From Bacteroidia bacterium (GTDB lineage: Bacteria > Bacteroidota > Bacteroidia > UKL13-3): a stretch of DNA of 64,000 nt. The stretch covers positions 5,206 to 69,205 of the forward strand of contig JBIMKP010000007.1 of the NCBI GenBank assembly GCA_051861545.1. Reading direction: 5' to 3'. The first letter of the stretch is position 1. Every line of letters begins with the position of its first letter. This document shows, one piece after another, positions 1 through 64,000 of this stretch. A program made the position numbers and the translations under genes. The notes under the pieces were generated by a model. The model searched no databases and had not been told where the DNA came from. It saw nothing but the letters and a program-made list of their open reading frames with translations.

Positions 1-11
1 ACGCATTTGGA

Positions 12-1199
12 ATGGGTATTGGTTACGAAACAGGTAATTTCAAGAATTTTCAAATTGGTATAAGTGGATATTTTATTTATAACTTAGGTTCATCAGATTT
101 AGCTGCAAAAGACCCTTATGCAAAACAAAGCAGTAGGTATGAAATTGGTTTGTTTGATATCGAAAATCCGAATAACCATTCAGATTTAGATAGGTTAGAA
201 GATTTATACCTCAAGTATAATTTCAAAAAATCAAACCTTAAATTTGGTAAACAGCACATTAAAACACCATTTATCAATCCTCAAGATGGTAGAATGAGAC
301 CAACTTTGGTTGATGGTTTGATTTTAAGTTTGAATGATATAAAAAACACGAATATTGAAGCAGGTTATTTGTTCTCAGTTTCACCAAGAAGTACTGTTAA
401 ATGGTATGATATTGGGGAGTCTATTGGTGTTTATCCAAGTGGTTTAAGTCCAGATGGAACCAAATCTTCCTATAAAGGCAAAATAAGAAGTGATTATATT
501 TTGTACCTCGGACTTTCTCGTAAAATTGCTAAAACGCATAAAATTGAAGTTTGGGATATGTTGGTTGAAAATGTATTTCACAATACCCTTTTGCAATATA
601 CTGGTGATATTAAAACAGGTAAGAAACAAAAGCTTTTACTTGGTGCACAGTTTATCGCTAATCAAGCAGTAAATAATGGAGGAAATGAAAACCAATCCGA
701 AACTTATATGAATAAAGATGCTAAGTCTTATACATTTGGTTCAAGAATTGGATATTCTAAGGAAAATTTAGGGCAGCTAACTTTTAATTACAATAGAATT
801 ACCTCACATGGCCGTTATTTAATGCCAAGAGAATGGGGTAGAGATCCGTTTTTTACCTTTATGCCTCGTGAAAGAAATGAAGGTTTTGGAGACGTACATG
901 CGTTTAATATGGTTGCAAGTAAATACTTTGAGAAAAAACGTATGAAGGCCGATTTGAGTTATGGTCGTTTTTATTTACCGAGTGTAAGTAATGTAAATTT
1001 AAATAAGTATGGAATGCCATCTTATTGGCAATTAAATGCAGATGTAAAATACATTGCTTCGGGTTTTTTAAAAGGATTTGAGTTTGAATTATTATATGTT
1101 TACAAGGGACAATTAAATTCTGATTTTCACCAGTCAGATTACGTAATGAATAAGGTTGATATGAGTTTAATTAACTTATTGGTAAATTACCATTTTTAA
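12..1199 (+). CDS. Outer-membrane beta-barrel protein, probably 5'-truncated at the window edge
   Basis: The reading frame is open back to nt 3 (..AFGMGIGYETGN), so the gene likely starts upstream. Alternating amphipathic beta-strand pattern with aromatic-rich strands. C-terminus ends ...LVNYHF, with the terminal Phe typical of OM beta-barrels. Confidence 0.5.
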   Translation: MGIGYETGNFKNFQIGISGYFIYNLGSSDLAAKDPYAKQSSRYEIGLFDIENPNNHSDLDRLEDLYLKYNFKKSNLKFGKQHIKTPFINPQDGRMRPTLVDGLILSLNDIKNTNIEAGYLFSVSPRSTVKWYDIGESIGVYPSGLSPDGTKSSYKGKIRSDYILYLGLSRKIAKTHKIEVWDMLVENVFHNTLLQYTGDIKTGKKQKLLLGAQFIANQAVNNGGNENQSETYMNKDAKSYTFGSRIGYSKENLGQLTFNYNRITSHGRYLMPREWGRDPFFTFMPRERNEGFGDVHAFNMVASKYFEKKRMKADLSYGRFYLPSVSNVNLNKYGMPSYWQLNADVKYIASGFLKGFEFELLYVYKGQLNSDFHQSDYVMNKVDMSLINLLVNYHF

Positions 1200-1202
1200 A
1201 AA

Positions 1203-2915
1203 TTGATTATGAAGGATACAAATACAAAACAAAGAAGAGATTTTTTAAAGAATTTAGGTTTATTGGGAATGGGTGCTACTGTTATTCCAAGTTTAAGTGC
1301 CGATGCCAGTTCAATTGATTCTAATGAGTTTTTAAACACAGATGCAGTTGAAATGGATAAGGAAAAAACAATCCAAATTCTTCAAACTACAGATGTGCAT
1401 TGTCAGGTGTATCCTCATGATGAATTGTTCTGGGAAAATGAGCAACTTACATTTAGAAAAGCTGGTGGATACGCACATTTGGCCACCTATTTCAAAAATG
1501 CTAAGAAGAAAAATCCAAATACCTTTATTCTTGATACTGGTGACATGTTTCAGGGAAGTGAATTGGCTGTAAAAACTACGGGTAAGGCTTTGGTACCAAT
1601 TTTAAATTCTCTTGGATACCAATTGTACTTGCCAGGAAACTGGGAGGTTGTGTATTATAAAAAGGCTATGCAGACTTTAATGGGTGCTTTAAATGCTCCG
1701 AAGGTTTGTGCAAATATGTACCACGATTTAGGTGAGGGTAAAAAAGGCGAATTGATTTTTAATCCATATTATATTTGGAATGTTGAAGGAGTTAAAATTG
1801 GATTTTTAGGTTATACTGATCCTTTAGTTCCTTTACGCCAATCGCCCAATTATAGCAAGGGAATCATTTATACCAAGCCTGAAGAAAATATCAAACATTA
1901 TGTTGATGTATTAAAAAATGATGAGCAATGTGCTTTTATCATTATTCTTTCTCATTTGGGTTTATCACAACAAATTGCTTTGGCTAATGATGTTGTTTGT
2001 GAAGGTGTAGATTACATTTTTGGTGGCGATACACATGAAAGAGTTAGAAAACCCATTCAATGTAAATATGCTAAAGTAGTTGAGCCTGGTGCTTTTGGTT
2101 CGTTTGTTGGTAAACTTGAATTAAAAATAAAAGGAGGAAAGGTAATTGCTGATTCTTATGTTTTAGATGAAGTTGAACCCAATAAGTTAAAAGCCGATGC
2201 AGCTGTAACAAAATTGATTCAAGCAAATGAAGAGCCATTTTCTAAAGATATCAATGAAATTGCAGGTTATAGCACTTTGCCATTATACAGAAATTTCGTA
2301 GTTGAAAACACCATTGATACCATGATTTTAAATGCGCTTCATTGGCAATTACCAGAAATTGATATTGTACTTTCAAATGGTTTTAGATTTTGTCCACCAA
2401 GAAACACTCCCGACAAAACTGGAAATATTCCAATAACCAATGGTTTTATATTTGATATGTTGCCTGTTGATAGCACAGTAAGAACAGGTAAAGTAACAGG
2501 TAAACAAATTTTCGATTGGTTAGAAAAGGAATTAAACAATGTGTTTGCTAAAGATGCTTCGAAACGTTTTGGTGGTTGGGTGATTAAATTTAAAGGAATG
2601 AGCATTGAATTTAAAGCTTTTGAGGCTATGGGAAGCAGGGTTCAAAAGGTTTTGGTGAAAGGAGTTCCATTAGATGTAAATGCTACTTATACAGTTTGTG
2701 CTTGTGAAAGAGATGGCGATCCTGCTGATATGCTATGTAGAATAAAAAATGTTCAGGATGCGAAAAACACCTCACATACTTTGCATCAGGTAATGAAAGA
2801 TTATTTGAAAAACAATTCACCAGTTACTCCAAGTTTACCTTTAAGCGCGAAGATTCTAGATGCACCTCAAACATTGTTAAGTCAGGTTTATGGAGTGGAT
2901 TATCAGTTTAAATAG
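1203..2915 (+). CDS. Tat-secreted metallophosphoesterase / 5'-nucleotidase family protein (SoxB-like architecture)
   Basis: Twin-arginine signal RRDFLKNLGLLGMGA. Calcineurin-like motifs DVHCQ, GDMFQG, GNWE. C-terminal 5'-nucleotidase-type domain; about 570 aa. Confidence 0.65.
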   Translation: MIMKDTNTKQRRDFLKNLGLLGMGATVIPSLSADASSIDSNEFLNTDAVEMDKEKTIQILQTTDVHCQVYPHDELFWENEQLTFRKAGGYAHLATYFKNAKKKNPNTFILDTGDMFQGSELAVKTTGKALVPILNSLGYQLYLPGNWEVVYYKKAMQTLMGALNAPKVCANMYHDLGEGKKGELIFNPYYIWNVEGVKIGFLGYTDPLVPLRQSPNYSKGIIYTKPEENIKHYVDVLKNDEQCAFIIILSHLGLSQQIALANDVVCEGVDYIFGGDTHERVRKPIQCKYAKVVEPGAFGSFVGKLELKIKGGKVIADSYVLDEVEPNKLKADAAVTKLIQANEEPFSKDINEIAGYSTLPLYRNFVVENTIDTMILNALHWQLPEIDIVLSNGFRFCPPRNTPDKTGNIPITNGFIFDMLPVDSTVRTGKVTGKQIFDWLEKELNNVFAKDASKRFGGWVIKFKGMSIEFKAFEAMGSRVQKVLVKGVPLDVNATYTVCACERDGDPADMLCRIKNVQDAKNTSHTLHQVMKDYLKNNSPVTPSLPLSAKILDAPQTLLSQVYGVDYQFK

Positions 2916-2925
2916 GTTAGATGAA

Positions 2926-2986
2926 TGAATTACATTTTGATGTGATTTTTTATATATCAAAATGTAATTCATTGATATTAGTAGAA
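2926..2986. repeat. 18-bp-arm perfect inverted repeat (aatgaattacattttgat / atcaaaatgtaattcatt) with an AT-rich spacer
   Basis: Read directly in the sequence downstream of the 5'-nucleotidase stop. No T-run follows, so it is not a classical terminator. Confidence 0.5.
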
Positions 2987-3061
2987 TTAATTCATGTTGT
3001 TTCATTTAATTGTATTTATGTTTGATTCTATTTTTTATAGAAATAGATTTTATTCCAACTC

Positions 3062-3472
3062 ATGAAATTAAATTTTAAACTAAAATCATCCACTCAAAAA
3101 GTATTCTCAATTTTATCTGATGCTAAACAATTTGAAAAATTCCATCCGGTAATTTTCAAAATTGATGATTTGGGAAACGATAATTACTTTATTCATGAAA
3201 CCTTGAAATTTTTATTCATTCCTATCACATTTACTTATCCGGCTAAAATCTTATCAAACAAAGAAAAAGGAATGGTACAAATGAATGCAGTTGTGATGAA
3301 ACTAGTTAAAGTTGAATTGAACTTTTTAATAAAAGATTTTACTACTTATACTGAAGTTGTTGAAGATATAAAGATAAATTCTTGGTTGCCTGCACATCCT
3401 GTAATGATGATGATTTTTAAAAAACAACATGGAAAATTGTTTTTAAATATTGATGCCGATTTAGTTTCTTAA
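3062..3472 (+). CDS. SRPBCC (START/polyketide-cyclase-like) domain protein
   Basis: 136 aa. N-terminus MKLNFKLKSSTQKVFSILSDAKQFEKFHP is typical of SRPBCC ligand-binding proteins. Confidence 0.4.
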   Translation: MKLNFKLKSSTQKVFSILSDAKQFEKFHPVIFKIDDLGNDNYFIHETLKFLFIPITFTYPAKILSNKEKGMVQMNAVVMKLVKVELNFLIKDFTTYTEVVEDIKINSWLPAHPVMMMIFKKQHGKLFLNIDADLVS

Positions 3473-3612
3473 TTGCTGTTTGTTTGATTTAAAATCAAAT
3501 ATTTTTTTAGTTTAATTTTACTACTAATTCTTTCCATTATTTCAATAAAAAAAACAGACATTAACTGATTTTTGTCTGAATTCATTTCAATCTATTTTAA
3601 GAAATTTGTAAA

Positions 3613-4371
3613 ATGAAATCGTTTCTGGTTCTGGTCTTTTATATGTTAATGGGTTTTCAAATTTTGGCACAGGTTCAAAAACAAACCAAGGAAGATACAC
3701 ACGTTTGGATTGCTTTTATTTCGAGTATTCAGTTAAATGAAAAATGGAATTTATTAGCAGATGTTCATTATAGAAGAACGGAGTTTTTAAACAGACCAGG
3801 CTTTTTTGTTGCAAGAGTAGCTCCTGAATATAAGTTTAAATCGGGATTTAAATTAGCTGCTGGTTATGCCAATTTACTTTCTGCTCCAACAATTTCTACT
3901 TTAAATACTTGGGCAGATGAACACCGGATTTTTCAACAACTGATTTATCCGTCTTCAATTGGGAAAATTTCTTTACTACATCGAATTAGGAACGAACAAA
4001 GATGGAGGCAGATAATGGATACCAAAAACGATACATGGACAGGTGAATATGCTTTTACAAACCGGGTTCGTTATTTATTAAGTTTGAATATTCCAATCAA
4101 TCATTCCGAAAAACATCCTGCATTTATTCTTGCTGATGAAATTTTAGTTCATTTCGGAAAAAGTATCACCTATAATACTTTCGATCAGAACAGAATATTT
4201 CTGGGTTACCGACAAAATATCAGCAAAAAATTGGCATTTGATGTTGGTTATATGCGGATTTTTCAACAAAAACAAACAGGCTTTCAATACGATTTAAACC
4301 ATACCATCCGATTGTTTTTTTACGGCAATTTTAGCGGAGAACACCATAAAAATCATCAACATTCACTTTAG
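3613..4371 (+). CDS. Hypothetical secreted protein
   Basis: N-terminal signal peptide (MKSFLVLVFYMLMGFQILAQ). Aromatic-rich beta-strand-like repeats. No catalytic motif recognised. Confidence 0.4.
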   Translation: MKSFLVLVFYMLMGFQILAQVQKQTKEDTHVWIAFISSIQLNEKWNLLADVHYRRTEFLNRPGFFVARVAPEYKFKSGFKLAAGYANLLSAPTISTLNTWADEHRIFQQLIYPSSIGKISLLHRIRNEQRWRQIMDTKNDTWTGEYAFTNRVRYLLSLNIPINHSEKHPAFILADEILVHFGKSITYNTFDQNRIFLGYRQNISKKLAFDVGYMRIFQQKQTGFQYDLNHTIRLFFYGNFSGEHHKNHQHSL

Positions 4372-4408
4372 TTTTCTTGGTTTGAATAAGCTTTGTATTT
4401 GCTTAAAT

Positions 4409-4796
4409 GGATAGCTATATTTTTACTGTAAGTGATTTTTAGTAAATAGGGTTCATATTTTGATTGAAATTTTCAAAAAGTAGTTTGGTTTTAAATTTCT
4501 CTATTTTACAAAATTTAAGACCCCGATAGGTGGTCTCATGTTTATAGAAAAATGCTTTAGATAGACTTCTCCTCCCATTTCTCTTCAAGGCGGACCTTCG
4601 GTCCGCCTTGAAGAGAAATGGGAGGGACTTTGCATTAAATTTCTTTTTCTATAATCATGTCATCCCTTCTGGATTTTTAAAAACTTGTTCTAGTTCTCGT
4701 TTATCTTTTAGGGTTGATTTTAATGAGTATAATCAAAATAAAATTATTTAAGATTCGCTAAAGGTTTTTTCTAGTATAAAGCCGCTTAATCGTATT
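4409..4796. mobile_element. MITE-like intergenic repeat, copy 1 (~390 bp, non-coding)
   Basis: Shares conserved blocks with the copies at 9545, 33202 and 47346: ttttcaaaaa.tagtttgg, aagaccccgataggtggtctcatgtttatagaaaaatgct, ataatcatgtcatccctt. Contains a perfect 55-bp palindrome at 4571-4625. Confidence 0.7.
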
Positions 4797-4837
4797 GCTA
4801 AATTTGATTTTCATCTTCTTTTTAGCATCTTGCTAAC

Positions 4838-6514
4838 ATGAAGAAGATAAATATTCTATTTGTATTGCTTATTTTATTTGGCTGTACAACAGAAAAATCA
4901 AACAATAATAATTTCGAAAATACACGTCAAAGTTTTATTTCATCTTGGTGGAAACAGTTTCCAACATCTGCTACAACTGCGGGTTTTCATGATTATGATG
5001 CGGAATTATTGGCTTATGATAAATCTTGCAGAGAAGCTGATAAGGCTTTTGTAAATGCTTGGTTAGATACATTGTCTCATTTAGAAACTTCGAAACTTGA
5101 GTCGAATGATTTAACAGATTTAGCATTAATGAAAGGTGCTTTGCAATCAATCTTGTTTTATACAGACACTTTAAAAGCCTGGCAATGGGATCCATCTAAT
5201 TATAATGTAGCTGGTGCTTTTGCCGATATTATCAATGCTAAGAATTTAGATTCATTACAAAAACGTACTTATATTCAAGCAAGAATTAAAAAGGTAAAAT
5301 CTTACTATGATGCGGCAAAGGCAAACATCGAAAATCCTTCTCCAGAACATACGCAATTGGCTATTGAGCAAAGCGAAGGTGTTAAAGAATATTTGAATTC
5401 TGAAGTATTGAATTGGGTTGAAACAAAGGCCGATTTACAAGAAGCGGTTTCTGCTATTGATGGATTTTCTGCCTATCTAAAAACGATTCTTCCAACAGCA
5501 AAAAGAGATTTTAGAATAGGAAAAGAATTGTTTGATATTAAGTTTAAACACGATATACAATCTGAGTGGACAGCTGCTGAGGTTTACGAAAAGGCCATCA
5601 ACAGAAAAAAGGAATTACATCTTGAAATGGCTAAACTGACAAAGGAGCTATGGTCGAAATACATGAATGTTGAAATGCCAAAAGATACTTTAAAAGCGAT
5701 TTCTGCACTCATCAATAAAATTTCAGAAAAACATGCACATCGTGATTCATTTATTCAGTCGATTGAAAAACAAATTCCGGAGTTGCAAGCATTTGTAAAT
5801 GAAAAGCAATTATTGTTTTTAGATCCGAAAAAACCTTTGAAAGTAAGAAGAACTCCTGGTTATATGGATGGTGTTGCAGGTGCAAGCATCAGTGCACCTG
5901 GTCCCTACGACAAAGATGCGGAGACGTTTTACAATGTAAGTACCTTAGAAAAATTTAGCAATGAAAGTGCCGAAAGTTATTTGAGAGAATACAACCATTA
6001 TATCCTTCAAATTTTAAATATACATGAGGCTATACCTGGACATTATGCGCAATTGGTTTATTCAAACAATTCGCCTTCTATTATTAAATCGGTATTTGGA
6101 AATGGTGCCATGGTTGAAGGTTGGGCCGTTTACACAGAACGAATGATGATTGAAGCTGGTTATGGAAATTCAGAACCAGAAATGTTACTGATGTACAACA
6201 AATGGCATTTGAGAACCGTTTGTAATACTATTTTAGATTATAGTGTGCATGTAAAAGGCTGGAAAAAGGAAGATGCTATTCATTTGTTGGTGAATGAAGC
6301 TTTTCAGCAACAAGCAGAAGCAGAAGGAAAATGGAGAAGGGTTCAATTATCTCAAGTGCAATTGTGTAGTTATTTTACAGGTTATTCCGAAATTTTTGCT
6401 TTGAGGGAAGAAATGAAAAAAGCATCATCATTTGATTTGAAGAAATTCCATGAAAGCTTTTTAAGTTTTGGAAGTGCGCCTGTTAAAGAAATTAAAAAAC
6501 TAATGTTGAAATAA
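4838..6514 (+). CDS. DUF885-family lipoprotein (putative metallopeptidase-like)
   Basis: Lipobox LFGC. 558 aa. HEAIPGHY motif characteristic of DUF885. Confidence 0.6.
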   Translation: MKKINILFVLLILFGCTTEKSNNNNFENTRQSFISSWWKQFPTSATTAGFHDYDAELLAYDKSCREADKAFVNAWLDTLSHLETSKLESNDLTDLALMKGALQSILFYTDTLKAWQWDPSNYNVAGAFADIINAKNLDSLQKRTYIQARIKKVKSYYDAAKANIENPSPEHTQLAIEQSEGVKEYLNSEVLNWVETKADLQEAVSAIDGFSAYLKTILPTAKRDFRIGKELFDIKFKHDIQSEWTAAEVYEKAINRKKELHLEMAKLTKELWSKYMNVEMPKDTLKAISALINKISEKHAHRDSFIQSIEKQIPELQAFVNEKQLLFLDPKKPLKVRRTPGYMDGVAGASISAPGPYDKDAETFYNVSTLEKFSNESAESYLREYNHYILQILNIHEAIPGHYAQLVYSNNSPSIIKSVFGNGAMVEGWAVYTERMMIEAGYGNSEPEMLLMYNKWHLRTVCNTILDYSVHVKGWKKEDAIHLLVNEAFQQQAEAEGKWRRVQLSQVQLCSYFTGYSEIFALREEMKKASSFDLKKFHESFLSFGSAPVKEIKKLMLK

Positions 6515-6516
6515 AT

Positions 6517-6960
6517 ATGAAATTGTTAAAAGGAACAGTAATGCTAATGTTTTTTCTGATGGCTACTGCTTTTCAGGTACAAACTGGCGATGAAATTTTA
6601 GGTGAATGGTTAAGTTCGAGTGGGGAAGGAAAGTTCAGGATATTTAAATCGGGTGAATATTATTACGGAACTATTTATTGGTTAAAAGAACCTAATACTG
6701 AAAAAGGCGAACCTAAATTAGACGATAATAATCCAGATCCAAGCAAACGTTCAAGAAAAATACAAGGATTGATGTTATTGAAAAGCTTTAAATTCAATGC
6801 TAAAAGTAAAACATGGGACAATGGAGAAATTTATGATCCTGAAAGCGGAAAAACCTACAGTTGTAACATGAAAATGGAAACAGCAGATAAGTTAAACATT
6901 CGCGGATATATAGGAATTTCTCTTATTGGTAGAACAGAAGTTTGGACTAGGGTGAAGTAG
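6517..6960 (+). CDS. DUF2147-family secreted protein
   Basis: Signal peptide. Conserved GEW...G.F.I.....YYG.I.W motif. 147 aa. Confidence 0.55.
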   Translation: MKLLKGTVMLMFFLMATAFQVQTGDEILGEWLSSSGEGKFRIFKSGEYYYGTIYWLKEPNTEKGEPKLDDNNPDPSKRSRKIQGLMLLKSFKFNAKSKTWDNGEIYDPESGKTYSCNMKMETADKLNIRGYIGISLIGRTEVWTRVK

Positions 6961-6972
6961 AAATTATTTTAG

Positions 6973-7701
6973 ATGTTATTAAAAGCAATTACGATTTTTA
7001 TTGGATTTGGTTTTTTTCTATCTAATTCAGAAAGTTTCTTTTCGATTAATAAACCCGTAGTTAATAGGGGATATAATTTTACTCAAACTGATTGTAATTA
7101 CTTAGATTTTAAACAGTCAATTAAAACTCTAAATACACAGAACAGAGTTGATATAAAGTTGAAAAGGAGAACTGACCTTCTAATTCAACCTTTTAATGTT
7201 TACGAATTCAAAAAGAAAGTTGAAGGCAGTAATAGTGGAGGAGCCTCGGTAAATCCAATTTGGTTTAAGCCAGCATACAAAGGGTTTTACTATCGATTTT
7301 TTATGTTTGATGGATTAAAGGCTTACAAAGGCAGAAATAAGCATGACACCATAAGGTCAAAATTCGATTTGAGTATTTTCACATATAAGCCTTATGGTAA
7401 ATATGAAGCGGAATTTATTGATCCTCATGAGGAAATTATTGAAGTTGAATTAGATAGGAATTTTTATGATTTACCCGAACTTGCTTTTATAGAATTTCAT
7501 AAAAAAGAAATAATTGATTTTATTGGTAAACCTGTTTATGAAAAGTCTGATTGTTTTATTTATCAGTATAAAAATTCTTTACTTTTGATTCATTTTCAGA
7601 TAGATAGGGTTAATTGGATAAAATATATCAGATTGAAATCCAATAAAATCAATACGGAACAATGGAAGGAACTTTGTTCTAGAAATATCAATGTTTGGTA
7701 A
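6973..7701 (+). CDS. Hypothetical protein
   Basis: 242-aa ORF with an N-terminal hydrophobic segment. Good coding periodicity. No recognised motif. Confidence 0.4.
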   Translation: MLLKAITIFIGFGFFLSNSESFFSINKPVVNRGYNFTQTDCNYLDFKQSIKTLNTQNRVDIKLKRRTDLLIQPFNVYEFKKKVEGSNSGGASVNPIWFKPAYKGFYYRFFMFDGLKAYKGRNKHDTIRSKFDLSIFTYKPYGKYEAEFIDPHEEIIEVELDRNFYDLPELAFIEFHKKEIIDFIGKPVYEKSDCFIYQYKNSLLLIHFQIDRVNWIKYIRLKSNKINTEQWKELCSRNINVW

Positions 7702-7771
7702 AATTTCTGATTTTGTTCATGTATGGCTATCTGAAAAGGAATAATTCAATAGAAGTATTACTTTCGCAGCA

Positions 7772-8431
7772 ATGATTAGTCCCTGGAAAATTTTATCGGT
7801 TGTACTCATTTTATACGCCCTAATTGGTGGTTTGTTGATGCCAGTTCCTGAATTACCGATTCTTGAACAAAGTATCAGAAATTTGTATTACCACGTACCA
7901 ATGTGGTTTTCAATGGTTTTATTGTTGTTAGCTTCTGCAGTTCATGCTGTTAAAGTGCTAGGAGGCAAGGGTTTAGAAGCTGATGTCAAATCAAACATTT
8001 TTGCAACTGTAGGAATGTTATATGGCACAATTGGAATTGTTACCGGAATGATTTGGGCAAAAAACACTTGGGGTGCTTATTGGGTATCCGACCCTAAATT
8101 AAACTCCGCAGCTATCGGAATGCTTATGTATTCAGCCTATTTCGTTTTAAGAGGTTCATTTGAAGACGAAGAAAAAAAGGCCAGATATGCTGCCATTTAT
8201 AATTTATTCTGTTTTCCTGTTTTTGTTGTGTTGATATTTGTAATTCCTCGTTTAACAGATTCATTACATCCTGGTAATGGAGGAAATCCTGGGTTTAATC
8301 AATATGACTTAGATAGCAGATTAAGAATGGTATTTTATCCTGCCGTTATAGGTTGGGTTTTAATGGGCTTCTGGATTGCCAATTTAGGTATCAGAGTAAA
8401 ATTATTGGAATTAAAAAAGTGGTTAGATTAA
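7772..8431 (+). CDS. ccmC: Cytochrome c maturation heme exporter subunit CcmC
   Basis: Polytopic membrane protein with the tryptophan-rich WD motif WGAYWVSDPKLN (WGxxWxWD-type). Followed by ccmD-like, ccmE and ccmF. Confidence 0.7.
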   Translation: MISPWKILSVVLILYALIGGLLMPVPELPILEQSIRNLYYHVPMWFSMVLLLLASAVHAVKVLGGKGLEADVKSNIFATVGMLYGTIGIVTGMIWAKNTWGAYWVSDPKLNSAAIGMLMYSAYFVLRGSFEDEEKKARYAAIYNLFCFPVFVVLIFVIPRLTDSLHPGNGGNPGFNQYDLDSRLRMVFYPAVIGWVLMGFWIANLGIRVKLLELKKWLD

Positions 8432-8444
8432 TAAAGTTAAGTAC

Positions 8445-8615
8445 ATGAAAAATATATTGTTTAATCAAATAACAAAAAGTGCAGAACAGCCTGATTTAGT
8501 AGGAACTGGAAAGTTTTATGTAGTTGTAGGTGTAATTGCAGTTTTGTTTTTAGGTATTGTAAGTTATATGGTAAGTCTAGATTTAAAAATTAAAAAATTA
8601 GAGAAAAAAGACTAG
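8445..8615 (+). CDS. Small single-TM protein, CcmD-like
   Basis: 56-aa ORF not in the supplied track (below 60 aa), sitting between ccmC and ccmE. One TM helix (FYVVVGVIAVLFLGIVSYMV). Start overlaps the ccmC stop region and stop abuts the ccmE start. Confidence 0.4.
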   Translation: MKNILFNQITKSAEQPDLVGTGKFYVVVGVIAVLFLGIVSYMVSLDLKIKKLEKKD

Positions 8616-8617
8616 TT

Positions 8618-9001
8618 ATGAAAAAGACTTATATATTAGGTATTGCTTTAATTGGTATTGCAATTGCTGCCATTGTTAGTATGTATGGCGATGCTAGCAC
8701 TTATGAAAATTTTGAAGTTGCTATGGAAAATCCGGGTAGAGAATTTCATGTGGTTGGGGTATTAAATAGAGAAAAAGAGAAGTTTTATAATCCACAGGAA
8801 GATCCAAATTATTTTACTTTTTTTATGGTTGATGAAAAGGGCAAGGAAAGCAAAGTTGTTTACCACAATCCAGAGCCAGCCGACTTCGACCGATCTGAAA
8901 AAATTGTAATTGTAGGAAAGATGGATGGAGATCATTTTGAAGCTTCAAAAATTCTATTAAAATGTCCGAGTAAATACACCGATAACCAGGTGAAAACTTA
9001 A
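8618..9001 (+). CDS. ccmE: Cytochrome c maturation heme chaperone CcmE, CxxxY variant
   Basis: N-terminal TM anchor plus OB-fold. FTFFMVDEKGKESKVVY...IVIVGKMDGDHFEASKILLKCPSKY aligns with E. coli CcmE ...HILAKEVLAKHDENY. The heme-binding His is replaced by Cys (KCPSKY). Confidence 0.65.
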   Translation: MKKTYILGIALIGIAIAAIVSMYGDASTYENFEVAMENPGREFHVVGVLNREKEKFYNPQEDPNYFTFFMVDEKGKESKVVYHNPEPADFDRSEKIVIVGKMDGDHFEASKILLKCPSKYTDNQVKT

Positions 9002-9025
9002 GGAAATTAACATAAATCTATTTAA

Positions 9026-9054
9026 AAGCTGCTCAAGAATGTGCAGCTTTTTTT
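9026..9054. terminator. Bidirectional rho-independent terminator after ccmE
   Basis: Hairpin aagctgc-tcaagaatgt-gcagctt followed by an 8-nt T-run. The complementary strand also reads stem plus TTTT, serving the convergent small gene. Confidence 0.6.
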
Positions 9055-9076
9055 GTGGCTTTGATTTTTATTTCTT

Positions 9077-9328
9077 TCAAAAAGTTAACTTACTAGAACT
9101 GCTGGAAAAGGTTCTACTTTCATTAATTACATTGATGATTTCCTCAGCTGATTCATTTGAATCCCATGCTCCATATGACTCAAAAAATGAAGACTTTTTT
9201 TCTGTAATGTCAGTCTTTACTGATTGTGTAAGCTTTGAGATAAGGTCAAGTTTATTACTTGGACTAAGATTATCTAACATTTTTAAATAACCATCAATTA
9301 AGGTCGTATTTATGTCTATAGCTTTCAT
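9077..9328 (-). CDS. Hypothetical small acidic protein
   Basis: 83-aa ORF convergent with ccmE and ending at the bidirectional terminator. Protein-like composition (..FFESYGAWDSNESAEEIINVINESR..). The overlapping + strand ORF 9039-9290 is low-complexity and unlikely. Confidence 0.4.
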   Translation of the reverse strand: MKAIDINTTLIDGYLKMLDNLSPSNKLDLISKLTQSVKTDITEKKSSFFESYGAWDSNESAEEIINVINESRTFSSSSSKLTF

Positions 9329-9544
9329 TTAGTTCAAGTTAATTAACAAACAAATATAATAAAAAGAGTCAAGCTGTTTAGTTATCAATGCTTTGAATAA
9401 ATCAAGCATTAACTAAGAAAATCTCATTTTGGTATTTAAAAAATGAGATTAATATCCCTTTTGAATAAATAAATTCAACTCCGAGGAAATTTCAAATAAT
9501 TCAAAAGTTTAAGTTTTTTAATTGAACCAATATTTTAAGAATTC

Positions 9545-9946
9545 GAATACCGCAAATTTACCAGTTGAAAAAATATTAGGATAGCTGATCCTAGTATTAT
9601 TCTTGTCTTAAACTAATTCAAAAGTTGCATGTTATTTTGCTTCAATATTGAACTTTGAACAAACAAAAATTATATTTAAACTGCGTAAAAACCCCGTTAG
9701 GTGGTTTAACATTGGTAGTATTAAAATCGTTTGAACGTCCTACGCAACGCCCTCTCTTCCGCGGACCGAAGGTCCGCGGAAGAGAGGGCGTTGCGGGTGT
9801 GTTTATTCATTTATGTTCTACCAGTGTTATGTACCTGACGGCACAAAAGATTTTAGTAAAATGAAAGTTCAATTTTAAAAAGAAAGAATTAAAAATTCCC
9901 TTAATCCCAAGAAGAAAACTTTTTTTAGGAAAAGAAGCGGATAGTC
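9545..9946. mobile_element. MITE-like intergenic repeat, copy 2 (diverged)
   Basis: Left end gaataccgcaaatttaccag and right end gaagcggatagtc match the TIR region of the other copies. Conserved ccccg.taggtggt block. Perfect 53-bp palindrome at 9743-9795. Confidence 0.6.
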
Positions 9947-10066
9947 GTATTTAATAATAAAGAAAATGTATTCACTCATTTTCACTTCAAACTGGCTTCT
10001 CTCTAATTTCATTATTCACTCAGTCATACTTTCAAATTTTACACATAGAAAAGTACTGCTTATTCA

Positions 10067-10074
10067 TACCTTTG
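10067..10074 (+). promoter_or_regulatory. Bacteroidetes sigma-A -7 box (TAnnTTTG) for ccmF
   Basis: tacctttg lies 7 nt upstream of the ccmF ATG. The same TTTGCGG context occurs at the rplU promoter. Confidence 0.35.
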
Positions 10075-10081
10075 CGGCCAA

Positions 10082-12484
10082 ATGAATGAAGTAGTTTTTT
10101 TAAACGAACACCTCTTTTGGGGTAATTTAGGCCACAGCGCCGTTGTAATCTCTTTTGTTACATCTATTCTGGCAGCCATTTCTTACTTTTTTGCCGAGTC
10201 GAAACCTTTAGATAAAAGTTGGGAAACCTTAGCTAAATGGTCGTTTCACCTCCATAGTTTGGCTGTTTTAACCATTATTGGGACTTTATTTAATATTATT
10301 TACCAGCATTATTTCGAATACCATTATGCATGGCAGCACAGTAGCCGCGATTTGCCTGTGCATTTCATGATTTCATGTTTCTGGGAAGGGCAGGAGGGAA
10401 GTTTCCTTCTTTGGATTTTCTGGCAAATGGTAATCGGACAGATTTTACTTAGAACCGCTAAAACCTGGTTAAATCCTACAATGGCGGTATTAATGCTCTC
10501 TCAAATTGCGCTTACTAGCATGTTACTTGGTGTAAAAATTCTAGGTTATAAATTGGGAAGTAGTCCTTTTGAATTGCTTAGAAACGTAATGCAAGATGCT
10601 CCAATTTTTAAACAAGCCGATTATTTAAGCAAAGTAAAAGATGGTAATGGTTTAAATCCTTTGCTTCAAAATTATTGGATGGTAATACACCCACCAACTT
10701 TGTTCTTTGGTTTTGCTACTACTGTTGTTCCTTTTGCTTACGGAATTGCTTCATTGTGGCGTAAAGACCATTCAGGTTGGTTAAAACCTGCTTTACCTTG
10801 GGCTTTAATAAGTGTAATGGTATTGGGTGCTGGAATTATTATGGGTGGTTTTTGGGCTTATGAAAGTTTAAGTTTTGGCGGTTATTGGGCTTGGGATCCA
10901 GTTGAAAATGCTTCTCTAGTGCCTTGGTTGATTTTAATTGCGGGTGTGCATGTACTCATCATTCATAAAACAACAGGAAACTCATATATAGTCGCACTAA
11001 CATTAATTCTTGCTACATTTTTATTGGTTTTATATGCTACTTTTTTAACCCGTTCAGGCATTTTAGGCAATTCTTCAGTTCACTCATTTACCGATTTAGG
11101 AATGAGTGGTCAGTTATTGGTATTCCTTTTGGTATTCGTGATTTTGTCTATCGGTTTGATGGTTTGGAGATGGAAATCATTACCTCGCTCGGCTAAAGAT
11201 GAAGATATTTTTACTCGTGAGTTCTGGATGTTTATTGGTAGTTTGTTGCTAGTAATTTCAGCCTTTCAGGTTACATTAACAACTTCAATCCCAGTTTTTA
11301 ATAAAGTGTTTTCTGCTAATTTAGCTCCACCTGCCGATGTAATTGGTCATTATAACAAATGGCAAATGCCATTAGCCGTTTTGGTTGCTATTTTAACTGC
11401 TGTTGCACAATTGTTAAAATACAAAACCAATCAGAAAGTTGCCTTAAGAAAAATAGGTATTTATGCTGCTATATCTCTTGTTTTAAGTATTCTTTTATTC
11501 TTTGGTTTTCAGTTGAAGAATTGGGCTTATTTCTTGTTGTTATTTGCTGGAAATTATGCAGTTGTAGTCAATTCTATTTTATTGGCACCTTATTTCAGAG
11601 GCAAAATTAAACTAGCTGGTGCAAGTGTTGCTCATATTGGTTTTGGTGTTCTTTTATTAGGAGTTTTGGTTTCATCAGCTAATAAGAAAGTAATTTCTAT
11701 TAATGAGACTGGACAAGCTTTAAACCCTGAATTCAGTAACAAAGAAAATGTAGAAAATATATTTCTTGAAAGAGGAAAAGCCAATAAAATGGGTGATTAT
11801 ATTATCACCTATAAAAAAGATTCACAACATTGGGTAAATACTTACTACCAAGTAAATTACCAAAAATTGAACTCAAAAGATGAGGTTGATTATGAGTTCG
11901 ATTTATATCCAAATGGACAAATTAATCCTAAATTCGGTTTGGTTGCTAATCCAGATACCAAACATTATTTAAGTCATGATGTATTTACCTACGTAAGTTC
12001 GGTTCCATCACAAAAAGCCGACCCTAAATTTGTGAATACAAAAACACATTCAGTAAAACCAGGAGATACTATTTATACCAATAATGCTTGGATTGTTTTA
12101 GTAGGAGTAAATACCAATGCTGATGCTGAAAATTTAGATGTTAAAAATTTACAAGTATTGTTAGGAGCTGAATTAAAGGTTCATACATTAGATAAAGTCT
12201 ACGATGCCATGCCAATGTATGGTGTACAAAATAATCAGGCTATTAGTTATGATGCTTTGGTTGATGAAGCTAAATTAAAATTTAGTTTCAAAGGAGTAGA
12301 TCCTGCAAAAGGAAGTATTACTATTGAAACTTCAGAAAAAGACCAAAGTGGTGAATTTATAATTATGAAAGCTATTGTATTTCCTTGGATTAATTTGGTT
12401 TGGGCAGGAACCATTATTATGATTATTGGCTTTTTTATAGCTATCATAAGAAGAATTCAAGAATATAGAAGAGTTGTTGCATAA
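10082..12484 (+). CDS. ccmF: Cytochrome c-type biogenesis heme lyase CcmF
   Basis: 800-aa polytopic membrane protein with the WWD motif GGYWAWDPVENASLVPWL. Confidence 0.8.
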   Translation: MNEVVFLNEHLFWGNLGHSAVVISFVTSILAAISYFFAESKPLDKSWETLAKWSFHLHSLAVLTIIGTLFNIIYQHYFEYHYAWQHSSRDLPVHFMISCFWEGQEGSFLLWIFWQMVIGQILLRTAKTWLNPTMAVLMLSQIALTSMLLGVKILGYKLGSSPFELLRNVMQDAPIFKQADYLSKVKDGNGLNPLLQNYWMVIHPPTLFFGFATTVVPFAYGIASLWRKDHSGWLKPALPWALISVMVLGAGIIMGGFWAYESLSFGGYWAWDPVENASLVPWLILIAGVHVLIIHKTTGNSYIVALTLILATFLLVLYATFLTRSGILGNSSVHSFTDLGMSGQLLVFLLVFVILSIGLMVWRWKSLPRSAKDEDIFTREFWMFIGSLLLVISAFQVTLTTSIPVFNKVFSANLAPPADVIGHYNKWQMPLAVLVAILTAVAQLLKYKTNQKVALRKIGIYAAISLVLSILLFFGFQLKNWAYFLLLFAGNYAVVVNSILLAPYFRGKIKLAGASVAHIGFGVLLLGVLVSSANKKVISINETGQALNPEFSNKENVENIFLERGKANKMGDYIITYKKDSQHWVNTYYQVNYQKLNSKDEVDYEFDLYPNGQINPKFGLVANPDTKHYLSHDVFTYVSSVPSQKADPKFVNTKTHSVKPGDTIYTNNAWIVLVGVNTNADAENLDVKNLQVLLGAELKVHTLDKVYDAMPMYGVQNNQAISYDALVDEAKLKFSFKGVDPAKGSITIETSEKDQSGEFIIMKAIVFPWINLVWAGTIIMIIGFFIAIIRRIQEYRRVVA

Positions 12485-12568
12485 TTTAAAGCAAAGGGAA
12501 GAAATAGTGGCGAATTTCAGGCATTTGGTTATTTTCGCCCTTTAATTAGAAAATTTTTAGAGATTATT

Positions 12569-13129
12569 ATGGCTAATACAGGAGATTTATTTAGAGGCTG
12601 TTTCATTAAACATAACAATGAATTGTGCCAAGTAATGGAATACCAACACCGTACACCAGGCAATTTACGTGCGTTTTATCAAGTTGTTCTTAAAAACGTA
12701 AAAACTGGAAAACAAATGGAGCACCGTTACCGTGCAGGTGAAAGTGTTGAAATGGTGCGTGTTGAATTCAAAGAAATGCAATATTTGTATAAAGACGGAA
12801 ATGCCTTGGTTTTAATGGACCCAGAATCTTATGACCAGATTTATGTTGAAGAAAGTATTTTTGGACCTGCCGCTCAATTCTTAAAAGAAGAAATGATTGT
12901 GAAGGTATCTTTTGAAGGTGATATTTGTATTGGTGGTGAAGCTCCAACTTTTGTTATTTTAGAAGTAACTTACACAGAACCAGGTCTTAAAGGTGATACT
13001 GCAACCAACACATTAAAGCCGGCTACTTTAGATAACGGTGCAGAAGTAAGAGTTCCACTTTTCTGTAATGTTGGTGATAAAGTGAAAGTTGATACCAGAA
13101 CTGGAGAATACGTAGAAAGAGTTAAGTAA
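12569..13129 (+). CDS. efp: Elongation factor P
   Basis: 186 aa. KNVKTGKQMEHRYRAGESVE region and three-domain length are typical of EF-P. Confidence 0.85.
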   Translation: MANTGDLFRGCFIKHNNELCQVMEYQHRTPGNLRAFYQVVLKNVKTGKQMEHRYRAGESVEMVRVEFKEMQYLYKDGNALVLMDPESYDQIYVEESIFGPAAQFLKEEMIVKVSFEGDICIGGEAPTFVILEVTYTEPGLKGDTATNTLKPATLDNGAEVRVPLFCNVGDKVKVDTRTGEYVERVK

Positions 13130-13153
13130 TTATTAGTTTAATGTTAAATATCA

Positions 13154-13189
13154 AAACCTCAGGTGTTAAAATCACCTGAGGTTTTTTTT
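13154..13189 (+). terminator. Rho-independent terminator of efp
   Basis: aaacctcaggtg-ttaaaat-cacctgaggttt followed by an 8-nt T-run. Confidence 0.8.
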
Positions 13190-13199
13190 ATGTGTTTAG

Positions 13200-13868
13200 T
13201 TGATTTATATTTACGTAATGAAAGGAGTTTTTGTCTTATTTCTGGCACTTATTACATCTGTTGAAGTTTCTCAACCAAATTGGGAATTAAAGAAAAAGGG
13301 TCCCGGGATTTTCATTTATACTGCTAATACTGAGTCATCTGCAATTAAAGATATCAAAGCAACTTTAGATTTAAAAGGTAGTTTATCCTCAGTAGTCTCG
13401 GTTGTAACCGATTTAAAATCCTATCCTAATTGGATTTATAATTGCTCAGAAGGCAGAGTGCTAAGTATGGTTGGCGATTCTGAACTCTATTTCTACCAAA
13501 GAATAGAAGCGCCTTGGCCAGTATCTGATAGAGATTTGTGTTCACGTTATAAAATTCGTCAAAATCCGGAAACCTTAGAGTTGACAGTTGTATCACAGGC
13601 AGTTCCAAATTTGTTGCCAGAGATAGAAGGGGTTGTTCGTGTTCAAAGATCGAAAACCCAATGGAGAATTAAACCAATTGGAAATGATATCTTAAAAGGT
13701 GAATATTATTTAAGTGTAGATCCCGGTGGAGATGTACCTGCTTGGCTCATTAATCTATTTATTACGGAAGGTCCGTATGAAAGTCTTTTGAAGTTAAAAA
13801 CCATGATTAATGATGCTCCATATAAAGAAGCAAAGTACTCTTGGTTAAAAGAGTTTAAGGGAAAATAG
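13200..13868 (+). CDS. Hypothetical secreted protein
   Basis: Signal peptide. The true start is probably the Met at 13218 (MKGVFVLFLALITS). No recognised motif. Confidence 0.4.
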   Translation: MIYIYVMKGVFVLFLALITSVEVSQPNWELKKKGPGIFIYTANTESSAIKDIKATLDLKGSLSSVVSVVTDLKSYPNWIYNCSEGRVLSMVGDSELYFYQRIEAPWPVSDRDLCSRYKIRQNPETLELTVVSQAVPNLLPEIEGVVRVQRSKTQWRIKPIGNDILKGEYYLSVDPGGDVPAWLINLFITEGPYESLLKLKTMINDAPYKEAKYSWLKEFKGK

Positions 13869-14068
13869 GTTTGTGAACGATTATTTTAATTGCTTTGAAA
13901 TAATTCTTCAAATCAGAAGCTAATCTTGCTATTGAGTGTCACGAAATTGTCATTCACATAAATCTTTTCATTTTTTTTAATATTCCTGTTTGAAATTAAA
14001 AACAATAAATTATCTTGCGAGTCGATTGCCCATCTAGGGGTAGAAGAGGGCAGTCTGTTTCATAGGCT

Positions 14069-14106
14069 AAAGGGAGTTCCGCAAGGAGCTCCCTTACTTT
14101 TTTTAT
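14069..14106 (+). terminator. Rho-independent terminator about 200 nt downstream of the nearest + strand gene
   Basis: aagggagttcc-gcaa-ggagctccctt followed by acttttttt. The T-run follows the stem only on the + strand. Confidence 0.5.
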
Positions 14107-14117
14107 AGGCCTTGATT

Positions 14118-15389
14118 TTAATAATTGTATTTGTCTTTCCAACGGGCTTTTAAGAAATTCCTTTGTTCAATTTCTCTAGGATTATTGCCTGGTTCATACA
14201 ATTTTGTTCCTTTTATTTCATCAGGCATAAATTCTAAATTCACAAAATTGTTTTCATATGCATGAGCGTATGCATAATCTTTTCCATAGTTCAATTCCTT
14301 CATTAATTTGGTAGGTGCATTTCTTAAGTGTAAAGGAACTCGTAATTGTCCTGTTTTTTTTACCAATGCCAATGCCTCATCAATAGCCACATAACTCGAA
14401 TTGTTTTTTACAGATGTTGCCAAATAAACGGCGCATTGCGAAAGAATTATTCTTCCTTCTGGAACTCCAATTACCCTAATGGCTTGAAAGGTTGTATTGG
14501 CCATTAATAATGCATTTGGATTGGCGTTTCCAATGTCTTCAGAAGCCAAAACCAACATTCTTCTAGCTATAAATTCATAATTTTCGCCTCCTTCCAATAA
14601 CCTGGCTAAGTAATAAACAGCTGCATTTGGGTCGCTGCCTCTAATTGATTTTATAAATGCTGAAATGATATTATAATGCTCCTCACCACTTTTATCATAC
14701 GACATGGTTTTGTGTTGAAGCGTTTTTTCAACCAATGAATTTGTAATTACAATTTGTTCGTCGTTTTTAAACTGATAACAAATCAATTCCAATAGATTCA
14801 ATAATTTTCGAGCATCTCCTTCACTAAACCTAAATAGTGCCGATGTTTCCTTTAATTCAGGATTTTTTGTTTTTAACCACTCATCTTTTTCAAAAGCTGA
14901 ATTGACAATTCTTTGCAATGCATCTTTATCTAATTCATTTAATATATAAACTTGCGCTCTGCTTAATAATGCGTTGTTTACTTCAAAACTTGGATTTTCT
15001 GTTGTAGCTCCAATTAAAACAATGGTTCCATTTTCTACTGCTCCTAATAAAGCATCTTGCTGACTTTTATTAAAACGATGGATTTCATCAAGAAACAAAA
15101 GCACTTTCCCTAGTTTTTTAGCTTCCTCAATTACTTTTCGAACTTCTGCAACTCCGGCTTGAATAGCACTGAGATAATAAAAATGCAATCCCAAATGCTG
15201 ACCTATAATTTTGGCCAAAGTTGTTTTACCAACGCCGGGTGGTCCCCAAAATATCATGGAAGGAATATTCTTATTTGCGATTGCTTTTCTTATAATTCCC
15301 TCATTTCCTGTTAAATGCTCCTGTCCAATTAAATCGTCGAGGGTTTGAGGCCTAACTCTTTCTGCAAGTGGCTTATTAGAATCGTTCAT
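14118..15389 (-). CDS. rarA: Replication-associated recombination protein A (AAA ATPase RarA/MgsA)
   Basis: Walker A GPPGVGKTTLA. N-terminus LAERVRPQTLDDLIGQEH. C-terminal MgsA helical domain. The ORF extends to 15443, but the start is probably the Met at 15389. Confidence 0.85.
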   Translation of the reverse strand: MNDSNKPLAERVRPQTLDDLIGQEHLTGNEGIIRKAIANKNIPSMIFWGPPGVGKTTLAKIIGQHLGLHFYYLSAIQAGVAEVRKVIEEAKKLGKVLLFLDEIHRFNKSQQDALLGAVENGTIVLIGATTENPSFEVNNALLSRAQVYILNELDKDALQRIVNSAFEKDEWLKTKNPELKETSALFRFSEGDARKLLNLLELICYQFKNDEQIVITNSLVEKTLQHKTMSYDKSGEEHYNIISAFIKSIRGSDPNAAVYYLARLLEGGENYEFIARRMLVLASEDIGNANPNALLMANTTFQAIRVIGVPEGRIILSQCAVYLATSVKNNSSYVAIDEALALVKKTGQLRVPLHLRNAPTKLMKELNYGKDYAYAHAYENNFVNLEFMPDEIKGTKLYEPGNNPREIEQRNFLKARWKDKYNY

Positions 15390-15406
15390 GTAATTTTCCT
15401 TTATAT

Positions 15407-15898
15407 TTGTTTGATATGGCCAAAGCTTATCACAAATATGCACTTTTGTTTTTGCTTCATTTTGTACTTATATCAAAGCTCAAAAGTCAAGAATTACCTG
15501 ATAGTATAAGATTTGCTATTATAGCCGAAAATTACTGGCAGGATACAATTTCGAATGAGCTTTCTGATAGTAATATTGTTGTTAAAAAAGGCTATTCAAA
15601 AATTGGAAGAGCTAGTAATTATGCCAATAAATTCCAAGGTAGAAAAACAGCTAGTGGCGAAAGGTATTCACATAAAAAATACACAGCTGCTCATCGTAAG
15701 TTAAAATTTGGAACCAAAGTAAAAGTCACCAACCTTAAAACAGGAGTTTGGGTTATTGTTAGAATTAACGATCGTGGACCTTATTCCAAAAAGTTCATGA
15801 TAGATTTATCGTTAATTGCAGCTAAGAAATTAAATCTTCATAAAACAGATGCCAAAGTAAAAATGGAGGTTTTAGAAGAAGCTCCCAATAAAAAGTAA
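15407..15898 (+). CDS. rlpA: RlpA-like double-psi beta-barrel (DPBB) lipoprotein
   Basis: GRASNYANKFQGRKTASGERYSHKKYTAAHRKLKFGTKVKVTNLKTGVWVIVRINDRGPY matches the RlpA DPBB domain. Confidence 0.7.
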   Translation: MFDMAKAYHKYALLFLLHFVLISKLKSQELPDSIRFAIIAENYWQDTISNELSDSNIVVKKGYSKIGRASNYANKFQGRKTASGERYSHKKYTAAHRKLKFGTKVKVTNLKTGVWVIVRINDRGPYSKKFMIDLSLIAAKKLNLHKTDAKVKMEVLEEAPNKK

Positions 15899-15917
15899 GG
15901 CTAATTTTTATTGGAAA

Positions 15918-16919
15918 TTACTTTTTCAATCTCCAGATATTTCCATTTTTTGTTTGAAAAACCTGCAATTTCCCTTCTTTACTTAATTGATTCAGAATCT
16001 CCAATCCCTTATTTGTATTGACTTCACTCAATTCACAAAACTCTTTTAATGTTAAAGATGAAAACATGGTGAATAATGATTTCCAATCTTTGTTATACTT
16101 CTGTTTGATTGCATTTGGATTCAAGCTAATTATGATATTTTCAAATGCTGTATAAGGTTTAAATCCATTTATGTACTGGAAGTTTTTAGTTTGATTTGAA
16201 ATTATCAATGTTGGAAAGCCGCGAACGCCTGTCTCAGCAGTAATTTTAAGGTCGTTTTGAAACAACTCATTTGCTATGTTTTCTGAATCTTTTTTTAGTT
16301 TGATTGCATCCAATCCAACTTCTTTTGCTGCTGAACTCAAATAAGTCCAATTACAAATATTTTTCTTTTCTAGAAATACCATTTCTCTAATTCTTCTTAG
16401 AAATAACAATGCCTTCTCTTCATCTTGTAGTTGAGCAGCTTTAAATGCAATTGAAGGAGGATAAGACGATGGAAGTGGATCTTCTAACCAAATATCACCA
16501 TCAATTGGCATTTGGTAATATTGGCTAACTTCATCCCAATGGTGTGATACATCAGAAGGTTTACTAATGCCACCACTATTGTATGACCAGTCTTTTAGTA
16601 AACCACCCATTCTGTATTCAATAGAAAAATAGTCTCCATATTCTAATTTCAGTTTTCTTAACTGTGCTTCAATTCCCCAACAAGATGAACAAATTGGGTC
16701 GGTGAAATAAAAAATATGAATTGATTTATTGCTTTGTTTTGGTACGATATCAATTTGTTGTATTGTTGAATCTGCAATTTCACAGGTTCCTGAATCGGTA
16801 TTGCATAAAAGTGGATTATTGCTTTTTTCTTGATGTTGCATGTTTTTGGTTTGTGCATCACATGCAGTTGTTGTAAGTAAAATTAAGAAACTACAAATTA
16901 GTGTGATGCGTATTTTCAT
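15918..16919 (-). CDS. DsbA-like thioredoxin-fold oxidoreductase (secreted)
   Basis: CSSCW active-site motif (FYFTDPICSSCWGIEAQ). The signal peptide starts at MKIRITLICSF. The ORF extends to 16970. Confidence 0.55.
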   Translation of the reverse strand: MKIRITLICSFLILLTTTACDAQTKNMQHQEKSNNPLLCNTDSGTCEIADSTIQQIDIVPKQSNKSIHIFYFTDPICSSCWGIEAQLRKLKLEYGDYFSIEYRMGGLLKDWSYNSGGISKPSDVSHHWDEVSQYYQMPIDGDIWLEDPLPSSYPPSIAFKAAQLQDEEKALLFLRRIREMVFLEKKNICNWTYLSSAAKEVGLDAIKLKKDSENIANELFQNDLKITAETGVRGFPTLIISNQTKNFQYINGFKPYTAFENIIISLNPNAIKQKYNKDWKSLFTMFSSLTLKEFCELSEVNTNKGLEILNQLSKEGKLQVFQTKNGNIWRLKK

Positions 16920-16999
16920 TTTATATTTGGATTCGAAAACAAACATCCGATTAATTATACTACCAATCAATTAGTCAGAAAAACCTGACCTCAAAAAAA

Positions 17000-17293
17000 A
17001 TGGAAACAGAAAGTACTTGTCCGGCAGAAACCTTACTTAAGCTATTATCAGGCAAATGGAAGCCTCAGATTTTTAAACTAGCACTAGAAGGTCCTTTGAG
17101 GTTTAATTCATTATTAAGACAATTAGAAGGTTCTAATAAACAATCAATTGCTGTAGCCTTAAAAGAGTTGGAGGAACAAGGTTTACTTGATAAAACTATC
17201 ATCAAATTAAAGCCACTTCATATTGAATATAATTTATCAGAAAAAGGAAAAACCATGATTCCGGTTTTCATGCAGCTTGAAAATCTTGCTTAA
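17000..17293 (+). CDS. HxlR-family winged-helix transcriptional regulator
   Basis: CPAETLLKLLSGKWKPQIFKLALEGPLRFNSLLRQL is the HxlR signature. 97 aa. Confidence 0.7.
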   Translation: METESTCPAETLLKLLSGKWKPQIFKLALEGPLRFNSLLRQLEGSNKQSIAVALKELEEQGLLDKTIIKLKPLHIEYNLSEKGKTMIPVFMQLENLA

Positions 17294-17901
17294 TTTTTAA
17301 TTTGAGAAAAACACCAGCACATTTCTTGAGCAATTTCTAAACTTCTTTCAGCGTATTTACTCGATTGTAATTCGGTATTGTCGAATATTTTTGGGTCGTC
17401 ATATTTTATTGGAAAACGAGCTTCCGCGCCAAATACCAAAGGACAAGCTTCGTCTGCACTGTTACATGTCATGATAGCTCCAAATTGTGTTTTAGGATTG
17501 AAATTATGATTGTAGGTTTTCGAAAAACAAACGACAGGCATTTCATTCTCCGCAAATTTTACAGCATATACCGGATTTGTTGTTTCACTCAATTTAAGTA
17601 TTTCAAATCCTTGACTTATTAATGTTTCTGCTACTTTAGGAAACATAGCTGTTGCTTCAGTTCCCCCTGAATAACAGAAAACATTTTTTATACCAAAATG
17701 ATGCGCCATTGTTTGAGCCCAAATTTGAGATAAATGACTTCTTCTTGAATTATGCGTACAGATAAAATTCAAACGAATATTATCACCATTGTCTTTTTTT
17801 GTTTGAATGTATTGAATCAAACCACCTAAAATTTCTTTTCTTTCAGCTGATATATTTTCAGCATTAAAACCAGTAATGATTTCTGAAATAGCTTTAAACA
17901 T
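17290..17901 (-). CDS. arsC: Arsenate reductase, low-molecular-weight phosphatase family (ArsC-like)
   Basis: CX5R P-loop CTHNSRRS near the N-terminus. Overlaps and is co-oriented with acr3 and arsR. Longer than the canonical ~140 aa. Confidence 0.5.
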
Positions 17902-18931
17902 GATTGTAATATTTTTTCTTTAAAAATAAACTTGCTTTCACCAATAGAATTAAGACAGGAACTTCAACTAAAGGACCAATTACCCCGACAAAGGCCTGAG
18001 CTGAATGAATACCAAAAATTGCTATGGAAACAGCAATTGCCAATTCAAAATTATTTCCTGTTGCTGTAAATGAAATAGAAGCATTTTTATCATAAGGAAC
18101 ATTCATTGATTTATTGATAAAAAAGCTCACAAAAAACATCAAAATAAAATAAACTACCAATGGCACAGCTACCTTTAAAACATCTAGAGGAAGTTCTAAA
18201 ATCTTATCACCTTTTAGACTAAACATCAACACAATTGTAAATAGTAAGGAATACAAGGTGATTGGTGAAATGGCAGGAACAAATTTGCGATTATACCAAT
18301 CTGGTCCTTTGGCTTTTATTAAAATATTTCTACTTAAATATCCTGCTAAAAATGGAATGCCTAAATATATTCCAACACTTTGAGCAACCTCTATCATGGG
18401 CACTGAAACATTAAAATCTCCTAGCCCAAGTTTTTGGGGTAAAACATTAATAAATAACCAGGCATAAAAACTATAGGTGATTACTTGAAAAATGCTATTT
18501 AAGGCGACCAATAAAGCACCATATTCTCTGTTTCCACCCGCTAAATCATTCCAAACAATAACCATTGCAATACAACGAGCCAATCCAATTAAAATCAATC
18601 CAACCATATAATCAGGTTGGTCTCTTAAAAAAAGTATAGCTAATACAAACATTAAAATCGGACCAATTATCCAGTTGAGAAACAATGAAAGACTCATTAC
18701 TTTGGTGTCTTGAAAAGCTTTTGGTAGTAATGAATAATCAACCTTAGCCAAAGGAGGGTACATCATTAAAATTAAGCCTATTGCTAGAGGAATATTGGTT
18801 GTGCCAATCGATAATTCATCAAAAATGGTTTTTATTCCAGGGAAAAGGAATCCAATTGAGACTCCAACAATCATTGCTAGAAAAATCCAAAGAGTTAAAA
18901 AGCGGTCAAGGAATTTTAGTTTAACTGCCAT
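17894..18931 (-). CDS. acr3: ACR3-family arsenite efflux permease
   Basis: 345-aa ten-TM transporter whose length and hydrophobic pattern fit ACR3. Sits in an operon with arsR and arsC. Confidence 0.6.
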
Positions 18932-19021
18932 ACCAGTTTGTTTTGTGATAAAAATTTAGAAATCGTTCGCAATTATACGAACAATTTTTATTATTCGTAA
19001 TCTTACGAATTGATTTAGTAA

Positions 19022-19372
19022 TTAATTATCACAGCTATCTGTAAGCGAAATATCTCTAAATAGCGCTGAGAAAAGGTTTTGGGCTGTTTCCCAATTTTCT
19101 TTATTGATGCAATATTTAACAGTAGGAGGGGTAATATCACCATGAATTAACCCAGCATCTTTTAATTCATTGAGGTGTTGAGATAAAGTAGATTTTGCAA
19201 TGGGTAATTCCTCGGCCATATCACCATGGTAGCAGCAAGTATGTGAATGTAATAATTGAAGAATGGCAATACGAACAGGATGACCAAGAGCTTTTGCAAA
19301 TCGAGCAATTTGTTCTTGGTCTTTTGTGAAATATTGACTTTTTTTATTCATTACAACTTTAAGTGTTCGCAA
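19022..19372 (-). CDS. arsR: ArsR/SmtB-family metalloregulator
   Basis: HTH region ALGHPVRIAILQLL. Metal-site cysteines HSHTCCYHG. 116 aa. Confidence 0.65.
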   Translation of the reverse strand: MRTLKVVMNKKSQYFTKDQEQIARFAKALGHPVRIAILQLLHSHTCCYHGDMAEELPIAKSTLSQHLNELKDAGLIHGDITPPTVKYCINKENWETAQNLFSALFRDISLTDSCDN

Positions 19373-19429
19373 AAGTACGAATAGTTTTAGTTTTACTCTT
19401 TTGAAGTTTATTAAATATGATTCGAATCC

Positions 19430-20101
19430 TTAAAACTCCTTTTCCTGCAAAGGTTTTAATAATACTCCGTGTCTGTTAAATAAACATAATTGAGTAAATC
19501 TACCATTACTTTCTTGTTTACCATTCACTTCAACCATGTCAATTCCTGTAATGGTAATTTCAATGCCCGACATACTTACTTTTTCTAACCAACCCGCATG
19601 AAAAAAGGATAATGTTTTATCCTTAAAATGATAAACATGAACAGCAGGACACACCTTCCAAGCATCGGTTTGGAAATACATAACGCTTCCATCTTTAGAT
19701 ATGGTAACTCGTTCGATATTGCATAAAGATTTAAAAGGAAATTCGCTTGATTGTCCATAATTAAGTTCTGTTCCTCCTTCTCCATCTAAACATCCCGTAA
19801 ATAATTTAGTTTCTGTTTTGCTGATGGAATTGTAGCTATATACCGAAATTTGGTCAATTGATGTAACTCCTTCTTGGTCCTTAGTTTTAGATAATTGTTC
19901 TGTTTTACTATAAATAATTAAATGGTGTTTTGCTGAGTAATCTAATAATTTCATTGGACCTTTACTTCTAATTTCAATACTCTTACCAGTATTTAGTGTA
20001 ATCAGAATTTTACCATTTTTTTCAAATGCTTTTTTGAAAGGCTGGGCAAAAATCAAATTGACAGAAAATAAAAAGAAGAAAAGTAAGATTGAATTTTTCA
20101 T
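19430..20101 (-). CDS. Hypothetical secreted protein
   Basis: Signal peptide MKNSILLFFFLFSVNLIFAQ. The ORF extends to 20182. No motif recognised. Confidence 0.4.
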   Translation of the reverse strand: MKNSILLFFFLFSVNLIFAQPFKKAFEKNGKILITLNTGKSIEIRSKGPMKLLDYSAKHHLIIYSKTEQLSKTKDQEGVTSIDQISVYSYNSISKTETKLFTGCLDGEGGTELNYGQSSEFPFKSLCNIERVTISKDGSVMYFQTDAWKVCPAVHVYHFKDKTLSFFHAGWLEKVSMSGIEITITGIDMVEVNGKQESNGRFTQLCLFNRHGVLLKPLQEKEF

Positions 20102-20260
20102 AATAAAGTTTTTCCTAATTCGAACAATTATAATGCCGAGAAGTGATTTATGGATTTTTATATAAGTATTATTTTTAAACACTGAGTTCTTGAAAAAATA
20201 AAGGGTTGTTTCAAAATAAGAAACAACCCTTTATGTCGTATGAATTTAATTGATTTTATC

Positions 20261-22279
20261 TTACTTGTTCATGCTATCTAAGAGGATTTTCAAGCTTTCA
20301 TCCAAAATTAAATTTGGCTCAACTTTATTGGTTTCTTTTATTTTCTTTCTTTCCTCATCTCTTTTCTTCTTACGCGCATCTTCTGCATTTAATTCAGCTT
20401 TATAAGTTTCTTCGTTTAAACTGGTATAATTTCTCTCTTTTGCTTCATTAAACAATTTAATGTCTTCTAGCAAATAAGCATACTCAGGTTCTTTGTTCAT
20501 TCTTTCTAAATGAGATGCTTTTAAACTGTTAATGACTGATTTATTATCAGCCAAAGCCTTATAAGGTACTGCTGCTATTTCATCGTAAGGAAGTGCGTAT
20601 TTGCTAGCTTCTTCTCCATATTCTTTTGCTGCATAAATCGATGGAAATTCAATATCTGGAATCACGCCTTTATGCTGAGTACTTCCTCCAGAAATACGAT
20701 AAAATTTAGCAATGGTAATTTTAACCTGACCTAATTTTTTTCCATCCATCATCATAAACTGGTTTAAATCGGTCATGTTTTGAACCGTACCTTTTCCAAA
20801 AGTTTTTTCTCCTACAACAATTCCTCTGCGGTAATCCTGGATTGCAGCTGCAAAAATTTCAGATGCAGAAGCGCTAAATCTGTTAACCATTACCATCATT
20901 GGGCCATCCCAGAAAATATTATCATCTCTATCTTCTTCTGAATTGGCAACACCATAAGCATCTTTTACTTGTACTACTGGTCCTTTTTTAATGAATAATC
21001 CGGTTAGTTCAACCGCTTCTTGTAATGAACCTCCACCATTGTTTCTAAGGTCGATAATAAATGCTTCTGCAGAATCTTTTTTCAATTCAGTAATCAATCT
21101 TTTTACATCTTTTGTGGTGCTTTTGTAATTTGGATCTTTACGTTGCATTCCAGCAAAATCGAGGTAAAAGGTGGGAATGCTGATAACTCCTACTTTAACT
21201 TTCTTTCCGTTTAATTCAGCTTCTTTTATACTCCCTTTGGCACTTTGGTCTTCCAATACAATTTTATCACGTGTTATCTCAATAATTTGGGTTTTAGCAT
21301 TGGTGGCATCTGCAGGTATAATTTCTAAACGAACAAGGGTACCTTTTTTTCCTCTAATTAAACCAACAACATCATCAATTCTCCAATCTAAAATACTAAC
21401 CATTTCTCCATCTTTACCCTGACCAACAGCTACAATTTTATCATTTGCATGAACTTGTTTGCTCCTGTCAGCTGGACCACCTTTTACTACTTCACGAATT
21501 TTTGTATATTCATTTTCTGTTTGAAGTGTAGCTCCAATTCCTTCTAAACTTAAACTCATACTGGTATTAAAATCCTCTGCCATTCTTGGTGAAAAATAAT
21601 TGGTATGAGGGTCGGCAATTTCTGTTAGTGAATTTGCGAAAAATGAAAACACATCTTCATTTTTAGTTTTACTTAGTTGCTTTAGAAGATTGTCGTAACG
21701 TTTTGTTAAATCTGTTGCACAAACTTTTGGGTCTTTGCCACCAGATTTTAATTGTAAAAACTCCATTTTAATCTTTCTTTTCCACAACAAATCATATTCT
21801 TTATAATTGGCACACCAGGTAGCATTCTCTCTATTTGTTAATAATGAATCTTTAGTTGTAAAATCAAAATTCGATTTCAATAAATCTTTTGTGAAATAGA
21901 TTCTTTCTTCTAATCTTTTTTGATACAAATTGTACATGTCAAATGCCTTTTGCACATTTCCCATCATCAAGTCATCATCTAATTTATAACGGAATTGTTC
22001 AAATTGCTCAATATCTTGCTTTAAGAAATACATTTTCCCAGGATCTAAATTCTCCAAATAAGCATCTAATAAATTTGATGAAAGTTTATCGTCGATGCTT
22101 AATTTTCTTAAATGATATGAATTAAGAATCTGTCCCACTAATTGGTATAATACAGGATGCTGAGATTCCGGTTCGAAGTTTTTTAAAACTACTTTGGTAC
22201 TGTCATTTGCAAAAACAGATGATGTTAAAGCAAATACCGATAGGGTGATGGCAACAAATATTTTTCTCATTGAATGCAA
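20261..22279 (-). CDS. ctp: S41-family carboxy-terminal processing peptidase (tail-specific protease)
   Basis: Signal peptide and PDZ region. S41 catalytic core ...GGGS.../ASASEIFAAA. 672 aa. Confidence 0.8.
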   Translation of the reverse strand: MHSMRKIFVAITLSVFALTSSVFANDSTKVVLKNFEPESQHPVLYQLVGQILNSYHLRKLSIDDKLSSNLLDAYLENLDPGKMYFLKQDIEQFEQFRYKLDDDLMMGNVQKAFDMYNLYQKRLEERIYFTKDLLKSNFDFTTKDSLLTNRENATWCANYKEYDLLWKRKIKMEFLQLKSGGKDPKVCATDLTKRYDNLLKQLSKTKNEDVFSFFANSLTEIADPHTNYFSPRMAEDFNTSMSLSLEGIGATLQTENEYTKIREVVKGGPADRSKQVHANDKIVAVGQGKDGEMVSILDWRIDDVVGLIRGKKGTLVRLEIIPADATNAKTQIIEITRDKIVLEDQSAKGSIKEAELNGKKVKVGVISIPTFYLDFAGMQRKDPNYKSTTKDVKRLITELKKDSAEAFIIDLRNNGGGSLQEAVELTGLFIKKGPVVQVKDAYGVANSEEDRDDNIFWDGPMMVMVNRFSASASEIFAAAIQDYRRGIVVGEKTFGKGTVQNMTDLNQFMMMDGKKLGQVKITIAKFYRISGGSTQHKGVIPDIEFPSIYAAKEYGEEASKYALPYDEIAAVPYKALADNKSVINSLKASHLERMNKEPEYAYLLEDIKLFNEAKERNYTSLNEETYKAELNAEDARKKKRDEERKKIKETNKVEPNLILDESLKILLDSMNK

Positions 22280-22345
22280 TGTAATGAAATTCTTAATTGA
22301 GCTAAGATTTTTTTAGATGATTGGTTTTTGTAAAACTTAAATGGA

Positions 22346-22906
22346 CTAAAAATTGGTTTTGAAAATCCTAATAGCAATGCTTAACAAAACAATTCCAAAG
22401 AATTTTCTAATTAATGAAAGTCCAGAATCGCCTAATTTCTTTTCAATCCAAGAGCTAGAGCGTAAAACTATATAAACAAATACCAGATTTATTATTAATC
22501 CCATCACAATATTTGGGAGTGTGTATACTGCACGCATAGAAATTATCGTTGTGAGAGTTCCAGAACCAGCGATAATTGGAAAAGCAATAGGAATAATGCT
22601 TCCGGTTTTTTCGCTTGGGTCGTTTTTTAGTAATTCAATTCCTAAAATCATTTCTAAACCAATAATAAATATGACAATTGAACCAGCAATAGCAAATGAC
22701 TGAATATCAACGCCAAATAAGCCAAGGAAGCTTTTTCCTAAAAATAGAAAAAGTACCATCAATGCCCCCGCAGCCAATGTAGCTTTGCCACTATCTAGGT
22801 GTTTCTGCCTGTTTTTTATGGTTATAATAATAGGTAATGCGCCAATGATATCAATAATGGCAAATAGGGTAAGGGTGATGGTGGTAATATCTTGAATTGA
22901 AAACAT
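22346..22906 (-). CDS. MarC-family (UPF0056) integral membrane protein
   Basis: 186 aa with six TM segments. N-terminus has the MarC pattern (FAIIDIIGALPI). Confidence 0.6.
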   Translation of the reverse strand: MFSIQDITTITLTLFAIIDIIGALPIIITIKNRQKHLDSGKATLAAGALMVLFLFLGKSFLGLFGVDIQSFAIAGSIVIFIIGLEMILGIELLKNDPSEKTGSIIPIAFPIIAGSGTLTTIISMRAVYTLPNIVMGLIINLVFVYIVLRSSSWIEKKLGDSGLSLIRKFFGIVLLSIAIRIFKTNF

Positions 22907-22955
22907 GCTGCAAAGATAGCTTTGCTCTTATTTAAATAATGAATAATTTGCAACC

Positions 22956-23705
22956 GTGCGATTTTTAAAAACTTTTGGAATACATATACTGCTAATTGCA
23001 GTGGTTTTATACCTGCTTACCTGGGTGGCAGTAGGCTTTTTGAGTAGTTATACTCGTCATGGTCAGTATCTTACATTGCCAAATTTAAAAGGACTTCCTA
23101 TTGAAGAAGCAGAGAAAGTATTAAACGAAAAGCAACTTCGTTTCATCATTACCGATACGGTTTTTGTTGATGGAATGCCAAAATCTGCTGTTGTTGAGCA
23201 GAATCCGATCCCAAATTCTAAGGTAAAAACAGGCAGAATAATTTATTTAAGCATCAATTCAACAAGTTCAGCAACTGTTATTATGCCCAATTTAATAAAT
23301 AGTTCGCTTCGTTATGCCGAAACGGTTTTAGGCGGAATGGGTTTGCGTTTAGGTGATGTGACTTACAAACCAGATATTGCTCAGAATGCTGTTTTAGACC
23401 AATTATGGAATGGACAAAGTATTCAACCAGGAACTAGAATTCCAAAAGGTGCAGCTATTAATTTAGTTGTGGGTGATGGTAGTGGTGGAGCTTTAGTATC
23501 AATGCCTGATTTAACAGGTTTGAGTTTGCTTGATGCAACAAAAGTTATTGAAGGTTCTATGCTTCAGTTAGGTGCTGTTGTTTACGAAGGCGCGGTTTCT
23601 GATAGTTCAAAAGCAGTTGTCATTCGTCAAAATCCTCCTTTTTCAGAAAGCTCAAGCATCCGCAGTGGCGAAATGGTTGACGTTTTTTTATCAATTAAAA
23701 AATAA
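22956..23705 (+). CDS. PASTA-domain protein
   Basis: N-terminal TM anchor, then three ~65-aa repeats starting LPNLKGLPIEEAEKVL, MPNLINSSLRYAETVL and MPDLTGLSLLDATKVI. Confidence 0.7.
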   Translation: MRFLKTFGIHILLIAVVLYLLTWVAVGFLSSYTRHGQYLTLPNLKGLPIEEAEKVLNEKQLRFIITDTVFVDGMPKSAVVEQNPIPNSKVKTGRIIYLSINSTSSATVIMPNLINSSLRYAETVLGGMGLRLGDVTYKPDIAQNAVLDQLWNGQSIQPGTRIPKGAAINLVVGDGSGGALVSMPDLTGLSLLDATKVIEGSMLQLGAVVYEGAVSDSSKAVVIRQNPPFSESSSIRSGEMVDVFLSIKK

Positions 23706-26539
23706 TGAATTTGAAAAATATCAGATTTCTGTTGGGTTTTATTTTATTGTTGATTTATGGTCAATCGTTTGCTCAAGAGGTAATTCTACCTCTTAAAAAC
23801 AATCCGGCTTTAAATTATTCTGATTTTAATCCTGTTGTAAAAAACAGTTTTAGAAAAAAAGCGAATTTGAGTTTGCCTTTTGTTGATTTTTTTGAAAATG
23901 GAAATCTTCCTAATAGAACCCGATGGTCAGATTCATCTACAAGCATTTTAAATCGATATTTGATTTTTGATTCTTATAATGAAAATGGTCAGATTTATGC
24001 TGGAGTTAATGGTATTGCCGATAGACTTACATCAAAAACAATTGATTTGAGTTCATCTTCAAGAAATTTAGTTTTAAGTTTTAATATTCAGGCAGGAGCC
24101 AGTTTTGTAGATGGAGATAGCATTGTTTTAGAAGCTTTGTCTGCAAATCAAGTTTGGACAACAATCTGGTCGGCTGGAACAATCTTAAAAACACCAAGAG
24201 AAATTTATCTTTTAATTGATCCTTCAGTTTTTAAAAGTTCAAATTTTAGTTTCAGATTTAGTTTTTTAACCAATTTTGATGAAGATAAAGTCGAATCTTT
24301 TATCCTAAGTAAACTGGTTTTAGCAAATCAAATTCCTTTACCTTTTTATTCTTCAATTCAAAATGGAGTTTCGTTTAACCAAGCTTTTTCTGGTCCCGAT
24401 TTAACTACTGAATCTATTAAAGCTGGTACTTTTATGGGTCAAGGATTTGTATTTGATGCTTTAAACAATAAAAATATTGCTTATACAGGTTCTTATGGCG
24501 GTGCTGATACTTTGTTTATGCATTCAATTCCTGTTTCAGCTTATCCGGCAGGCGATTCATTGTTTTTAGGTTTTTCAGTTGAAGCCCTTGCTGGTGCTAA
24601 AAATAGCGATAGTTTGATATTGGAATTTAGAAACAATTTGGGAGTTTGGACAAGGCAATCTGTTTTTCATCTTCAGAACAATTCTGGCAGTAGAGACTAT
24701 CAGATTTTTTTGAATTCAGGTAGAAATCGCCATCCATTTTTCAGAGCAAGATGGATTCTAAAATCTGGATTATCTGTAAATGATACAGCTAAATTTTTAC
24801 TAGGTGCAATTCGTTTTACTAGAAGAATTTCTCTTCCTTTTGTTGATGATTTTTCAGCTTCAAGAATTAAACCTGATAGAACTAAGTGGGTTGATTCTTT
24901 TGTTTATATTAACAACCAATTTCCAATAGAACAGCCTTCTGTTCAGGTTGCTACTTTCGATGGATTAAATCAGTTTGGAAATGCTTATTCTTTATTTGCT
25001 TTAAAAGGTGATGCCGATTTTTTGAATACCTATTCAATGAATTTGAGGTCATTAAAGCCATCAGATTCTGTATATCTAAGCTTTTTTTATCAGTATGAAT
25101 TACAAGGTGAAACAGGACAATTTTTTCCTGATGATTCATTTACTGTGATGATGAGAAATAGTAGATTTAATCAAAATGAATTTAAAATTTTATGGCAATT
25201 ATCGGCCAAAGATGCTACTCCAAATACATTTGTAAGAGTTGATATTCCTATAACAGACACTGCTTTGTTTCACGATGATGTGCAAATACGATTCAAAAAT
25301 AGAGGCAGTTTAAGTGGAAATTTGAGTCATTGGCACCTCGATTTTGTTCGTTTCGATAAAGGAAGAAGAAAGAATGATGCCTATAATGATGTTTCATTAA
25401 CCAATACACCTCCTGTAAGATTAGGAATGTATTCATCAATGCCTTGGAAACATTACCAAGCTAATAAGGCAAAGTATTCAAACGATTCTGTGAGTTTAAG
25501 ATTTATAAACCACGACCAACAAACCTATTTGTTAGATTATTTTAGAACAATTACCAATCCCGAAGGAAATAATATCGAACAATTTAATAATGTAAGTAAT
25601 ATATTTTTTAGAAGTGATACCATTGTAAAATTCAATAGACCATTTGCTTTCTCAAGTTCTTTTGGTTCTGCTGATAGTTTAGTGTTTAATACAACTTATA
25701 AAATTGGATTATCAAGCAGTCAGAAAGATGCTATTTCTTCAAATGATACTTTTTCTGTACCTACCATTTTTAGCAATTATTTAGCTTATGATGATGGAAC
25801 TGCAGAGGCTGGTTATGGAATTAAAAACAAAACCAATAGTGGTGCAGCATTAAAATATGTTTTAGAAGTTCCTGACACTTTATATGGAATGTATGTTTTC
25901 TTTAATCAAAGTGAAAGTAATGTTAGCAATCAATCATTTAATTTAAAGGTTTGGAAATCTATTTCTAGGGTAATGGAACCTGCAAATGATGATGTTTTGT
26001 TGTATAAATCGGCCGACTTAAAACCCGTTTATGGCAACAAAGTTAATGGCTTTGCTGCATTTAAAATTGAACCACCCATTGCATTAACAGATAGTTTTTA
26101 TATTGGTTGGGAACAAGCTCAAGCTTATGTGTTGAATATTGGTATAGATAAGAATTTTCCTGCTGGCATCAATAGAAATATGTTTTTTAAGCAAGATGGA
26201 CAATGGTATCCAACAGATTTTACAGGTGCTTTAATGATGAGACCAATTGTTGGAAAATGGATTGATTTACCAGCTTCAATAAATGAAAATCAAGCTATTG
26301 ATTCGGAAAAATTCAGTGTTTATCCAAATCCTTCATCGGGCAAGTTTAAAATCAATTCAAAAAATAATGAAGAGTTCTTAGTTAAACTTTACGATTTATC
26401 TGGAAGAGAATTAAGTCAAACAGAAACCCAAGAAAAAGAAGTTGATTTAAGCGGATTTAATTTTGGTGTTTATTTGCTTAAAATTGAATCAAAACAAAGC
26501 AGAAATTCAAGTGTTTTAAAGATTATAATACAACCCTAA
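23705..26539 (+). CDS. Large secreted protein with T9SS C-terminal sorting domain
   Basis: Signal peptide. 944 aa. C-terminus ...FSVYPNPSSGKF...GVYLLKIESKQSRNSSVLKIIIQP is a Por_Secre_tail-type T9SS tail. Confidence 0.7.
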   Translation: MNLKNIRFLLGFILLLIYGQSFAQEVILPLKNNPALNYSDFNPVVKNSFRKKANLSLPFVDFFENGNLPNRTRWSDSSTSILNRYLIFDSYNENGQIYAGVNGIADRLTSKTIDLSSSSRNLVLSFNIQAGASFVDGDSIVLEALSANQVWTTIWSAGTILKTPREIYLLIDPSVFKSSNFSFRFSFLTNFDEDKVESFILSKLVLANQIPLPFYSSIQNGVSFNQAFSGPDLTTESIKAGTFMGQGFVFDALNNKNIAYTGSYGGADTLFMHSIPVSAYPAGDSLFLGFSVEALAGAKNSDSLILEFRNNLGVWTRQSVFHLQNNSGSRDYQIFLNSGRNRHPFFRARWILKSGLSVNDTAKFLLGAIRFTRRISLPFVDDFSASRIKPDRTKWVDSFVYINNQFPIEQPSVQVATFDGLNQFGNAYSLFALKGDADFLNTYSMNLRSLKPSDSVYLSFFYQYELQGETGQFFPDDSFTVMMRNSRFNQNEFKILWQLSAKDATPNTFVRVDIPITDTALFHDDVQIRFKNRGSLSGNLSHWHLDFVRFDKGRRKNDAYNDVSLTNTPPVRLGMYSSMPWKHYQANKAKYSNDSVSLRFINHDQQTYLLDYFRTITNPEGNNIEQFNNVSNIFFRSDTIVKFNRPFAFSSSFGSADSLVFNTTYKIGLSSSQKDAISSNDTFSVPTIFSNYLAYDDGTAEAGYGIKNKTNSGAALKYVLEVPDTLYGMYVFFNQSESNVSNQSFNLKVWKSISRVMEPANDDVLLYKSADLKPVYGNKVNGFAAFKIEPPIALTDSFYIGWEQAQAYVLNIGIDKNFPAGINRNMFFKQDGQWYPTDFTGALMMRPIVGKWIDLPASINENQAIDSEKFSVYPNPSSGKFKINSKNNEEFLVKLYDLSGRELSQTETQEKEVDLSGFNFGVYLLKIESKQSRNSSVLKIIIQP

Positions 26540-26546
26540 AAAATAT

Positions 26547-26852
26547 ATGGAAGATATCAGCGTATCAGAGTTAAAAGAAAGAATGGATAAAGGTGAAAAA
26601 CTACATGTTTATGATGTAAGAGAATTACATGAATATGAGGAGTTTAATATTGGTGCAAATCATATTCCTTTAGGCGAATTGCCTAGTAGAACTGCTGATT
26701 TAGAAGCTTTGAAAAATGAAGAAATTATTCTTCATTGCAGAAGTGGAGCAAGAAGTGGAAATGCAAAAATGTATTTAGAAGGATTGGGTTTTACTAAAGT
26801 GAGAAACTTGCTAGGTGGAATGTTAGCTTGGCAAGATAAATTTGGTGCTTAG
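26547..26852 (+). CDS. Rhodanese-like single-domain sulfurtransferase
   Basis: Active-site loop HCRSGARSG. 101 aa. Confidence 0.75.
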   Translation: MEDISVSELKERMDKGEKLHVYDVRELHEYEEFNIGANHIPLGELPSRTADLEALKNEEIILHCRSGARSGNAKMYLEGLGFTKVRNLLGGMLAWQDKFGA

Positions 26853-26857
26853 TTTTC

Positions 26858-28819
26858 ATGTTTGAATCAAAAAGAATTCTATTTAAAAATGGATGGCTGA
26901 AATTAATTTTTTGGCCATTTGTTTTTATAATGATTTTAGAATCGGTTTTTTGCAATGAGCCTTCAACTAAAACTACTGAATTCCTCAATCATGATACCAC
27001 CGTTCATTATGTTGGAATTGAAGCATGCCGCTCTTGTCATACAGATATTTATAATAGTTTTATTCAAACGGGCATGGGGCAATCATTTGCTCCAGCTACC
27101 CACACAAAATCTTCTGCAAAATTCAATCACCAAAAGCCAGTATTTGATAAAAAACTAGGCTTATATTATTTGCCAATATGGATTGGCGATTCTCTTTATA
27201 TCAAAGAATTTGGCTTAGAAGGTAAGGATACAATTCATCAAAGAATTGAGAGAGTTGATTATATAATTGGTTCAGGACAACATACCAATTCACATATAGC
27301 TATCAGAAATGGATATGTATTTCAATTGCCTTTAACTTGGTATGCACAAAAACAGCAATGGGATTTACCTCCAGGATTCGAAAACGGACGAAATGTGCGT
27401 TTTTCAAGAGAAGTTGGTATGGAATGTATGAGTTGTCATAATGCCATGCCTAAGGCCGATGAATCTGCCATAAACAAGTTTATTTCCATTCCCAATGGTA
27501 TTGATTGTGAAAGATGCCATGGGCCAGGAGAATTACATGTAAAAGAAAAATTGGCTGGTAATATTGTTGATACAAGTAAATATGCTGATTATACTATTGT
27601 TAATCCTAAAAGATTAAGTTGGGAGCGCCAAACGGATTTATGTCAGCGCTGTCATTTACAAGGAAATGCTGTTTTAAAACCAGGAAAAGGTTTTGGCGAT
27701 TTTAGACCTGGTATGAAATTGGCCGATTACTACAATGTTTTTATGCCCAAGTTTAAAGGTGCAGAAAACGAGTTTATCATGGCTTCTCATGCGCAGCGTT
27801 TACAGGAGAGTAAGTGTTTTGTTCAATCAAATAAAAACATGGAGTTAAATGCGGTAAATACGGGGATGAATTTAACTTGTATTAATTGCCACAATCCACA
27901 TGTGAGCGTGAAGTTTACTGGTAAGCAAATCTTCAACAATGCATGTATGAAATGTCATGATTCAAAAGCATGTAAAGAAATTCCAGAAAATAGAAGAGCC
28001 ATTAATGATAATTGTGTTAGTTGTCACATGCCTAAAAGCGGAACTGTGGATATTCCTCACGTTACAGTTCACGACCATAAAATTAGGATACCAACTAAAG
28101 CAAACGAAGTTAAATCTATAAAAGAATTTGCTGGTTTGTATTGTGTTACCAAAGGAAACCTTACCGAATTAGACCAAGCACAGGCCTTTTTAAATTACCA
28201 AGAAAAATTTGAAGGTGACTCGAAAATTTCATTTGATTCAGCATCCTTTTTTATACAAAAACTAACAGGAACTGAATCTTATTCAGCATTACAGATACAT
28301 TATGCATTCCTGCAAAAAGATGATTTAGGAGTGTTAAAAATAGCATCAAATATAGACTCCAAACTTATTCAAGATTTTTGGATGGCATACCGAATTGGAC
28401 AATCTGCTTTTAATATACAAGATTATACAAAGGCTGAAATTTGGTTAAGAAGAGCCTGTGAAATAGCGCCCAATAATTTAAAGTTCAAAAACAAACTAAT
28501 GTTGGCTTGTTTAATGAATGGTAAAATAGAAGAGGCAATTCGAATACAAGAAAACTCTCTTTCAATTTATCCAAATCAAGAAGATGTTTGGTCGAATTTA
28601 GGCTTTGCTTATGCCAATTTACAGCAATATGAAAAAGCGCTTGAGTGTTATAACAAGGAGTTGAAATTATTTCCATATCATCAACAAGCATTAATAAACA
28701 GAGCAGGTGTTTTTCATTTATTAGGAAAAGATGATTTGGCCATTAAGGATTTAAAATTGGTTTTAAAAATCAATCCAAATGAAAGCAAAGTGAAAGAAAT
28801 GTTAGCTGCCTTAAAGTAG
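26858..28819 (+). CDS. Heptaheme cytochrome c fused to C-terminal TPR repeats
   Basis: Seven CxxCH motifs: CRSCH, CMSCH, CERCH, CQRCH, CINCH, CMKCH, CVSCH. N-terminal TM/signal. C-terminal ~200 aa is TPR-like (..AYANLQQYEKALECYNKELKLFPYHQQALINRAGVF..). Confidence 0.75.
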   Translation: MFESKRILFKNGWLKLIFWPFVFIMILESVFCNEPSTKTTEFLNHDTTVHYVGIEACRSCHTDIYNSFIQTGMGQSFAPATHTKSSAKFNHQKPVFDKKLGLYYLPIWIGDSLYIKEFGLEGKDTIHQRIERVDYIIGSGQHTNSHIAIRNGYVFQLPLTWYAQKQQWDLPPGFENGRNVRFSREVGMECMSCHNAMPKADESAINKFISIPNGIDCERCHGPGELHVKEKLAGNIVDTSKYADYTIVNPKRLSWERQTDLCQRCHLQGNAVLKPGKGFGDFRPGMKLADYYNVFMPKFKGAENEFIMASHAQRLQESKCFVQSNKNMELNAVNTGMNLTCINCHNPHVSVKFTGKQIFNNACMKCHDSKACKEIPENRRAINDNCVSCHMPKSGTVDIPHVTVHDHKIRIPTKANEVKSIKEFAGLYCVTKGNLTELDQAQAFLNYQEKFEGDSKISFDSASFFIQKLTGTESYSALQIHYAFLQKDDLGVLKIASNIDSKLIQDFWMAYRIGQSAFNIQDYTKAEIWLRRACEIAPNNLKFKNKLMLACLMNGKIEEAIRIQENSLSIYPNQEDVWSNLGFAYANLQQYEKALECYNKELKLFPYHQQALINRAGVFHLLGKDDLAIKDLKLVLKINPNESKVKEMLAALK

Positions 28820-28859
28820 CTTTGTTGAAAAATTCAGAAAAATCCTTTATTTCGTAAAG

Positions 28860-29921
28860 ATGCCCTATCAATTTTTTAACAGATACCTTCAGACAAAAAA
28901 AGGATTTAAGTTTCTTTCCTTTTTTATTGCCGGTTTATTAATCGTTGCTGTCTATAAAATTTATGCTGATTTTTTTTCGCCTAATGTAATAGGTACAGGA
29001 AAGCAATTCAGTATTGTTTACGTGCCTTCAACAAAGAATTTTGATAGATTTTGTTATGATTTAGACAACAAAGGAATTTTAATCAATATTCATTCATTCC
29101 ATCGTTTTGGAAAATTGTTGAATTTAGATGAAAAGCTAAAACCGGGAAGGTATAAAGTAGCTGCAGGAATGAGCAATTATGAGTTTGTTAAAATTCTGAT
29201 GAGAGGTAGCCAAGAATCTGTTAATTTAGTTTTTAATTATGCAGAAAGAGCTGAAGATTTATCGGCATTTTTTGGAAGGAATCTGGAATTAGATAGCACT
29301 ACTTTATTGAGTATTTTGAAAAACCAAGATCAAGCAAAACTTCATGGTTTTGATACCAATACGTTTGTAAGCATGTTTATTCCCAATACCTATAATTTGT
29401 ATTGGAATACCAATTCAACGGAGCTCATAAAAAGGATGGATAGGGAATACAAAAAGTTTTGGACTCAAGAGCGATTGGCTAAGGCAATTCATCAAAAAAT
29501 GTCACAAGTTGAGGTAAGCACCTTGGCATCAATTGTTCAAAAAGAATCAAACAAAGAAAAAGAAATGCCAGTGATAGCTGGAGTTTACTTAAACCGACTA
29601 AGAAAAGGTATTCCATTACAAGCCGATCCAACGGTAATTTTTGCTTGGAACGACAAAGAGATTAGAAGAGTAAATTCGGTGCATACAGCCATTCAATCGC
29701 CTTATAATACTTATATGAATGCAGGATTACCTCCTGGTCCCATTTGTGTGCCAAGTATTCAAGCAATTGATGCAGTTTTAAATGCTGAGGAACATGGCTA
29801 TTATTATTTCTGTGCAAGAGAAGATTTTTCTGGCTACCATTCATTTGCTGCCACTTTTCAACAGCACCAAAACAATGCAAGAAGATACCAACAAGCATTG
29901 AATAGAAATGGAATACAATAA
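28860..29921 (+). CDS. mltG: Endolytic murein transglycosylase MltG (YceG-like)
   Basis: N-terminal TM. YceG-like domain (..VIAGVYLNRLRKGIPLQADPTVIFA..). 353 aa. Confidence 0.6.
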   Translation: MPYQFFNRYLQTKKGFKFLSFFIAGLLIVAVYKIYADFFSPNVIGTGKQFSIVYVPSTKNFDRFCYDLDNKGILINIHSFHRFGKLLNLDEKLKPGRYKVAAGMSNYEFVKILMRGSQESVNLVFNYAERAEDLSAFFGRNLELDSTTLLSILKNQDQAKLHGFDTNTFVSMFIPNTYNLYWNTNSTELIKRMDREYKKFWTQERLAKAIHQKMSQVEVSTLASIVQKESNKEKEMPVIAGVYLNRLRKGIPLQADPTVIFAWNDKEIRRVNSVHTAIQSPYNTYMNAGLPPGPICVPSIQAIDAVLNAEEHGYYYFCAREDFSGYHSFAATFQQHQNNARRYQQALNRNGIQ

Positions 29922-30101
29922 CCTGGGTTTAAACCCACATTTATTTGCCCAAAGCTTCAACTCCTGAACATTGATTTTTGGGATACGACTCCAAATGAAA
30001 TTAAGCTTGAAGTAGAAAAAGCAATTGAGGAAATAGAAAATGGTCAATTCGTAGCCCATGAAGTTGTAATGAAAAATTACGCGAAATGGCTAAAAAAGTA
30101 A
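29922..30101 (+). pseudogene. Start-less 59-codon ORF in frame with mltG, separated only by its TAA stop
   Basis: PGFKPTFICPKLQLLNIDFWDTTPNEIKLEVEKAIEEIENGQFVAHEVVMKNYAKWLKK*. Protein-like, but has no ATG/GTG/TTG start. Confidence 0.3.
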
Positions 30102-30122
30102 TTCAAGTTCAATAAGCACATT

Positions 30123-31589
30123 TTACTTTTTTATAATTCTCTTACTTATTATCTCTTCATTTTCTGTTTGAATAACCAATAAGTATATCCCTTCTTTTAA
30201 ATCACCGATATTTAATTGCAATGAGTTTTGTCCTTTCGAAAATTCAGTTTGATTGTTGAATGTAGTAAGTAATTGTCCGTTAATATTATACATTGAAATA
30301 CTTAGCTTTTGTGAGTTTTTTAATTCAAATTCTAAATTTAAATTAGATTCTGTAGGGTTTGGAAAAACATTATAAAATTCAAGTGCATCTGATTTTTGTT
30401 GGCAAGCTTCAAAGTAAACGCATTGCTTAGTAGGTTTATGTAGTATGAAAACATCTTGGTATTCTTTTATTAAGTCAGCGGAAATTCTTTTAGGAAGAAC
30501 ATTGAATATTCTATCGTTTGGTTCATACCATACTATTATATCCGACCTATAGCCTGTTTTATCATTTGCACTTTTTACATCTCCAGATTTTATTAAAATA
30601 GGAATGAAACCTGGTAGTTTTTCAATCAATTTTTTTTCTGCATTTTTCCTAGCTTCAATTGCTTTGGGATAAGTATTTGGATTTAAATTATGTTCCTTCA
30701 TGTATTTCATATCCACTTCAGTTAAACCATCATCCAAACTATAACTTAGCCATTTTTGTCCCAAATCATCTGTTACTAAAGTTGGAATAGGAATTGATTT
30801 ATAAATACTATCAGCATTCTTTCTGGGCAAATTAGAAGTTGGTAAACTAAATTGTGATGGATTATTTTTTAAAACTTCATTTAAACTGTCGCTTACATGC
30901 ATTGTCAGCTTGTTACCAAAACTCACTTTAAATTTTGGACCAAATACAGGTAAATCGTTTTCTTTTAGATTAAATGTTGTAGTTGAGCCATATTTGGAAT
31001 ACCTTGTGTAGATTACATTTCCTTTTTCAGTAGTGGCAATTGGAACCTTTATTTCATTATTTTCAATTGTAATTCCTAAGCTTTTTAGTTCATCATTATT
31101 TAACTCAATAACATGAATGTTTTTCAAATTGATAATCCGCTTAGCAAATGTTGATTTAATAGAATCACTTGGACTTTCTTGTTTGTTATTATCAAGTTCT
31201 GAAAATATGAGTTGTTCTCCTACTTCTTGTTTTATTTGCTTGTTTTTAGTTTGTTTAACTGGAGTTTTAGCATTTCGTTTTTGAACAGGTTTTATATCAA
31301 CAGTTTTATTTTTTACAGGCAATAATTGATTCAATTTTGTTTCCGGTTTTGGTTGTTTTGAAGCCTTACTGACTTTGACATCATTTTGAAAAAAAATGTT
31401 CATCCAAACAACTAAAATTAATATGGTACTCATAGTGATAATTATTAAAAAAGGGTAATTATTCGAAACAGGTTTAAGATTCGATTTAGGCTTATTGCCA
31501 AGGTTTTTGCTTATATCCGAAAGGCTTAAAATTGGCTCTTCATTAGCAGCATTTTTTATAAGCTCATTTAAGTGATTTTCAGGATTCAT
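30123..31589 (-). CDS. Membrane protein cotranscribed with the ECF sigma factor (putative anti-sigma) carrying a T9SS C-terminal sorting domain
   Basis: Overlaps the sigma gene by 11 nt. 45-aa N-terminal cytoplasmic segment and a TM (FLIIITMSTILILVVWMNIFF). C-terminus ...VFPNPTESNLNLEF...GIYLLVIQTENEEIISKRIIKK is a T9SS tail. Confidence 0.55.
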   Translation of the reverse strand: MNPENHLNELIKNAANEEPILSLSDISKNLGNKPKSNLKPVSNNYPFLIIITMSTILILVVWMNIFFQNDVKVSKASKQPKPETKLNQLLPVKNKTVDIKPVQKRNAKTPVKQTKNKQIKQEVGEQLIFSELDNNKQESPSDSIKSTFAKRIINLKNIHVIELNNDELKSLGITIENNEIKVPIATTEKGNVIYTRYSKYGSTTTFNLKENDLPVFGPKFKVSFGNKLTMHVSDSLNEVLKNNPSQFSLPTSNLPRKNADSIYKSIPIPTLVTDDLGQKWLSYSLDDGLTEVDMKYMKEHNLNPNTYPKAIEARKNAEKKLIEKLPGFIPILIKSGDVKSANDKTGYRSDIIVWYEPNDRIFNVLPKRISADLIKEYQDVFILHKPTKQCVYFEACQQKSDALEFYNVFPNPTESNLNLEFELKNSQKLSISMYNINGQLLTTFNNQTEFSKGQNSLQLNIGDLKEGIYLLVIQTENEEIISKRIIKK

Positions 31590-32091
31590 TTTTTGCTCCT
31601 TTCTCTGCTTGAATGAGCAGTTTTAGTTGTTGACGCGCTTTGTATAAAGTTGATTTTACCTTTCTTTCTTGAATATCTAAAATTTGAGAAATTTCAACAT
31701 AACTAAACCCTGAAATTTCAAAAAGAGTTAATACTTCTTGTTCAATAGGACTTAACTTCGAAAGCCAGAACTGAAGTTCAAGTTTTAATAAATTGCTATC
31801 GATTTCCTGTCCCCCAATTTTATTCTCAATTTGTTCTTTATTCCATGTACCCTTGAATTTATTTCTTCTAAGGGATTTTAAAAACAGGCGATGAGCTATA
31901 CCAAACAAATAAAACAAAAACTGATGATGAGATTTAATTTGATCAAATTTTTCGAAAGCAATTAATGTTGTTTCACTAATTAAATCTTTAGCATCATCTT
32001 TATCCCAAACCAAAGTTTGCACATACCTGCAAAGCCGAGGATGCAAGGGCGTATACAATTCCATGAATTTATCTTTAGTTGATTGGTCCAA
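31579..32091 (-). CDS. ECF (sigma-70 family) RNA polymerase sigma factor
   Basis: 170 aa. Region 2 (..DAKDLISETTLIAFEKF..) and region 4 HTH (..GFSYVEISQILDIQERKVKSTLYKARQQL..). Confidence 0.75.
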   Translation of the reverse strand: MDQSTKDKFMELYTPLHPRLCRYVQTLVWDKDDAKDLISETTLIAFEKFDQIKSHHQFLFYLFGIAHRLFLKSLRRNKFKGTWNKEQIENKIGGQEIDSNLLKLELQFWLSKLSPIEQEVLTLFEISGFSYVEISQILDIQERKVKSTLYKARQQLKLLIQAEKGAKNES

Positions 32092-32271
32092 ATCCTATTT
32101 TTTTGTATCTGTAAGTTCCATAAGGGTAGTGAAAAGTTATAAATTTGAATCAATTAGTATGTATTAGGCTTATAATGAGGAGATAAATATTTTGTTGCCA
32201 TTTAATTCCTGGAGAATTTTCCATAAAAAAAGCTGCCCGAAAGCAGCTTTTTTATTTTGAGGAAGGAAGAA

Positions 32272-32949
32272 TTAATCTCTTCTTCCTAAATAAATTTGTA
32301 AGTAATACAACAATGTTGCAATTGAAGCAATGGCTGCAACTACATATGTCATAGCTGCCCATTTTAACGCGTCTTTTGTCATTGGATATTCTTCGTCTCT
32401 TACCATTCCTCTGTCGCTTAACCAAGCTAAAGCTCTTCTGCTAGCATCAAATTCTACGGGTAATGTAATTATTGAAAAGAATGCTGTTACAGCGAATAAT
32501 ACAATCCCCAATAATAACAATGATGGAAATATATTGATGGTGAAAATACCAGCAATTAATATCCATTGCACCCATTTAGAAGCAAAACTTACTACCGGCA
32601 CTAAGCTCGATCTAAAAGTTAACCATGCATAAGCATTTGCATGTTGAACTGCGTGTCCACATTCGTGTGCTGCAATGGCTGCTGAAATTACACTGCGGCC
32701 ATAAAATACATCATGACTCAAATTCACAGTTTTGTCTTGTGGATTGTAATGGTCGGTTAACTGACCTTCGGTACTTAAAACTTTTACATCGTAAATGCCG
32801 TTCTCGCGTAACATTTTTTCAGCAATTTCGCCACCAGTTAATCTGTTACTTAGTGCTACTTCTGAATATTCTTTAATTTTTGATTTGAATCTCCAACTTA
32901 CCAATAAACTTAGTAAAAATGGAAGGATTAAATAAACTATATATGACAT
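32272..32949 (-). CDS. Membrane-anchored putative neutral zinc metallopeptidase (Zn_peptidase_2 family)
   Basis: HExxH motif HECGHAVQH. TM helices on both sides. 225 aa. Confidence 0.65.
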   Translation of the reverse strand: MSYIVYLILPFLLSLLVSWRFKSKIKEYSEVALSNRLTGGEIAEKMLRENGIYDVKVLSTEGQLTDHYNPQDKTVNLSHDVFYGRSVISAAIAAHECGHAVQHANAYAWLTFRSSLVPVVSFASKWVQWILIAGIFTINIFPSLLLLGIVLFAVTAFFSIITLPVEFDASRRALAWLSDRGMVRDEEYPMTKDALKWAAMTYVVAAIASIATLLYYLQIYLGRRD

Positions 32950-33201
32950 GATTTTAAAATTTTATAAATTGATGTTTACAAACTACGTACCAATCGCACC
33001 AAAATTAAAATGATGGCAAAAAGGAACATATAAATGCTGATTCTATTGATTCCATGCATCATTTTTAAGTTAAATGATGACGGACTGTCAGGATTTGGCT
33101 TTTTCCAGAATTGTAAATACGACAGAAATTTCTCCCACATAGCTGATAATTTTAAAAACAAATTTAAGATTAAACAATCAATACTCATATTGTTTTTTTG
33201 C

Positions 33202-33598
33202 GAGTATCCGCATTTACCAGCAGTAATTTTTTATAAATCCGGTGCATGTTTTGAGAAATATTTTCAAAAAATAGTTTGGAATAAAATTGCTCTATATAGT
33301 GAAGTTTAAGACCCCGATAGGTGGTCTCATGTTTATAGAAAAATGCTCGAAATGGATTCCCCCAAATCTCTACAAACGCGGACCAAAGGTCCGCGTTTGT
33401 AGAGATTTGGGGTGGTTTTTCTTTACTTTTTTTCTTCTATAATCATGTCATCCCTTCAGGATTTTAAGAATTTCAAGAAAGAACTTGTTCCTGATTTAAA
33501 TTCATGTTTGGGGTTTATTTTGATTTTATTGAGTAAGCATCTTTATTAAAGCTTTGAAGATTCGTAAAACAGATTCTTAGATAAAGAAGCGGATACTC
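33202..33598. mobile_element. MITE-like intergenic repeat, copy 3 (best preserved; 10-bp TIR gagtatccgc / gcggatactc)
   Basis: The TIRs are read directly. The element is flanked by ~20-bp direct repeats atactcatattgttttt(t)tgcg at 33181-33202 and 33593-33613. The internal perfect palindrome is at 33366-33418. Confidence 0.7.
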
Positions 33599-33637
33599 AT
33601 ATTGTTTTTTGCGAAAATTTAAATCTGCTTAAAAATA

Positions 33638-33657
33638 TTTTTAGATTAGTCTAAAAA
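33638..33657. promoter_or_regulatory. Putative MntR/DtxR-type operator (18/20 palindrome) overlapping the mntR promoter
   Basis: tttttagattagtctaaaaa resembles the DtxR box TTAGGTTAGCCTAACCTAA. It sits immediately upstream of the TAnnTTTG -7 box tatatttg (33661-33668) and the mntR ATG (33674). Confidence 0.4.
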
Positions 33658-33673
33658 TTATATATTTGCTATT

Positions 33674-34333
33674 ATGTATTCATTTACAGAGGAAAACTAC
33701 TTAAAAGCCATTTACAAACTGCAGGAAAGACATGAAGATGCAGTCAATACGAATTCAATTGCTGCTTCTTTAGAGACTAAAGCAGCTTCTGTAACCGATA
33801 TGATTAAAAAACTTTCGGCCAAAGATTTATTGGTTTACGAAAAATATAAAGGTGTTCAATTAACAGCTTTGGGTAAAAGAATTGCAATTGATACGGTTAG
33901 AAAACACCGTTTATGGGAAACCTTTTTAGTTGAAAAACTCAAATTTTCTTGGGATGAGGTTCACGAATTAGCTGAAGAATTAGAGCATATTCAATCTGAA
34001 AAACTCATTGATAAATTAGATGAGTTCCTAGGTTTTCCTGCTCACGATCCTCACGGAGACCCTATACCTCAGCGCGATGGTGTTATCAAACAAAGAAGCC
34101 TTTTTCTTTTAAGTGAATTAATTGATGGGCAAAGTGGTATAGTAAGTGGCGTGGTAGATCACAGTTCACTATTTCTTCAATACCTCGAAAAAATGAATTT
34201 GGTTTTGGGTAAACAAATTCAAATTACAGAACAAAATCAGTTCGATAAAAGTTACCAGATTTTATTAAATGAAACAGAAAACCTACACATCAGTGTGGAG
34301 GTTGCTAAAAATGTATTGGTGAGGTTAATTTAA
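33674..34333 (+). CDS. mntR: DtxR/MntR-family metal-dependent transcriptional regulator with C-terminal FeoA-like domain
   Basis: N-terminal winged helix (ENYLKAIYKLQE...), a metal-binding helix region, and a C-terminal SH3-like FeoA domain. Confidence 0.75.
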   Translation: MYSFTEENYLKAIYKLQERHEDAVNTNSIAASLETKAASVTDMIKKLSAKDLLVYEKYKGVQLTALGKRIAIDTVRKHRLWETFLVEKLKFSWDEVHELAEELEHIQSEKLIDKLDEFLGFPAHDPHGDPIPQRDGVIKQRSLFLLSELIDGQSGIVSGVVDHSSLFLQYLEKMNLVLGKQIQITEQNQFDKSYQILLNETENLHISVEVAKNVLVRLI

Positions 34334-34334
34334 T

Positions 34335-36200
34335 ATGTCAGAAAAATCATTAAGCGAAGTCCACGAATCGGTGGATGTAAATAAAACCAAAGGTAGATTT
34401 AGAAAACTATTGGCCTTTATTGGTCCCGCATATTTAGTAAGTGTTGGATACATGGACCCAGGAAACTGGGCTACAGATATAGCAGGTGGAAGTAGGTTCG
34501 GTTATAGTTTAATTTGGATTCTTTTAATGAGTAACCTGATGGCTTTGTTGTTACAAAGTTTGGCCGCTCGTTTGGGAATTGTAAAAGGTTGGGATTTGGC
34601 TCAAGCAAGTCGACAACAATATCCAACTTGGGTAAATGTTTCGTTGTATGCTTTTGCAGAAATTGCTATTGCTGCTACTGATTTGGCTGAAATTATTGGT
34701 ATGGCAATTGGATTGAATTTATTGTTTGATTTACCTCTTATATGGGGAGTTGTAATTACCGTTTTTGATACTTTTTTATTGCTATTTCTTATCAATAAAG
34801 GCATCCGAAGATTAGAACTTTTTATCATCAGTTTGGTCGCAATTATAGGATTGTCTTTTATTGCTCAAATGTTCATTGTACAACCCGAAATTGTTCCTTT
34901 AATGAAAGGTTTTATTCCGGGTGATTTAAGCGGAGAGGCCTTATATATTGCAATTGGAATTATTGGTGCAACTGTAATGCCACATAATTTGTATTTACAT
35001 TCTTCATTAGTTCAAACTCGCAGATTTAGTAGAGATGAACAAGGTATAAGAACTGCTCTCAAATTCAATTTTATTGATTCGACTATTGCATTAAATGCAG
35101 CGTTTTTTGTGAATGCTGCTATTTTAGTTTTAGCTGCATCTGCTTTTTATAAAAATGGTTATAATGATGTGGTTGATATTTCAAACGCTCATGAATTATT
35201 AAAAGGTTTATTTGGAAACTTAGCTCCAACGTTGTTTGCAATTGCGCTGATTGCTGCTGGACAAAGTTCTACTGTTACAGGTACATTGGCCGGACAAATT
35301 GTAATGGAAGGTTATTTGAATTTAAGGATTAGTCCTTGGTTAAGAAGAATTATAACCCGCGCTATTGCTGTTGCTCCAGCAGTATTTACTATTTTGTATT
35401 TGGGTGAAGAAAAATTGGGTGAATTATTGATTCTTAGTCAGGTTGTTTTAAGTATTCAATTAGGATTTGCTATTGTTCCATTAATCCATTTTAGTTCATC
35501 CAAAGCAATTATGGGTGAATTCAGAATTTCAAAATGGATGACCATTGTTTCATGGATTGTTGCAATTGTTATTATTGGTTTAAATATGAAACTGGTAATA
35601 GAAGAAGTTTCAGGATTTTTAGAAAGCGAATATGGAGATATTTTCATCTTAAAACTATTCGTTTTATTGGTAGTGATTTTTGCTGTTTCTCTTTTAATTT
35701 GGATTATAGCGGCACCTCTTTTCAAAAAAATCATTCATAAACAAATCATACCTCATGGTGGAGCTATGAGTTTGAAATTGAAAAAAGTAGAGTCGTTTAA
35801 AAATATTGGTATTGCAGTAGATTTTACTTCAACAGATATGGCGAGTATTTCTTATGCTATACATTTAGGTGGAATCAAAGCCAATTATGTTTTAATCCAT
35901 GTGGTTGAATCGGCAGCAGCAATGCAATATGAAGGGCAAGTGGAAGATTCGGAAACCAAAGCAGATAGAGAATATTTATTGTCGTATACCAATGAACTTA
36001 GTCAAAAAGGTTACAACATAAAACCATGTTTAGGATTTGGAAATAGGGTAGAAGCCATCTCCAAATTTGTAAAAGAAGAGAATACAGATTTGTTAATAAT
36101 GGGAGCTCACGGACATCAAACCATGAAGGATTTTATCTTTGGTTCAACAGTTGAATCTGTAAGACATAAACTTGAAATTCCTGTTTTGGTGGTGAAGTAA
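34335..36200 (+). CDS. mntH: NRAMP-family Mn2+/Fe2+ transporter MntH fused to a C-terminal universal stress protein (UspA) domain
   Basis: NRAMP motif GYMDPGNWATDI. Eleven TM segments. C-terminal ~140 aa has the Usp fold (..LIMGAHGHQTMKDFIFGSTVESV..). Confidence 0.8.
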   Translation: MSEKSLSEVHESVDVNKTKGRFRKLLAFIGPAYLVSVGYMDPGNWATDIAGGSRFGYSLIWILLMSNLMALLLQSLAARLGIVKGWDLAQASRQQYPTWVNVSLYAFAEIAIAATDLAEIIGMAIGLNLLFDLPLIWGVVITVFDTFLLLFLINKGIRRLELFIISLVAIIGLSFIAQMFIVQPEIVPLMKGFIPGDLSGEALYIAIGIIGATVMPHNLYLHSSLVQTRRFSRDEQGIRTALKFNFIDSTIALNAAFFVNAAILVLAASAFYKNGYNDVVDISNAHELLKGLFGNLAPTLFAIALIAAGQSSTVTGTLAGQIVMEGYLNLRISPWLRRIITRAIAVAPAVFTILYLGEEKLGELLILSQVVLSIQLGFAIVPLIHFSSSKAIMGEFRISKWMTIVSWIVAIVIIGLNMKLVIEEVSGFLESEYGDIFILKLFVLLVVIFAVSLLIWIIAAPLFKKIIHKQIIPHGGAMSLKLKKVESFKNIGIAVDFTSTDMASISYAIHLGGIKANYVLIHVVESAAAMQYEGQVEDSETKADREYLLSYTNELSQKGYNIKPCLGFGNRVEAISKFVKEENTDLLIMGAHGHQTMKDFIFGSTVESVRHKLEIPVLVVK

Positions 36201-36492
36201 GAATTGTATTTTTAAGGTGATTTTTTGCTTATTGAGCAATTTAAGCTCCTACTAAAATCTTGCTGATTCCTCATTAGCCATGCGGTTTTAACCCATGGGG
36301 AATGAGGAGTTAGAATCTAATTGCTATATCATAGAAAAATTACAGTTTTTAGTTGTTTGAAGCTTTGTCAATTATCTCATATTGATAAAAAGGACTTCCT
36401 TCTTGGATTGAACTATTATTGTTTTCAAACTAAATTCACTATCATTTTTATAGAATCAAAAAGAAACCTAGTTTCCATCTTATATTTGCTAA

Positions 36493-36897
36493 ATGATTTG
36501 TCCTTTTGAAATAGGAGATGAAAAGAAATTTTCAGTAACAGTTCAAACAAACGATACAGCAAGTTTCGATAGTGGTGAAGTGCATCCGGTTTATGCAACT
36601 TTTGCTTTAGGAAGAGATGCTGAATGGTGTTGCAGGTTGTTTGTTTTGGAAATGAAAGAAGATGGGGAAGAAGGTATTGGTACTTTTCTTTCCATACAAC
36701 ATCATTCTCCTGCTTATGTAGGTTCAAAGGTTGATATTACAGCAAAGGTGAAATCAATTCAAAAAAATGAAATCATTTGCAGCTATGAAGCAAAAGTTGG
36801 AGAGCGATTGGTAGCAAGTGGGGAACAAGGACAAAAAATTTTGAAAAAGGAAAGATTAGAACAATTATTCGAAAAAATTAAACAAGACAGTGAGTAA
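36493..36897 (+). CDS. Hotdog-fold thioesterase-like protein (putative)
   Basis: 134 aa. Pattern ..VHPVYATFALGRDAEWCCR.. fits a hotdog acyl-CoA thioesterase. Confidence 0.35.
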   Translation: MICPFEIGDEKKFSVTVQTNDTASFDSGEVHPVYATFALGRDAEWCCRLFVLEMKEDGEEGIGTFLSIQHHSPAYVGSKVDITAKVKSIQKNEIICSYEAKVGERLVASGEQGQKILKKERLEQLFEKIKQDSE

Positions 36898-37342
36898 AAC
36901 AACAGGAGTAAATATAGTCAATAAGAAGGCCTCATTTGAATTTCATATTCTTCAAAAATACACCGCAGGCATTCAGCTTACAGGTACAGAAGTGAAATCG
37001 ACAAGGCTGGGAAATGTGAATTTAAATGAAGCATTTTGTTTCTTTAAAAACGATGAATTGTATGTGCGTGGAATGAATATTGGAACCTTCAAACAAGGTT
37101 CATACAATAACCATGAAACATTAAGAGTAAGGAAACTTTTATTGAAAAAAGCAGAGTTATCAAAGCTTCAATTCAAATCAAAAGAAAAAGGATTTTCTAT
37201 TGTGCCTATTAAATTGTTTGAATCTGAAAGAGGATTTTTGAAATTAGAAATTGCATTAGCACAAGGTAAAAAAGCCTTCGATAAACGCGAAAGCATCAAA
37301 GAAAGAGATGTAGAAAGAAGTATGAGAAGGAATCAGGAGTAA
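36890..37342 (+). CDS. smpB: SsrA-binding protein SmpB
   Basis: 150 aa. N-terminus (..IVNKKASFEFHILQKYTAGIQLTGTEVKS..) and basic C-terminal tail are typical of SmpB. Confidence 0.85.
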   Translation: MSKTTGVNIVNKKASFEFHILQKYTAGIQLTGTEVKSTRLGNVNLNEAFCFFKNDELYVRGMNIGTFKQGSYNNHETLRVRKLLLKKAELSKLQFKSKEKGFSIVPIKLFESERGFLKLEIALAQGKKAFDKRESIKERDVERSMRRNQE

Positions 37343-37440
37343 GATAATCTTTTAAGTTTATAGTGAAGTTTTTATAAGCTGGCTAAAATTTATAAATTCA
37401 AATTAAATTTGTATTTTTGAACTATTAAAACGACAGTAAA

Positions 37441-37695
37441 GTGGGACAATTATTAAACATTATGGAAATCAAAAATCTTTATCCTAACGAATGGGTTTTG
37501 ATTGGAAATCCTGTAATGGACGACACTAAAATTGACGTTATTTCAGGTGTTCCTATTTATCATAGCAAGGACAAAAAGGAGGTATGCTATATTGGTCGCA
37601 ACAAGACTTCTTCCTACGACAAAATTACCTTAATTTTTACCGGTTCATTCAAGCCGACCAGAAAAATTACAGGTATTTTCAATCGCATTAAATAA
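37441..37695 (+). CDS. Hypothetical 84-aa protein, translationally coupled to the downstream retropepsin-like gene
   Basis: Its stop TAA overlaps the next ATG by one nucleotide (TAATG). Confidence 0.4.
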   Translation: MGQLLNIMEIKNLYPNEWVLIGNPVMDDTKIDVISGVPIYHSKDKKEVCYIGRNKTSSYDKITLIFTGSFKPTRKITGIFNRIK

Positions 37696-38087
37696 TGATT
37701 TTTCCATTCAAAAGAGAACCCGAAAGTGGGCTCCTTATAATTAGCATTGAAATTGATTCAAAATTCGAACTTAAAATGGTATTGGATACTGGAGCAACAA
37801 ACACTACCATTGACAGCAATGCTTTGTATTTATTAGGATATGATCTTAAAGACAGTATTGGGTTAGTGGAAATTGAAACAGCTAATGGAATCATTGAAAC
37901 AGAAGTATTCGAAATTGGTAGTTTTAGTTCTCTTGGTCAAATAAGGGAAAACTTTCAAATTCAGGTTTATGATTTCTTGGCACACGGTATATTTTCCGAC
38001 TATAATGGCCTTATCGGACTGGACTTTTTAGAGGGACAAAAGTTTTGTATTGATTTGAAGTTAAATACAATTACCTTAACAAAATAG
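37695..38087 (+). CDS. Retropepsin-like (clan AA) aspartic protease domain protein
   Basis: Catalytic motif VLDTGATNTTID. 130-aa stand-alone domain. Confidence 0.6.
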   Translation: MIFPFKREPESGLLIISIEIDSKFELKMVLDTGATNTTIDSNALYLLGYDLKDSIGLVEIETANGIIETEVFEIGSFSSLGQIRENFQIQVYDFLAHGIFSDYNGLIGLDFLEGQKFCIDLKLNTITLTK

Positions 38088-38202
38088 CGCATAAAAAAAG
38101 CGCCAAAGAGTTATAGCATTTGTTTTTTTATTAATCAGAACTTATTTCTCTGCTATTTATATTAAGGTTCAAGAAGCAATACATCATAAGACTAAAACAA
38201 AA

Positions 38203-38231
38203 AAAGCCGGAATCATTCTCGGCTTTTTTTG
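38203..38231. terminator. Bidirectional rho-independent terminator
   Basis: aaaaaaagccggaatcattctcggcttttttt: stem agccg/cggct with A-run and T-run flanks. Serves the minus-strand OMP gene and possibly the + operon. Confidence 0.6.
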
Positions 38232-38249
38232 TTTATAATAAGATACTTT

Positions 38250-38981
38250 TTAGAATTTAATACCTAAACGAACCCCACCAGCAGATGCTCCAAAATAAGA
38301 GTTAGTGCTAGTTCCTAAATTTTTTGTTGTTGTTGGTGAACCGCCACTTAATGTAGTTTTAATTTCACCTTCACCAACGCTACTCATGCTGAATAATCCT
38401 AATCCAAATTCACCTCCAATATAAACTCCATCGAATAAATAATAATCGGCACCCATCATTAAACCAGCACTAAATCCAAAAGTACTTCCAGTTTTTTCAT
38501 CATATTTATTACCTTCAATTACATCTCCAAATTGAGGATTTGGATTGGCAGCATTGGTTACTGCAATTGTTCTTCCACCAATCATAGTAATACCTAATTG
38601 CGCTCCTACATACGGAGATAGTTTATTTGTTCCTTCAAAATGCATTTCATATCCAGGAAAAAATGCCAATCCAAAACCATTGCTGGTTTTAATAGTTGCA
38701 TCAACTCCAGAACCTGCAATATTTGTGGTTGTTGAACCGCCACCTAATCCAAGGCGTAAACGAACTGCACCTAAATCAGAAAGAAAATAACGTAAACGAA
38801 TTTCAGCGGGTGCTCCGCCGCCATTGCTGTTTAAACCATAACTAATAGGACTATCACCAATTTGTAAGTTTAAAAGCACTTCGGCTGTTTTTTCTCCTTC
38901 TCCCGGTTTTTGGGCAAATGCAAATGTGCTTGCTACTGCAAATGCAGAAAGCAAAATAGATTTTTTGAAAAGTTTGTTCAT
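38250..38981 (-). CDS. Outer-membrane beta-barrel protein (porin/OmpA-like barrel family)
   Basis: Signal peptide. Gly-rich amphipathic strands. C-terminus ...GGVRLGIKF ends in Phe. Confidence 0.55.
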   Translation of the reverse strand: MNKLFKKSILLSAFAVASTFAFAQKPGEGEKTAEVLLNLQIGDSPISYGLNSNGGGAPAEIRLRYFLSDLGAVRLRLGLGGGSTTTNIAGSGVDATIKTSNGFGLAFFPGYEMHFEGTNKLSPYVGAQLGITMIGGRTIAVTNAANPNPQFGDVIEGNKYDEKTGSTFGFSAGLMMGADYYLFDGVYIGGEFGLGLFSMSSVGEGEIKTTLSGGSPTTTKNLGTSTNSYFGASAGGVRLGIKF

Positions 38982-39062
38982 TGTTGGCTACAATTTTAAT
39001 AAGCGCAAATATATCATTGTGTTACAATTCTGAAAGGCACAATAATTTAAATTCCCTTAAAT

Positions 39063-39746
39063 TTACCAAGCTTGTTCACCTATTAATGGTACAAACCTAA
39101 ATTTAGTTAAAGGTATAGCTTCAATTTCTCCGTTTGATTTTTTTACTAAAGAATGCATGATCTGTTCTTCTTCATTTCCTACAGGAATAATCATTATCCC
39201 TCCTGGTTTTAGTTGATTTACTAAGGCCATGGGTACTTTTGGAGCGCCTGCAGTAACTATAATTTTATCAAAAGGTCCATCTTCATATTTACCCAAAGAG
39301 CCATCTCCCAAAATAAAATTAGCATTCATCCCTAAGTTAGTTAATAGTTTTTTTGTTTTGATGAATAATGCTTCTTGTCGTTCTATAGTTACTAATTCAA
39401 CCCCCATTTCTATTAGAACAGCTGCTTGGTAACCAGAACCGGTGCCAATTTCTAATACTTTATCTCCTTTTTCTATATGTAATATCTGTGTTTGAAAGGC
39501 TACAGTATATGGTTGTGAAATTGTTTGTCCACTCCCAATTGGAAAGGCTTTGTCTTGATAAGCATGCGATCGGAAATCCTTGTGAATGAATAAATGACGA
39601 GGAATTTTTAACATAACATCAAGAACCGTTTTGTCTATTATCCCTTTTTGTTTTAACTCTTCTATTAATCGCTTTCTTGCTCCTTTATCTTTATATGTAT
39701 CTTGTTCTTTCGTCAATTCAATCATACCACGAATTAAAGCCTTCAT
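39063..39746 (-). CDS. pcm: Protein-L-isoaspartate O-methyltransferase
   Basis: SAM motif VLEIGTGSGYQAAVL. Length 227 aa. Post-I/II motifs. Confidence 0.8.
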   Translation of the reverse strand: MKALIRGMIELTKEQDTYKDKGARKRLIEELKQKGIIDKTVLDVMLKIPRHLFIHKDFRSHAYQDKAFPIGSGQTISQPYTVAFQTQILHIEKGDKVLEIGTGSGYQAAVLIEMGVELVTIERQEALFIKTKKLLTNLGMNANFILGDGSLGKYEDGPFDKIIVTAGAPKVPMALVNQLKPGGIMIIPVGNEEEQIMHSLVKKSNGEIEAIPLTKFRFVPLIGEQAW

Positions 39747-39906
39747 TGCTTAATTTTTGAGCCTGAATTTTTAACAATAGCTGATTTTTCACTTTGAAGT
39801 GTATATTTTATCTGATAAACGTATGCTCACTTGTTAAAATCTAATCTGACAATGTCGCAATTAAAGAGTTTAGTAAGGATATTTTTGTTTTGAGATAAAA
39901 CCCAAA

Positions 39907-40836
39907 ATGATCAAAATCGCTGTTGTTGGTGCCAACGAAAAAAGCAAAAAGCAAATAGAGAAACTTCTTGAAATCAAGGAGTTTAATCTAATTGGTTTTT
40001 ATGATCATGATGAAGAAAGCTCTAGATTACTAGAAAGTTCTTGCTCAATTAGTCGATTCGATGATTTTGATGACTTAATTAGAAGAGCAGATGCCATCAG
40101 TATTTTATCGCCAGTTGGCACTCATTATCAGTATGCATCAAGTGCCATCAGAAACCTAAAACATGTTTTTGTTAAACAAGTTTTAAGTGAAAGTTTAGAT
40201 GAAGCCAAAGAATTAAACAAATTGGCTGATGAAGCTAATGTTCAATTATATGTTTCTCATCATCAAAAATTTCATCCTAATTACCAATTATTAAAAAGAT
40301 TAGTCGATCAACCTTTTTATATCGAATCAAGTCGCTTTGATGCCAATGTAATTAATTATAGCACAGAAAATTTGGTGTTTGATTTGTTAATTACCGACTT
40401 AGAATTGGTAATGAATATGGTAAAATCTAAGGTGATGCGAGTTAGAGCAACTGGAGCTTGTTTACATTCAAGTTTGGTCGATTTTATTAATGTTAGAATT
40501 GAATTTGCTAACGGTTGTGTTTTTAATATGGTTTGTGGTAATTTTGAATCTGAACAAGGGAGTAAAATCAGGTTTTTTCAAAAAAATCAAACTTTTGGAA
40601 TTGATTTAGATTCATTTAAAATTTCTATGTTAAATTCCAGTGTGCCTGATAATCAGGAACAAGTATTAAAAACTGCAAAATCTAAAAAAGCCCCTGATAT
40701 GATTAAAAGAGAGCTCGAATATTTTGCTCAATCCATTAATAATCATTCACTTCAACTAAGAACACATTCAGATAATTTTGAAACGCTTGAAGTGGCACAT
40801 GCAATAATAGACAAGTTAAATATCACTAAAAGATAA
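39907..40836 (+). CDS. Gfo/Idh/MocA-family NAD(P)-dependent oxidoreductase
   Basis: N-terminal Rossmann region IKIAVVGAN. 309 aa. Confidence 0.55.
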   Translation: MIKIAVVGANEKSKKQIEKLLEIKEFNLIGFYDHDEESSRLLESSCSISRFDDFDDLIRRADAISILSPVGTHYQYASSAIRNLKHVFVKQVLSESLDEAKELNKLADEANVQLYVSHHQKFHPNYQLLKRLVDQPFYIESSRFDANVINYSTENLVFDLLITDLELVMNMVKSKVMRVRATGACLHSSLVDFINVRIEFANGCVFNMVCGNFESEQGSKIRFFQKNQTFGIDLDSFKISMLNSSVPDNQEQVLKTAKSKKAPDMIKRELEYFAQSINNHSLQLRTHSDNFETLEVAHAIIDKLNITKR

Positions 40837-40869
40837 TACTTTTGCCCGCAAAGCGTTTTTTTCTGATTC

Positions 40870-41751
40870 ATGAATCAATACAAACTATTCGTAATTATTG
40901 GGCTAAGTTGGAGTTTATTTTTTTCTGCTTGTAAAAGCAAAGAAGTAATTGTTCCCTCTTATTTATTTGCCAAACCTTATACCTTTACTACCAATGAAGA
41001 TAGGTCGGAGGGCGCACCTTCTGCCGATGTCAAGGATTATTGGATTTTTGAAAATGAGAAAATTCTAGGCAGTTTTGGTATTCCTACCGATATTCCAATT
41101 CAAAAAAGTGGTAAAACGCCAATAAGAATTTCAGCAGGAATTAGACGTTCTGGGCAAGAAGAAGAGAGAATGATTTACCCACTTTACAAAAGCTACTTAA
41201 CAAATGTCGATTTAAAAGTCAATCAAACTGATACAATTTTTCCAAATTTCACTTATTTAGATAATTGTGTGTTCAAATTCATTGAAGATTTTGATAAAAA
41301 TGGTGTTCAATTTGAATACAATCCTTCTTTTAAACTTGTAGGAGATACCATAATCAGAGTAACTGGTAGTAAAGCTTGGAATAAAGATTCAAATTCTGGG
41401 AAAGTTGTTTTAAAACAAGAGGGCTCAATTTTGGAGATTTATTCTGAAGTTTTTAAATCATTACCCAAATTTACTCCCATGTTTTTCGAAATTGATTATA
41501 AAAATAACGTTCCTTTCACAATTGGAATCTATGCAACCGAGATAGATGGAAGTGTTGAACAGGTACCATTGATTTTGCTCAAGGAAAAAGATACATGGAA
41601 TAAACTATATTTCGACCTTGAATCTGAAATTTCGTCGAGACCAGCTGGCACTGAATATAGAATATTTCTTAGGTTTAGTAATATTCTATCAGCTCCAATT
41701 GCAAATCCTGAAGTTTATATTGATAACTTGAAGCTTATACACATTGATTAA
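40870..41751 (+). CDS. Hypothetical lipoprotein
   Basis: Lipobox LFFSACKSK. Its 3' end overlaps the start of the sugar transferase gene. Confidence 0.45.
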   Translation: MNQYKLFVIIGLSWSLFFSACKSKEVIVPSYLFAKPYTFTTNEDRSEGAPSADVKDYWIFENEKILGSFGIPTDIPIQKSGKTPIRISAGIRRSGQEEERMIYPLYKSYLTNVDLKVNQTDTIFPNFTYLDNCVFKFIEDFDKNGVQFEYNPSFKLVGDTIIRVTGSKAWNKDSNSGKVVLKQEGSILEIYSEVFKSLPKFTPMFFEIDYKNNVPFTIGIYATEIDGSVEQVPLILLKEKDTWNKLYFDLESEISSRPAGTEYRIFLRFSNILSAPIANPEVYIDNLKLIHID

Positions 41752-43168
41752 TAAACGTAAGTTACATACGAGTCTTTTTGTTTTGAGTGACGCTTTGGTG
41801 GCGGCTTTAAGCTGGACTTTGTTTTTTGCTTACCGGAAATTTATTATCGAACCCGACAAATTTGGTTACAAAATTCCCTTAGAATTAGATAAGAATTTTT
41901 ATACAGCTTTATTGGTTGTGCCTTTTTATTGGTTTGTATTGTACTTTTTATCAGGTCATTATAAAGATGTTTGGAGGAAGTCTAGAATTAATGAAATCTC
42001 AAAATCGTTTTCAATTACTGTTGTTGGTGTGGTTTTGTTATTTTTTATTTTGTTGATTGATGATGAAGTAAAATCATACCAATCATATTATAAAAGTACC
42101 CTAACTTTATTTGTTTTACATTTTGGTTTTACAACTATAATTAGGTTATTTCAAGCCTATTACGTTAAAATTTTACTTAGAAAAAAAATAATTGGTTTTA
42201 ATACAATTGTAGTCGGCAATAACGAAAAGTCACTTCAATTAGTGAAAGAATTAATTGATCCAAGTCTTACTCAAGGTTTTATAGTGAAAGGTTTTGTGAG
42301 TTATAATGGTGATGCAGATGACCATATTTTAAAAGATTTAATTCCATCCTTAGGAACTTATGCCGATTTACCAAAACGAATTGCTGAATACAAAATTGAA
42401 GAAGTGATTATTGGAATTGAAAGTTCTAAACATGCTGAAATCAATAAAGTTACAAATGTTTTGGAAGATCAACCAGTTACATTAAAAATCATTCCCGATT
42501 TGTTCGATTTGATGAGCGGGCAGGTAAGAATGAACAATGTAATTGGAACCGCGCTTATTGAAATCAACCATGATGTGATGCCTCAATGGCAAATTGTTGC
42601 AAAACGACTCATGGATTTATTCGTTTCATTATTTGTATTGGTTGTTTTTTCTCCATTTTTTCTAGTTGTGGCTGGATTGGTAGCATTTAGTTCTAAAGGT
42701 CCTATTTTTTATAAACAAATCAGACTTGGTTTAAAAGGAAAACCTTTTCACATATTAAAGTTCCGAACCATGTTTGTTGATGCTGAGCATCTTGGGCCGC
42801 AATTATCATCACATAACGACAAAAGGATTACGCCTATAGGTAGAATTTTGAGGAAATATAGAATTGATGAAATTCCTCAGTTTTTTAACGTGTTAATAGG
42901 GGAGATGAGTTTGGTAGGACCACGTCCTGAAAGGAAATTCTTTGTTGACCAAATAGTTAAGATTGCACCACATTACAGGCATTTACACCGTGTAAAACCA
43001 GGAATAACATCATGGGGACAAGTAAAATACGGATATGCAGAAAATGTAGAGCAAATGGTTGAAAGGTTAAAGTTTGATATTTTGTATATAGAGAATAGGT
43101 CAATTGCAGTTGATGTTAGGATATTGATTTATACTGTTTTAACTATATTACAAGGACGAGGAAGGTAA
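41744..43168 (+). CDS. Polyprenyl-phosphate sugar phosphotransferase (WbaP/exopolysaccharide-initiating 'bacterial sugar transferase')
   Basis: Multi-TM N-terminus. C-terminal catalytic block ..RIDEIPQFFNVLIGEMSLVGPRPE... Confidence 0.85.
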   Translation: MINKRKLHTSLFVLSDALVAALSWTLFFAYRKFIIEPDKFGYKIPLELDKNFYTALLVVPFYWFVLYFLSGHYKDVWRKSRINEISKSFSITVVGVVLLFFILLIDDEVKSYQSYYKSTLTLFVLHFGFTTIIRLFQAYYVKILLRKKIIGFNTIVVGNNEKSLQLVKELIDPSLTQGFIVKGFVSYNGDADDHILKDLIPSLGTYADLPKRIAEYKIEEVIIGIESSKHAEINKVTNVLEDQPVTLKIIPDLFDLMSGQVRMNNVIGTALIEINHDVMPQWQIVAKRLMDLFVSLFVLVVFSPFFLVVAGLVAFSSKGPIFYKQIRLGLKGKPFHILKFRTMFVDAEHLGPQLSSHNDKRITPIGRILRKYRIDEIPQFFNVLIGEMSLVGPRPERKFFVDQIVKIAPHYRHLHRVKPGITSWGQVKYGYAENVEQMVERLKFDILYIENRSIAVDVRILIYTVLTILQGRGR

Positions 43169-43215
43169 TTCTTGGGATTTTTTTTAGAATTGCTTGTTAT
43201 TTAGGCTAATCTTCA

Positions 43216-43223
43216 TATTTTTG
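43216..43223 (+). promoter_or_regulatory. Bacteroidetes -7 box TAnnTTTG upstream of rplU
   Basis: tatttttg (context tatttttgcgg) lies 22 nt upstream of the rplU ATG. Confidence 0.35.
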
Positions 43224-43244
43224 CGGTCCTAAAATTTTTGTAAC

Positions 43245-43556
43245 ATGTTCGCAATAGTTGAAATTGCTGGCCAACAATTTAAAGTTGAAAAAGACCAAAC
43301 CTTGTACGTGCATCGCATGCCACAAGCTGAAGGCGCCAGCGTTGAACTCAGTAATGTATTGTTGGTTAACAACAATGGTTCTATTAAAATCGGTGCACCT
43401 AGTGTAGCCGGAGCTAAAATCAATGCAACCGTACTTTCTCACTTACAAGGTGATAAAGTTATTGTATTTAAGAAAAAACGCCGTAAAGGTTACCGCAAGA
43501 AAAACGGTCACCGTCAGGCTTTAACTAAAATCAAAATCGATTCTATTAACGCTTAA
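43245..43556 (+). CDS. rplU: 50S ribosomal protein L21
   Basis: N-terminus [22 protein letters not shown]. 103 aa. Confidence 0.9.
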
Positions 43557-43575
43557 TAACGAGGAGTAAAAATAA

Positions 43576-43839
43576 ATGGCACACAAAAAAGGGGTAGGTA
43601 GTTCCAAAAACGGCCGTGAGTCCCATAGTAAACGTTTAGGTGTAAAAATATTTGGCGGTCAAAGCGTAATTGCTGGTAATATCATCGTTCGTCAAAGAGG
43701 TACCAAACATCATCCAGGTTTAAATGTAGGTATTGGTAAAGATCATACCTTATTTGCTTTAGTTGATGGAAAAGTTGCTTTCAGAAAGAAAGCTAACGAT
43801 CGTTCTTTTGTATCGGTAGTACCGTTTGCAGAAGCGTAA
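43576..43839 (+). CDS. rpmA: 50S ribosomal protein L27
   Basis: N-terminus [24 protein letters not shown]. 87 aa. Confidence 0.9.
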
Positions 43840-43982
43840 TATCAAATTTTAAATGAATAATACTGGGTAAGTTTCTTATCCGGTATTTTTCGTTTATGTG
43901 AGTATACAAAGTTTGAATTAGCAAATTTCTAATTTAGATTTATCTACTTGATAAATCTAATAGATGAAATGCTAAAAATTTT

Positions 43983-44071
43983 GGGGGATTAGCTCATTTG
44001 CTATGATGATTCTATCAGCATTTTGCTAGAGCGTGCTGACGATACTGTCAGCAAGGTGACCGGTTCAAGTG
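43983..44071 (+). pseudogene. Degenerate tRNA-Ala-derived copy A
   Basis: GGGGGATTAGCTCATTTG is identical to the tRNA 5' end. A 25-nt insertion (ctatgatgattctatcagcattttg) sits in the D-loop. The anticodon arm is replaced by hairpin TGCTGAC-GATACT-GTCAGCA. The T-arm is truncated (ggtgaccggttcaagtg). Confidence 0.55.
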
Positions 44072-44083
44072 AAAAAAATAAAA

Positions 44084-44157
44084 GGGGGATTAGCTCATTT
44101 GGCTAGAGCGCTTGCCTGGCAGGCAAGAGGTGACCGGTTCGAATCCGGTATTCTCCA
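44084..44157 (+). tRNA. tRNA-Ala (anticodon GGC)
   Basis: Folded by hand. Acceptor GGGGGAT/ATTCTCC with the G3:U70 Ala identity pair. D-arm GCTC-ATTTGGCTA-GAGC. Anticodon arm CTTGC-CTGGCAG-GCAAG. Variable loop AGGTG. T-arm ACCGG-TTCGAAT-CCGGT. Discriminator A. No encoded CCA. Confidence 0.85.
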
Positions 44158-44168
44158 CTGAATAATAA

Positions 44169-44193
44169 GAAGACGGCTTAGGTCGTCTTTTTT
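44169..44193 (+). terminator. Rho-independent terminator after tRNA-Ala
   Basis: aagacg-gcttaggt-cgtctt followed by a 7-nt T-run. Confidence 0.6.
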
Positions 44194-44198
44194 TGTTT

Positions 44199-44275
44199 TT
44201 GGGATTAGCTCATTTGGATAGAGCGTGCTGACAGTATCGTCAGCAAGGTGACCGGTTTGAATCCGGTATTCTCCA
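44199..44275 (+). pseudogene. Degenerate tRNA-Ala-derived copy C
   Basis: The acceptor 5' strand has mutated to TTGGGAT. D-arm and T-arm are intact. The anticodon arm is replaced by hairpin TGCTGAC-AGTATC-GTCAGCA, the exact reverse complement of the hairpin in copy A. Confidence 0.55.
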
Positions 44276-44314
44276 CTGAATTAAACACGATTATGTTCGT
44301 CTTTTTTGTTTTTA

Positions 44315-44354
44315 GGGATTAGCTTAATTGTGCTGAGGATTCTATCAGCATTTG
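44315..44354 (+). pseudogene. tRNA-derived 5' fragment D
   Basis: gggattagcttaattg followed by hairpin tgctga-ggattcta-tcagca. Rest of the tRNA is absent. Confidence 0.45.
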
Positions 44355-44534
44355 AAAACCACACAGAATTAAATGGTTATATTAAAAATTATCTTTCTTC
44401 AAATTCAAGTAAACAAGTGAGTGTTGAGGTTTTAACTCAGTCGGATGCCGAACAACTATTAGCAAGCATAAAAGAAAAGATTGAGTTACATGAACAAGCA
44501 AAATAACAAAAGCCCGAAATTAATCGGGCTTTTG

Positions 44535-44696
44535 TTATTTTAAGGCTTTTGCTATTAAGCTAATGGCTAGTATTGCAGCTGAGGTTAGCACAATAGCGTT
44601 AACTATCTCAGCTGTTTTGCCATATACTGTAACACAAGTTTGCTTGTTGCACAGTGTAACTTTTTCGCCTTTGGGGTAATTGTATAAATTACTCAT
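44535..44696 (-). CDS. Possible small membrane protein (53 aa)
   Basis: Not in the ORF track. MSNLYNYPKGEKVTLCNKQTCVTVYGKTAEIVNAIVLTSAAILAISLIAKALK. Ends at the palindromic terminator aaaagcccgaaattaatcgggctttt (44508-44533). Confidence 0.25.
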   Translation of the reverse strand: MSNLYNYPKGEKVTLCNKQTCVTVYGKTAEIVNAIVLTSAAILAISLIAKALK

Positions 44697-44762
44697 AAAG
44701 ATAAAAAATTAAATTGTAACAATTCCCTCACTCTTACCCGGAGGGTTCAAGTTTCTGTTGTA

Positions 44763-44930
44763 TTACTCTTTTGTAATACCTTTAAATGGAGTGCCGTCAG
44801 ATTTGCCATCCATAAACTTTCCGTCTGGACCTCTTTTTGTCCAGATTTTAGTTAACGGATTTAAAACTTGAGTACGATCTTTAACAGCACCTTTACGGTG
44901 GCCATCTCCAATTGGCGCATTTTTAGCCAT
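44763..44930 (-). CDS. Possible small basic protein (55 aa)
   Basis: Not in the ORF track. MAKNAPIGDGHRKGAVKDRTQVLNPLTKIWTKRGPDGKFMDGKSDGTPFKGITKE. ATG start. No homology recognised. Confidence 0.3.
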   Translation of the reverse strand: MAKNAPIGDGHRKGAVKDRTQVLNPLTKIWTKRGPDGKFMDGKSDGTPFKGITKE

Positions 44931-45126
44931 AATGTTCTAAAATTTAACTTTACAGGCTGTTTTAAACTGAGCCACCTGTCACCAAGCCAAGAAAAAGACA
45001 TTTTGAATACTACCAGCAATTGTTACATTTGTGTTACCAAACAAAATATGTTAGCATGAGCTTGCAGAATTCGGGGGAGTCTTTTTCGGCTTCCCCTTTT
45101 TATTACACAAATTTAAATCTTTGTTT

Positions 45127-45160
45127 TGGACAAATCAGAAATATTTTTTATATTTGTCCA
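45127..45160. promoter_or_regulatory. 9-bp inverted repeat tggacaaat-N16-atttgtcca overlapping a TAnnTTTG -7 box (tatatttg, 45149-45156) upstream of the XRE-ImmA gene
   Basis: Perfect inverted repeat read in the sequence. An operator overlapping the promoter suggests autorepression by the HTH domain. Confidence 0.4.
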
Positions 45161-45201
45161 TAAGTTTTTCCCATTCCTAAGGCAATCAACTCTTTCACTA
45201 T

Positions 45202-46263
45202 ATGCAATACTTCAGCAGTCGATTAAAAAGCGCGAGGGTAATGAATGGTTTTTCATTACAAGATTTATCTGATAAATTGAAAGGAGAAATTTCTAAACAA
45301 GATTTGAATAGATTAGAATTAGGTTTAAATCAGCCTAATAGTGAAATTTTAGCTAAGCTTTCTTCTGCTTTGAATATTCCTTCTGATTATTTTTTTAGAA
45401 ATGAAACAATCAATCTTCCTTCCGTTGAATTTAGAAAACTAACCAAACTTCCTAAAAAAGACCAAGAAGCTGTTAAAGGAAAAACCATTGATTTTTTAGA
45501 ACGATACGCAGAGCTTGAGAATTTAATGGGTGTATCTCAATCACCAGTATTTAATCATAAAGAGTATGTGATCAATTTTAATAGTCCTGAAGAAATTGAA
45601 AAAGCGGCCAATGTTTTCAGATCTAAATTAAATCTTGGTATAGATCCCATTTATAATCTTATTGAATTGTTAGAAGAAAATGGAGTTAGGGTGTTTTCTA
45701 CAATTGCTTCTCCATCATTTTCTGGAATGTCCACTTGTGTTGCAAATTCACTATTAGTGGTTGTTTTTAATAATAATGAAGAAATACCTTTAGTAAGAAA
45801 ACGATTTACCATTTTGCATGAAATCGCACATTTATTTTTGGATTTGGAGAAATTCGAAGATAAAGTGAAAGAGCGTATTTGTGATTCTTTTGCAGGGGCA
45901 GTGTTGCTTCCCCAAAAGAAGTTATTAGAATATTTTGGTCCCAAAAGAAATAATTTTCTCACTAAAGAATTAATGGCTATAAAATCATATTTCGGAATTT
46001 CAATACCAGCAATTATTTATCGAGCGAATTCAAACCAAATAGTGAGTGACAATTATCTTAAATACTTTATGATTCGGTATAATAAAGAATATAAGGATTT
46101 GGAAAAAAACGGCTATTTAGGGAAGGAAGAGTCTCAAAGGTTTACTCAATTGCTGCTTAGGGCAGTTGCTGAGGAGGTAGTAACTTCTTCAAAAGCTGCA
46201 TCTTTGAATAACCAAAAACTATGGGAGTTTAGAAAGCAATTCATTGATAATATCTCTTATTAA
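45202..46263 (+). CDS. XRE-family HTH fused to ImmA/IrrE-type (M78) zinc metallopeptidase
   Basis: N-terminal HTH (..LKSARVMNGFSLQDLSDKL..). C-terminal HExxH motif ILHEIAHLFLD with downstream conserved E/D. 353 aa. Confidence 0.7.
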   Translation: MQYFSSRLKSARVMNGFSLQDLSDKLKGEISKQDLNRLELGLNQPNSEILAKLSSALNIPSDYFFRNETINLPSVEFRKLTKLPKKDQEAVKGKTIDFLERYAELENLMGVSQSPVFNHKEYVINFNSPEEIEKAANVFRSKLNLGIDPIYNLIELLEENGVRVFSTIASPSFSGMSTCVANSLLVVVFNNNEEIPLVRKRFTILHEIAHLFLDLEKFEDKVKERICDSFAGAVLLPQKKLLEYFGPKRNNFLTKELMAIKSYFGISIPAIIYRANSNQIVSDNYLKYFMIRYNKEYKDLEKNGYLGKEESQRFTQLLLRAVAEEVVTSSKAASLNNQKLWEFRKQFIDNISY

Positions 46264-46298
46264 GTCCTTTTTAATTTCGCCATCGTAATTCTACTCCA

Positions 46299-46799
46299 AT
46301 GCAAAAAATTGCCATTACTGATGCAAATATTTTTATTGATCTAATCGAAACTGAAATTTTCGAATATTTGTTTCAATTCGGAATAAAAGTACATACTACT
46401 TATGAAGTTTTTGACCAATTAAGCCCAAATCAACAAGAAATACTTAAGTCATTTGAGTTAAATGGAGAACTTGTAATTTACTGTCTTTCATATTATGAAT
46501 TAGTTCAATTAGAGAATTTGCAATTTCCAGCAGGTTTAGAGCTTGCTGATAGATCGGTCTATTTTTATGCAAATAATATTCAAGGTTTGGTTTTAAGTGG
46601 AGATAGAAAACTAAAAAAATATTGTGAAAGTAAGCAACTTCGAGTAAATGGGATAATTTGGGTATTTGACCAGATTCATGAATTTGGTCTTATTCAAAAG
46701 GCCGACTTAGTTTTCAAACTGAAATTATTAATGAAAATAAATAAAAGATTACCTGTCGAAGAATGCAATAAAAGGATTCATGCATGGCTTCAGGGCTAA
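46299..46799 (+). CDS. PIN-like nuclease domain protein (DUF4411-like), partner of the XRE-ImmA gene
   Basis: N-terminal IAITDANIFIDL carries the first PIN Asp. Central ..ELAD.. and SGDRKL acidic motifs. 166 aa. Sits 35 nt downstream on the same strand. Confidence 0.5.
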   Translation: MQKIAITDANIFIDLIETEIFEYLFQFGIKVHTTYEVFDQLSPNQQEILKSFELNGELVIYCLSYYELVQLENLQFPAGLELADRSVYFYANNIQGLVLSGDRKLKKYCESKQLRVNGIIWVFDQIHEFGLIQKADLVFKLKLLMKINKRLPVEECNKRIHAWLQG

Positions 46800-46897
46800 A
46801 TAATTTGCGTTTGCTATTTAAATTAAAAAATTGTTATTACTAAAATGAATTCAATTCTAATTAAAATTCTATTGATAAGGAATTTATTATAAGTTTT

Positions 46898-47263
46898 TCA
46901 CCCCTTCCTCAATATCTTCTCCATCTTTTTTCCTTTTGCCAATTCATCAACCAATTTGTCTAAATAACGAACTTTTTGGGTTAATGGATTAGTAATTTCT
47001 TCGACTTTATAACCGCAAATGTTTCCAGTGATTAAATGTGCATTGGGATTGATTATAGCTTTCTCGAAAAACTGCTCAAAATTGATTTTTTCTTCAATGA
47101 ATTGCTCTATTTGATTTTCATTAAATCCACATAACCATTCAATTACTTCATGTAATTCGGCAATTGTTCTTCCTTTTTTCTCCACTTTCGTAACATAATG
47201 AGGGTAAACAGAGCTAAAACTCATTTTTGTAATTTTTTCGTCGTGGTGGCTCGTACTTTTCAT
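46898..47263 (-). CDS. DUF2200-family protein
   Basis: [34 protein letters not shown] matches the conserved DUF2200 N-terminal block. 121 aa. Confidence 0.45.
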
Positions 47264-47345
47264 ATTGGTATTTTATTGAAGAAATTCAAAAATAGAGCTT
47301 CGATTTTCTTAAAATATAAACTTCTTTAAAATATAAATCAATTTT

Positions 47346-47733
47346 CCGCATACTTACCAAGTATAATTTTTTATAAATCCCGTGTTTATTTTGAAAAGTA
47401 TTTTCAAAAAGCAGCTTGATGTTAAATTGCTCTTTTTTATGAAATTTATGACCCCGATAGGTGGTCTCATGTTTATAGAAAAATGCTAAAAATGAATTTC
47501 CCAACACTCTACAAACGCGGACCAAAGGTCCGCGTTTGTAGAGTGTTGGGCTGGTTTTCTTTACTTTTTATTTTCTATAATCATGTCATCCCTTCAGGAT
47601 TTTTAAGCGTTTCTAAAAAAAACATGTTTCTGATTTTAATTTATGTTTTAATGAATATTTTGATTTTTTAGAGTCATTATCGGGTTTAAGGCCTTTGAAA
47701 GTTCTTTTAGGTAAATAAGTGGATATTCGTTAG
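47346..47733. mobile_element. MITE-like intergenic repeat, copy 4
   Basis: Closest relative of copy 3, with long near-identical blocks. Flanked by imperfect direct repeats atataaatcaatttt (47331-47345) and atattaaatcaaatt (47734-47748). Palindrome at 47504-47554. Confidence 0.7.
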
Positions 47734-47831
47734 ATATTAAATCAAATTCATTGAGCAATTTTGACGTTTTATACCAAATCTTTTCCATTTGAAACCTAAT
47801 TCTTCCATAATAAAGCTTTTAAAATTAATCT

Positions 47832-48608
47832 TTGACCATGTTAAAATTTATACATGAACTTTTAGAGCGAAACCCTGAATTGTATTGGTTTGGATTATTT
47901 AATTTTTTAGTTGCTGCAATCTTATTCATTCTTATGCCTTTTTTTCAAATTAAGGTTTTAGGAATACACGCTTTTATTAAACCCATCAAATTTGCATTAT
48001 CAATTGCAATTTATTCTTGGACAATGGCTTGGTATATGTTTTACCTTAAAGACACAAATATCAATTGGATGAATTGGGCAATTATAATTCTACTTGGTTT
48101 TGAAATATTTTACATAGTTTTTCAAGCTGCAAAAGGTCAGTTAAGCCATTTTAATTTAAGTACACCTTTTTATTCAGTTTTGTATTCTTTAATGGCTATG
48201 GCGGCCTCAGGAGTTACTCTTATCACAGCTTATGTTGGCATTTTATTTCTTAAACAAGATAATTCAAACCTGCCCGAATACTACCAAATTGCTTTGCATT
48301 GTGGCATCTGGATATTCGTAATTTTCTCTTTTCAAGGCTTTGCAATGGGCTCAAAACTAACACATACCATCGGGGCAATTGATGGTGGTAAAGGAATCCC
48401 GTTTTTAAACTGGAGTATCAATGCCGGCGACTTAAGAATTGCACATTTTATAGGAATGCATGCCTTGCAAGTCATCCCAATTTTGGCTTATTATTTATTT
48501 AAAAATACTTCTTTAACTATTATTGCATCAGTTATCTATATCTCCTTGGCCATCATAACATGGTATATGGCTGTCAAAGCTAAATCTCCGTTTTACTTTT
48601 TGAATTAA
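47832..48608 (+). CDS. Hypothetical integral membrane protein
   Basis: 258 aa with about six hydrophobic helices. No motif recognised. Confidence 0.4.
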   Translation: MTMLKFIHELLERNPELYWFGLFNFLVAAILFILMPFFQIKVLGIHAFIKPIKFALSIAIYSWTMAWYMFYLKDTNINWMNWAIIILLGFEIFYIVFQAAKGQLSHFNLSTPFYSVLYSLMAMAASGVTLITAYVGILFLKQDNSNLPEYYQIALHCGIWIFVIFSFQGFAMGSKLTHTIGAIDGGKGIPFLNWSINAGDLRIAHFIGMHALQVIPILAYYLFKNTSLTIIASVIYISLAIITWYMAVKAKSPFYFLN

Positions 48609-48617
48609 AAGTAAATT

Positions 48618-50027
48618 TTATAGTAAATCATTAGCCAGATTCGCCAACTCAGATCTTTCTCCTTTTTCTAATGTAATGTGTGCATACATCGGATTGTTTC
48701 GAATTCTGTCGATTAAGTAGGAGAGTCCATTTGATTGAGAATCTAAATAAGGTGTATCAATCTGGTAAATATCGCCAGTAAATACAATTTTAGTACCTTC
48801 TCCTGCTCTTGTAATAATGGTTTTTACTTCAAGTGGAGTTAGGTTTTGAGCTTCATCAACAATAAAAATTATATTCGATAAACTTCTTCCTCTGATATAT
48901 GCCAATGGCGTAACCAATAGTTTTTCTTGGTTAACCATGTCAGTAATTTTCTGGTATTCCTTATCAGTTTCTTTCCATTGATTTTGGATTAGCTTCAAAT
49001 TATCCCAAAGCGGTTCCATATATGGATTGATTTTTGATTTGGCATCTCCTGGTAAAAATCCAATATCTCTATTATTAAGCGGAATGATTGGTCGTGCAAG
49101 GTAAATTTGTCTGTATTTTGCTTTTTGTTCCATTGCAGCGGCTAGAGCCAAAAGCGTTTTTCCTGTTCCTGCAACACCTTGAATAGTTACCAATGATATA
49201 TTTGGATTTAAAACTGCATGCATGGCAAATGATTGTTCTGCATTTCTTGGTTTGATGCCATGTGCAGCAACTTTATTTACTCTTTCTAAGGTTTCATTTT
49301 GTGCATTATAAAAACATAAAACTGAGTTTTTATCATTCTTTAAAATGAAATAATGATTTGCATTGGGTTTAATTTTTAAAGCTAATTCATAGTGAACAAA
49401 ACCTTTCACATATAATTCATCAATAACACTTGCTTTTACTTTTTCGATTGTTGAATTGCCTGTATAAAGTGTATCTACATTTTTAATTTTTCCAGTCTCA
49501 TAATCTTCTGCAACAATTCCAAGTGATTTTCCTTTAAGACGAAGATTAACATCTTTTGTAACAAGAATTACAGGTCGGCCTTGATTTTGATCGCGCATGG
49601 CCATTGCTGCATTTAATATCCTGTGATCAGCTTTTCTTTCACCAAAAATAACCTGCGCATCCATGCTGGCTTTTTCTTGCATAATCACCTTGAAACGACC
49701 TCGAGTAGGACCATTTATCGGAATCCATTCACTTATTATATGTTCACTTGATAGTTTATCTAAATACCGAATGAACTCTCTTGCTTCAAAATTGATGGTA
49801 TCATTTCCTTTTTTGAAATTATCAAGTTCTTCCAAAACTGTTATAGGAATGGCAACATCATGCTCCTGAAAATTCTTGATGGCATTATGGTCGTATAAGA
49901 TAACAGATGTATCTAAAACAAAGATTTTTCTAGGTTCCTTTTCTTTTTTTAGAATAACTTTTTTTGAAGAAGTTTTTTTAGAAGCTGTCTTTTTAACAAC
50001 TTTTTTCATTACAATTTTCTTAGCCAT
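48618..50027 (-). CDS. PhoH-like ATPase with N-terminal PIN domain (PhoH2/YlaK type)
   Basis: PIN region VLDTSVILYDHNAI...ITVLEELD. Walker A GVAGTGKT. 469 aa. Confidence 0.8.
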   Translation of the reverse strand: MAKKIVMKKVVKKTASKKTSSKKVILKKEKEPRKIFVLDTSVILYDHNAIKNFQEHDVAIPITVLEELDNFKKGNDTINFEAREFIRYLDKLSSEHIISEWIPINGPTRGRFKVIMQEKASMDAQVIFGERKADHRILNAAMAMRDQNQGRPVILVTKDVNLRLKGKSLGIVAEDYETGKIKNVDTLYTGNSTIEKVKASVIDELYVKGFVHYELALKIKPNANHYFILKNDKNSVLCFYNAQNETLERVNKVAAHGIKPRNAEQSFAMHAVLNPNISLVTIQGVAGTGKTLLALAAAMEQKAKYRQIYLARPIIPLNNRDIGFLPGDAKSKINPYMEPLWDNLKLIQNQWKETDKEYQKITDMVNQEKLLVTPLAYIRGRSLSNIIFIVDEAQNLTPLEVKTIITRAGEGTKIVFTGDIYQIDTPYLDSQSNGLSYLIDRIRNNPMYAHITLEKGERSELANLANDLL

Positions 50028-50149
50028 AATCAGGTTGTTCTTTACTCAAGAACGTAAACCTAAATTAAACTTACACCAAGAAAATGTTCACAGATGTGAA
50101 TTTGAGACTAGTTAAGGCTTGAATTTGCTTTAAACACAAAGGCTTTGGG

Positions 50150-50644
50150 CTATGTTAATTCTTTGATAAGGCTGGAATGTTGTGGAAAAAGTTGACATAA
50201 TTCAGACTGATTTGCCAATTCAAAATCAGCAAAATCAAAACCTGGAGCAACAGTGCAACCAACTAAGCTGAATCCATTTTTTACTTCACACCTCGAGCCA
50301 AACCAAATGCCTGCTGGAATTACGGCATGTAAAACCTCACCATTTTGAATATTTCTACCCAATTTAATTTGATTTAAAATTCCTTCTGAATCAATAGAAT
50401 AAACAGAAAGTGTATCACCATCATAAAAATGCCAATGTTCTTCGGCAGCTATTCTATGTAAAGCTGAAAACTGACCTTCTTTTAATAAAAAATAAATATG
50501 GGTACTTAAGTTTCTGTCACCACCAAATCCTGGAGGTAAATGTTCTTTTTTTAGACTAATTGTGCTTCTAAAATCTTCTTTAAAAGCACCTCCTTCAACA
50601 TGTTGAAGGAGGTTTAGTTCTTTTATATAATCTTCTGCTTTCAC
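50150..50644 (-). CDS. Cupin-fold protein (DUF985-like)
   Basis: 164 aa. beta-barrel cupin pattern ..HRIAAEEHWHFYDGDTL... Confidence 0.4.
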   Translation of the reverse strand: MKAEDYIKELNLLQHVEGGAFKEDFRSTISLKKEHLPPGFGGDRNLSTHIYFLLKEGQFSALHRIAAEEHWHFYDGDTLSVYSIDSEGILNQIKLGRNIQNGEVLHAVIPAGIWFGSRCEVKNGFSLVGCTVAPGFDFADFELANQSELCQLFPQHSSLIKELT

Positions 50645-50650
50645 TATTGA

Positions 50651-51040
50651 TTAATGAACGTGGTCATCACCAAAAACTTCAGCTTTGTGCCCAAAATGAT
50701 GCACGAAATCTCTCATTTCATCTGCCAATTCTTTGTTATTAGTTGCTTTTTCATAGGTATCGCAAAGTGTTGCAAGTGTTTGAAACATGAATAAATTCAT
50801 TTCATCTACTTTCATTTCAGATGTCCATAAATCAATTCTCATTGCATTTTGTTGTAAGCCATCATACAAGCTTAACATCATTGCTTTCGCCGGTTCTTTG
50901 CCTTCAAAATCTGCATCATCAGCATCCCATTCAATATGAGCTGGCATATTGGTTTCATCTAAATGAACGTCTATTCTAATTTGAGATGTTTTTACAATTT
51001 CAGGAGTTTTTTTCTCTTGGTTATTTTCCATTTTAATCAA
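50651..51040 (-). CDS. Hypothetical cytoplasmic protein (possibly GldC-like)
   Basis: 129 aa, acidic. The ..IRIDVHLDETNMPAHIEWDADDA.. pattern is reminiscent of the gliding-associated GldC family, but this is unverified. Confidence 0.3.
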   Translation of the reverse strand: MIKMENNQEKKTPEIVKTSQIRIDVHLDETNMPAHIEWDADDADFEGKEPAKAMMLSLYDGLQQNAMRIDLWTSEMKVDEMNLFMFQTLATLCDTYEKATNNKELADEMRDFVHHFGHKAEVFGDDHVH

Positions 51041-51374
51041 GTTGTTCTTTAAGTTCAGAAAGAAATTGCTTTAAGTTTAAAAGCTTATCGGTTATAGCAG
51101 ATTTATCTGCCAATTTGTTTTTAATTTTTAGTTTTTCTTTTGCTCCAGGTAAAGTATGACCTTCAATTTTTACCAATTGGTAAATAATTTTGATGGTTTC
51201 GATATCTTCTTGACTAAATTTTCTGGTGCCTTTTGAAGTTTTTCTTGGGCTCAATTCATTAAATTCCTTTTCCCAAAACCTTATTAAAGATGGATTTAAT
51301 TTTAATAATTCAGAAACTTCACCAATTGTGAAATATAATTTTTCTATTTCGTCCTGATTTTGATTCAAAAGCAA
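51033..51374 (-). CDS. MerR-family HTH transcriptional regulator
   Basis: N-terminal YFTIGEVSELLKLNPSLIRFWEKEF HTH. 113 aa. Confidence 0.55.
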   Translation of the reverse strand: MLLNQNQDEIEKLYFTIGEVSELLKLNPSLIRFWEKEFNELSPRKTSKGTRKFSQEDIETIKIIYQLVKIEGHTLPGAKEKLKIKNKLADKSAITDKLLNLKQFLSELKEQLD

Positions 51375-51382
51375 AAAATGGT

Positions 51383-52351
51383 TTAATCGAATGATTGTCC
51401 TTCGCGGTTAGCAATTTCTCTGATAGCTTGGTATTCTTCTTCAGTTAAATCATTAAAGAAGTAATTAATTGGGTTGATTTTATTCTCACCTTTTATGATT
51501 TCATAATGCACATGCGGAGCTGTTGATGTTCCTGTGCTTCCAACATAACCAAGTAATTCTCCTCTTTGAATTTTTTGTCCAGGTCTTACTTTCATTTTAC
51601 TCATGTGTGCGTATAATGAACGATAGCCAAATCCATGATTAATAATAACGTGATTACCATAGCCATTTCCATTTTCAGCAGTTTCAATTTTACCATTTCC
51701 TGTTGCATAAATAGGAGTGCCCTGCGGTGCTGTAAAATCTATACCTGAATGGAATTTATGTGTTTTAAAAATAGGATGAATTCTGTAACCAAATCCAGAA
51801 GCTATTCTTTTTAAATCTTTGTTTGAAATAGGCTGAATGGCAGGAATACAAGAAAGAAAAACTGTTTTATTAGCAGCTAATTTTCCTAATTCATCAAATG
51901 ATTTTGATTGAACATAAACCTTAGCGGCTAATTCATCAACTTTTTCATTCAAAGCAACTAATTCCTCCGAATTTTCAAATCCGTTTAGAATTTTATACTT
52001 TTCAATTCCACCTGTTCCTGCTTTTCTAATGCTGATATCAATTGGGTCTGCTTCAAAAATTGCGCGATAAATATTTGCATCTCTATCTTGCAATTCTGCT
52101 AAAACTCCTCCAAGTTCATCAATTTTTTTGTTCAATACCTTAATTTGAGCTTGGTATTGTTCGTTTTCACGTTTTAAAGTCTTTTCTTTTGGTGAGTCTA
52201 TGAAGCTGTAGATAGCCAAAACCATCATTGCACCAGCCACAACCGATGCCGACAGAAATCCAAACACCCTAAAAGCGATTGTTGTAAGACTGGTTCTTAC
52301 TTTTTCGAAATCTAGTTTATGTGGATTATAAAAGTACTTATTCTTCGCCAT
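51383..52351 (-). CDS. M23-family metallopeptidase (membrane-anchored, coiled-coil N-terminus)
   Basis: HSGIDF and HVHYEI zinc-ligand motifs. TM near the N-terminus. Confidence 0.75.
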   Translation of the reverse strand: MAKNKYFYNPHKLDFEKVRTSLTTIAFRVFGFLSASVVAGAMMVLAIYSFIDSPKEKTLKRENEQYQAQIKVLNKKIDELGGVLAELQDRDANIYRAIFEADPIDISIRKAGTGGIEKYKILNGFENSEELVALNEKVDELAAKVYVQSKSFDELGKLAANKTVFLSCIPAIQPISNKDLKRIASGFGYRIHPIFKTHKFHSGIDFTAPQGTPIYATGNGKIETAENGNGYGNHVIINHGFGYRSLYAHMSKMKVRPGQKIQRGELLGYVGSTGTSTAPHVHYEIIKGENKINPINYFFNDLTEEEYQAIREIANREGQSFD

Positions 52352-52464
52352 TTTCCCCCCGTTTTTTATTTCCCCAATATATTGTAGACAATTGGGGATG
52401 CAAAATTAAATATTTTTCTGCAAATTCAGGCCTGAAATTAATATTAAAATTAAAATATAAAGCA

Positions 52465-55086
52465 ATGACTGCCAACGAAATACGTAAACAGTTCCTAGAA
52501 TATTTTCAAAGTAAAGGTCACCAAATCGTTCCTTCAGCCCCAATTGTGGTAAAAAATGATCCTACTCTCATGTTTACAAATGCGGGTATGAATCAGTTTA
52601 AAGATTGGTTTTTAGGAAACGAAGAACCTAAATATAAAAGGGTAGCTGATACGCAAAAATGTTTACGAGTTAGCGGTAAACACAACGATTTAGAAGAAGT
52701 TGGTGTTGATACTTATCACCATACCATGTTTGAAATGTTGGGAAATTGGAGTTTTGGCGATTATTTTAAAACAGAGGCTATTGAATGGGCTTGGGATTTA
52801 TTGACCAATGTTTATAAGTTGGATAAAGACCGTTTATATGTTACCGTTTTTGAAGGTGATGAAAATGAAGGACTTGCTTTTGATCAGGACGCTTTTAATG
52901 AATGGAAAAAGTGGATTGCTCCCGAAAGAATTTTAATGGGCAATAAAAAAGATAATTTTTGGGAAATGGGTGATACTGGTCCATGTGGCCCTTGTTCTGA
53001 AATTCATGTTGATTTACGTTCAGCTTCAGAAAGAGCTGCTTTAGATGGAAGCACTTTAGTTAATAACGACCACCCGCAAGTCATCGAAATTTGGAACAAT
53101 GTATTCATGGAATTCAATAGAAAGGCAGATGGTAAATTAGAAAAACTACCAGCGCAACATGTTGATACTGGAATGGGTTTCGAAAGATTAGTAAGAGCTA
53201 TTGAAGGTAAATCTTCAAATTATGATACCGATGTTTTTGTTCCGAGTATTAAATTTATTGAGTCTCATAGCGGAATTGAATATAAATTTAGTGATTCCAT
53301 CTCTGATGTTTCAATGCGAGTAATTGCAGACCATATTAGAGCTATTTCTTTTTGTATTGCTGATGGTCAATTACCTTCTAATAATGGCGCTGGTTATGTA
53401 ATCAGACGAATTTTAAGAAGAGCTGTAAGATATGGATTTCAGTTTTTGAATTTTAAAGAGCCATTTTTAGAGAAATTAAGTGCACAAATTGCCGATCATT
53501 TTAAAGAAATATTTCCTGAATTATACAGCCAGCGTGAGTTTGTTGCTAAAGTTATTCGTGAGGAAGAACTTAGTTTTTTAAGAACTTTGGAAAATGGATT
53601 GAAACGTTTAGATCAAATTATTTCAAACCTTAAACAAGGTGAAGTAATTGATGGAAGAATTGTTTTTGAATTAAATGATACTTTTGGTTTTCCTGTTGAT
53701 TTAACATCACTTTTAGCAAGAGAAAAAGGTTTTGGAATTGATGAGGCTGGTTTCAAAATTGCTCTTGAAGAACAAAAAGCCCGCTCAAGAAAAGCTACTG
53801 AAATAAATACAGATGATTGGCAGGTTTTATTGCCAGAAGAGGCTTCTACTTTTTTAGGTTATGATTTGCTTGAATCTGAAGTTAAAATCATGAAATTCAG
53901 AAAAGTAAAAGCCAAAGGTAAAGAATACTTTCAATTGGTTTTTAATCAAACTCCTTTTTATCCAGAGGGTGGTGGTCAGGTTGGTGATACAGGATTTATC
54001 TCTAATGCAAATGAGAAAATCCAGATTACTAATACCTTGAGAGAGAATAACATGATTATTCATTTAGTAGAAAGTATTCCTTCAAATCCAGAGGCTGTTT
54101 TTATAGCTGAGGTTGATGTAGAAAAACGTTCTTTAACCGAAAATAATCATAGTGCAACTCACTTATTACATGCTGCATTACGCCAAGTTTTGGGTAAACA
54201 TGTAGCTCAAAAAGGATCATTGGTTAACTCAGATTATTTACGTTTCGACTTTTCTCATTTTTCAGCCATGACAAATGAAGAGATAGCAAAGGTTGAGCAA
54301 ATTGTTAATCAAAAAATTAGAGAAAATATTTCTTTAGATGAGAGACGTAATGTTCCTATAGCAGAAGCTGAAAAAATGGGTGCGATGATGCTATTTGGTG
54401 AAAAGTATGGTGATTCTGTTCGAGTAATTACTTTCGATGAAAAATATTCTAGAGAATTATGTGGTGGAACTCATGTGAAATCAACGGGCAAAATTGGCAT
54501 GTTTAAAATTACGTCAGAATCGGCAGTAGCTGCAGGTGTACGAAGGATTGAAGCAATCAGTTCACTTGCTAGTGAAAAGTATGTTTCCGATATGGAATCG
54601 AGCTTAAAAGGATTAAGAGATATTCTTAAAACCAAAGATTTGCAAAAAGCCCTTGAAGATTTGTTGAATGAGAAATCGGAATTGCTTAAAAAATTAGAAA
54701 ATCTTGAAGCTGAAAAAACGCAAGTCATTAAATCTCAATTGAAAGATAAAGTATTAGCTTTAAATGGCTTTAACTTAATAGTTGAACAAATTGAACTTAA
54801 TTCGGCAGATCAATTAAAGAATCTTTCATTTCAATTGAAGTCGGAAATTCCTAATCTTTTTCTAGCATTAGGAACAGTAATCAATCAAAAACCATTTTTA
54901 AGTATCATTATCGATGAAGAATTAGTTAAGGCTAATGGTTTTCATGCTGGAAATTTGGTAAAAGAGGCTGCAAAAAATATTAAAGGTGGTGGAGGTGGAC
55001 AACCATTTTACGCAACTGCCGGTGGTTCTGATTTAAGTGGTTTATCATTTGCTTTACAATACATTAAAGAAAAAATAACAGCCTAA
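52465..55086 (+). CDS. alaS: Alanine--tRNA ligase
   Basis: N-terminus MTANEIRKQFLEYFQSKGHQIVPSAPIV. Class II core, editing domain (HSATHLLH) and C-terminal DHHA1-like domain. 873 aa. The track ORF begins at 52321, but the ATG at 52465 is the likely start and avoids overlap with the M23 gene. Confidence 0.9.
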   Translation: MTANEIRKQFLEYFQSKGHQIVPSAPIVVKNDPTLMFTNAGMNQFKDWFLGNEEPKYKRVADTQKCLRVSGKHNDLEEVGVDTYHHTMFEMLGNWSFGDYFKTEAIEWAWDLLTNVYKLDKDRLYVTVFEGDENEGLAFDQDAFNEWKKWIAPERILMGNKKDNFWEMGDTGPCGPCSEIHVDLRSASERAALDGSTLVNNDHPQVIEIWNNVFMEFNRKADGKLEKLPAQHVDTGMGFERLVRAIEGKSSNYDTDVFVPSIKFIESHSGIEYKFSDSISDVSMRVIADHIRAISFCIADGQLPSNNGAGYVIRRILRRAVRYGFQFLNFKEPFLEKLSAQIADHFKEIFPELYSQREFVAKVIREEELSFLRTLENGLKRLDQIISNLKQGEVIDGRIVFELNDTFGFPVDLTSLLAREKGFGIDEAGFKIALEEQKARSRKATEINTDDWQVLLPEEASTFLGYDLLESEVKIMKFRKVKAKGKEYFQLVFNQTPFYPEGGGQVGDTGFISNANEKIQITNTLRENNMIIHLVESIPSNPEAVFIAEVDVEKRSLTENNHSATHLLHAALRQVLGKHVAQKGSLVNSDYLRFDFSHFSAMTNEEIAKVEQIVNQKIRENISLDERRNVPIAEAEKMGAMMLFGEKYGDSVRVITFDEKYSRELCGGTHVKSTGKIGMFKITSESAVAAGVRRIEAISSLASEKYVSDMESSLKGLRDILKTKDLQKALEDLLNEKSELLKKLENLEAEKTQVIKSQLKDKVLALNGFNLIVEQIELNSADQLKNLSFQLKSEIPNLFLALGTVINQKPFLSIIIDEELVKANGFHAGNLVKEAAKNIKGGGGGQPFYATAGGSDLSGLSFALQYIKEKITA

Positions 55087-55119
55087 GACGAAAAATTGCA
55101 AGTAAAATTCGTGTAATTA

Positions 55120-55401
55120 TTGCATTATTGTACCGTGGTAGAAGAAATTTCGATTTTAGTAGCGGTCCTTGTGGGATTAATTACATTTTTTTGGGTTCGA
55201 GGAAATGTAAGGTTAAGTGATAATTGTCCGAAATGTGGTAATAATAACCATGTGAAAAGAGTTTCTAGGAGTTTTATCACTAAATATTTATTTTTTATGT
55301 TTGGAGCCAGGAAATTAAGGTGTTCAAAGTGTTGGAAAAATTACTTCCAACTTTGGTCAGTAACAAAACCTGATCCAAAACCTACTGCTTCTGATTATTA
55401 A
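55120..55401 (+). CDS. Hypothetical small protein with zinc-ribbon-like cysteine pairs
   Basis: CPKCG...CSKCW. N-terminal hydrophobic helix. 93 aa. Confidence 0.3.
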   Translation: MHYCTVVEEISILVAVLVGLITFFWVRGNVRLSDNCPKCGNNNHVKRVSRSFITKYLFFMFGARKLRCSKCWKNYFQLWSVTKPDPKPTASDY

Positions 55402-55844
55402 TAAGTTATTTTCAGTTTCTTGTAAATAAAACTTAATAACCAAGCAGGTCCGATAAGTAAAAATTGGATATCATCAATAAATGATGGTTTTTTTCCTTCA
55501 ATTTTATGGCCAATAAATTGTCCAATCCATGCAATTGTAAATATTGAAAGGGCAATTTTCCAAACACTTGTACTTAAACTTTGTAATTGGACTGAACCCC
55601 AAATGCAGATAAAATAAAATAGAAGCAAGCCCAAGGCAATTTTCCAAGATATTCTGATATAAAAAAGCATTGCCATTATTAAAACCAAATGGGCAAGGCT
55701 CAAGCTTTGGTATAATTCAACTTCATTTAGTAAACAAACTAAACTAAAGAAAATACTTGGAACACAAATCCAGTGTATTAGTTTATTGGTGCTGTTTTGA
55801 TGACTAACTGCATATTCATCAAGCCATTGTTGAATGCTTTTCAT
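55398..55844 (-). CDS. Small integral membrane protein (DUF962-like)
   Basis: 148 aa with four TM helices. N-terminus MKSIQQWLDEYAVSHQNSTNKLIHWICVP. Confidence 0.4.
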   Translation of the reverse strand: MKSIQQWLDEYAVSHQNSTNKLIHWICVPSIFFSLVCLLNEVELYQSLSLAHLVLIMAMLFYIRISWKIALGLLLFYFICIWGSVQLQSLSTSVWKIALSIFTIAWIGQFIGHKIEGKKPSFIDDIQFLLIGPAWLLSFIYKKLKITY

Positions 55845-55853
55845 TCAACTAAT

Positions 55854-56861
55854 CTAGTAAAATTTCCTGAAACCAATTGCATTTCTTGCTACTTTTAAAG
55901 TTGCATCAGCACTTTCTTTGGCTTTTTCAGCTCCCAATTTAGCTACTTTACCTAAGTATTCTTCATTGGCTAAAATATCGGTTATTTTTTCTCTAATTGG
56001 CGTCAAAAATGTAACCATATCTTCTGCCAATTGCTTCTTTAAATCACCAAATCTAATCGTACAATTTGCATGTGCTTCAACATAAAAATCTACTGTTTCT
56101 TTTGTTGAAGCAACTTTTAGTAAATCGAATAAGTTTTGTACTGGCTGACTTGGAACTGAGTTTGCTTCAGTTGGAGTATTTCCACTCACAGCTTTTGATA
56201 TTTTTTTTCTTAAAACATCAGGAGAATCAATTAGGTTAATTACATTGTTTTCTCCATCACTTTTACTCATTTTTCCTCCACCTTGTAAACCCGGAATTTT
56301 TACCAATTCACCCCCGTAATTAAAGGCTTGTGGTTCAGGAAAAAGTTCTAAATCATACATTCTGTTAAAGCGATTTCCAAAAGTTCTTGCCATCTCTAAA
56401 TGTTGTTCTTGGTCTTTACCAACCGGAACTAAATGCGCGCGATGTATAATAATATCAGCAGCCATTAAAACCGGGTAGGTGAGAAGACCTGCATTTATAT
56501 TGTCTGGTTGGGTTCTAGCTTTTTCTTTAAATGAACTTACTCTCTCTAATTCTCCCTTGTAAGCATGCATGTTTAGCAATAAATACAATTCAGGTATTTG
56601 TGGCAAATCACTTTGAATGTATAAAGTACATTTTTCAGGATCTAATCCGCAAGCTAAATATTCTGCCAAAACCTGCTTTACACTGTTATGTAAATCTTTT
56701 GGGTTTGGATGTGTTGTTAACGAATGGTAATCAGCAATAAAGAAAAAACATGGATGTTCATTTTGCATGCTGATGAAATTTTTCACCGCACCCATATAAT
56801 TGCCTAAATGAAGCATTCCTGTTGGCCTAATGCCACTAACCACTATTTGTTTTGAAGACAT
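55854..56861 (-). CDS. trpS: Tryptophan--tRNA ligase
   Basis: HIGH-type motif HLGNYMGA. KMSKS present. 335 aa. Confidence 0.85.
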   Translation of the reverse strand: MSSKQIVVSGIRPTGMLHLGNYMGAVKNFISMQNEHPCFFFIADYHSLTTHPNPKDLHNSVKQVLAEYLACGLDPEKCTLYIQSDLPQIPELYLLLNMHAYKGELERVSSFKEKARTQPDNINAGLLTYPVLMAADIIIHRAHLVPVGKDQEQHLEMARTFGNRFNRMYDLELFPEPQAFNYGGELVKIPGLQGGGKMSKSDGENNVINLIDSPDVLRKKISKAVSGNTPTEANSVPSQPVQNLFDLLKVASTKETVDFYVEAHANCTIRFGDLKKQLAEDMVTFLTPIREKITDILANEEYLGKVAKLGAEKAKESADATLKVARNAIGFRKFY

Positions 56862-56894
56862 GAACTTAATTAGTTTTTGTATGAAAGCAATCTA

Positions 56895-57347
56895 TTAATT
56901 AGATGGCTTACAATCGATTTTATTTATTATAAAGTTGAATTCATACTTACTTGAATCATAAGTAATATTTCCTTGCTCATCTATGGTTGCAGGAGCTGTT
57001 TTTAAAAGAATTTGATTATCCCTAAGTTTCCAAGTTTGATTCTCTTTAAATTCTTCTCCTTCTTGAGTATAAGTATAAACACATTCAATAATACTGTCTT
57101 TTATTATTCCTGAAATAGTCCCCAATGCTGCATCTTTTTCCCAAGGGATATAATTATACTCTCCAGTAACTAGGGTGTCTTGGATGTGAATTTTTAAAGA
57201 AGTACTATCCTCATTTTTTAAGCCATCAGTTAACAAAAAACAAAGTTTCTCATTTCTTTTGGTTTCAACATTTTGATTAGTTTTAGGTTCTGAATTTGAA
57301 CAAGAAACTAAAATAATTGAAATAATAAGTAAATATGTTATTCTCAT
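56895..57347 (-). CDS. Hypothetical lipoprotein
   Basis: Lipobox ILVSCSN. 150 aa. Overlaps the pyrB start by 4 nt. Confidence 0.45.
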   Translation of the reverse strand: MRITYLLIISIILVSCSNSEPKTNQNVETKRNEKLCFLLTDGLKNEDSTSLKIHIQDTLVTGEYNYIPWEKDAALGTISGIIKDSIIECVYTYTQEGEEFKENQTWKLRDNQILLKTAPATIDEQGNITYDSSKYEFNFIINKIDCKPSN

Positions 57348-58276
57348 AATGAACCTTGTTGACCTGCTAATAAAAACATAACTGCCATTCGAACTGCCAC
57401 TCCATTTTCTACTTGATCTAAAATGATGCTGTGTTTACTATCAGCTACATCACTCGTAATTTCAACTCCTCTGTTTATAGGTCCAGGATGCATGATTACA
57501 ATTTCTTTATTTAAAGAATCTAATCTTTCTTTATCTAAGCCATATAACATGCTGTATTCTCTTAATGAAGGAAAATATTTGATGTCTTGTCTTTCAAGTT
57601 GGATTCTTAGCATATTGGCAACATCACACCAAGCAAGTGCCTTCATTAAATTGGTTTCTACTTTCACCCCAAGCGATTCTATATGTTTAGGGATTAGTGT
57701 ACTAGGACCACAAACCATTACTTCGGCACCTAATTTCTGTAGGCAGAAGATATTTGATAAAGCCACTCTTGAATGAGTTATATCACCAACAATAACTACT
57801 TTTTTCCCTTTTACTGAACCCAATTTTTCTCTGATTGAAAACGCATCCAATAAAGCTTGTGTAGGATGTTCGTGTGTTCCATCACCAGCATTAATGATAT
57901 TTGCTTTGATATGTTTTGATAAGAAAACACATGCTCCAGGAGCGGGATGTCTCATCACAACCATATCCACTTTCATTGCCAAGATATTATTTACAGTATC
58001 GATTAAAGTTTCACCTTTTGAAACAGAAGAGGAGGAGGCTGAGAAATTAACGATATCGGCACTTAATCTTTTTTGAGCCAATTCAAAAGATATTCTTGTT
58101 CTTGTTGAATTTTCAAAAAAGATGTTTGCAATAGTAACATCACGAAGAGAAGGAACCTTTTTGATAGGCCTATTGATGATTGATTTAAAATTATCTGCTG
58201 TCTCAAAAACCAGATTGATATCATCTGCATTGAGTTCCTTGATTCCCAGCAAATGTCTTTGAGAAAATTTCTTCAT
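57344..58276 (-). CDS. pyrB: Aspartate carbamoyltransferase catalytic subunit
   Basis: STRTR carbamoyl-phosphate motif (FENSTRTRISFE). HPTQAL. 310 aa. Confidence 0.9.
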   Translation of the reverse strand: MKKFSQRHLLGIKELNADDINLVFETADNFKSIINRPIKKVPSLRDVTIANIFFENSTRTRISFELAQKRLSADIVNFSASSSSVSKGETLIDTVNNILAMKVDMVVMRHPAPGACVFLSKHIKANIINAGDGTHEHPTQALLDAFSIREKLGSVKGKKVVIVGDITHSRVALSNIFCLQKLGAEVMVCGPSTLIPKHIESLGVKVETNLMKALAWCDVANMLRIQLERQDIKYFPSLREYSMLYGLDKERLDSLNKEIVIMHPGPINRGVEITSDVADSKHSIILDQVENGVAVRMAVMFLLAGQQGSL

Positions 58277-58302
58277 TTCTATTTGTATTCTTGGCCTAAT
58301 AA

Positions 58303-58848
58303 TCAGGGTTGTATTGGAAGTATTTGAACGATATCTTTTTTACCTTGTTCTTTCCATTCCACTTTCACTTTGTCGTGAGCTCTAGTATCAACAGTTAAAC
58401 CAACATAATCGGCTTGAATAGGTAAATCTCTGCTATAAAGTCTATCGATTAAAACCAAAAGTTCAACTCTATTTGGTCTTCCAAAATCAGTAATTGCATC
58501 TAAAGCAGAGCGAATTGTTCTACCAGTAAAAAGCACATCATCAATTAAAACAACTTGTTTATTGCTCATACTAAAATTGATTTTTAGTTCAGAAGGAATG
58601 ATATGTTCATTTCCTCTTCTAAAATCATCTCTATAAAAAGCAATATCAAGTTCACCATACAAAACATCTTTTAGTCCGGTAATTTCTTCTAATCTCGATT
58701 TAATTCTTCTCGAAAGAAAAATTCCACGAGGTTGCATACCAACTAAAGCCACATCGGCAAAACTACCATGTCTCTCAATTAGCTGATAACATAGTCTGTC
58801 TAGAGTCAGTTGAAATTGTTTCTTTTCAAGAATTATACGTTCCTTCAT
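58303..58848 (-). CDS. pyrR: Bifunctional pyrimidine operon regulator / uracil phosphoribosyltransferase PyrR
   Basis: PRPP-binding loop VVLIDDVLFTGRTIRSALDAI. 181 aa. Sits upstream of pyrB. Confidence 0.85.
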   Translation of the reverse strand: MKERIILEKKQFQLTLDRLCYQLIERHGSFADVALVGMQPRGIFLSRRIKSRLEEITGLKDVLYGELDIAFYRDDFRRGNEHIIPSELKINFSMSNKQVVLIDDVLFTGRTIRSALDAITDFGRPNRVELLVLIDRLYSRDLPIQADYVGLTVDTRAHDKVKVEWKEQGKKDIVQILPIQP

Positions 58849-58914
58849 AAAGTAATGCCTTTTAAATGGCTTGAAGTGGGTTTCAAATATCCGATATTTA
58901 GCTTAAAAATTGAT

Positions 58915-59325
58915 TTATTTTTGCTGACTTAATTCCAGAATATAATCAAATTCATATTGAGTTAGGCTCATAACAGATAATCTACCTTGTCTAACCAGCC
59001 CAATATTTTGTAAATTTTCATCTGCTTTTATTTGTTCTAAAGTGATTGTTTTCTTTAGTTTTTTGAATGGTTTTAAGTTCACAACCACCCAGTTAGGATC
59101 TTCTGTTGTAGGGTCTTGATAAGCTTCTTTTGATACTTTTGCAATTCCAACAATTTCTTTTCCTTCATTGCTATGGTACCACATTACCAAATCACCTTTT
59201 TTCATTTCTCTAAGGTTGTTTCTGGCCTGATAATTTCTAACACCATCCCAAAAAGTTTCCTTGTCTTTTTCAAATTGTTCCCAACTATATTTAAAAGGTT
59301 CTGATTTAACTAGCCAATGTTTCAT
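58915..59325 (-). CDS. EVE (PUA-like) domain protein
   Basis: MKHWLVKSEPFKYSWEQF...FWDGVRNYQARNNLREMKKGDLVMWYHS is the EVE signature. 136 aa. Confidence 0.7.
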   Translation of the reverse strand: MKHWLVKSEPFKYSWEQFEKDKETFWDGVRNYQARNNLREMKKGDLVMWYHSNEGKEIVGIAKVSKEAYQDPTTEDPNWVVVNLKPFKKLKKTITLEQIKADENLQNIGLVRQGRLSVMSLTQYEFDYILELSQQK

Positions 59326-59412
59326 CTTGATGTTATTTGTCGCAAATTACAACATTAATAAGCAAAAAAAATCCCGACCAATTGGCCGGGATATTTTTTG
59401 CTTTTTTAAAGA

Positions 59413-61248
59413 CTATTTACCTTCAAGTTTCGCTTTTAATTCAGCTAAACCATCAACGTCAGCAAATGTAGATTTCTCATTGCTATCGTTTAATTTTTTA
59501 GCAGCTTTAGTTGCTTTTTCTTTTTCGGTATCCTTACGTTTTTCGTCTACTACTTTTTTCTCAGCTTCTTCTTCTCTCCACAATGCAGTATGAGAAACAA
59601 CGATACGGCGATTTTCTTTATTGAATTCTGTTACTTTAACTTGAAGAACTTCATCTTCTTTCGCAGTTTTCTTGTCTTCTTTTTGTAATTGTTTTAATGG
59701 AGCATATCCTTCAACACCGTAAGGAAGAGCAATTGTAGCACTCTTATCTTCGATTTTTAAGATAGTTCCTTCATGGATTGAACCAACTGAGAACAATGTC
59801 TCAAATGCTTCCCAAGGATTTTCGTCCAATTGTTTGTGGCCTAAGCTCAAACGACGGTTTTCTAAATCCACTTCTAAAACGATTACATCTAATTCTTGGT
59901 TAACTTTCACAAACTCATTTGGATGTTTGATCTTTTTAGTCCAACTTAAATCAGATACGTGTACCAATCCATCAACACCTTCTTCTAATTCTACGAATAA
60001 ACCGTAGTTAGTCATGTTGCGAACTGTACCTTTATGACGAGAGCCTAAAGGATAACGTTCTTGAATAGCAACCCAAGGATCTGCTTTTAATTGTTTGATA
60101 CCCAAAGACATTTTTCTTTCGTCTTTGTCTAAAGTTAAGATAACTGCTTCCATTTCGTCACCCATTTTCAAGAAATCTTGAGGGCTACGTAAATGTTGGC
60201 TCCAGCTCATTTCACTAACGTGAATTAAACCTTCAACACCAGGAGCAATTTCTAAGAATGCACCGTAATCAGCGATGTTTACGATTTTTCCTTTAACGTT
60301 TGCATTAACTTGTAATTCTTCAGATAAACTATCCCAAGGATGTGCACCTAATTGTTTCAAGCCTAATGAAATACGTTTTTTCTCATCATCAAAATCAAGA
60401 ACAACAACGTTAATTTTGTCGTCTAATTTTAATACTTCTTCTGGGTGGTTAATACGTCCCCATGAAATATCTGTAATATGTAACAAGCCATCAACACCAC
60501 CTAAATCGATGAACACACCGAAAGAAGTCATGTTTTTAACTGTTCCTTCTAATACTTGACCTTTCTCTAATCTAGAAAGGATATCAGATTTTTGTTTTTC
60601 AATATCCTCTTCAATCAATACTTTGTGCGAAATCACAACATTTTTGAATGAATGGTTAACTTTAACTACTTTGAATGGCATGGTTTGACCCACGTAAACA
60701 TCGTAATCTTTAATTGGTTTAGTGTCGATTTGTGAACCAGGTAAGAAAGTATCAATACCCATTACATCAACAACCAATCCACCTTTTGTACGGGTTTTAA
60801 CATAACCTTGTACAATTTCGTCGTTATCATGAGCAGTAAGGATGTTCTCCCATGCACGCTCTGAAACGGCTTTCTTACGAGACAAAATTAATTGTCCGTT
60901 AGGATCTTCTTTTGTTTCCAACAACACTTCTACAACATCACCGGCTTTTAATTCCGGCATATCGCGGAATTCTGTGCGTGCAATCAGACCATCAGATTTA
61001 AATCCAATGTTGAGCACCACTTCTTTTTCTGTAAATCCTACTACTGTTCCTTTAACGATTTCTTTTTCGTTGAATGCGTTTAAAGTGTTTTCATAAAGAC
61101 TACTTAATTTTTCATACTCCTCTTTCGAGTACCCGCCAAATCCGGCGTTGTCAAGGCTCCAGTCGAAATCCATTTCGTGAGCGTTACTTGTTTGGTTTGT
61201 GTTTTCTGTCAATTTTTTAAATCTCCTTTCGCTTAAAAAAGCTTGCAA
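59413..61248 (-). CDS. rpsA: 30S ribosomal protein S1
   Basis: 611 aa with six tandem S1 domains (recurrent G.V..I..FGAF...G..GL.HISE blocks). Confidence 0.9.
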   Translation of the reverse strand: MQAFLSERRFKKLTENTNQTSNAHEMDFDWSLDNAGFGGYSKEEYEKLSSLYENTLNAFNEKEIVKGTVVGFTEKEVVLNIGFKSDGLIARTEFRDMPELKAGDVVEVLLETKEDPNGQLILSRKKAVSERAWENILTAHDNDEIVQGYVKTRTKGGLVVDVMGIDTFLPGSQIDTKPIKDYDVYVGQTMPFKVVKVNHSFKNVVISHKVLIEEDIEKQKSDILSRLEKGQVLEGTVKNMTSFGVFIDLGGVDGLLHITDISWGRINHPEEVLKLDDKINVVVLDFDDEKKRISLGLKQLGAHPWDSLSEELQVNANVKGKIVNIADYGAFLEIAPGVEGLIHVSEMSWSQHLRSPQDFLKMGDEMEAVILTLDKDERKMSLGIKQLKADPWVAIQERYPLGSRHKGTVRNMTNYGLFVELEEGVDGLVHVSDLSWTKKIKHPNEFVKVNQELDVIVLEVDLENRRLSLGHKQLDENPWEAFETLFSVGSIHEGTILKIEDKSATIALPYGVEGYAPLKQLQKEDKKTAKEDEVLQVKVTEFNKENRRIVVSHTALWREEEAEKKVVDEKRKDTEKEKATKAAKKLNDSNEKSTFADVDGLAELKAKLEGK

Positions 61249-61289
61249 ACATAATTCTTCTAGTTATAACCACAAAGAATTTCAGCACT

Positions 61290-61496
61290 TTATCTGCTTT
61301 TTTTTGAAAATTTATCGGAGCTAAAAAAGTTTTCATCATTTTTTATTCCTAAAATTAATGCACCAATTGTCAAAATAGCTGAAAATGAGTCTATTGGTGT
61401 GTCTTCTACTCCGTCCTCAAATTCTGGTTGAGCTTTCAGTTCATTTATATTGATTAAACAAAAAAATATAAATACTGCTACTATATACTTTTTCAT
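61290..61496 (-). CDS. Hypothetical small secreted protein
   Basis: Signal peptide MKKYIVAVFIFFCLININELKAQ. 68 aa. Confidence 0.3.
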   Translation of the reverse strand: MKKYIVAVFIFFCLININELKAQPEFEDGVEDTPIDSFSAILTIGALILGIKNDENFFSSDKFSKKSR

Positions 61497-61498
61497 CT

Positions 61499-63889
61499 TT
61501 AGATTTTATTGATTTTTTTAACTTGAACTAGCCCTTTTTCATCAATCATTCTAATTATATATATACCTTCTTTTAATTCCTCTAATTGAAGGCTAATTAA
61601 TGATTCATTCTTAGAGATTTCAGATTTAAATTTAATTTCTCCTTTTGTATCAAAAATTTCAATTGTTTTGATTTTTGATTGTGTGTTTTCGATAAATATT
61701 TGATTGTCAAATGGATTTGGGTAAATAGTAGGATAGTCCAAATTTGCCTCACTTAAACTATTAACAAGTTTTTTCTCAGTAATTAATTTCCAAGAGCTTG
61801 AATCTTGGGCTCCTGGCACAATTTCGATATCAACTCCTTTACTTAATGGATATACTTTATTTTCAATTTTATTAAATAAGGAAAGCTTATGTAGCTTGGT
61901 TTCTTCCAGTACTTTAAGTTTTAGTTTCGAACTGGCTCCAATTATTAAATCAATAGTGTCGATTTTATTATCATCGTTCGATCTTAAATCACTACATAAC
62001 CAAATATTGTCTTTTGATTTTGAGGCGATGTATATATTTCCAGCAAATAATTTAATGATGTCTTCCAAAGCGCTGTATTCTTTTTTCGCACTTTCATTGT
62101 TGCCAATCAGCAATAAATCAGAACCAAAATTGTCTCTAACTTCAATAATTGTTTGTTGGGTTTGAGATTTAAAATATACTGGTGAACTTAAATTTGTTTT
62201 ATGTGATTCTTTAAAATTTCCAGAAGGTGTATTGTTAAACTGAATTAGAAATCCACCAAAAGGAGCAACATACTGACTTCCCGTTCCAGAATTTGAAAAT
62301 GCATTCCATGCCACATAATTCCCACTTTTAGCATCTCTTTGATAAATACTGGGATTTACATTAGTGAAATCTGCTTGGTCATAAATTTTATTCCAATCAA
62401 TATTACATGGATAAGGATTCCCTAATAAATTCCAGCCATCAGCCGTTGCATCTCCACTATTGGTGTAATCGGCAATACTGTTAATTGGAATGTTTCCAGA
62501 ATTCGGAGTTCCTGTAAAATCAATATTTACATTACCATGTGATGATAAGTTTTGATACAAAACATTCGAATTACTTCTATCACCTCTTATTAAAACCCTA
62601 AATCCTTTTCCGGAATTCATTTGGGTATTTAACTGATTTATTGGTTCCCAGCCATAATTGGCATTAGGTAACGATACTGTTTCGTCGTAATAAAATGCTG
62701 ATGAGTTATTGGTTTGTGTTGAATCAAATCCATATATTTTCCCTCCTTGGCCTGTTATATGGATATCATCAATTAAATCAGTAAAATTTCCATTTGTAAT
62801 AGGGCTGCTTAAAAAACGATATCGTTTCCATCCAGCAGGAATTGTTTGATTAAATGTTAAATTTCCTATGCTTAGTCCAGAACTTTCGCCCAACATAGCA
62901 GTACCAGATGTATCAGATAAAAAGGTAAATAGTCCTGAATTGGTTTTAATTAATCCATTGTTTATTAGTTGACTACCAGCTTTTATATAACATGATGAGG
63001 TATTTGTCACTAACTCCAAGCTACATGTTGAGTGAATAGATAATGAGCCTGAAACAAATAATTTCTTTCCACTTGGAACAAATAGTTTAAAATTAGCTGT
63101 ATTAAACGTTCCATTGCTAATTAATAAGGAATCAGAATCATTTTCAAAATAAAAACTGACAGCATTAGAACTTCCGGTGCATTTTAAGTTTCCATTAGAA
63201 AGTATAAGATTTCCGTTTAAGTGTAATTCTCTTACAGCTCCAATTCCTACTGAATTAGCAATGTCTAAACTTCCGCTTTGTATTTCTAAGTTTTTTTGAA
63301 TACTAATGTCCAAATTGCTAGCGGCTGATAAACTTATCGTTCCTGAACCAGCATTAATAACTAAATCATTTTTAATTAAAGTGGTATTTCCACTTAATTG
63401 ACAATTTGTAGAAGCTGATGGATTGTTGAATTTTAGAAAACCCCAATTGGCGCCAGGTATTACTGATGGCCATTGTCTAAATTCTACAATACTTCCCGTT
63501 TCAAAGGTTTCGGTCCCAGAAAACAATGCCGAACCTAAAGAACCAACATGTTGCTGAATATATGTTCCCGCAGAATCAATCCTGAAAAATTTGCCACTAC
63601 CATCTAAGAAAACAGAATAGTTACAAAACAAAACGCCATTAGTTTTTATATGTAATCCTCTTATGGTAGCAATTCCACTGCTTGTTTTGGTATGAGATAA
63701 AACCAAAATACAAGTATTGTTTAACGCGCTTGGATTTGCACCGCTACCATCAGTATTTATTCCCCAACCTGTTGGATCATTAAAATCACTACTGTTGTTA
63801 TTTGAGTAATAAAAAGTCTGTGCTTTGATGATATTCCCCGAACATATCAAAACAAATAAAAGTAAGAATATTGACTTCATGTTTTTCAT
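61499..63889 (-). CDS. Large secreted protein with T9SS C-terminal sorting domain (beta-helix-like adhesin-type repeats)
   Basis: Signal peptide. 796 aa. C-terminus ..TIYPNPFDNQIFIE...GIYIIRMIDEKGLVQVKKINKI is a T9SS tail. Confidence 0.7.
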   Translation of the reverse strand: MKNMKSIFLLLFVLICSGNIIKAQTFYYSNNNSSDFNDPTGWGINTDGSGANPSALNNTCILVLSHTKTSSGIATIRGLHIKTNGVLFCNYSVFLDGSGKFFRIDSAGTYIQQHVGSLGSALFSGTETFETGSIVEFRQWPSVIPGANWGFLKFNNPSASTNCQLSGNTTLIKNDLVINAGSGTISLSAASNLDISIQKNLEIQSGSLDIANSVGIGAVRELHLNGNLILSNGNLKCTGSSNAVSFYFENDSDSLLISNGTFNTANFKLFVPSGKKLFVSGSLSIHSTCSLELVTNTSSCYIKAGSQLINNGLIKTNSGLFTFLSDTSGTAMLGESSGLSIGNLTFNQTIPAGWKRYRFLSSPITNGNFTDLIDDIHITGQGGKIYGFDSTQTNNSSAFYYDETVSLPNANYGWEPINQLNTQMNSGKGFRVLIRGDRSNSNVLYQNLSSHGNVNIDFTGTPNSGNIPINSIADYTNSGDATADGWNLLGNPYPCNIDWNKIYDQADFTNVNPSIYQRDAKSGNYVAWNAFSNSGTGSQYVAPFGGFLIQFNNTPSGNFKESHKTNLSSPVYFKSQTQQTIIEVRDNFGSDLLLIGNNESAKKEYSALEDIIKLFAGNIYIASKSKDNIWLCSDLRSNDDNKIDTIDLIIGASSKLKLKVLEETKLHKLSLFNKIENKVYPLSKGVDIEIVPGAQDSSSWKLITEKKLVNSLSEANLDYPTIYPNPFDNQIFIENTQSKIKTIEIFDTKGEIKFKSEISKNESLISLQLEELKEGIYIIRMIDEKGLVQVKKINKI

Positions 63890-64000
63890 GATTCAAAATT
63901 CTGTTCCTAATTTTTCTTCTCCTTATTTCTGTCAATTCTTTAAGGTTTTCCAATTGAAGTTTAAGGAATTTTTATAGATAATCAGCTAGTTATGAGATTT

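Follow-up and report, generated by a model that had tools for sequence, protein, structure and literature searches.

The window analysed here, a 64,000-nucleotide stretch with a GC content of ~32%, contains four copies of a non-coding, non-autonomous DNA transposon (MITE) of 387-404 bp, each of which carries a long perfect palindrome (Table 1). The preliminary description of this DNA had called the copies MITE-like, and the presence of terminal inverted repeats, target-site duplications, many dispersed copies and empty sites in close strains agrees with that assignment. The terminal inverted repeats (~12 bp; consensus left ACGAATATCCGC, right GCGGATATTCGT) occur in most copies and are found as inverted pairs ~380-400 bp apart. 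Flanking the copies are AT-rich target-site duplications of 9-12 bp, such as ATTTGCTTAA at copy 1, ATATTGTTTTTT at copy 3, TACATTTTT at L023 and ATAGAATTA at L024, which occur once in empty alleles. Only one open reading frame overlaps a copy, a mechanical ORF of 91 aa (33034-33309) for which Pfam returned no match.

Table 1. Positions of the MITE copies, their flanking duplications and their foldback parts in the window
Feature	Position	Strand	Description
MITE copy 1	4407-4793	+	387 bp; diverged terminal repeats ATGGATAGCTAT ... GCCGCTTAATCGT
Left target-site duplication, copy 1	4397-4406	.	ATTTGCTTAA; right duplicate ATTGCTAAAT at 4794-4803; from empty-site comparison
5' small hairpin, copy 1	4519-4535	+	GACCCCGATAGGTGGTC; bulged T, GNUA-type loop
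Outer stem, copy 1	4537-4549 with 4647-4659	+	CATGTTTATAGAA pairs with TTCTATAATCATG
Palindrome, copy 1	4571-4625	.	26-bp arms (26+3+26), loop TTC, perfect
3' small hairpin, copy 1	4662-4674	+	ATCCCTTCTGGAT
MITE copy 2	9544-9947	+	404 bp; divergent subfamily; ends CGAATACCGC ... GCGGATAGTCG
Degenerate duplication flanking copy 2			TATTTTAAGAATT / TATTTAATAAT
5' small hairpin, copy 2	9690-9706
Palindrome, copy 2	9743-9795	.	25-bp arms (25+3+25), loop GAA, perfect
MITE copy 3	33200-33598	+	399 bp; ends GCGAGTATCCGC ... GCGGATACTC
Direct repeat around copy 3	33187-33198 and 33599-33610		ATATTGTTTTTT
5' small hairpin, copy 3	33310-33326
Outer-stem strands, copy 3	33328-33340 and 33435-33447
Palindrome, copy 3	33360-33412	.	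25-bp arms (25+3+25), loop AAA, perfect; then GGGTGGTTTTT
3' small hairpin, copy 3	33450-33462
MITE copy 4	47341-47730	+	about 390 bp, left end approximate; right end GTGGATATTCGT
5' small hairpin, copy 4	47450-47466
Palindrome, copy 4	47500-47550	.	24-bp arms (24+3+24), loop AAA, perfect

Each palindrome is the tip of a five-part foldback module that comprises a 5' hairpin, an outer-stem strand, the central hairpin, the second outer-stem strand and a 3' hairpin. From the left end ACGAATATCCGC, the element runs through ~115 nt to the 5' hairpin GACCCCGATAGGTGGTC and the first outer-stem strand, CATGTTTATAGAA; an internal loop and the central hairpin of 24-27 bp come next, followed by the outer-stem strand TTCTATAATCATG, the 3' hairpin ATCCCTTCAGGAT, ~130 nt and the right end GCGGATATTCGT. 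Across 28 copies the 5' hairpin hardly varies, and its closing pair shows a G-C to A-T covariation; the outer stem (helix 2) covaries in copy 2 and in L029. Within the central hairpin, the tip GCGGACC N3 GGTCCGC and a C-rich base are conserved, and the middle ~14 bp are variable. A second, shorter family has the same terminal repeats and its own mostly perfect palindromes, with tips GCGAACC or GCGGACC and loops TTC or GAA, and forms an almost fully symmetrical doublet.

The element is abundant and recently mobile in one lineage of low-GC freshwater Bacteroidia. With a pattern of flank plus half-tip, 23 further copies, many of them at contig ends, were found in four freshwater Bacteroidia MAGs and aligned with the four window copies. 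The window holds four copies in 64 kb, and H1_MAG_00027 (GCA_027487625.1) holds at least 13, at other sites; the window strain appears to be conspecific with the latter, judging from 98% identity of one protein (DUF885). In contigs from other samples that encode identical or 98-99% identical proteins, no insertion is present at the sites of copies 1, 2 and 3, where the target stands as a single copy. The copy 1 site is empty as GTATTTGCTTAATTTGATT in L055-57 and L060-62; at copy 2, the ccmE-ccmF spacer shortens from 1080 nt in the window to 657 nt in L043, L050 and L055, from which exactly the copy 2 segment is absent. At copy 3, a single ACTCATATTGTTTTTTG occurs in L065, L072 and L073, with a spacer of 315 nt there against 725 nt in the window, and at copy 4 the spacer from DUF2200 to the next gene is 569 nt in the window against 91-133 nt in L065-L070 (~440 nt shorter). 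The alternation of empty and filled sites across strains shows that the element is mobile. The copy 1 insertion is also present in L058, a relative at 87% identity, with the same idiosyncratic right duplication, and is therefore an old polymorphism; apart from this case, when orthologs of the window copies were sought in related strains, either the site was empty or the contig was broken within the element, at which short-read assemblies break.

Searches for relatives and partners of the element bear on its identity. We found no cognate autonomous insertion sequence with the same ends and a transposase in about 600 kb of sequence; one long unit bounded by the terminal repeats (3.5 kb; L025 761-4306) contains three genes, none of which looks like a transposase. 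No partner protein was found next to the module, with unrelated neighbours both in the window and in distant loci. At Rfam 15 gathering thresholds only a tRNA-Ala was detected in the window, and a permissive cmscan of copy 1 returned only weak generic or miRNA hairpin models, far below thresholds. Annotated plasmid, phage and viral-contig collections held no similar DNA, and a literature search for the motif strings returned only chance human matches. The MITE family is previously undescribed and has no sequence similarity to any record searched.

As for genomic context, a role as a cis-regulatory leader was considered and rejected: all four window copies lie upstream of plus-strand genes, but these genes are unrelated, and downstream genes show no orientation bias across 30 copies. 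Counted by orientation, the downstream gene runs in the same direction in 10 cases and in the opposite direction in 11. Copies are also located between divergent genes.

The four window palindromes contain neither mismatches nor G-T pairs, and the tip GCGGACC-NNN-GGTCCGC is invariant among them. The preliminary description had reported four such perfect palindromes, and their sequences and loops (TTC, GAA, AAA and AAA for copies 1-4) are correct as given there; its positions hold for copies 1 and 2 but run 6 bases too high for copy 3 (33366-33418) and 4 bases too high for copy 4 (47504-47554). The tip pattern GCGGACCNNNGGTCCGC has four matches in the window, against 0.08 expected from shuffles, and folding as single-stranded DNA gives each hairpin an energy of -31 to -36 kcal/mol (z ~ -13 to -14). 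Between the arms of copies 3 and 4 we found two mirrored substitutions (A/C and T/A) and one additional C:G pair at the base, so that each of the three differences is mirrored, as had been claimed.

We then counted stem pairs in 35 distinct copies of both families from related metagenome genomes. Watson-Crick pairs account for 833 of 844 stem pairs and 25 of the 35 copies are perfect palindromes, with one or two non-Watson-Crick pairs in each of the other 10. Strict complementarity is thus true of the four window copies but not of all copies elsewhere. The 11 exceptions comprise nine transition-type and two transversion-type mismatches; by a hand tally in element orientation, the transition-type mismatches include 4-6 G.T and three C.A, about equal frequencies, and wobble pairs are therefore not preferred. 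Mismatches amount to ~1% of stem pairs, while in the rest of the element the copies diverge by 10-40%. The preliminary description had named decaying palindromes, with arms that change independently, as the mark of an ordinary inherited hairpin, and these occur only marginally: mismatched copies exist, at a level far below independent decay.

The variable part of the stem gives the clearest view of how the arms change. When 28 copies are aligned, the variable columns 63-79 contain 147 cells in which both sides have changed and one in which a single side has, in keeping with the Watson-Crick-only pairing claimed for variable positions. These columns contain no G-U pair and most show all four Watson-Crick pair types; G-U pairs and mismatches are present elsewhere in the element, in the outer stem and a minor helix. 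The central stem has a covariation score of 0.407, compared with 0.10 for shuffles and 0.06-0.08 for slid partners. Between nearest-neighbour copies, mirrored changes comprise 81 transversions and 52 transitions, counts that reuse copies and are not phylogenetically independent. Mirrored changes may also span several bases or alter length: L002 and L025 differ by an adjacent mirrored run, TTCT to TGGC, at 3% scaffold distance, and L005 and L010 by a mirrored 1-bp indel.

The loop behaves in a similarly concerted manner. We counted TTT 11 times, AAA 10 times, TTC and GAA three times each, and ATT and TTG once each, so that the loop is either a given triplet or its reverse complement, almost without intermediates. 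An inverted perfect palindrome differs from the original in the loop alone, so that a consistently C-rich left arm is no argument against inversion. A change from AAA to TTT is not attainable by point mutation. The suggestion that TTC and GAA loops reflect inversion of the hairpin is supported, and AAA and TTT form a second such pair. The scaffold tree requires at least eight flips, a number that does not differ from that under random placement (mean 9.5, P = 0.21).

These comparative patterns, drawn from metagenome assemblies, are probably best explained by intra-hairpin template switching, which would account for arms that drift and still remain exactly complementary. The preliminary description had argued that one arm is copied from its partner at the DNA level, with template switching among its named candidates, and such a process remains the best explanation; the absence of G-U at variable sites, the transversion-rich mirrored changes, a change in place between orthologs and the loop flips all point to it. 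Most likely, the nascent strand would switch template within the molecule when replication or repair reaches the hairpin (quasipalindrome correction). Any mutation that arises in an arm would soon be erased or mirrored, and a switch running through the loop would invert the 3-nt spacer, yielding the AAA/TTT and TTC/GAA pairs.

Template switching between inverted-repeat arms is described as homogenising the arms and inverting the spacer (PMC8604942). Since arm homogenisation together with spacer inversion is a documented template-switch footprint (PMC8604942, PMC7202029, PMC8794818), intra-hairpin template switching is the favoured reading. By compensatory changes of several bases and by inverting loops, template switching can also give rise to perfect stems and preserve them; in rRNA 61% of instantaneous compensatory changes are of the transition type (PMC8794818), whereas most mirrored changes here are transversions. 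Work on quasipalindrome template-switch mutation includes that on the thyA hotspot of E. coli (PMC7202029). Mismatch repair templated by a cruciform is closely akin to this mechanism but would not alone flip loops. Two observations qualify this mechanism. The 10 of 35 copies with uncorrected mismatches indicate that correction is not instantaneous, and the conserved tip and C-rich base, which pure templating does not explain, indicate that selection also acts on the hairpin. The GC-rich tip may be selected as a hairpin nucleation clamp or as a candidate binding site.

Selection could in principle act alone, with point mutations followed by compensation maintaining either a functional RNA hairpin (a terminator, 3' stabiliser or RNase III substrate) or a single-stranded DNA or cruciform structure used in transposition. 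Conservation of the tip, the stem base, the 5' hairpin and the outer stem argues for constraint. The same module architecture (both small hairpins, the outer stem and the long central hairpin) also recurs beside unrelated genes in other Bacteroidota contigs of 41-54% GC, and REPIN hairpins have been explained by selection of this kind (PMC3116915). The hairpin and T-tract fit a terminator pattern on the plus strand, and the upstream gene is co-oriented in 17 of 24 copies (17:7). A terminator-like call was made once, on the plus strand of copy 3, and the stem is far longer than in usual intrinsic terminators; the plus-strand hairpin with its T-rich tail resembles a long intrinsic terminator, and such a predicted role is conjecture. 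An RNA hairpin would be expected to contain G-U pairs, yet these are absent at variable positions and the mismatches show no wobble preference. Selection alone also sits poorly with mirrored transversions that outnumber transitions, with adjacent multi-base mirrored changes between near-identical copies, and with AAA/TTT and TTC/GAA flips, which would take three changes at once and have no selective rationale; moreover, it should be weak on each of many dispersed, strain-polymorphic copies. The RNA version is thus disfavoured, while the DNA-hairpin version is harder to exclude, since a maximally stable hairpin or cruciform would likewise yield Watson-Crick pairs only. Overall, we regard selection as the sole cause as unlikely.

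A different account places the copying at transposition, where one arm would be carried through a fold-back intermediate and the other resynthesised, so that copies are born perfect and then decay. The four window copies, all strain-specific insertions and all perfect, fit this account, as do the minority of copies with one or two mismatches, which resemble ageing copies, and the palindromic tip, which could be a protein site. The sole clean ortholog pair, L003 and L021, speaks against it. These copies share both flanks (~90% identical), have scaffolds diverged by about 10-18%, and keep perfect stems; a single mirrored A/C-T/G transversion sets these stems apart, and within the 22 bp that they share there is no unmirrored difference. 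The transversion appears to have arisen in place, after insertion. Copies 1 and 2 have degenerate target duplications, yet their palindromes are perfect, and no hairpin-processing enzyme was found near the copies. To our knowledge, transposition by DDE enzymes with terminal inverted repeats and target duplications does not resynthesise internal sequence. Regeneration at transposition is accordingly improbable.

The copying of one arm from the other could also be driven rather than passive, if the palindromic tip were the site of a dedicated hairpin-binding or hairpin-cleaving enzyme that nicks the DNA before fold-back resynthesis of one arm. We hold this enzymatic reading to be a long shot. 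If true, the element would be an active self-templating module and not a passive by-product of replication, possibly coupled to mobility or to the production of perfect double-stranded RNA with a copy-specific sequence.

The character of the arm sequences bears on whether they carry information of their own. All arms are variants of one C-rich pattern, CCCCCAAA-N(6-8)-CAACGCGGACC, and arm identity tracks scaffold identity (r = 0.75), on which grounds we rejected the idea that the arms evolve faster than the element. The arms outpace only the strongly conserved module core, and over their middle ~14 bp they drift roughly as fast as the element's unconstrained parts. The earlier impression that the arms might be random or hypervariable is thus contradicted: they follow a single pattern, with divergence that tracks the less conserved parts of the element. 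One candidate for hypermutation at a single locus, L029, which resembled copy 2 with replaced arms, was rejected; its right flank belongs to another locus (dxr), and it is therefore a chimera or recombinant of two copies.

Programmable specificity, in which the arms would act like guides, targets or spacers (captured foreign DNA, for instance, or guides of processed double-stranded RNA), draws on the difference of arms between copies with a conserved scaffold core, on the small-RNA-precursor size of a 24-27-bp perfect duplex and on the sub-threshold miRNA-model matches from cmscan. The common CCCCCAAA-N-CAACGCGGACC pattern and the correlation of arm with scaffold divergence argue against it, no associated protein was found, and the check for guide- or target-like matches proposed in the preliminary description returned none beyond other copies in 446 kb of related sequence at up to two mismatches; we consider it very improbable. 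An assembly or library artefact that creates perfect palindromes or flipped loops can practically be dismissed even though short-read assemblies break at the element, as independent assemblies of separate projects (NCBI, JGI, ENA and Logan) agree on the architecture and the 51-55-bp palindrome should be shorter than the reads and final assembly k-mers, so that unique flanks would anchor the loop orientation.

The family amounts to a natural replicated experiment, with dozens of independent hairpin copies that have drifting complementary arms and a flipping loop. If template switching is the correct reading, it provides unusually clean comparative evidence from bacteria that intra-hairpin template switching, and not stepwise compensation through wobble pairs, can maintain long perfect stems; the origin of compensatory changes is a long-standing question in the evolution of RNA and DNA structure. 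In practical terms, this MITE, which is highly active in uncultured freshwater Bacteroidia, fragments short-read assemblies, can create chimeric contigs (L029) and serves as a strain-level insertion marker. It may also bring terminator-like hairpins into the spaces between genes.

Long hairpins are also formed by other bacterial MITEs, among them Correia/NEMIS elements in Neisseria, ERIC/IRU in enterobacteria and RUP in pneumococcus. Like the present MITE, they are small, non-coding, multi-copy, intergenic and strain-polymorphic, with terminal inverted repeats and target-site duplications, and have RNA hairpin or terminator potential when transcribed. Their hairpin is made by imperfect terminal repeats and decays by ordinary mutation, whereas the present MITE has a separate internal hairpin of 24-27 bp that is strictly Watson-Crick and copy-variable, with a conserved GC tip and a flipping loop. 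Minute inversions at hairpin loops in chloroplast non-coding DNA, which repeatedly and homoplastically flip the short spacer of a perfect inverted repeat, resemble the loop flips described here; they differ in occurring in organelle genomes, at single-copy loci and without a mobile element. The integron attC site likewise combines conserved structure with variable sequence, and functions as folded single-stranded DNA. However, attC sites have conserved outer R/L boxes, extrahelical bases and imperfect stems, whereas here the tip is conserved and the stems are perfect; no integrase or cassette array lies next to the window copies, the neighbouring genes of which are unrelated.

REPINs, which are REP doublets that form hairpins and are mobilised by RAYT tyrosine transposases, commonly show compensatory changes in their hairpins (PMC3116915). 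The present element is similar in having inverted conserved units around a less conserved, hairpin-forming spacer with compensatory changes, and the almost symmetrical doublet of the shorter second family adds to the likeness. Unlike REPINs, it has terminal inverted repeats together with target duplications of 9-12 bp, and no GTAG or CGTC tag is conserved at the foot of its hairpin; on these grounds it is not a REPIN; its stems are also longer and essentially mismatch-free. The closest parallels in mutational pattern are quasipalindrome template-switch cases, with which the element shares homogenised arms, multi-base mirrored changes and loop inversion. Those studies concerned single chromosomal hotspots, yeast and ape genomes, or rRNA and miRNA genes, whereas here we infer the footprints across a whole bacterial mobile family. 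The mutational mechanism is already known; what is new is a bacterial MITE family in which its probable footprint, a drifting but strictly Watson-Crick palindrome with a conserved tip and a flipping loop, recurs across dozens of copies.

The folded module of the MITE, in which small 5' and 3' hairpins bracket an outer stem and a long central hairpin, is far wider in distribution than the approximately 400-bp element itself. We found the same architecture in the other Bacteroidota metagenome contigs L030 (= L038), L032, L036 and L039, which range from 41 to 54% GC and have unrelated neighbour genes. The module is made up of a 5' hairpin of the form xACCCCGNTAGGTGGTx', CATGTTTATAG, the outer stem, the long central hairpin and the 3' small hairpin. 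L030 has a different 26-bp perfect palindrome, within which the motif of the 5' hairpin recurs.

Among the loci compared with the window, we also identified a second, shorter MITE family, with the same terminal repeats as the main family and copies that often adjoin main-family copies. Its palindromes have their own variable sequences, either perfect or with one non-Watson-Crick pair, a tip of GCGAACC or GCGGACC and a loop of TTC or GAA.

Within the conserved tip, the wobble-type (G.T) exceptions in L011, L018 and L024 are C-to-T changes in the 3' half, converting GGTCCGC to GGTCCGT, GGTCTGC and GGTTTGC, while L026 carries a G.A mismatch in the tip instead. As the GGTCC/GGACC of the tip is a GGWCC site, the C-to-T changes may stem from methylated cytosines that were later deaminated.

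Further sequence was found beside or between MITE ends. In L025, a 3.1-kb cassette comes after the left half of a MITE; its three genes (570, 91 and 322 aa) are all encoded on the opposite strand, and none is an obvious transposase. Either the MITE ends captured this cassette as cargo, or it inserted into a MITE and split it. Directly 3' of a truncated copy in L022, tandem repeats of approximately 36 nt (CCCCGGACTAAAGTCCGGGGCAATTGAATGCATGGT and variants) occupy positions about 690-860. Next to copy 4 is what appears to be a strain-specific islet; related strains lack it, and in them the gap between the L27 and DUF2200 genes is only about 400-750 nt. The ccmE-ccmF spacer that holds copy 2 contains a leftover of a PIN-toxin plus 81-aa cassette. 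This cassette is whole in L051, L058 and L061 and missing from L042 and L045-L049, and the spacer thus exists in at least four population states (151 nt, 657 nt, 1080 nt and full cassette).

Coordinates of the module, the second family and associated insertions
Feature	Location	Strand	Note
Module in other Bacteroidota	L030 3661-3830 (= L038); L032 about 1830-2070; L036 135-330; L039 50-230
Second MITE family	L015 232-338; L019 370-486; L026 208-312; L059 5729-5859; L060 3170-3273		almost fully symmetrical
MITE left half, cassette, right terminal repeat	L025 761-4306		right repeat at 4292
Putative islet	window about 43840-46900		next to copy 4
tRNA-Ala(GGC)	window 44084-44158		within islet
HTH_3/Peptidase_M78 gene	window 45202-46263		within islet
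DUF3368 gene	window 46299-46799		within islet
Cassette remnant	window 9002-9543		about 500 nt of the ccmE-ccmF spacer
83-aa ORF	window 9077-9328	-	inside remnant

Metagenome contigs L001, L027, L041, L052-54, L058 and L064 end inside the MITE, and in L029 (JACCDR010380022.1) the left flank of copy 2 is fused to a right flank that belongs to a different copy, at the dxr locus. The element breaks contigs and gives rise to chimeras in these MAGs.

Follow-up and report, generated by a model that had tools for sequence, protein, structure and literature searches.

The heme chaperone CcmE of E. coli binds heme through His130, which lies in the motif LAKHDENY and is followed at position +4 by Tyr134. 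In 2006, Allen et al. reportedly described a form of the protein with Cys in place of this His, a variant that was given the name System I*. E. coli requires CcmG and CcmH; in System I* these two are often missing, without this being strictly defining (about one third of the bacterial cases have CcmH). CcmA and CcmB release holo-CcmE in E. coli and are required for the formation of holo-CcmE in M. acetivorans.

The majority motif of System I* CcmE proteins is CPSKY; Cys takes the place of His130 in the alignment and is followed at +4 by Tyr or Phe (PMC3601427). When expressed in E. coli, the Desulfovibrio operon makes holocytochromes c, and its Cys-CcmE carries covalently bound heme (PMC3601427). 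In M. acetivorans, the C120A substitution abolishes holo-CcmE and all holocytochromes c and C120H destabilises CcmE, and the H130C variant of E. coli CcmE binds heme that cannot be transferred (PMC9084895). For D. vulgaris CcmE, one publication reports ferric heme bound non-covalently through Cys (C127; PMC3884852).

The locus analysed here lies in a 64-kb stretch of DNA from a Bacteroidia bacterium, referred to below as the window, and holds the genes ccmC-ccmD-ccmE-ccmF in this order. The first, ccmC (7772..8431, + strand; Pfam Cytochrom_C_asm, 73.8 bits), encodes the membrane protein that handles heme and loads CcmE with it. It scores 75.2 bits against TIGR01191 ccmC, under the cut-off of 186. 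A Trp-rich motif, WGAYWVSDP, lies at residue 100 of the protein, and His41 and His166 may serve as its periplasmic heme ligands. The next gene, ccmD (8445..8615, + strand), encodes a small single-pass membrane protein that belongs to CcmD_alt (PF20077; 42.6 bits, cut-off 23.5), and a gap of 2 bases separates its stop codon from the ATG of ccmE. The last gene, ccmF (10082..12484, + strand), encodes an 800-aa heme lyase (Cytochrom_C_asm 89.3 bits, CcmF_C 39 bits) that matches T. thermophilus CcmF (6ZMQ) with an E-value of 3.3e-37 across residues 14-495. Its WWD motif reads WAWDP at 269, and His203, His290 and His334 lie opposite His in 6ZMQ; the C-terminal periplasmic region is longer in this 800-aa protein than in T. 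thermophilus CcmF (660-residue chain).

With the CcmE* of D. desulfuricans and D. vulgaris (2KCT), the protein shares Cys at the His130 position, the sequence K-C-P(-S-K-Y) and a short C-terminal tail. The OB fold is also common to it and D. vulgaris 2KCT (target-normalised TM-score 0.70, rmsd 2.2 A), as are, for Desulfovibrio, a CcmD encoded alongside and a gene cluster without CcmH or CcmG. It differs from Desulfovibrio in belonging to another phylum, with about 22% identity, and in its CcmD_alt-type CcmD (PF20077), its CcmF of about 800 aa and the lack of adjacent ccmA and ccmB in the window. The CXXXY motif and, as far as the window and the conserved neighbours show, the absence of CcmH are shared with M. 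acetivorans (C120 in its CcmE), whereas archaea have no CcmD and the cluster here encodes CcmD_alt. The His-type proteins of E. coli (1SR3, 8CE8 chain E) and Shewanella (1LM0/1J6Q) have the Pfam family, the membrane anchor with OB barrel and the Tyr at +4 in common with it, and the neighbours CcmC, CcmD and CcmF accompany canonical CcmE as well. However, E. coli has His130 (LAKHDENY) where this protein has Cys116 (LLKCPSKY), and the E. coli chain (8CE8_E) runs to 159 residues, 25 of them past Tyr134, as opposed to 127 residues with 7 past Tyr120 here.

The CcmE reading frame and its motif

The ccmE reading frame (8618..9001, + strand) starts with ATG and encodes 127 aa, laid out as an N-terminal membrane anchor, an OB barrel and a C-terminal KCPSKY. 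Its translation ends in ...SKILLKCPSKYTDNQVKT, a C terminus otherwise given as ...ASKILLKCPSKYTDNQVKT. The codons of the heme-binding motif C116-P-S-K-Y120 occupy 8963..8977 on the same strand, with TGT (8963-8965) for C116 and TAC (8975-8977) for Y120. C116 is the sole Cys of the protein, and His occurs at positions 44, 83 and 106. An earlier note on this DNA had called the product a CcmE heme chaperone, and the Pfam CcmE family (PF03100) bears this out: the score is 45.7 bits (E 9e-12), where the gathering cut-off is 24.6, and the match runs from residue 37 to 122 of the protein and from position 16 to 98 of the 99-position profile.

Against the NCBIfam CcmE equivalogs (PRK13254/PRK13159), which are built on proteobacterial His-type proteins, the protein scores only 12-30 bits (cut-offs 126-247), so that the Bacteroidota clade is distant from the characterised CcmE proteins. 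It thus has neither the HxxxY motif nor the equivalog-level score of a canonical His-type CcmE, and the low scores count against reading it as a working chaperone of this family. For family placement, a scan that returned sub-threshold CcmE equivalog matches only was of no help.

The position of the Cys was determined from alignments. HMMER pairwise alignment sets 'skillkCpskYt' over 'AKEVLAKHDENYT' of E. coli CcmE (1SR3_A, 8CE8_E), which places Cys116 opposite His130 and Tyr120 opposite Tyr134. Family profiles likewise put the Cys in the His130 column and align its K-C-P with the K-C-P of D. vulgaris CcmE (2KCT). Since a PDB search with the single CcmE sequence was too weak (E 0.13), significance was obtained with a profile of 111 diverse family members (A3), pre-selected for CPSKY. 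Its best sequence match in the PDB was the Cys-type D. vulgaris CcmE 2KCT (28.3 bits, E 1.4e-5), and the His-type CcmE proteins of E. coli and Shewanella received about 20 bits, with His in the C116 column. In the 111 sequences of A3, only G100 and C116-P-S-K-Y120 are invariant; His44, His83 and His106 all vary, leaving no conserved alternative His. The earlier note's claim that Cys replaces the heme-binding His in a CxxxY motif thus agrees with both the pairwise alignment and the family profiles, and no conserved His takes over the position. System I* is marked by a Cys aligned with His130 and a Tyr or Phe four residues on, and C116-P-S-K-Y120 falls within that variant. The link that the note had drawn to the CxxxY form of archaea and Desulfovibrio stands, CPSKY being the published majority motif of System I* (PMC3601427). 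At the level of sequence, we therefore regard it as confirmed that the ORF at 8618-9001 is a real CcmE with Cys substituting for the His that binds heme.

An AlphaFold2 model built on the A3 alignment (mean pLDDT 88.1) has a helix at residues 3-23, corresponding to the N-terminal membrane anchor, and an OB barrel of five main strands. The last of these comprises residues 106-115, and C116 follows directly, opening a low-confidence, disordered tail. Foldseek matched the model to the CcmE structures 1LM0, 1J6Q, 8CE8_E and 2KCT in the PDB, with target-normalised TM-scores of 0.68-0.70 (isolated domains) and rmsd of 2.2-3.0 A. Because generic OB folds such as RPA obtain similar scores, the fold is support for the CcmE assignment and not proof of it. 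The same searches returned a region of a nucleoporin: residues ~1558-1650 of PDB 9HCJ chain R0, in the C-terminal region of Dictyostelium discoideum Nup160, matched the CcmE profile (26.1 bits, E 7e-5) and also the fold of the CcmE model (Foldseek E 2.6e-3). This may reflect a CcmE-like OB domain where none would be expected, in a nucleoporin, or else OB folds that resemble each other by chance.

A candidate route for heme through Cys116

We consider it very probable that the product of the ORF is a working heme chaperone of the periplasm, anchored in the membrane and belonging to the Cys-type CcmE family, and hence the System I* variant of the Ccm pathway. This reading builds on what is observed at the locus: family membership, fold, the equivalence of the Cys and Tyr columns, strict conservation and gene context. 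In such a pathway, CcmC, aided by the small CcmD_alt, would present heme b to CcmE. Cys116, placed right after the last strand of the OB barrel, would attach a vinyl group of the heme, most likely by a thioether bond, and Tyr120 would ligate the heme iron. The resulting holo-CcmE would hand its heme to the lyase CcmF, which would join it to apocytochromes at their CXXCH motifs, one candidate being the seven-heme protein encoded at 26858-28819.

That Cys116 binds heme, that it does so covalently and that heme passes to CcmF without CcmH or CcmG would follow by analogy with D. desulfuricans and M. acetivorans. The thioether-type chemistry that the earlier note took the motif to imply has the same footing and may be expected here to the extent that these two organisms are a guide. 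A covalent bond is not certain, given the non-covalent binding described for D. vulgaris in PMC3884852. The main rival to a thioether-forming chaperone starts from that report: CcmE would have the same role, and Cys116 would do no more than ligate the heme iron non-covalently, as an axial thiolate, with no thioether intermediate. The D. vulgaris protein is the closest solved relative of the Bacteroidota CcmE family, and a thioether is chemically difficult to reverse (System I review, PMC3601427). However, covalent heme binding has been demonstrated for D. desulfuricans CcmE (PMC3601427), and heme-stained holo-CcmE of M. acetivorans depends on C120 (PMC9084895). The D. vulgaris construct, moreover, ends right after K-C-P and lacks S-K-Y, so it may misreport the in vivo state. 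Taking both sides together, we judge purely thiolate ligation to be unlikely, while giving it more weight than any other competing account, and we retain covalent attachment at Cys116 as the preferred reading.

Distribution in Bacteroidota and the origin of the motif

The exact CcmE protein is already public on at least 33 contigs across NCBI, JGI, ENA and Logan, with JGI naming it CcmE; for near-identical proteins (94-98% identity) the NCBI name is 'MAG: cytochrome c maturation protein CcmE [Bacteroidia bacterium]'. All 120 close homologs listed (65-100% identity) have LLKCPSKY, and the motif is present in 85 of the 86 loci examined, the exception being interrupted by a contig end. As A3 had been pre-selected for CPSKY, the unbiased tally of the motif comes from phmmer, run exhaustively against 1.84 billion cluster representatives, with 736 matches at E<=0.001. 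Among the best 150 of these 736 (representatives at 50% clustering), 133 have KCPSKY and none has His at the Cys position; the other 17 are truncated or frameshifted, or read QCPSKY or KCPSKI. The motif is kept in homologs down to about 31% identity. These similarity searches gave best-scoring matches only, all of them from the Bacteroidota-type clade, and within that range the survey of homologs is in line with the CxxxY form that the earlier note had read from its manual alignment. Chance, a sequencing error or a pseudogene as the source of the motif is ruled out by its conservation across the contigs (at least 33), the homologs and the representatives.

A scan of one genome per GTDB species, run with two search patterns, found a CcmE relative in at least 581 species-level genomes, nearly all of which carry a Bacteroidota label; the scan was biased towards the motif, since one of the two patterns included the Cys. 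In the genome loci kept, xxKCPSKY is present in 79 of 80, and the remaining one is interrupted by a contig end. The loci carry the labels Sphingobacteriales, Chitinophagales, Saprospiraceae, Flavobacteriales, Lentimicrobiaceae and Bacteroidales, with the cultured Pedobacter duraquae DSM 19034, Pedobacter sp., Albibacterium, Arcticibacter and Anseongella representing the Sphingobacteriales. The nearest relatives of the window among the matches listed are freshwater Bacteroidia MAGs (80-83% identity). Several records with a Bacteroidota-type ccm cluster bear other titles, 'uncultured Bifidobacteriaceae', 'Bifidobacterium sp.' or 'Burkholderiales' (L011, L019 and L031), and many further MAG records with the cluster are titled 'Chitinophaga pinensis'. 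Both sets of titles are probably automatic taxonomic mislabels.

Bacteroidetes are unnamed in the searchable System I* literature (to which the 2006 paper of Allen et al. does not belong), where archaea, delta-proteobacteria, Chloroflexi and Firmicutes are listed. The papers in eLife 2022, Scientifica 2013, Front Microbiol 2015 and AEM 2025 make no mention of them, and a literature search for CcmE with Bacteroidetes returned metagenomic surveys only. The earlier note had considered the motif taxonomically noteworthy in a Bacteroidetes cluster. This interest is not borne out, because Bacteroidota Ccm systems normally, and apparently exclusively, have the Cys form: it is the sole form found in the at least 581 species-level genomes, and the exact protein was already deposited as CcmE. 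The ccmE gene of the window is an ordinary, routine member of the variant that is already annotated publicly, and the silence of the literature on Bacteroidetes is a small gap and not a new mechanism.

The same data bear on where the Cys came from. If Bacteroidota had switched from His to Cys independently, so that their Cys converged on that of System I* without common inheritance, this would fit the identity of only about 22% to D. vulgaris CcmE and the absence of Bacteroidetes from the searchable System I* papers. However, most System I* CcmEs share the whole CPSKY pentapeptide and not the Cys alone (PMC3601427), with K-C-P also found in D. vulgaris. In the A3 profile search, the Cys-type 2KCT outscores the His-type proteins despite its shorter construct, and the tail past the Tyr is short (7 residues here, 25 past Tyr134 in E. 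coli CcmE). We therefore hold convergence to be improbable, somewhat more so than thiolate ligation, and treat the protein as a System I* CcmE.

Completeness and surroundings of the cluster

The order ccmC-ccmD_alt-ccmE-ccmF forms a conserved core, both in the metagenome contigs and in the 80 genome loci. Pedobacter duraquae has the genes in two parts, ccmC-ccmD and ccmE-ccmF, separated by two unrelated genes. CcmA, CcmB, CcmG and CcmH were not detectable in the 64-kb window by Pfam, motif scans and tblastn. More specifically, tblastn with a Bacteroidota CcmB query gave no match in the window, a scan for Walker A and signature motifs found no ABC ATPase there, and the only ORF in the window with an LRCxxC or thioredoxin-type CxxC motif was a DsbA-like Thioredoxin_5 protein (15918-16970). 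Precomputed Pfam annotation of the near-identical contigs has no match to CcmA, CcmB, CcmG or CcmH within +/-10 kb, and clustering of the 1153 ORFs from the 80 genome loci yielded no CcmH-like or CcmG-like cluster among the conserved neighbours. CcmB (PF03379, 32.4 bits) was found in 23 of the 80 loci, all from more distant relatives, which indicates that the phylum has CcmB; in 22 of these 23 it lies directly upstream of ccmC, and in Pedobacter duraquae it is 2.2 kb off.

The spacer between ccmE and ccmF (9002-10081) measures 1080 bp in the window, about 660 bp in the near-identical contigs L002 and L005, and about 150 bp in L001, L003, L004 and L006, a gradation that points to insertions at this site in two layers. 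An 83-aa ORF on the opposite strand (9077-9328, - strand), with no Pfam family (best E 0.15), is present in L002 and L005 and not in L001, L003, L004 and L006. A further stretch of about 400 bases is present in this window alone and missing from the close relatives. It contains a GC-rich perfect palindrome (9743-9795; arms CGCAACGCCCTCTCTTCCGCGGACC / GGTCCGCGGAAGAGAGGGCGTTGCG of 25 nt, with a 3-nt loop) that occurs once in the window and has a composition foreign to the 32% GC genome. Rfam gave no match near any gathering score in the spacer, palindrome included; the region may be a small mobile insert. Just past the ccmE stop, the hairpin AAAAGCTGC-(10 nt)-GCAGCTTTT followed by a T run (9024-9054) looks, from its sequence, like a bidirectional intrinsic terminator. 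With its 10-nt loop, it fell outside the automatic terminator scan, whose loop limit is 8 nt. Such a hairpin suggests separate transcription of ccmE and ccmF in this organism.

Two of these features, the lack of ccmA and ccmB in the 64-kb window and the 1080-bp gap with its opposite-strand ORF, are points against a functional System I* chaperone. If ccmE were a decaying or non-functional remnant and the cytochromes were matured by another system elsewhere in the genome, the missing genes and a spacer that has gained insertions would fit, but the identical CcmE on at least 33 contigs, the intact conserved reading frame with invariant functional residues across hundreds of species, and the intact CcmC and CcmF make this extremely unlikely.

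The window has a GC content of 32.4% and encodes one protein with a T9SS sorting tail. A c-type cytochrome of 653 aa with seven CXXCH motifs and TPR repeats, recognised by motif count and Pfam, is encoded at 26858..28819 (+ strand), with matches to the families Paired_CXXCH_1, Mtrc-MtrF_II-IV_dom, Cytochrome_C7 and TPR; it is a plausible, likely client of the ccm cluster. A rhodanese-domain gene (26547-26852) lies directly upstream of it. Elsewhere in the window, a Metallophos/5'-nucleotidase protein (1203-2915) has an RR-type signal motif and is SoxB-like, and genes for a SoxA/TsdA-type cytochrome, DsrE and a sulfur transporter lie just upstream in the related contig L002. Together, the rhodanese, the heptaheme cytochrome, the SoxB-like protein and the sulfur genes of L002 hint at the oxidation of sulfur compounds.

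For the protein family, Cys-type CcmE is far commoner than the "archaea and a few bacteria" of the literature, being apparently the sole form across a major phylum. This bears on annotation models, as the NCBIfam CcmE equivalogs miss the Bacteroidota clade, and on how a heme-thioether bond, which is normally stable, could be a transient intermediate. It is possible, and we propose it only tentatively, that those Bacteroidota that use Ccm use System I* exclusively, with a KCPSKY CcmE, a CcmD_alt, a CcmF of about 800 aa and a cluster without CcmH or CcmG. If so, Bacteroidota that are aerobic and genetically tractable, Pedobacter among them, would be convenient hosts in which to study the chemistry by which the heme-Cys bond is formed and broken.

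Follow-up and report, generated by a model that had tools for sequence, protein, structure and literature searches.

The locus consists of two minus-strand genes within a window of 64,000 nucleotides (the whole stretch of DNA analyzed): an ECF sigma factor gene at 31579..32091, which starts with TTG and encodes 170 amino acids, and a partner gene at 30123-31589, whose product is a membrane-anchored protein ending in a type A C-terminal sorting domain (CTD) of the T9SS. The genes overlap by 11 nt, as the original prediction had it, and are translationally coupled. They form a two-gene operon bounded by a hairpin on the upstream side and a convergent gene downstream, making the partner the only candidate cognate regulator of the sigma factor. 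The GC-rich hairpin with its T-run, AAAAAAGCTGCCCGAAAGCAGCTTTTTT (32228..32255, minus strand), which was read directly from the sequence, marks the end of the Zn-peptidase gene lying upstream and separates the sigma operon from it; a comparable hairpin occupies the equivalent position in the related loci L007 and L008, and a consensus terminator scan of the window does not include the hairpin at 32228..32255 among its calls.

The sigma factor belongs to the ECF (group 4) sigma-70 proteins: it matches Pfam Sigma70_r2 at 37.5 bits (cut-off 24), Sigma70_r4_2 at 46.5 bits (cut-off 25.7) and TIGR02937 at 64.2 bits (cut-off 42.9), and has no extension. NCBIfam does not support membership in the ECF21/GFO_1088 (PG0214) subfamily, its best match, NF058625 sigma_PG0214, scoring 73.4 bits, below the cut-off of 130. 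Support for the TTG start comes from the 9-10 codons that precede the first ATG (LDQ-T/S-EKN..F): they are conserved, L001 and L009 differing there at synonymous positions only, whereas the sequence 5' of the TTG diverges among relatives.

About 20 nt upstream of this TTG lies an ECF-type promoter-like element, TAACTTTT-N12-GGAACTTAC (32111..32139, minus strand), which is presumably the autoregulated promoter of the operon. This is its only exact match in the window; the only other near-match, at 12945-12973, lies inside efp, carries one mismatch, is compatible with chance and was rejected as a regulon member. The bipartite element precedes the sigma gene in all close loci, distant clades carry the relaxed form (G)TAACTT-N-ACTTAC, and across about 227 kb of loci the motif occurs almost solely upstream of the family's sigma genes. 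No second copy was found near T9SS or other genes in the window and the family loci; the motif thus gives no sign of a regulon tied to secretion, which counts against the T9SS-linked model proposed below. A scan of metagenome contigs for TAACTTTT-N12-GGAACTTACWG was uninformative: none of the 31 loci it returned, mostly one coding sequence repeated in gut contigs, has a sigma or family gene downstream.

Architecture of the partner

The partner was originally predicted to have a cytoplasmic N-terminus of about 45 residues and one transmembrane segment, and the boundaries come out close to this, at about 44 residues followed by a 23-residue anchor. The cytoplasmic segment (residues 1-44; 31458..31589, minus strand) is the part of the protein most conserved between close relatives. 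Relative to L007, codons 5-44 have accumulated five synonymous changes and one non-synonymous change, giving 98% amino-acid identity compared with 74% in the anchor and 69% in the linker that follows; to judge from these codons, the segment is under purifying selection. It is kept in all homologues down to 31% identity. AF2 predicts two short helices, at residues 3-16 and 23-30, with a low pLDDT of 54-68, and a basic stretch comes after them. The very short class II anti-sigma domains of CnrY and NepR are built from two helices (PMC6101532), which clamp sigma-2 and sigma-4; any likeness to them would share the low confidence of the model, sequence similarity to the solved examples is undetectable, and taxa and C-terminal parts differ. 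Searched as a profile, the segment gives chance-level matches only against PDB sequences and Pfam and matches no proteins in an indexed protein search; neither sequence nor profile comparison reveals similarity to known anti-sigma domains, and zf-HC2, RskA, RseA_N and FecR have no Pfam or NCBIfam match in the partner even at E<=1. From the genomic context and the precedent of Dma1 described below, we infer that residues 1-44 are a putative anti-sigma module that would bind the sigma factor.

The anchor (residues 45-67; 31389..31457, minus strand) is a single transmembrane signal-anchor with an invariant Met53; it reaches a Kyte-Doolittle maximum of 2.46 and is modeled by AF2 as a helix spanning residues 45-68. 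The same layout, an N-terminal segment (median length 48 residues) and an anchor in place of a signal peptide, is found in 117 of the full-length family entries. Family members carry on average 3.75 K+R before the anchor and 1.74 after it, a positive-inside bias indicating N-in topology.

The protein could instead be an ordinary sigma-driven T9SS cargo, its first 67 residues acting as a long, conserved, cleaved targeting sequence of the kind that autotransporters have in their extended signal peptide region, while the sigma factor is regulated by something else; ECF sigma factors without an anti-sigma do exist, e.g., SigP with PorX. A canonical CTD and the lack of any detectable known anti-sigma domain are in keeping with this, as is a small-residue site, SKA|S, nine residues past the hydrophobic run of the window protein. 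The homologue alignment, however, has no conserved cleavage motif after the run, and the strongest conservation between close relatives falls on the cytoplasmic segment. Signal peptides typically have a hydrophobic run of 7-15 residues, whereas the uncharged run of the family has a median of 23 (IQR 21-26). By simple criteria (a segment of 44 residues, an uncharged run of 23) the partner lacks the cleavable Sec signal peptide expected of T9SS cargo, and the CTD cargo encoded in the same window do carry cleavable, classical signal peptides of about 22 residues.

These short signal peptides also weaken one option of the original prediction, in which translation begins at the internal Met53 and yields a plain secreted cargo; as the sole product, this form is unsupported since the codons upstream of Met53 are under purifying selection. 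In three loci whose annotated start is the internal Met, the reading frame continues open on the upstream side and contains the N-terminal motif, beginning at an ATG that either overlaps the stop codon of the sigma gene or directly adjoins it. Together, the selection on the N-terminal codons and the motif encoded in these mis-started loci rule out translation solely from the internal Met. Some family entries are thus mis-started in a way that hides the N-terminal module.

A gene with two products, a full-length anchored anti-sigma and a shorter, T9SS-secreted form that starts at M53 and so has no sigma-binding segment, would account for the methionine itself. A Met near the cytoplasmic edge of the anchor is present in 103 of the 117 family members, against a background of 1.6%, and is invariant in the close clade; gene callers in several genomes pick it as the start. 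Yet the M53 form (MSTILILVV...) has no positive n-region, unlike the signal peptides of the genome (MNLKNIRF..., MKNMKSIF...), and the Met may just as well serve the structure of the helix or its recognition by a protease. We regard dual production as very improbable. The anchored anti-sigma reading, for its part, leaves the conserved Met unexplained, which counts against it.

Beyond the anchor, residues 68-157 (31119..31388, minus strand) form a K/Q/P-rich disordered tether with pLDDT below 50 throughout; at the 69% identity to L007 given above, it is the least conserved region of the partner. The disorder-biased composition is family-wide (0.68 for the tether vs 0.55 for the folded domain; paired Wilcoxon p=1e-20). 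The tether leads into an extracytoplasmic domain of 245 residues (158-402; 30384..31118, minus strand) with the conserved motifs ELxxEELxxLGI, LVTDDLGQKW, IPILVRSGD, YRADIIxWYEP and CxYFEACQ, the last placing two invariant Cys immediately before the CTD. This domain is often present in several copies in family members, and a comparison with solved structures returned no structural relative.

The C-terminal residues 403-488 (30126..30383, minus strand), predicted to be a Por_Secre_tail-like domain, are a full-length type A T9SS CTD that is canonical by two curated HMMs (TIGR04183 and PF18962) and by structure, and is conserved. Full-length HMM matching, purifying selection and family-wide retention rule out a decaying, non-functional CTD. 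PF18962 is the only Pfam match in the window protein and in each of 10 diverse relatives (10/10), with no match to OMP_b-brl_2 or any other barrel family; the structure models place an alpha/beta domain beside a beta-sandwich and contain no barrel.

A family linked to sigma genes

Searched with a profile that lacks the CTD, the family comprises at least 319 cluster representatives at 50% identity, and 153 of the 157 proteins examined carry a CTD. An indexed protein search with a broad alignment of the middle domain returned only 10 proteins. The current annotation of the family is limited to "T9SS type A sorting domain-containing protein", and nothing in the literature searched describes an anti-sigma factor that bears a T9SS CTD.

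Conservation of the gene pair, which the original prediction left to be checked, is strict: a sigma gene lies directly upstream of the partner in 20/20 evaluable distinct loci, with overlaps of 4 to 17 nt or an 11-nt gap. The 20 loci have differing flanking genes and include clades that are only 21-24% identical in the middle domain; with the architecture recurring in 20 independent loci, an assembly or gene-fusion artefact is ruled out. Such strict, translationally coupled linkage is hard to reconcile with an ordinary cargo.

In L001 and L004, a second, paralogous sigma/partner pair without a CTD sits beside the CTD-bearing pair. The CTD-less paralogue retains the same N-terminus and adjoins its own paralogous sigma gene, which again argues against a role of the first 67 residues in cargo targeting; all told, the ordinary-cargo explanation is improbable. 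The existence of the CTD-less pairs also implies that sigma and partner can perform their basic function without a CTD. Two family members (L014 and L016) are encoded in at least one genome, and ligand-specific sensing therefore fits better than a single report of T9SS status.

Precedents and a proposed mechanism

The closest parallels are the dual-membrane anti-sigma factors of the Dma family. Dma1 binds its ECF sigma through its N-terminal 40 residues, beyond which come a transmembrane helix, a long stretch of disorder and a C-terminal domain located in the outer membrane; proteolytic fragments have been observed (PMC10927553). Dma proteins, like the family described here, are restricted to Bacteroidota and encoded next to an ECF sigma (PMC10927553, PMC13088901). 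The shared plan runs from some 40 cytoplasmic residues at the N-terminus (in Dma1 sufficient for sigma binding) through a single inner-membrane helix and a long disordered tether in the periplasm to a C-terminal domain bound for the outer membrane; for Dma, proteolytic release has been proposed. The two differ in their C-termini: Dma ends in an eight-stranded OMP_b-brl_2 barrel, whereas the family ends in a domain of novel fold plus a beta-sandwich CTD. Because its C-terminal module is a type A CTD, outer-membrane targeting would use the T9SS rather than barrel assembly.

A regulatory role for a CTD also has a precedent. In the PorA-PorY-PorX-SigP pathway of Porphyromonas gingivalis, a type A CTD is regulatory besides being an export signal, and the output is an ECF sigma (PMC7712824, PMC12152298). 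PorA demonstrates that an inner-membrane-tethered CTD protein can signal; its gene is not paired with that of the sigma, and the protein, unlike the partner, is a soluble cargo of small size that has a cleavable signal peptide and passes its signal on through a histidine kinase and a response regulator. In the family described here, one polypeptide carries the CTD and is also the membrane-anchored partner of the sigma factor, which would make the coupling direct.

The FecA-FecR-FecI system and RseA illustrate how a single-pass anti-sigma relays an outer-membrane or envelope event to an ECF sigma by sequential proteolysis (PMC10927553). In the present case no FecR domain, TonB-dependent transducer or RseA/RskA/zf-HC2 domain is detected, and the partner would contact the outer membrane through its own CTD.

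That an anti-sigma can be a substrate of a secretion machine is familiar from flagella, where FlgM is exported by the flagellar type III system and the activity of sigma-28 thereby reveals what state the machine is in. FlgM, a soluble protein, exits the cell intact, whereas the family protein is anchored in the inner membrane and its release would require proteolysis; the secretion systems and the proteins are unrelated.

Taken with the sequence evidence, these systems suggest a route for the signal. The partner would sit in the inner membrane with its N-terminus inside, the two-helix segment of about 45 residues retaining the sigma factor on the cytoplasmic side, in the manner of the N-terminal 40 residues of Dma1. 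The disordered tether of about 90 residues would span the periplasm, and the type A CTD would dock the novel-fold domain on the T9SS translocon (SprA/Sov with PorV) in the outer membrane. Engagement by the T9SS or attempted export, possibly tuned by a ligand of the novel domain, would lead to cleavage of the tether; the stub would then be cut by intramembrane proteolysis, and the freed sigma factor would transcribe at least its own operon from TAACTTTT-N12-GGAACTTAC. Two points weigh on this scheme. An engineered, inner-membrane-tethered PorA was not carried to the surface, and export of a tethered CTD protein is therefore not established; moreover, a polypeptide stuck in the translocon would block it, which counts against the model.

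In another reading, the CTD is never exported. The partner would then be an anti-sigma confined to the inner membrane and periplasm, its CTD acting in the periplasm as a ligand or decoy and so reporting T9SS status: it might, for example, vie with cargo for PorV or the translocon, or bind another periplasmic partner in the way that the PorA CTD binds PorY. The evidence for an N-in anchor and a periplasmic CTD applies equally to this arrangement. PorA signaling, however, is independent of a functional T9SS and thus offers no precedent for a T9SS-status sensor; a large, conserved, often multi-copy novel domain and a tether as long as the periplasm is wide are hard to justify for mere display of a CTD, which in addition retains the full canonical export-signal profile. 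We consider a CTD confined to the periplasm unlikely.

A membrane-anchored anti-sigma whose outer part is addressed to the T9SS thus appears to be the best reading of the partner. An unusual anti-sigma with a T9SS-interacting sensor was the second option of the original prediction; its gene context and architecture hold up and fit the precedents of Dma and PorA in the same phylum, and its functional half, sigma binding and T9SS engagement, is kept here as a proposal. That the two genes form an autoregulated ECF sigma/anti-sigma module with a T9SS-addressed partner is, in our judgment, an even bet.

Implications for T9SS-bearing bacteria

The role ascribed to a T9SS CTD is to mark soluble periplasmic cargo for export. 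In 2024, the Dma proteins became the first anti-sigma factors to be traced to the outer membrane, and in 2025 a CTD, that of PorA, was first reported to have a regulatory function as well. A CTD fused to an anchored ECF-sigma partner would unite the two ideas and, if true, would be a T9SS counterpart of both FlgM-type export control and the Dma anti-sigma factors. Extended to the Bacteroidota and relatives such as Ca. Kapabacteria, the proposal, for which we put the chances somewhat short of even, is of a widespread, undescribed class of trans-envelope signaling proteins in which the CTD takes a novel sensor domain to or through the outer-membrane translocon, the N-terminus holds the sigma, and secretion activity or a surface cue triggers sigma release.

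The family raises the questions of whether the T9SS can engage tethered substrates, whether sigma activity is tied to secretion flux or to surface sensing, and how envelope and secretome genes are controlled in bacteria that possess a T9SS. It also defines a new conserved extracytoplasmic domain that has no solved structural relative, and its conserved promoter motif could help to trace the regulon. Large and as yet unnamed, this Bacteroidota family may link outer-membrane secretion to gene control.

The sigma gene and its CTD-bearing partner

The minus-strand ORF at 31579-32091 (170 aa, TTG start) encodes an ECF sigma factor: Sigma70_r2 and Sigma70_r4_2 are both matched, TIGR02937 scores 64.2 bits (cut-off 42.9), and the top subfamily match, NF058625 "sigma_PG0214", lies at 73 bits, under its threshold of 130. 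The TTG start is supported by conservation of the 9 or 10 codons ahead of the first ATG, in which the related loci L001 and L009 differ synonymously only. Within ATGAATCCTGA, the sigma ORF overlaps by 11 nt the partner ORF (30123-31589, minus strand; 488 aa), whose product is divided into five parts by a full-length structure model and the family alignment. Residues 1-44 are predicted to form two short helices (3-16, 23-30) and include a stretch of basic residues; residues 45-67 form a transmembrane helix, the sole hydrophobic segment; residues 68-157 are a K/Q/P-rich tether (pLDDT below 50), 90 residues or, by our estimate, roughly 30 nm when extended, and of disordered composition across the family; residues 158-402 fold into an alpha/beta domain; and residues 403-488 are a type A T9SS C-terminal sorting domain (CTD). 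The C-terminus covers the whole length of PF18962 (59.5 bits, cut-off 27) and of TIGR04183 (48.9 bits, cut-off 23), and its CTD outscores those of both ordinary cargo ORFs of the window (52.3 and 44.9 bits). The signature motifs of the partner are ELxxEELxxLGI, LVTDDLGQKW, IPILVRSGD, YRADIIxWYEP and CxYFEACQ. The last, nearly invariant (CVYFEACQ in the window, 30399-30422, residues 390-397), stands about 10 residues ahead of the CTD; its two cysteines, invariant and just N-terminal to the CTD, may form a periplasmic disulfide or mark where the protein is processed between the domain and the CTD.

The two cargo ORFs, at 23705-26539 (+) and 61499-63889 (-), encode proteins of 944 and 796 aa that combine classical signal peptides with type A CTDs and have no Pfam domain beyond the CTD; they are ordinary T9SS cargo, and the organism therefore uses a T9SS. 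The gene for a 249-aa PASTA-domain protein (22956-23705, +) ends where the 944-aa cargo gene starts, at 23705, and this abutment suggests co-transcription. Elsewhere in the window, which has a G+C content of 32%, a FeoA-domain-containing repressor of the DtxR family immediately precedes an Nramp (MntH-type) transporter bearing a C-terminal universal stress protein domain, an unusual Usp fusion (33674-36200, +), likely a manganese or iron uptake unit. A 653-aa protein (26858-28819, +) joins multihaem cytochrome c motifs (paired CXXCH, MtrC/MtrF-like domain) to C-terminal TPR repeats, smpB lies at 36890-37342 (+), and a tRNA gene (44084-44157, +) is the sole Rfam match at gathering threshold. 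A tail-specific protease (S41, Prc/Tsp-type, periplasmic) is encoded at 20261-22279 (-), about 8 kb from the sigma operon; some anti-sigma factors have a Prc/Tsp-type enzyme as their site-1 protease, and nothing ties this one to the sigma/partner pair.

A widespread family linked to a sigma gene

Direct searches find only 11 close homologues; a profile of the middle domain, built without the CTD, recovers 319 cluster representatives among 1.84 billion proteins, 110 of them at E<=1e-10. In many of them the middle domain occurs in several partial copies, and lengths reach about 1,100 aa. A custom HMM finds the CTD in 153 of the 157 family proteins examined (at least three of the four exceptions look like fragments), and Pfam finds it in 10/10 diverse members, with no other domain in these ten. 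Public databases label family members only as "T9SS type A sorting domain-containing protein", and the named sources are all uncultured Bacteroidota or Bacteroidia, one Chitinophaga MAG and Ca. Kapabacteria. Two members on separate contigs of one MAG, LF-bin-458 (loci L014 and L016), indicate that the module can be multicopy per genome.

An ECF sigma gene lies directly upstream of the partner in 20/20 evaluable distinct loci: the window, twelve close-clade loci, one clade with 21-24% identity, a multi-repeat form of 1,107 aa, a variant-N-terminus clade and three re-annotated short forms. Sigma stop and partner start overlap by 4 to 17 nt or are separated by an 11 nt gap, while the flanking genes differ and are unrelated between loci. 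In the window, a hairpin with a T-run behind the upstream Zn-peptidase gene insulates the pair on the sigma side, and a convergent mltG/yceG-type gene does so on the partner side. In two loci, L001 and L004, the CTD-bearing pair is followed 1-2 kb downstream by another sigma gene, a paralogue with about 46% identity, and its own partner (this second pair is at 8430-10438 in L001 and 9535-11649 in L004). That partner (506-510 aa) resembles the family in its N-terminal motif and possesses an anchor; its repeat motifs LVPV...W[FY]FW/KP are weakly similar, and it has no CTD.

Every close-clade sigma gene is preceded by TAACTTTT-N12-GGAACTTAC(T/A)G-N-TGTA (window copy 32111-32139, minus strand). 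A relaxed form, (G)TAACTT-N-ACTTAC, is kept in distant clades and, as TAACTTTTT-N-G[TG]ACTTAC, ahead of the second sigma of L001 and L004; across about 227 kb of loci it is almost confined to sites upstream of these sigma genes. The AAC element and the downstream block are spaced within the usual ECF promoter range, and for this reason the motif is read as a putative autoregulated promoter. No further convincing copy was found, and a metagenome-wide scan gave chance matches only. The sole near-match in the window (12945-12973, +; one mismatch), inside efp and upstream of a START/SRPBCC-domain ORF (13200-13868), is compatible with chance, at least two matches occurring in 3 of 100 shuffles. At locus L053, a relaxed match (672-700, TAACTTCGCACCTGCAAAAATGCACATAT) may likewise be due to chance; it precedes, by about 30 nt, an SRP54/ffh gene adjoining the family's sigma operon.

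Cytoplasmic segment, anchor and internal methionine

The original prediction had offered, as one alternative, translation from the internal methionine M53 alone, which would make the partner a plain secreted cargo. Four results speak against such a form being the only product. The motif L-x-x-L-F-x-x-A-R-x-x-x-P ... E-[VI]-x-x-L at the N-terminus is retained by every homologue, at identities as low as 31%, and in the wider family. Between the window and the related locus L007, codons 5-44 differ by five synonymous changes and one non-synonymous (98% amino-acid identity), against identities of only 74% in the anchor and 69% in the tether. Three family proteins annotated from the anchor methionine have an open upstream frame that encodes the same N-terminal motif, beginning at an ATG in overlap with the sigma stop or adjoining it; these short forms are start-calling errors. 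Finally, the two true CTD cargo ORFs of the window begin with signal peptides of the classical kind, MNLKNIRFLLGFILLLIYGQSFAQ|E and MKNMKSIFLLLFVLICSGNIIKAQ|T. That the partner is itself ordinary cargo, its long leader being cleaved off, would account for the CTD and is improbable.

Among 117 family members, the segment ahead of the anchor has a median length of 48 residues and the uncharged run of the anchor one of 23; K+R averages 3.75 ahead of the anchor vs 1.74 behind, and D+E 0.30 vs 1.73. This is the pattern of an N-in, C-out signal anchor. In 103/117 members, vs a background of 1.6%, the anchor has a methionine close to its cytoplasmic end; in the close clade this residue (window 31431-31433, partner codon M53) is invariant, and gene callers occasionally start there. 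It might serve as a start codon inside the gene, or as a determinant of proteolysis or of insertion. The first of these would give one gene two products, full-length and short, a reading that fits the conserved methionine and is very improbable.

A candidate anti-sigma factor with a T9SS address

An ECF sigma/anti-sigma pair is the best-supported reading, given the strict and translationally coupled linkage, the single-pass topology with the N-terminus inside, the constraint on some 45 cytoplasmic residues and an experimental precedent in the same phylum. In B. thetaiotaomicron, the dual-membrane anti-sigma factor (Dma) Dma1 is ordered like the partner, with a short N-terminus that leads through a TM helix and a long disordered tether to a C-terminal domain at the outer membrane; its first 40 residues suffice for binding the ECF21 sigma factor Das1, proteolytic fragments are seen, and sigma release by proteolysis has been proposed (PMC10927553). 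Very short two-helix anti-sigma domains are known from CnrY and NepR (PMC6101532). The partner has all the architectural features of Dma proteins except the defining beta-barrel, and is therefore not a member, although by analogy it may work like them. It carries the CTD of a T9SS cargo but lacks the cleavable signal peptide; it is neither a class I nor a FecR-type anti-sigma factor, and class II is not detectable in it.

The CTD would provide the outer-membrane address in place of the beta-barrel, and the tether could let it contact the translocon with the N-terminus remaining in the inner membrane. Docking at the T9SS, or attempted export, would lead to cutting of the tether and then to intramembrane proteolysis that frees sigma; a ligand of the novel middle domain may modulate this. 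We infer this T9SS-triggered mechanism against several difficulties. In profile searches the N-terminal segment resembles no known anti-sigma domain, a chain stuck in the translocon would block it, and the motif copies in the window and the loci reveal no regulon link to the T9SS. A second precedent shows signalling by a CTD. In P. gingivalis, the CTD of the cargo PorA, the first with a dual role according to its authors, binds PorY in the periplasm and activates the PorXY-SigP cascade even when PorA has been artificially anchored in the inner membrane, and PorA so tethered is not exported (PMC12152298). A CTD acting as a purely periplasmic sensor, with the partner still an anti-sigma factor, would fit this precedent and is unlikely. 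The CTD-less pair beside the CTD-bearing one in L001 and L004 also weighs against T9SS-triggered release, as do the two members in at least one genome (L014, L016), a finding more in keeping with sensing of diverse ligands than with one readout of T9SS status.

The literature searched holds no description of an anti-sigma factor, or of any ECF partner, with a T9SS CTD. The plan of an ECF sigma with a single-pass anti-sigma factor is already known; what is new in this module is the putative outer-membrane-addressing and sensing part. The architecture of the partner is robust, widespread and unexpected, and it yields testable predictions on T9SS-coupled signalling.

Follow-up and report, generated by a model that had tools for sequence, protein, structure and literature searches.

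The four repeats of ~390 bp found in the 64-kb stretch of DNA analysed here (the window; 32.4% G+C, from a lineage of uncultured freshwater Bacteroidia) very probably represent an apparently undescribed MITE family, that is, a non-autonomous DNA transposon mobilised in trans. An earlier note on this DNA had proposed a MITE, and this reading is supported by the inverted ends, the target duplications, the non-coding content, the occurrence of several copies, the existence of empty sites and the absence of a transposase nearby. This kind of element is ordinary; what is unusual is the concerted evolution of its centre.

The family of four copies described previously is real, and its members lie on the + strand essentially where they had been placed; with their limits set by the inverted ends, all four are intergenic, one of them within the ccm cluster, as had also been reported. 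Copy c1 (4407–4793, 387 bp) is located between a DUF2490 gene on one side and a DUF885 gene on the other, c2 (9542–9948, 407 bp), which belongs to a divergent subfamily, between ccmE and ccmF, c3 (33200–33600, 401 bp), the copy on which the earlier note was centred, between a Zn-peptidase gene (−) and DtxR/MntR-Nramp genes (+), and c4 (47338–47730, 393 bp) between a DUF2200 gene (−) and a gene encoding 258 aa (+). Full-length copies measure 383–407 bp. When the four intergenic regions were compared with the window by BLASTN, c3 and c4 displayed 81.8% identity over 357 bp, c1 and c3 77.9% over 249 bp, and c1 and c4 77.0% over 248 bp; c2 matched the other copies through the central hairpin only, and in the alignment it has in common with them only the core motif, the hairpin apex and both ends. 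The description of c3 and c4 as near-identical has thus to be replaced by a match of 82% overall, with identical blocks of 31–38 nt inside. Such a level of identity gives no support to the recent mobility proposed for these copies, although a sister species does lack c3. The shared blocks quoted before are present in the sequence; in the window CCCCGWTAGGTGG occurs 4 times with 0.28 occurrences expected, and GCGGACCNNNGGTCCGC 4 times with 0.08 expected. The perfect hairpins of c1–c4 (24–26 bp) all rank within the top five longest close inverted repeats of the window, in which a profile built from 16 copies found no fifth copy.

Alignment and consensus folding showed that the family ends in imperfect 21-bp terminal inverted repeats, ACGAATATCCGCATGTTTACC at the 5' end and GGTAAAGAAGCGGATAnTCGT at the 3' end. 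At 18 of 21 positions the 5' consensus agrees with the reverse-complemented 3' end (ACGAnTATCCGCTTCTTTACC), and these ends recur in 15 copies. In c3 they read GCGAGTATCCGCATTTACCAG (33200–33220, +) and GATAAAGAAGCGGATACTCAT (33580–33600, +); the 10-bp inverted ends gagtatccgc/gcggatactc previously assigned to this copy are present, but their true length is 21 bp. The ends of c2 are TTCGAATACCGCAAATTTACC and GGAAAAGAAGCGGATAGTCGT, those of c4 TCAATTTTCCGCATACTTACC and GGTAAATAAGTGGATATTCGT, and those of c1, which are decayed, ATGGATAGCTATATTTTTACT and AGTATAAAGCCGCTTAATCGT. We then compared the 9-mers adjoining the two ends. Six insertions display perfect 9/9 duplications, all different and AT-rich (ATTACTTTT, ATTGCTTAA, TTACTATAC, ATAGAATTA, ATAGTATTT and TTGTTTTTT); among random pairs of window positions 390 bp apart, a 9/9 match is reached with a frequency of 0.00015, allowing a slip of ±2. 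The flanking 9-mers of c1 and c2 match at 7–8 of 9 positions (7/9 for c1, TTTGCTTAA and ATTGCTAAA), and the flanking repeat of c4 is imperfect (AAATATAAA vs AGATATTAAA). The direct repeat of ~20 bp reported around c3 exists and measures 22/23 nt: its left copy, ATACTCATATTGTTTTTTTGCGA (33181–33203, +), contains the 9-bp duplication TTGTTTTTT, and its right copy, ATACTCATATTGTTTTTTGCGA (33593–33614, +), overlaps the final 8 nt of the 3' end. The true target duplication, however, is 9 bp, and the longer repeat is this duplication plus flank resembling the element's own ends. At c1, c3 and c4 the flanks stay similar for a few bases outside the 9 bp, in sequence that looks like the ends of the element itself; end-like sequence may be preferred as a target, or the relic of an end may be present.

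These flanks are what would favour a small integrative element moved by site-specific recombination of the tyrosine, serine or Xer type: the 22/23-nt direct repeat of c3 would correspond to attL/attR cores, and the flanks of c1, c3 and c4 beyond 9 bp resemble the element's ends as B/B' arms would. This att-type integration, which the earlier note had offered as an alternative, is refuted by the duplications, which differ at each insertion; an att core is excluded because six perfect 9-mer repeats of unrelated sequence are found, an exact empty site in the window holds one 9-mer only, and no recombinase or integrase family occurs among the neighbours or the tested window ORFs. We therefore regard it as highly improbable. 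Very little probability is likewise left to a relative of the single-strand-DNA transposons, either REP/REPIN with RAYT or of the IS200/IS605 type, in which the hairpins would serve as recognition structures. The small conserved hairpins and the structure-preserving variation do resemble elements recognised as folded single strands, but IS200/IS605 and REP/RAYT families have neither terminal inverted repeats nor a target duplication, whereas 21-bp inverted ends and 9-bp duplications are present here, and the conserved hairpins lie inside the element, ~110 nt away from its ends, rather than subterminally.

Empty sites in relatives, the recovery of which had been proposed as the way to define the length of the target duplication, were obtained. 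In the sister-species contig L020 the site of c3 is uninterrupted and carries CATATTGTTTTTTG once, with flanks 85–88% identical to the window and DtxR 96% identical. The ccmE–ccmF spacer measures 1081 bp in the window vs 151 bp in contig L015 (~90% nucleotide identity), and 62 bp and 44 bp in the more distant L016 and L017. The insertion of ~945 bp (9060–10005), not found in these three relatives, holds c2 together with an 83-aa minus-strand ORF. An ortholog of c2 is found in contig L014, 95.5% identical over 1 kb. The 83-aa ORF (9077–9328, −), located upstream of c2 and without Pfam match, is conserved in the same contig at 95.5% nucleotide identity. From ~1215 onward on the reverse strand of L014, compared with 9895 onward in the window, the ccmE side is kept, the final ~100 nt of the element differ, and the gene downstream is dxr, not ccmF, which suggests that a rearrangement broke within the MITE and produced a chimeric element.

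Copy c1 is an old insertion, because it is present at the orthologous site in the sister-species contig L015 with 94% identity; the 9-bp duplication is still perfect there (ATTGCTTAA). The same contig harbours a sibling element (L015 11127–11384) of 258 bp, non-coding, which has the 21-bp ends of the family and an unrelated interior, and which is flanked on both sides by the perfect 9-bp duplication ATTACTTTT. In the window this target is unoccupied: ATTACTTTT is single at 15917–15925 (+), the exact empty site of the sibling. A second end-like sequence lies 37 nt in from the 5' end of the 258-bp element. For c4 no empty site was obtained, the sole contig with an identical flanking protein coming from the same sample.

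No conserved ORF was found among the copies, in agreement with the previous statement that none has a plausible one: a 91-aa ORF (33034–33309) overlaps the 5' part of c3 only, and a short ATG frame in the core meets an early stop in c1 and in the outside copy L002. The genes adjoining every copy are housekeeping genes. As the earlier note had it for the window, no mobilising enzyme is in sight: none of the 41 window ORFs tested against Pfam hit a transposase or integrase family, and no transposase with these ends was found in the window, next to any copy, or in ~250 kb of related loci. A scan of all retrieved loci for the 21-bp ends returned the MITE ends and the 258-bp sibling only, and the search for a parent IS found neither matches to the ends in viral contigs nor similarity in plasmid or phage collections. 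We propose that a transposase, whose existence we infer, is supplied in trans and would cut AT-rich intergenic DNA at two staggered positions 9 bp apart to insert the element, thereby producing the 9-bp duplication. This enzyme would most likely be a DDE transposase from an IS family with 9-bp duplications. The unrelated 258-bp element is likewise mobilised by these ends.

A MITE carrying cargo was also considered and rejected. In contig L011 (761–4306) a 3.2-kb ABC-3C defence cassette, consisting of genes for a DUF2326 ATPase, MC6 and SMEK_N-CTD10, interrupts a MITE copy whose 9-bp duplication is intact. The cassette is a nested insertion into the MITE and not its cargo, because the same cassette is found at 96% nucleotide identity in contig L025 without the MITE. 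Homologs of the SMEK protein with up to 93% identity are annotated in MAGs of Limnohabitans (Betaproteobacteria), which suggests a recent cross-phylum transfer.

Prokaryotic MITEs are defined as non-coding elements of 50–800 bp with inverted ends of at least 10–15 bp and duplications of 2–10 bp, for which the transposase acts in trans (PMC11602168). The present family resembles them in every respect that could be compared: a small, non-coding body of ~390 bp, inverted ends of 21 bp, a duplication fixed in length (9 bp) and variable in sequence, AT-rich intergenic targets, multiple copies, and insertion polymorphism in the form of presence/absence differences. Unlike prokaryotic MITEs in general, it has inner blocks whose conservation is above that of the ends, and a central palindrome subject to concerted turnover. 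A known element with similar targets is MITEAba12 from Acinetobacter, which is 113 bp long with 16-bp ends, has ISAba12 as its mobiliser and displays outward promoters with transcripts; it is also non-autonomous, with imperfect inverted ends, 9-bp duplications and an AT-rich preference, and only its ends display identity to candidate parent IS elements (PMC6382973). The element described here has 3.5 times its length and is a palindrome throughout; it lacks a promoter consensus and shares no sequence similarity with MITEAba12. Correia elements of Neisseria and the ERIC/IRU elements of enterobacteria are high-copy intergenic imperfect palindromes that form long hairpins when transcribed and can carry regulatory signals; their lengths are 100–155 bp or ~127 bp, and Correia elements duplicate TA. 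Set beside the present family by description only, they are alike in being intergenic imperfect palindromes, and differ in being shorter and, for Correia elements, in a duplication of TA vs 9 bp here.

The whole element is an imperfect palindrome, which aligns end to end with its own reverse complement; the fold of c3, when compared with shuffles, has a z of −8.2 on the + strand and −10.3 on the − strand. Its centre is occupied in the window copies by a perfect hairpin with 26-bp arms and loop TTC in c1 (4571–4625, +), 25-bp arms and loop GAA in c2 (9743–9795, +), 25-bp arms and loop AAA in c3 (33360–33412, +), and 24-bp arms and loop AAA in c4 (47500–47550, +). The stem sequence of this hairpin (24–28 bp) differs in almost every copy, yet complementarity is almost perfect, with 360 of 369 stem positions in 15 hairpins forming Watson-Crick pairs. 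The mismatches comprise 4 G-T vs 4 A-C/C-A and display no RNA-strand bias; a G-U bias noticed by eye in three copies, taken as evidence for an RNA strand, was discarded upon this full count. The loops come in complementary pairs, AAA/TTT and TTC/GAA. Between c1 and its ortholog in L015 there are five stem differences, each matched on the opposite arm, and the loop TTC has become GAA, and between c2 and its ortholog in L014 the outer stems are largely different and both are perfect. Finally, the central hairpin is cleanly deleted in L001 and L007.

Template switching is known to homogenise the arms of inverted repeats and to invert their spacers (PMC8604942, PMC8794818). The palindromes so described are like the one studied here in that the arms are kept identical, changes arise simultaneously in the two arms and the spacer is inverted, here including TTC to GAA; they are unlike it in that the present palindrome is the centre of a multi-copy mobile element, where between-copy conversion may add to the process. 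The matched arm changes, the loop inversion and the lack of strand bias together are therefore read as a DNA-level process, and the hairpin "covariation" is probably of this nature, supplemented by conversion between copies. From the sequence comparisons, the turnover of the hairpin with its loop flips would be the signature of DNA template switching: the hairpin would be kept complementary by template switching within the palindrome and by gene conversion between copies, and not by selection on an RNA. Concerted evolution of the arms and inversion of the spacer can here be followed cleanly, in a natural setting, between orthologous copies of the central palindrome. This calls for caution, as perfect "compensatory" changes in a hairpin need not imply selection on RNA structure.

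In addition to the palindrome, the element has two conserved inner blocks. In c3 the left one spans 33300–33346 (+); a small hairpin, AGACCCC-GATA-GG-T-GGTCT, lies in it together with the 5' arm of helix 2 (CATGtTTATAGAAAA). The right one spans 33432–33465 (+) and contains the 3' arm of helix 2 (TTTTCTATAAtCATG) as well as a further hairpin, ATCC-CTTCA-GGAT. Pairwise identity averages 0.93 in the left block and 0.89 in the right, vs 0.58 and 0.67 at the ends, the conservation of the outside loci being partly by construction over the 28 nt of the core-block pattern with which all of them were retrieved. In the c1 ortholog pair the inner blocks diverge by 3–4%, compared with 19–26% for the left arm and hairpin. 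Conservation of inner blocks above that of the ends is contrary to a simply decaying MITE and leaves room for a function at the level of the host or of an RNA; it suggests either conversion tracts centred on a fragile palindrome or a function of the blocks themselves, which could act as an RNA, a folded DNA or a binding site for a protein and for which their conservation is the only positive sign. Across ten copies, 96.4% of the cells in the proposed pairing are paired vs 84% in shuffles, with slid controls giving 40–47%, and there are 24 double-change pairs, a count reached by 0 of 500 shuffles. Of these pairs 17 fall in the central hairpin and the remainder depend on the single c2 lineage, helices 1, 2 and 6 being those in which the c2 subfamily and the main type differ by compensatory changes. 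Such changes are less readily explained by short-range template switching, the arms of helix 2 being ~110 nt apart. It is rather unlikely, but conceivable, that inner blocks, hairpins and helix together constitute a functional structured module, either RNA or single-stranded or cruciform DNA, that was selected after the ends had decayed and that would be used in mobilisation or by the host, with the palindrome as a fragile site driving between-copy conversion. If true, the family would be a MITE with a conserved structured payload and not mere decaying transposon ends.

A stronger version, in which the copies would primarily be structured-RNA genes or modules riding on a mobile vehicle, with a domain of ~170 nt (core hairpin, helix 2, variable and right hairpins) under selection as RNA, is in our view improbable. 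The excess of paired cells and the 24 double-change pairs, inner blocks 0.89–0.93 identical with ends at 0.58–0.67, the maintenance of helices 1, 2 and 6 in the c2 subfamily through double changes, and the + strand fold of c3 all speak for it. On the other hand, the − strand of c3 folds equally well, as a DNA palindrome would, no G-U excess is seen among the hairpin mismatches on either strand, and both complementary loop forms occur, which a selected RNA loop would not tolerate; the hairpin is dispensed with in L001 and L007, helix 2 is broken in the recombinant copy L003, and the covariation beyond the central hairpin comes from one divergent lineage. Nor is there an Rfam match: at gathering score the window matched a tRNA only, and with E up to 10 c3 gave only hairpin-driven microRNA/snoRNA matches, far below thresholds. 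Moreover, the Bacteroidetes promoter consensus is found in no copy, a T tract follows the hairpin in only 2 of the 4 window copies, and the orientation relative to genes is 9:6. To a cis-regulatory leader of the downstream gene we assign hardly any probability: each of the four copies in the window points the same way as the + strand gene that follows it, but over independent loci 9 copies are co-directional and 6 convergent, the downstream genes are functionally unrelated, and the same genes occur in relatives without the element, at empty orthologous sites. The co-orientation of 4/4 copies in the window is chance, because of this 9:6 ratio. The retained reading remains that of a MITE whose central hairpin would turn over at the DNA level.

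Domestication of the copies as promoters, terminators or sRNA genes, as the earlier note had suggested, is not supported, given the lack of promoter consensus, the restriction of terminator-like features to c3 and c4, and the mixed orientation. The Bacteroidetes promoter TTG-N17-21-TAnnTTTG is absent from both strands of 16 copies, so that an internal promoter suspected from TAGTTTGG was abandoned, no copy fitting the consensus. The hairpin was likewise tried as an intrinsic terminator module and dismissed, since c3 and c4 score as terminator-like and c1 and c2 do not.

In order to follow the family beyond the window, a 28-nt degenerate core pattern was scanned over the GTDB set, one genome per species. 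It returned 11 DNA stretches, 10 of them from three freshwater Bacteroidia MAGs (Lake Mendota JBIPMI, JBMLOK; pond JAIYDG) and the eleventh a contig of 33% G+C binned as a cyanobacterium; the JGI metagenome set added one further locus. In all, 13 further matches are found outside the window, on 12 contig stretches (freshwater MAGs plus one metagenome contig), with 2–6 pattern matches in each of the three fragmentary MAGs and several copies sitting at contig ends. No copies were recovered by core pattern or similarity search of viral, plasmid and phage collections. As far as public collections show, the family is thus restricted to a narrow lineage of uncultured freshwater Bacteroidia. The eleventh stretch, L003 (CALRIT020000016.1; 33% G+C), was binned with the cyanobacterium Vulcanococcus but probably represents Bacteroidia DNA placed in the wrong bin; its copy is recombinant, the 5' half being of the main type and the 3' half of the c2 type, and helix 2 is broken in it. 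In L009 (~620–800) the 3' part of the MITE is replaced by ~3 tandem units of ~37 nt (ccggggcaattgaatgcatggtctaaagt...), a different local repeat.

The family is repeated enough to break short-read assemblies. Short-read contigs of the same organism that match the window at 100% identity have an end within c2, c3 or c4, and one contig of 14,038 bp spans exactly from c3 to c4. Such breaks make it plausible that the genome contains many copies. The copies thus explain the fragmentation of short-read assemblies at particular intergenic sites in these genomes, and they are markers for insertion polymorphism at the strain and species levels. Altogether, a MITE family with defined ends, target length and subfamilies is added to a poorly known lineage of uncultured freshwater Bacteroidia.

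Further features of the window were noticed. A second, unrelated repeat of ~70 nt is present at 36255–36320 (+), with the pattern AAAATCYTGCTGATTCCTYAYTAGCC..GG-TTTWA-CC..GG..RTRAGGAAT, 55 nt past the stop of the Nramp-Usp gene. It recurs in L019 (2663), L001 (2465 and 2695, −), L006 (3253, −) and L015 (11243), the 258-bp sibling MITE containing one of the copies. No Rfam family was matched even with E up to 1, and the outer stem of the repeat covaries (CCTCATT/AATGAGG, CTTTATT/AATAAAG, CCTCACT/AGTGAGG, CCTCAAT/ATTGAGG). Between the SmpB and OMP genes, the gap is 908 bp in the window vs 46 bp in the sister-species contig L019, and two small ORFs are found at 37441–38087, one of 84 aa without family and one of 130 aa with a match to Asp_protease_2; because the gap in L019 is only 46 bp, these ORFs represent another lineage-specific insertion. 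Finally, at 44084–46799, tRNA-Ala(GGC) precedes two genes, one for an HTH_3 + Peptidase_M78 (IrrE-like) protein and one encoding 166 aa, annotated as DUF3368 in a Logan record; together they could form a small island adjoining the tRNA, a short way upstream of c4.
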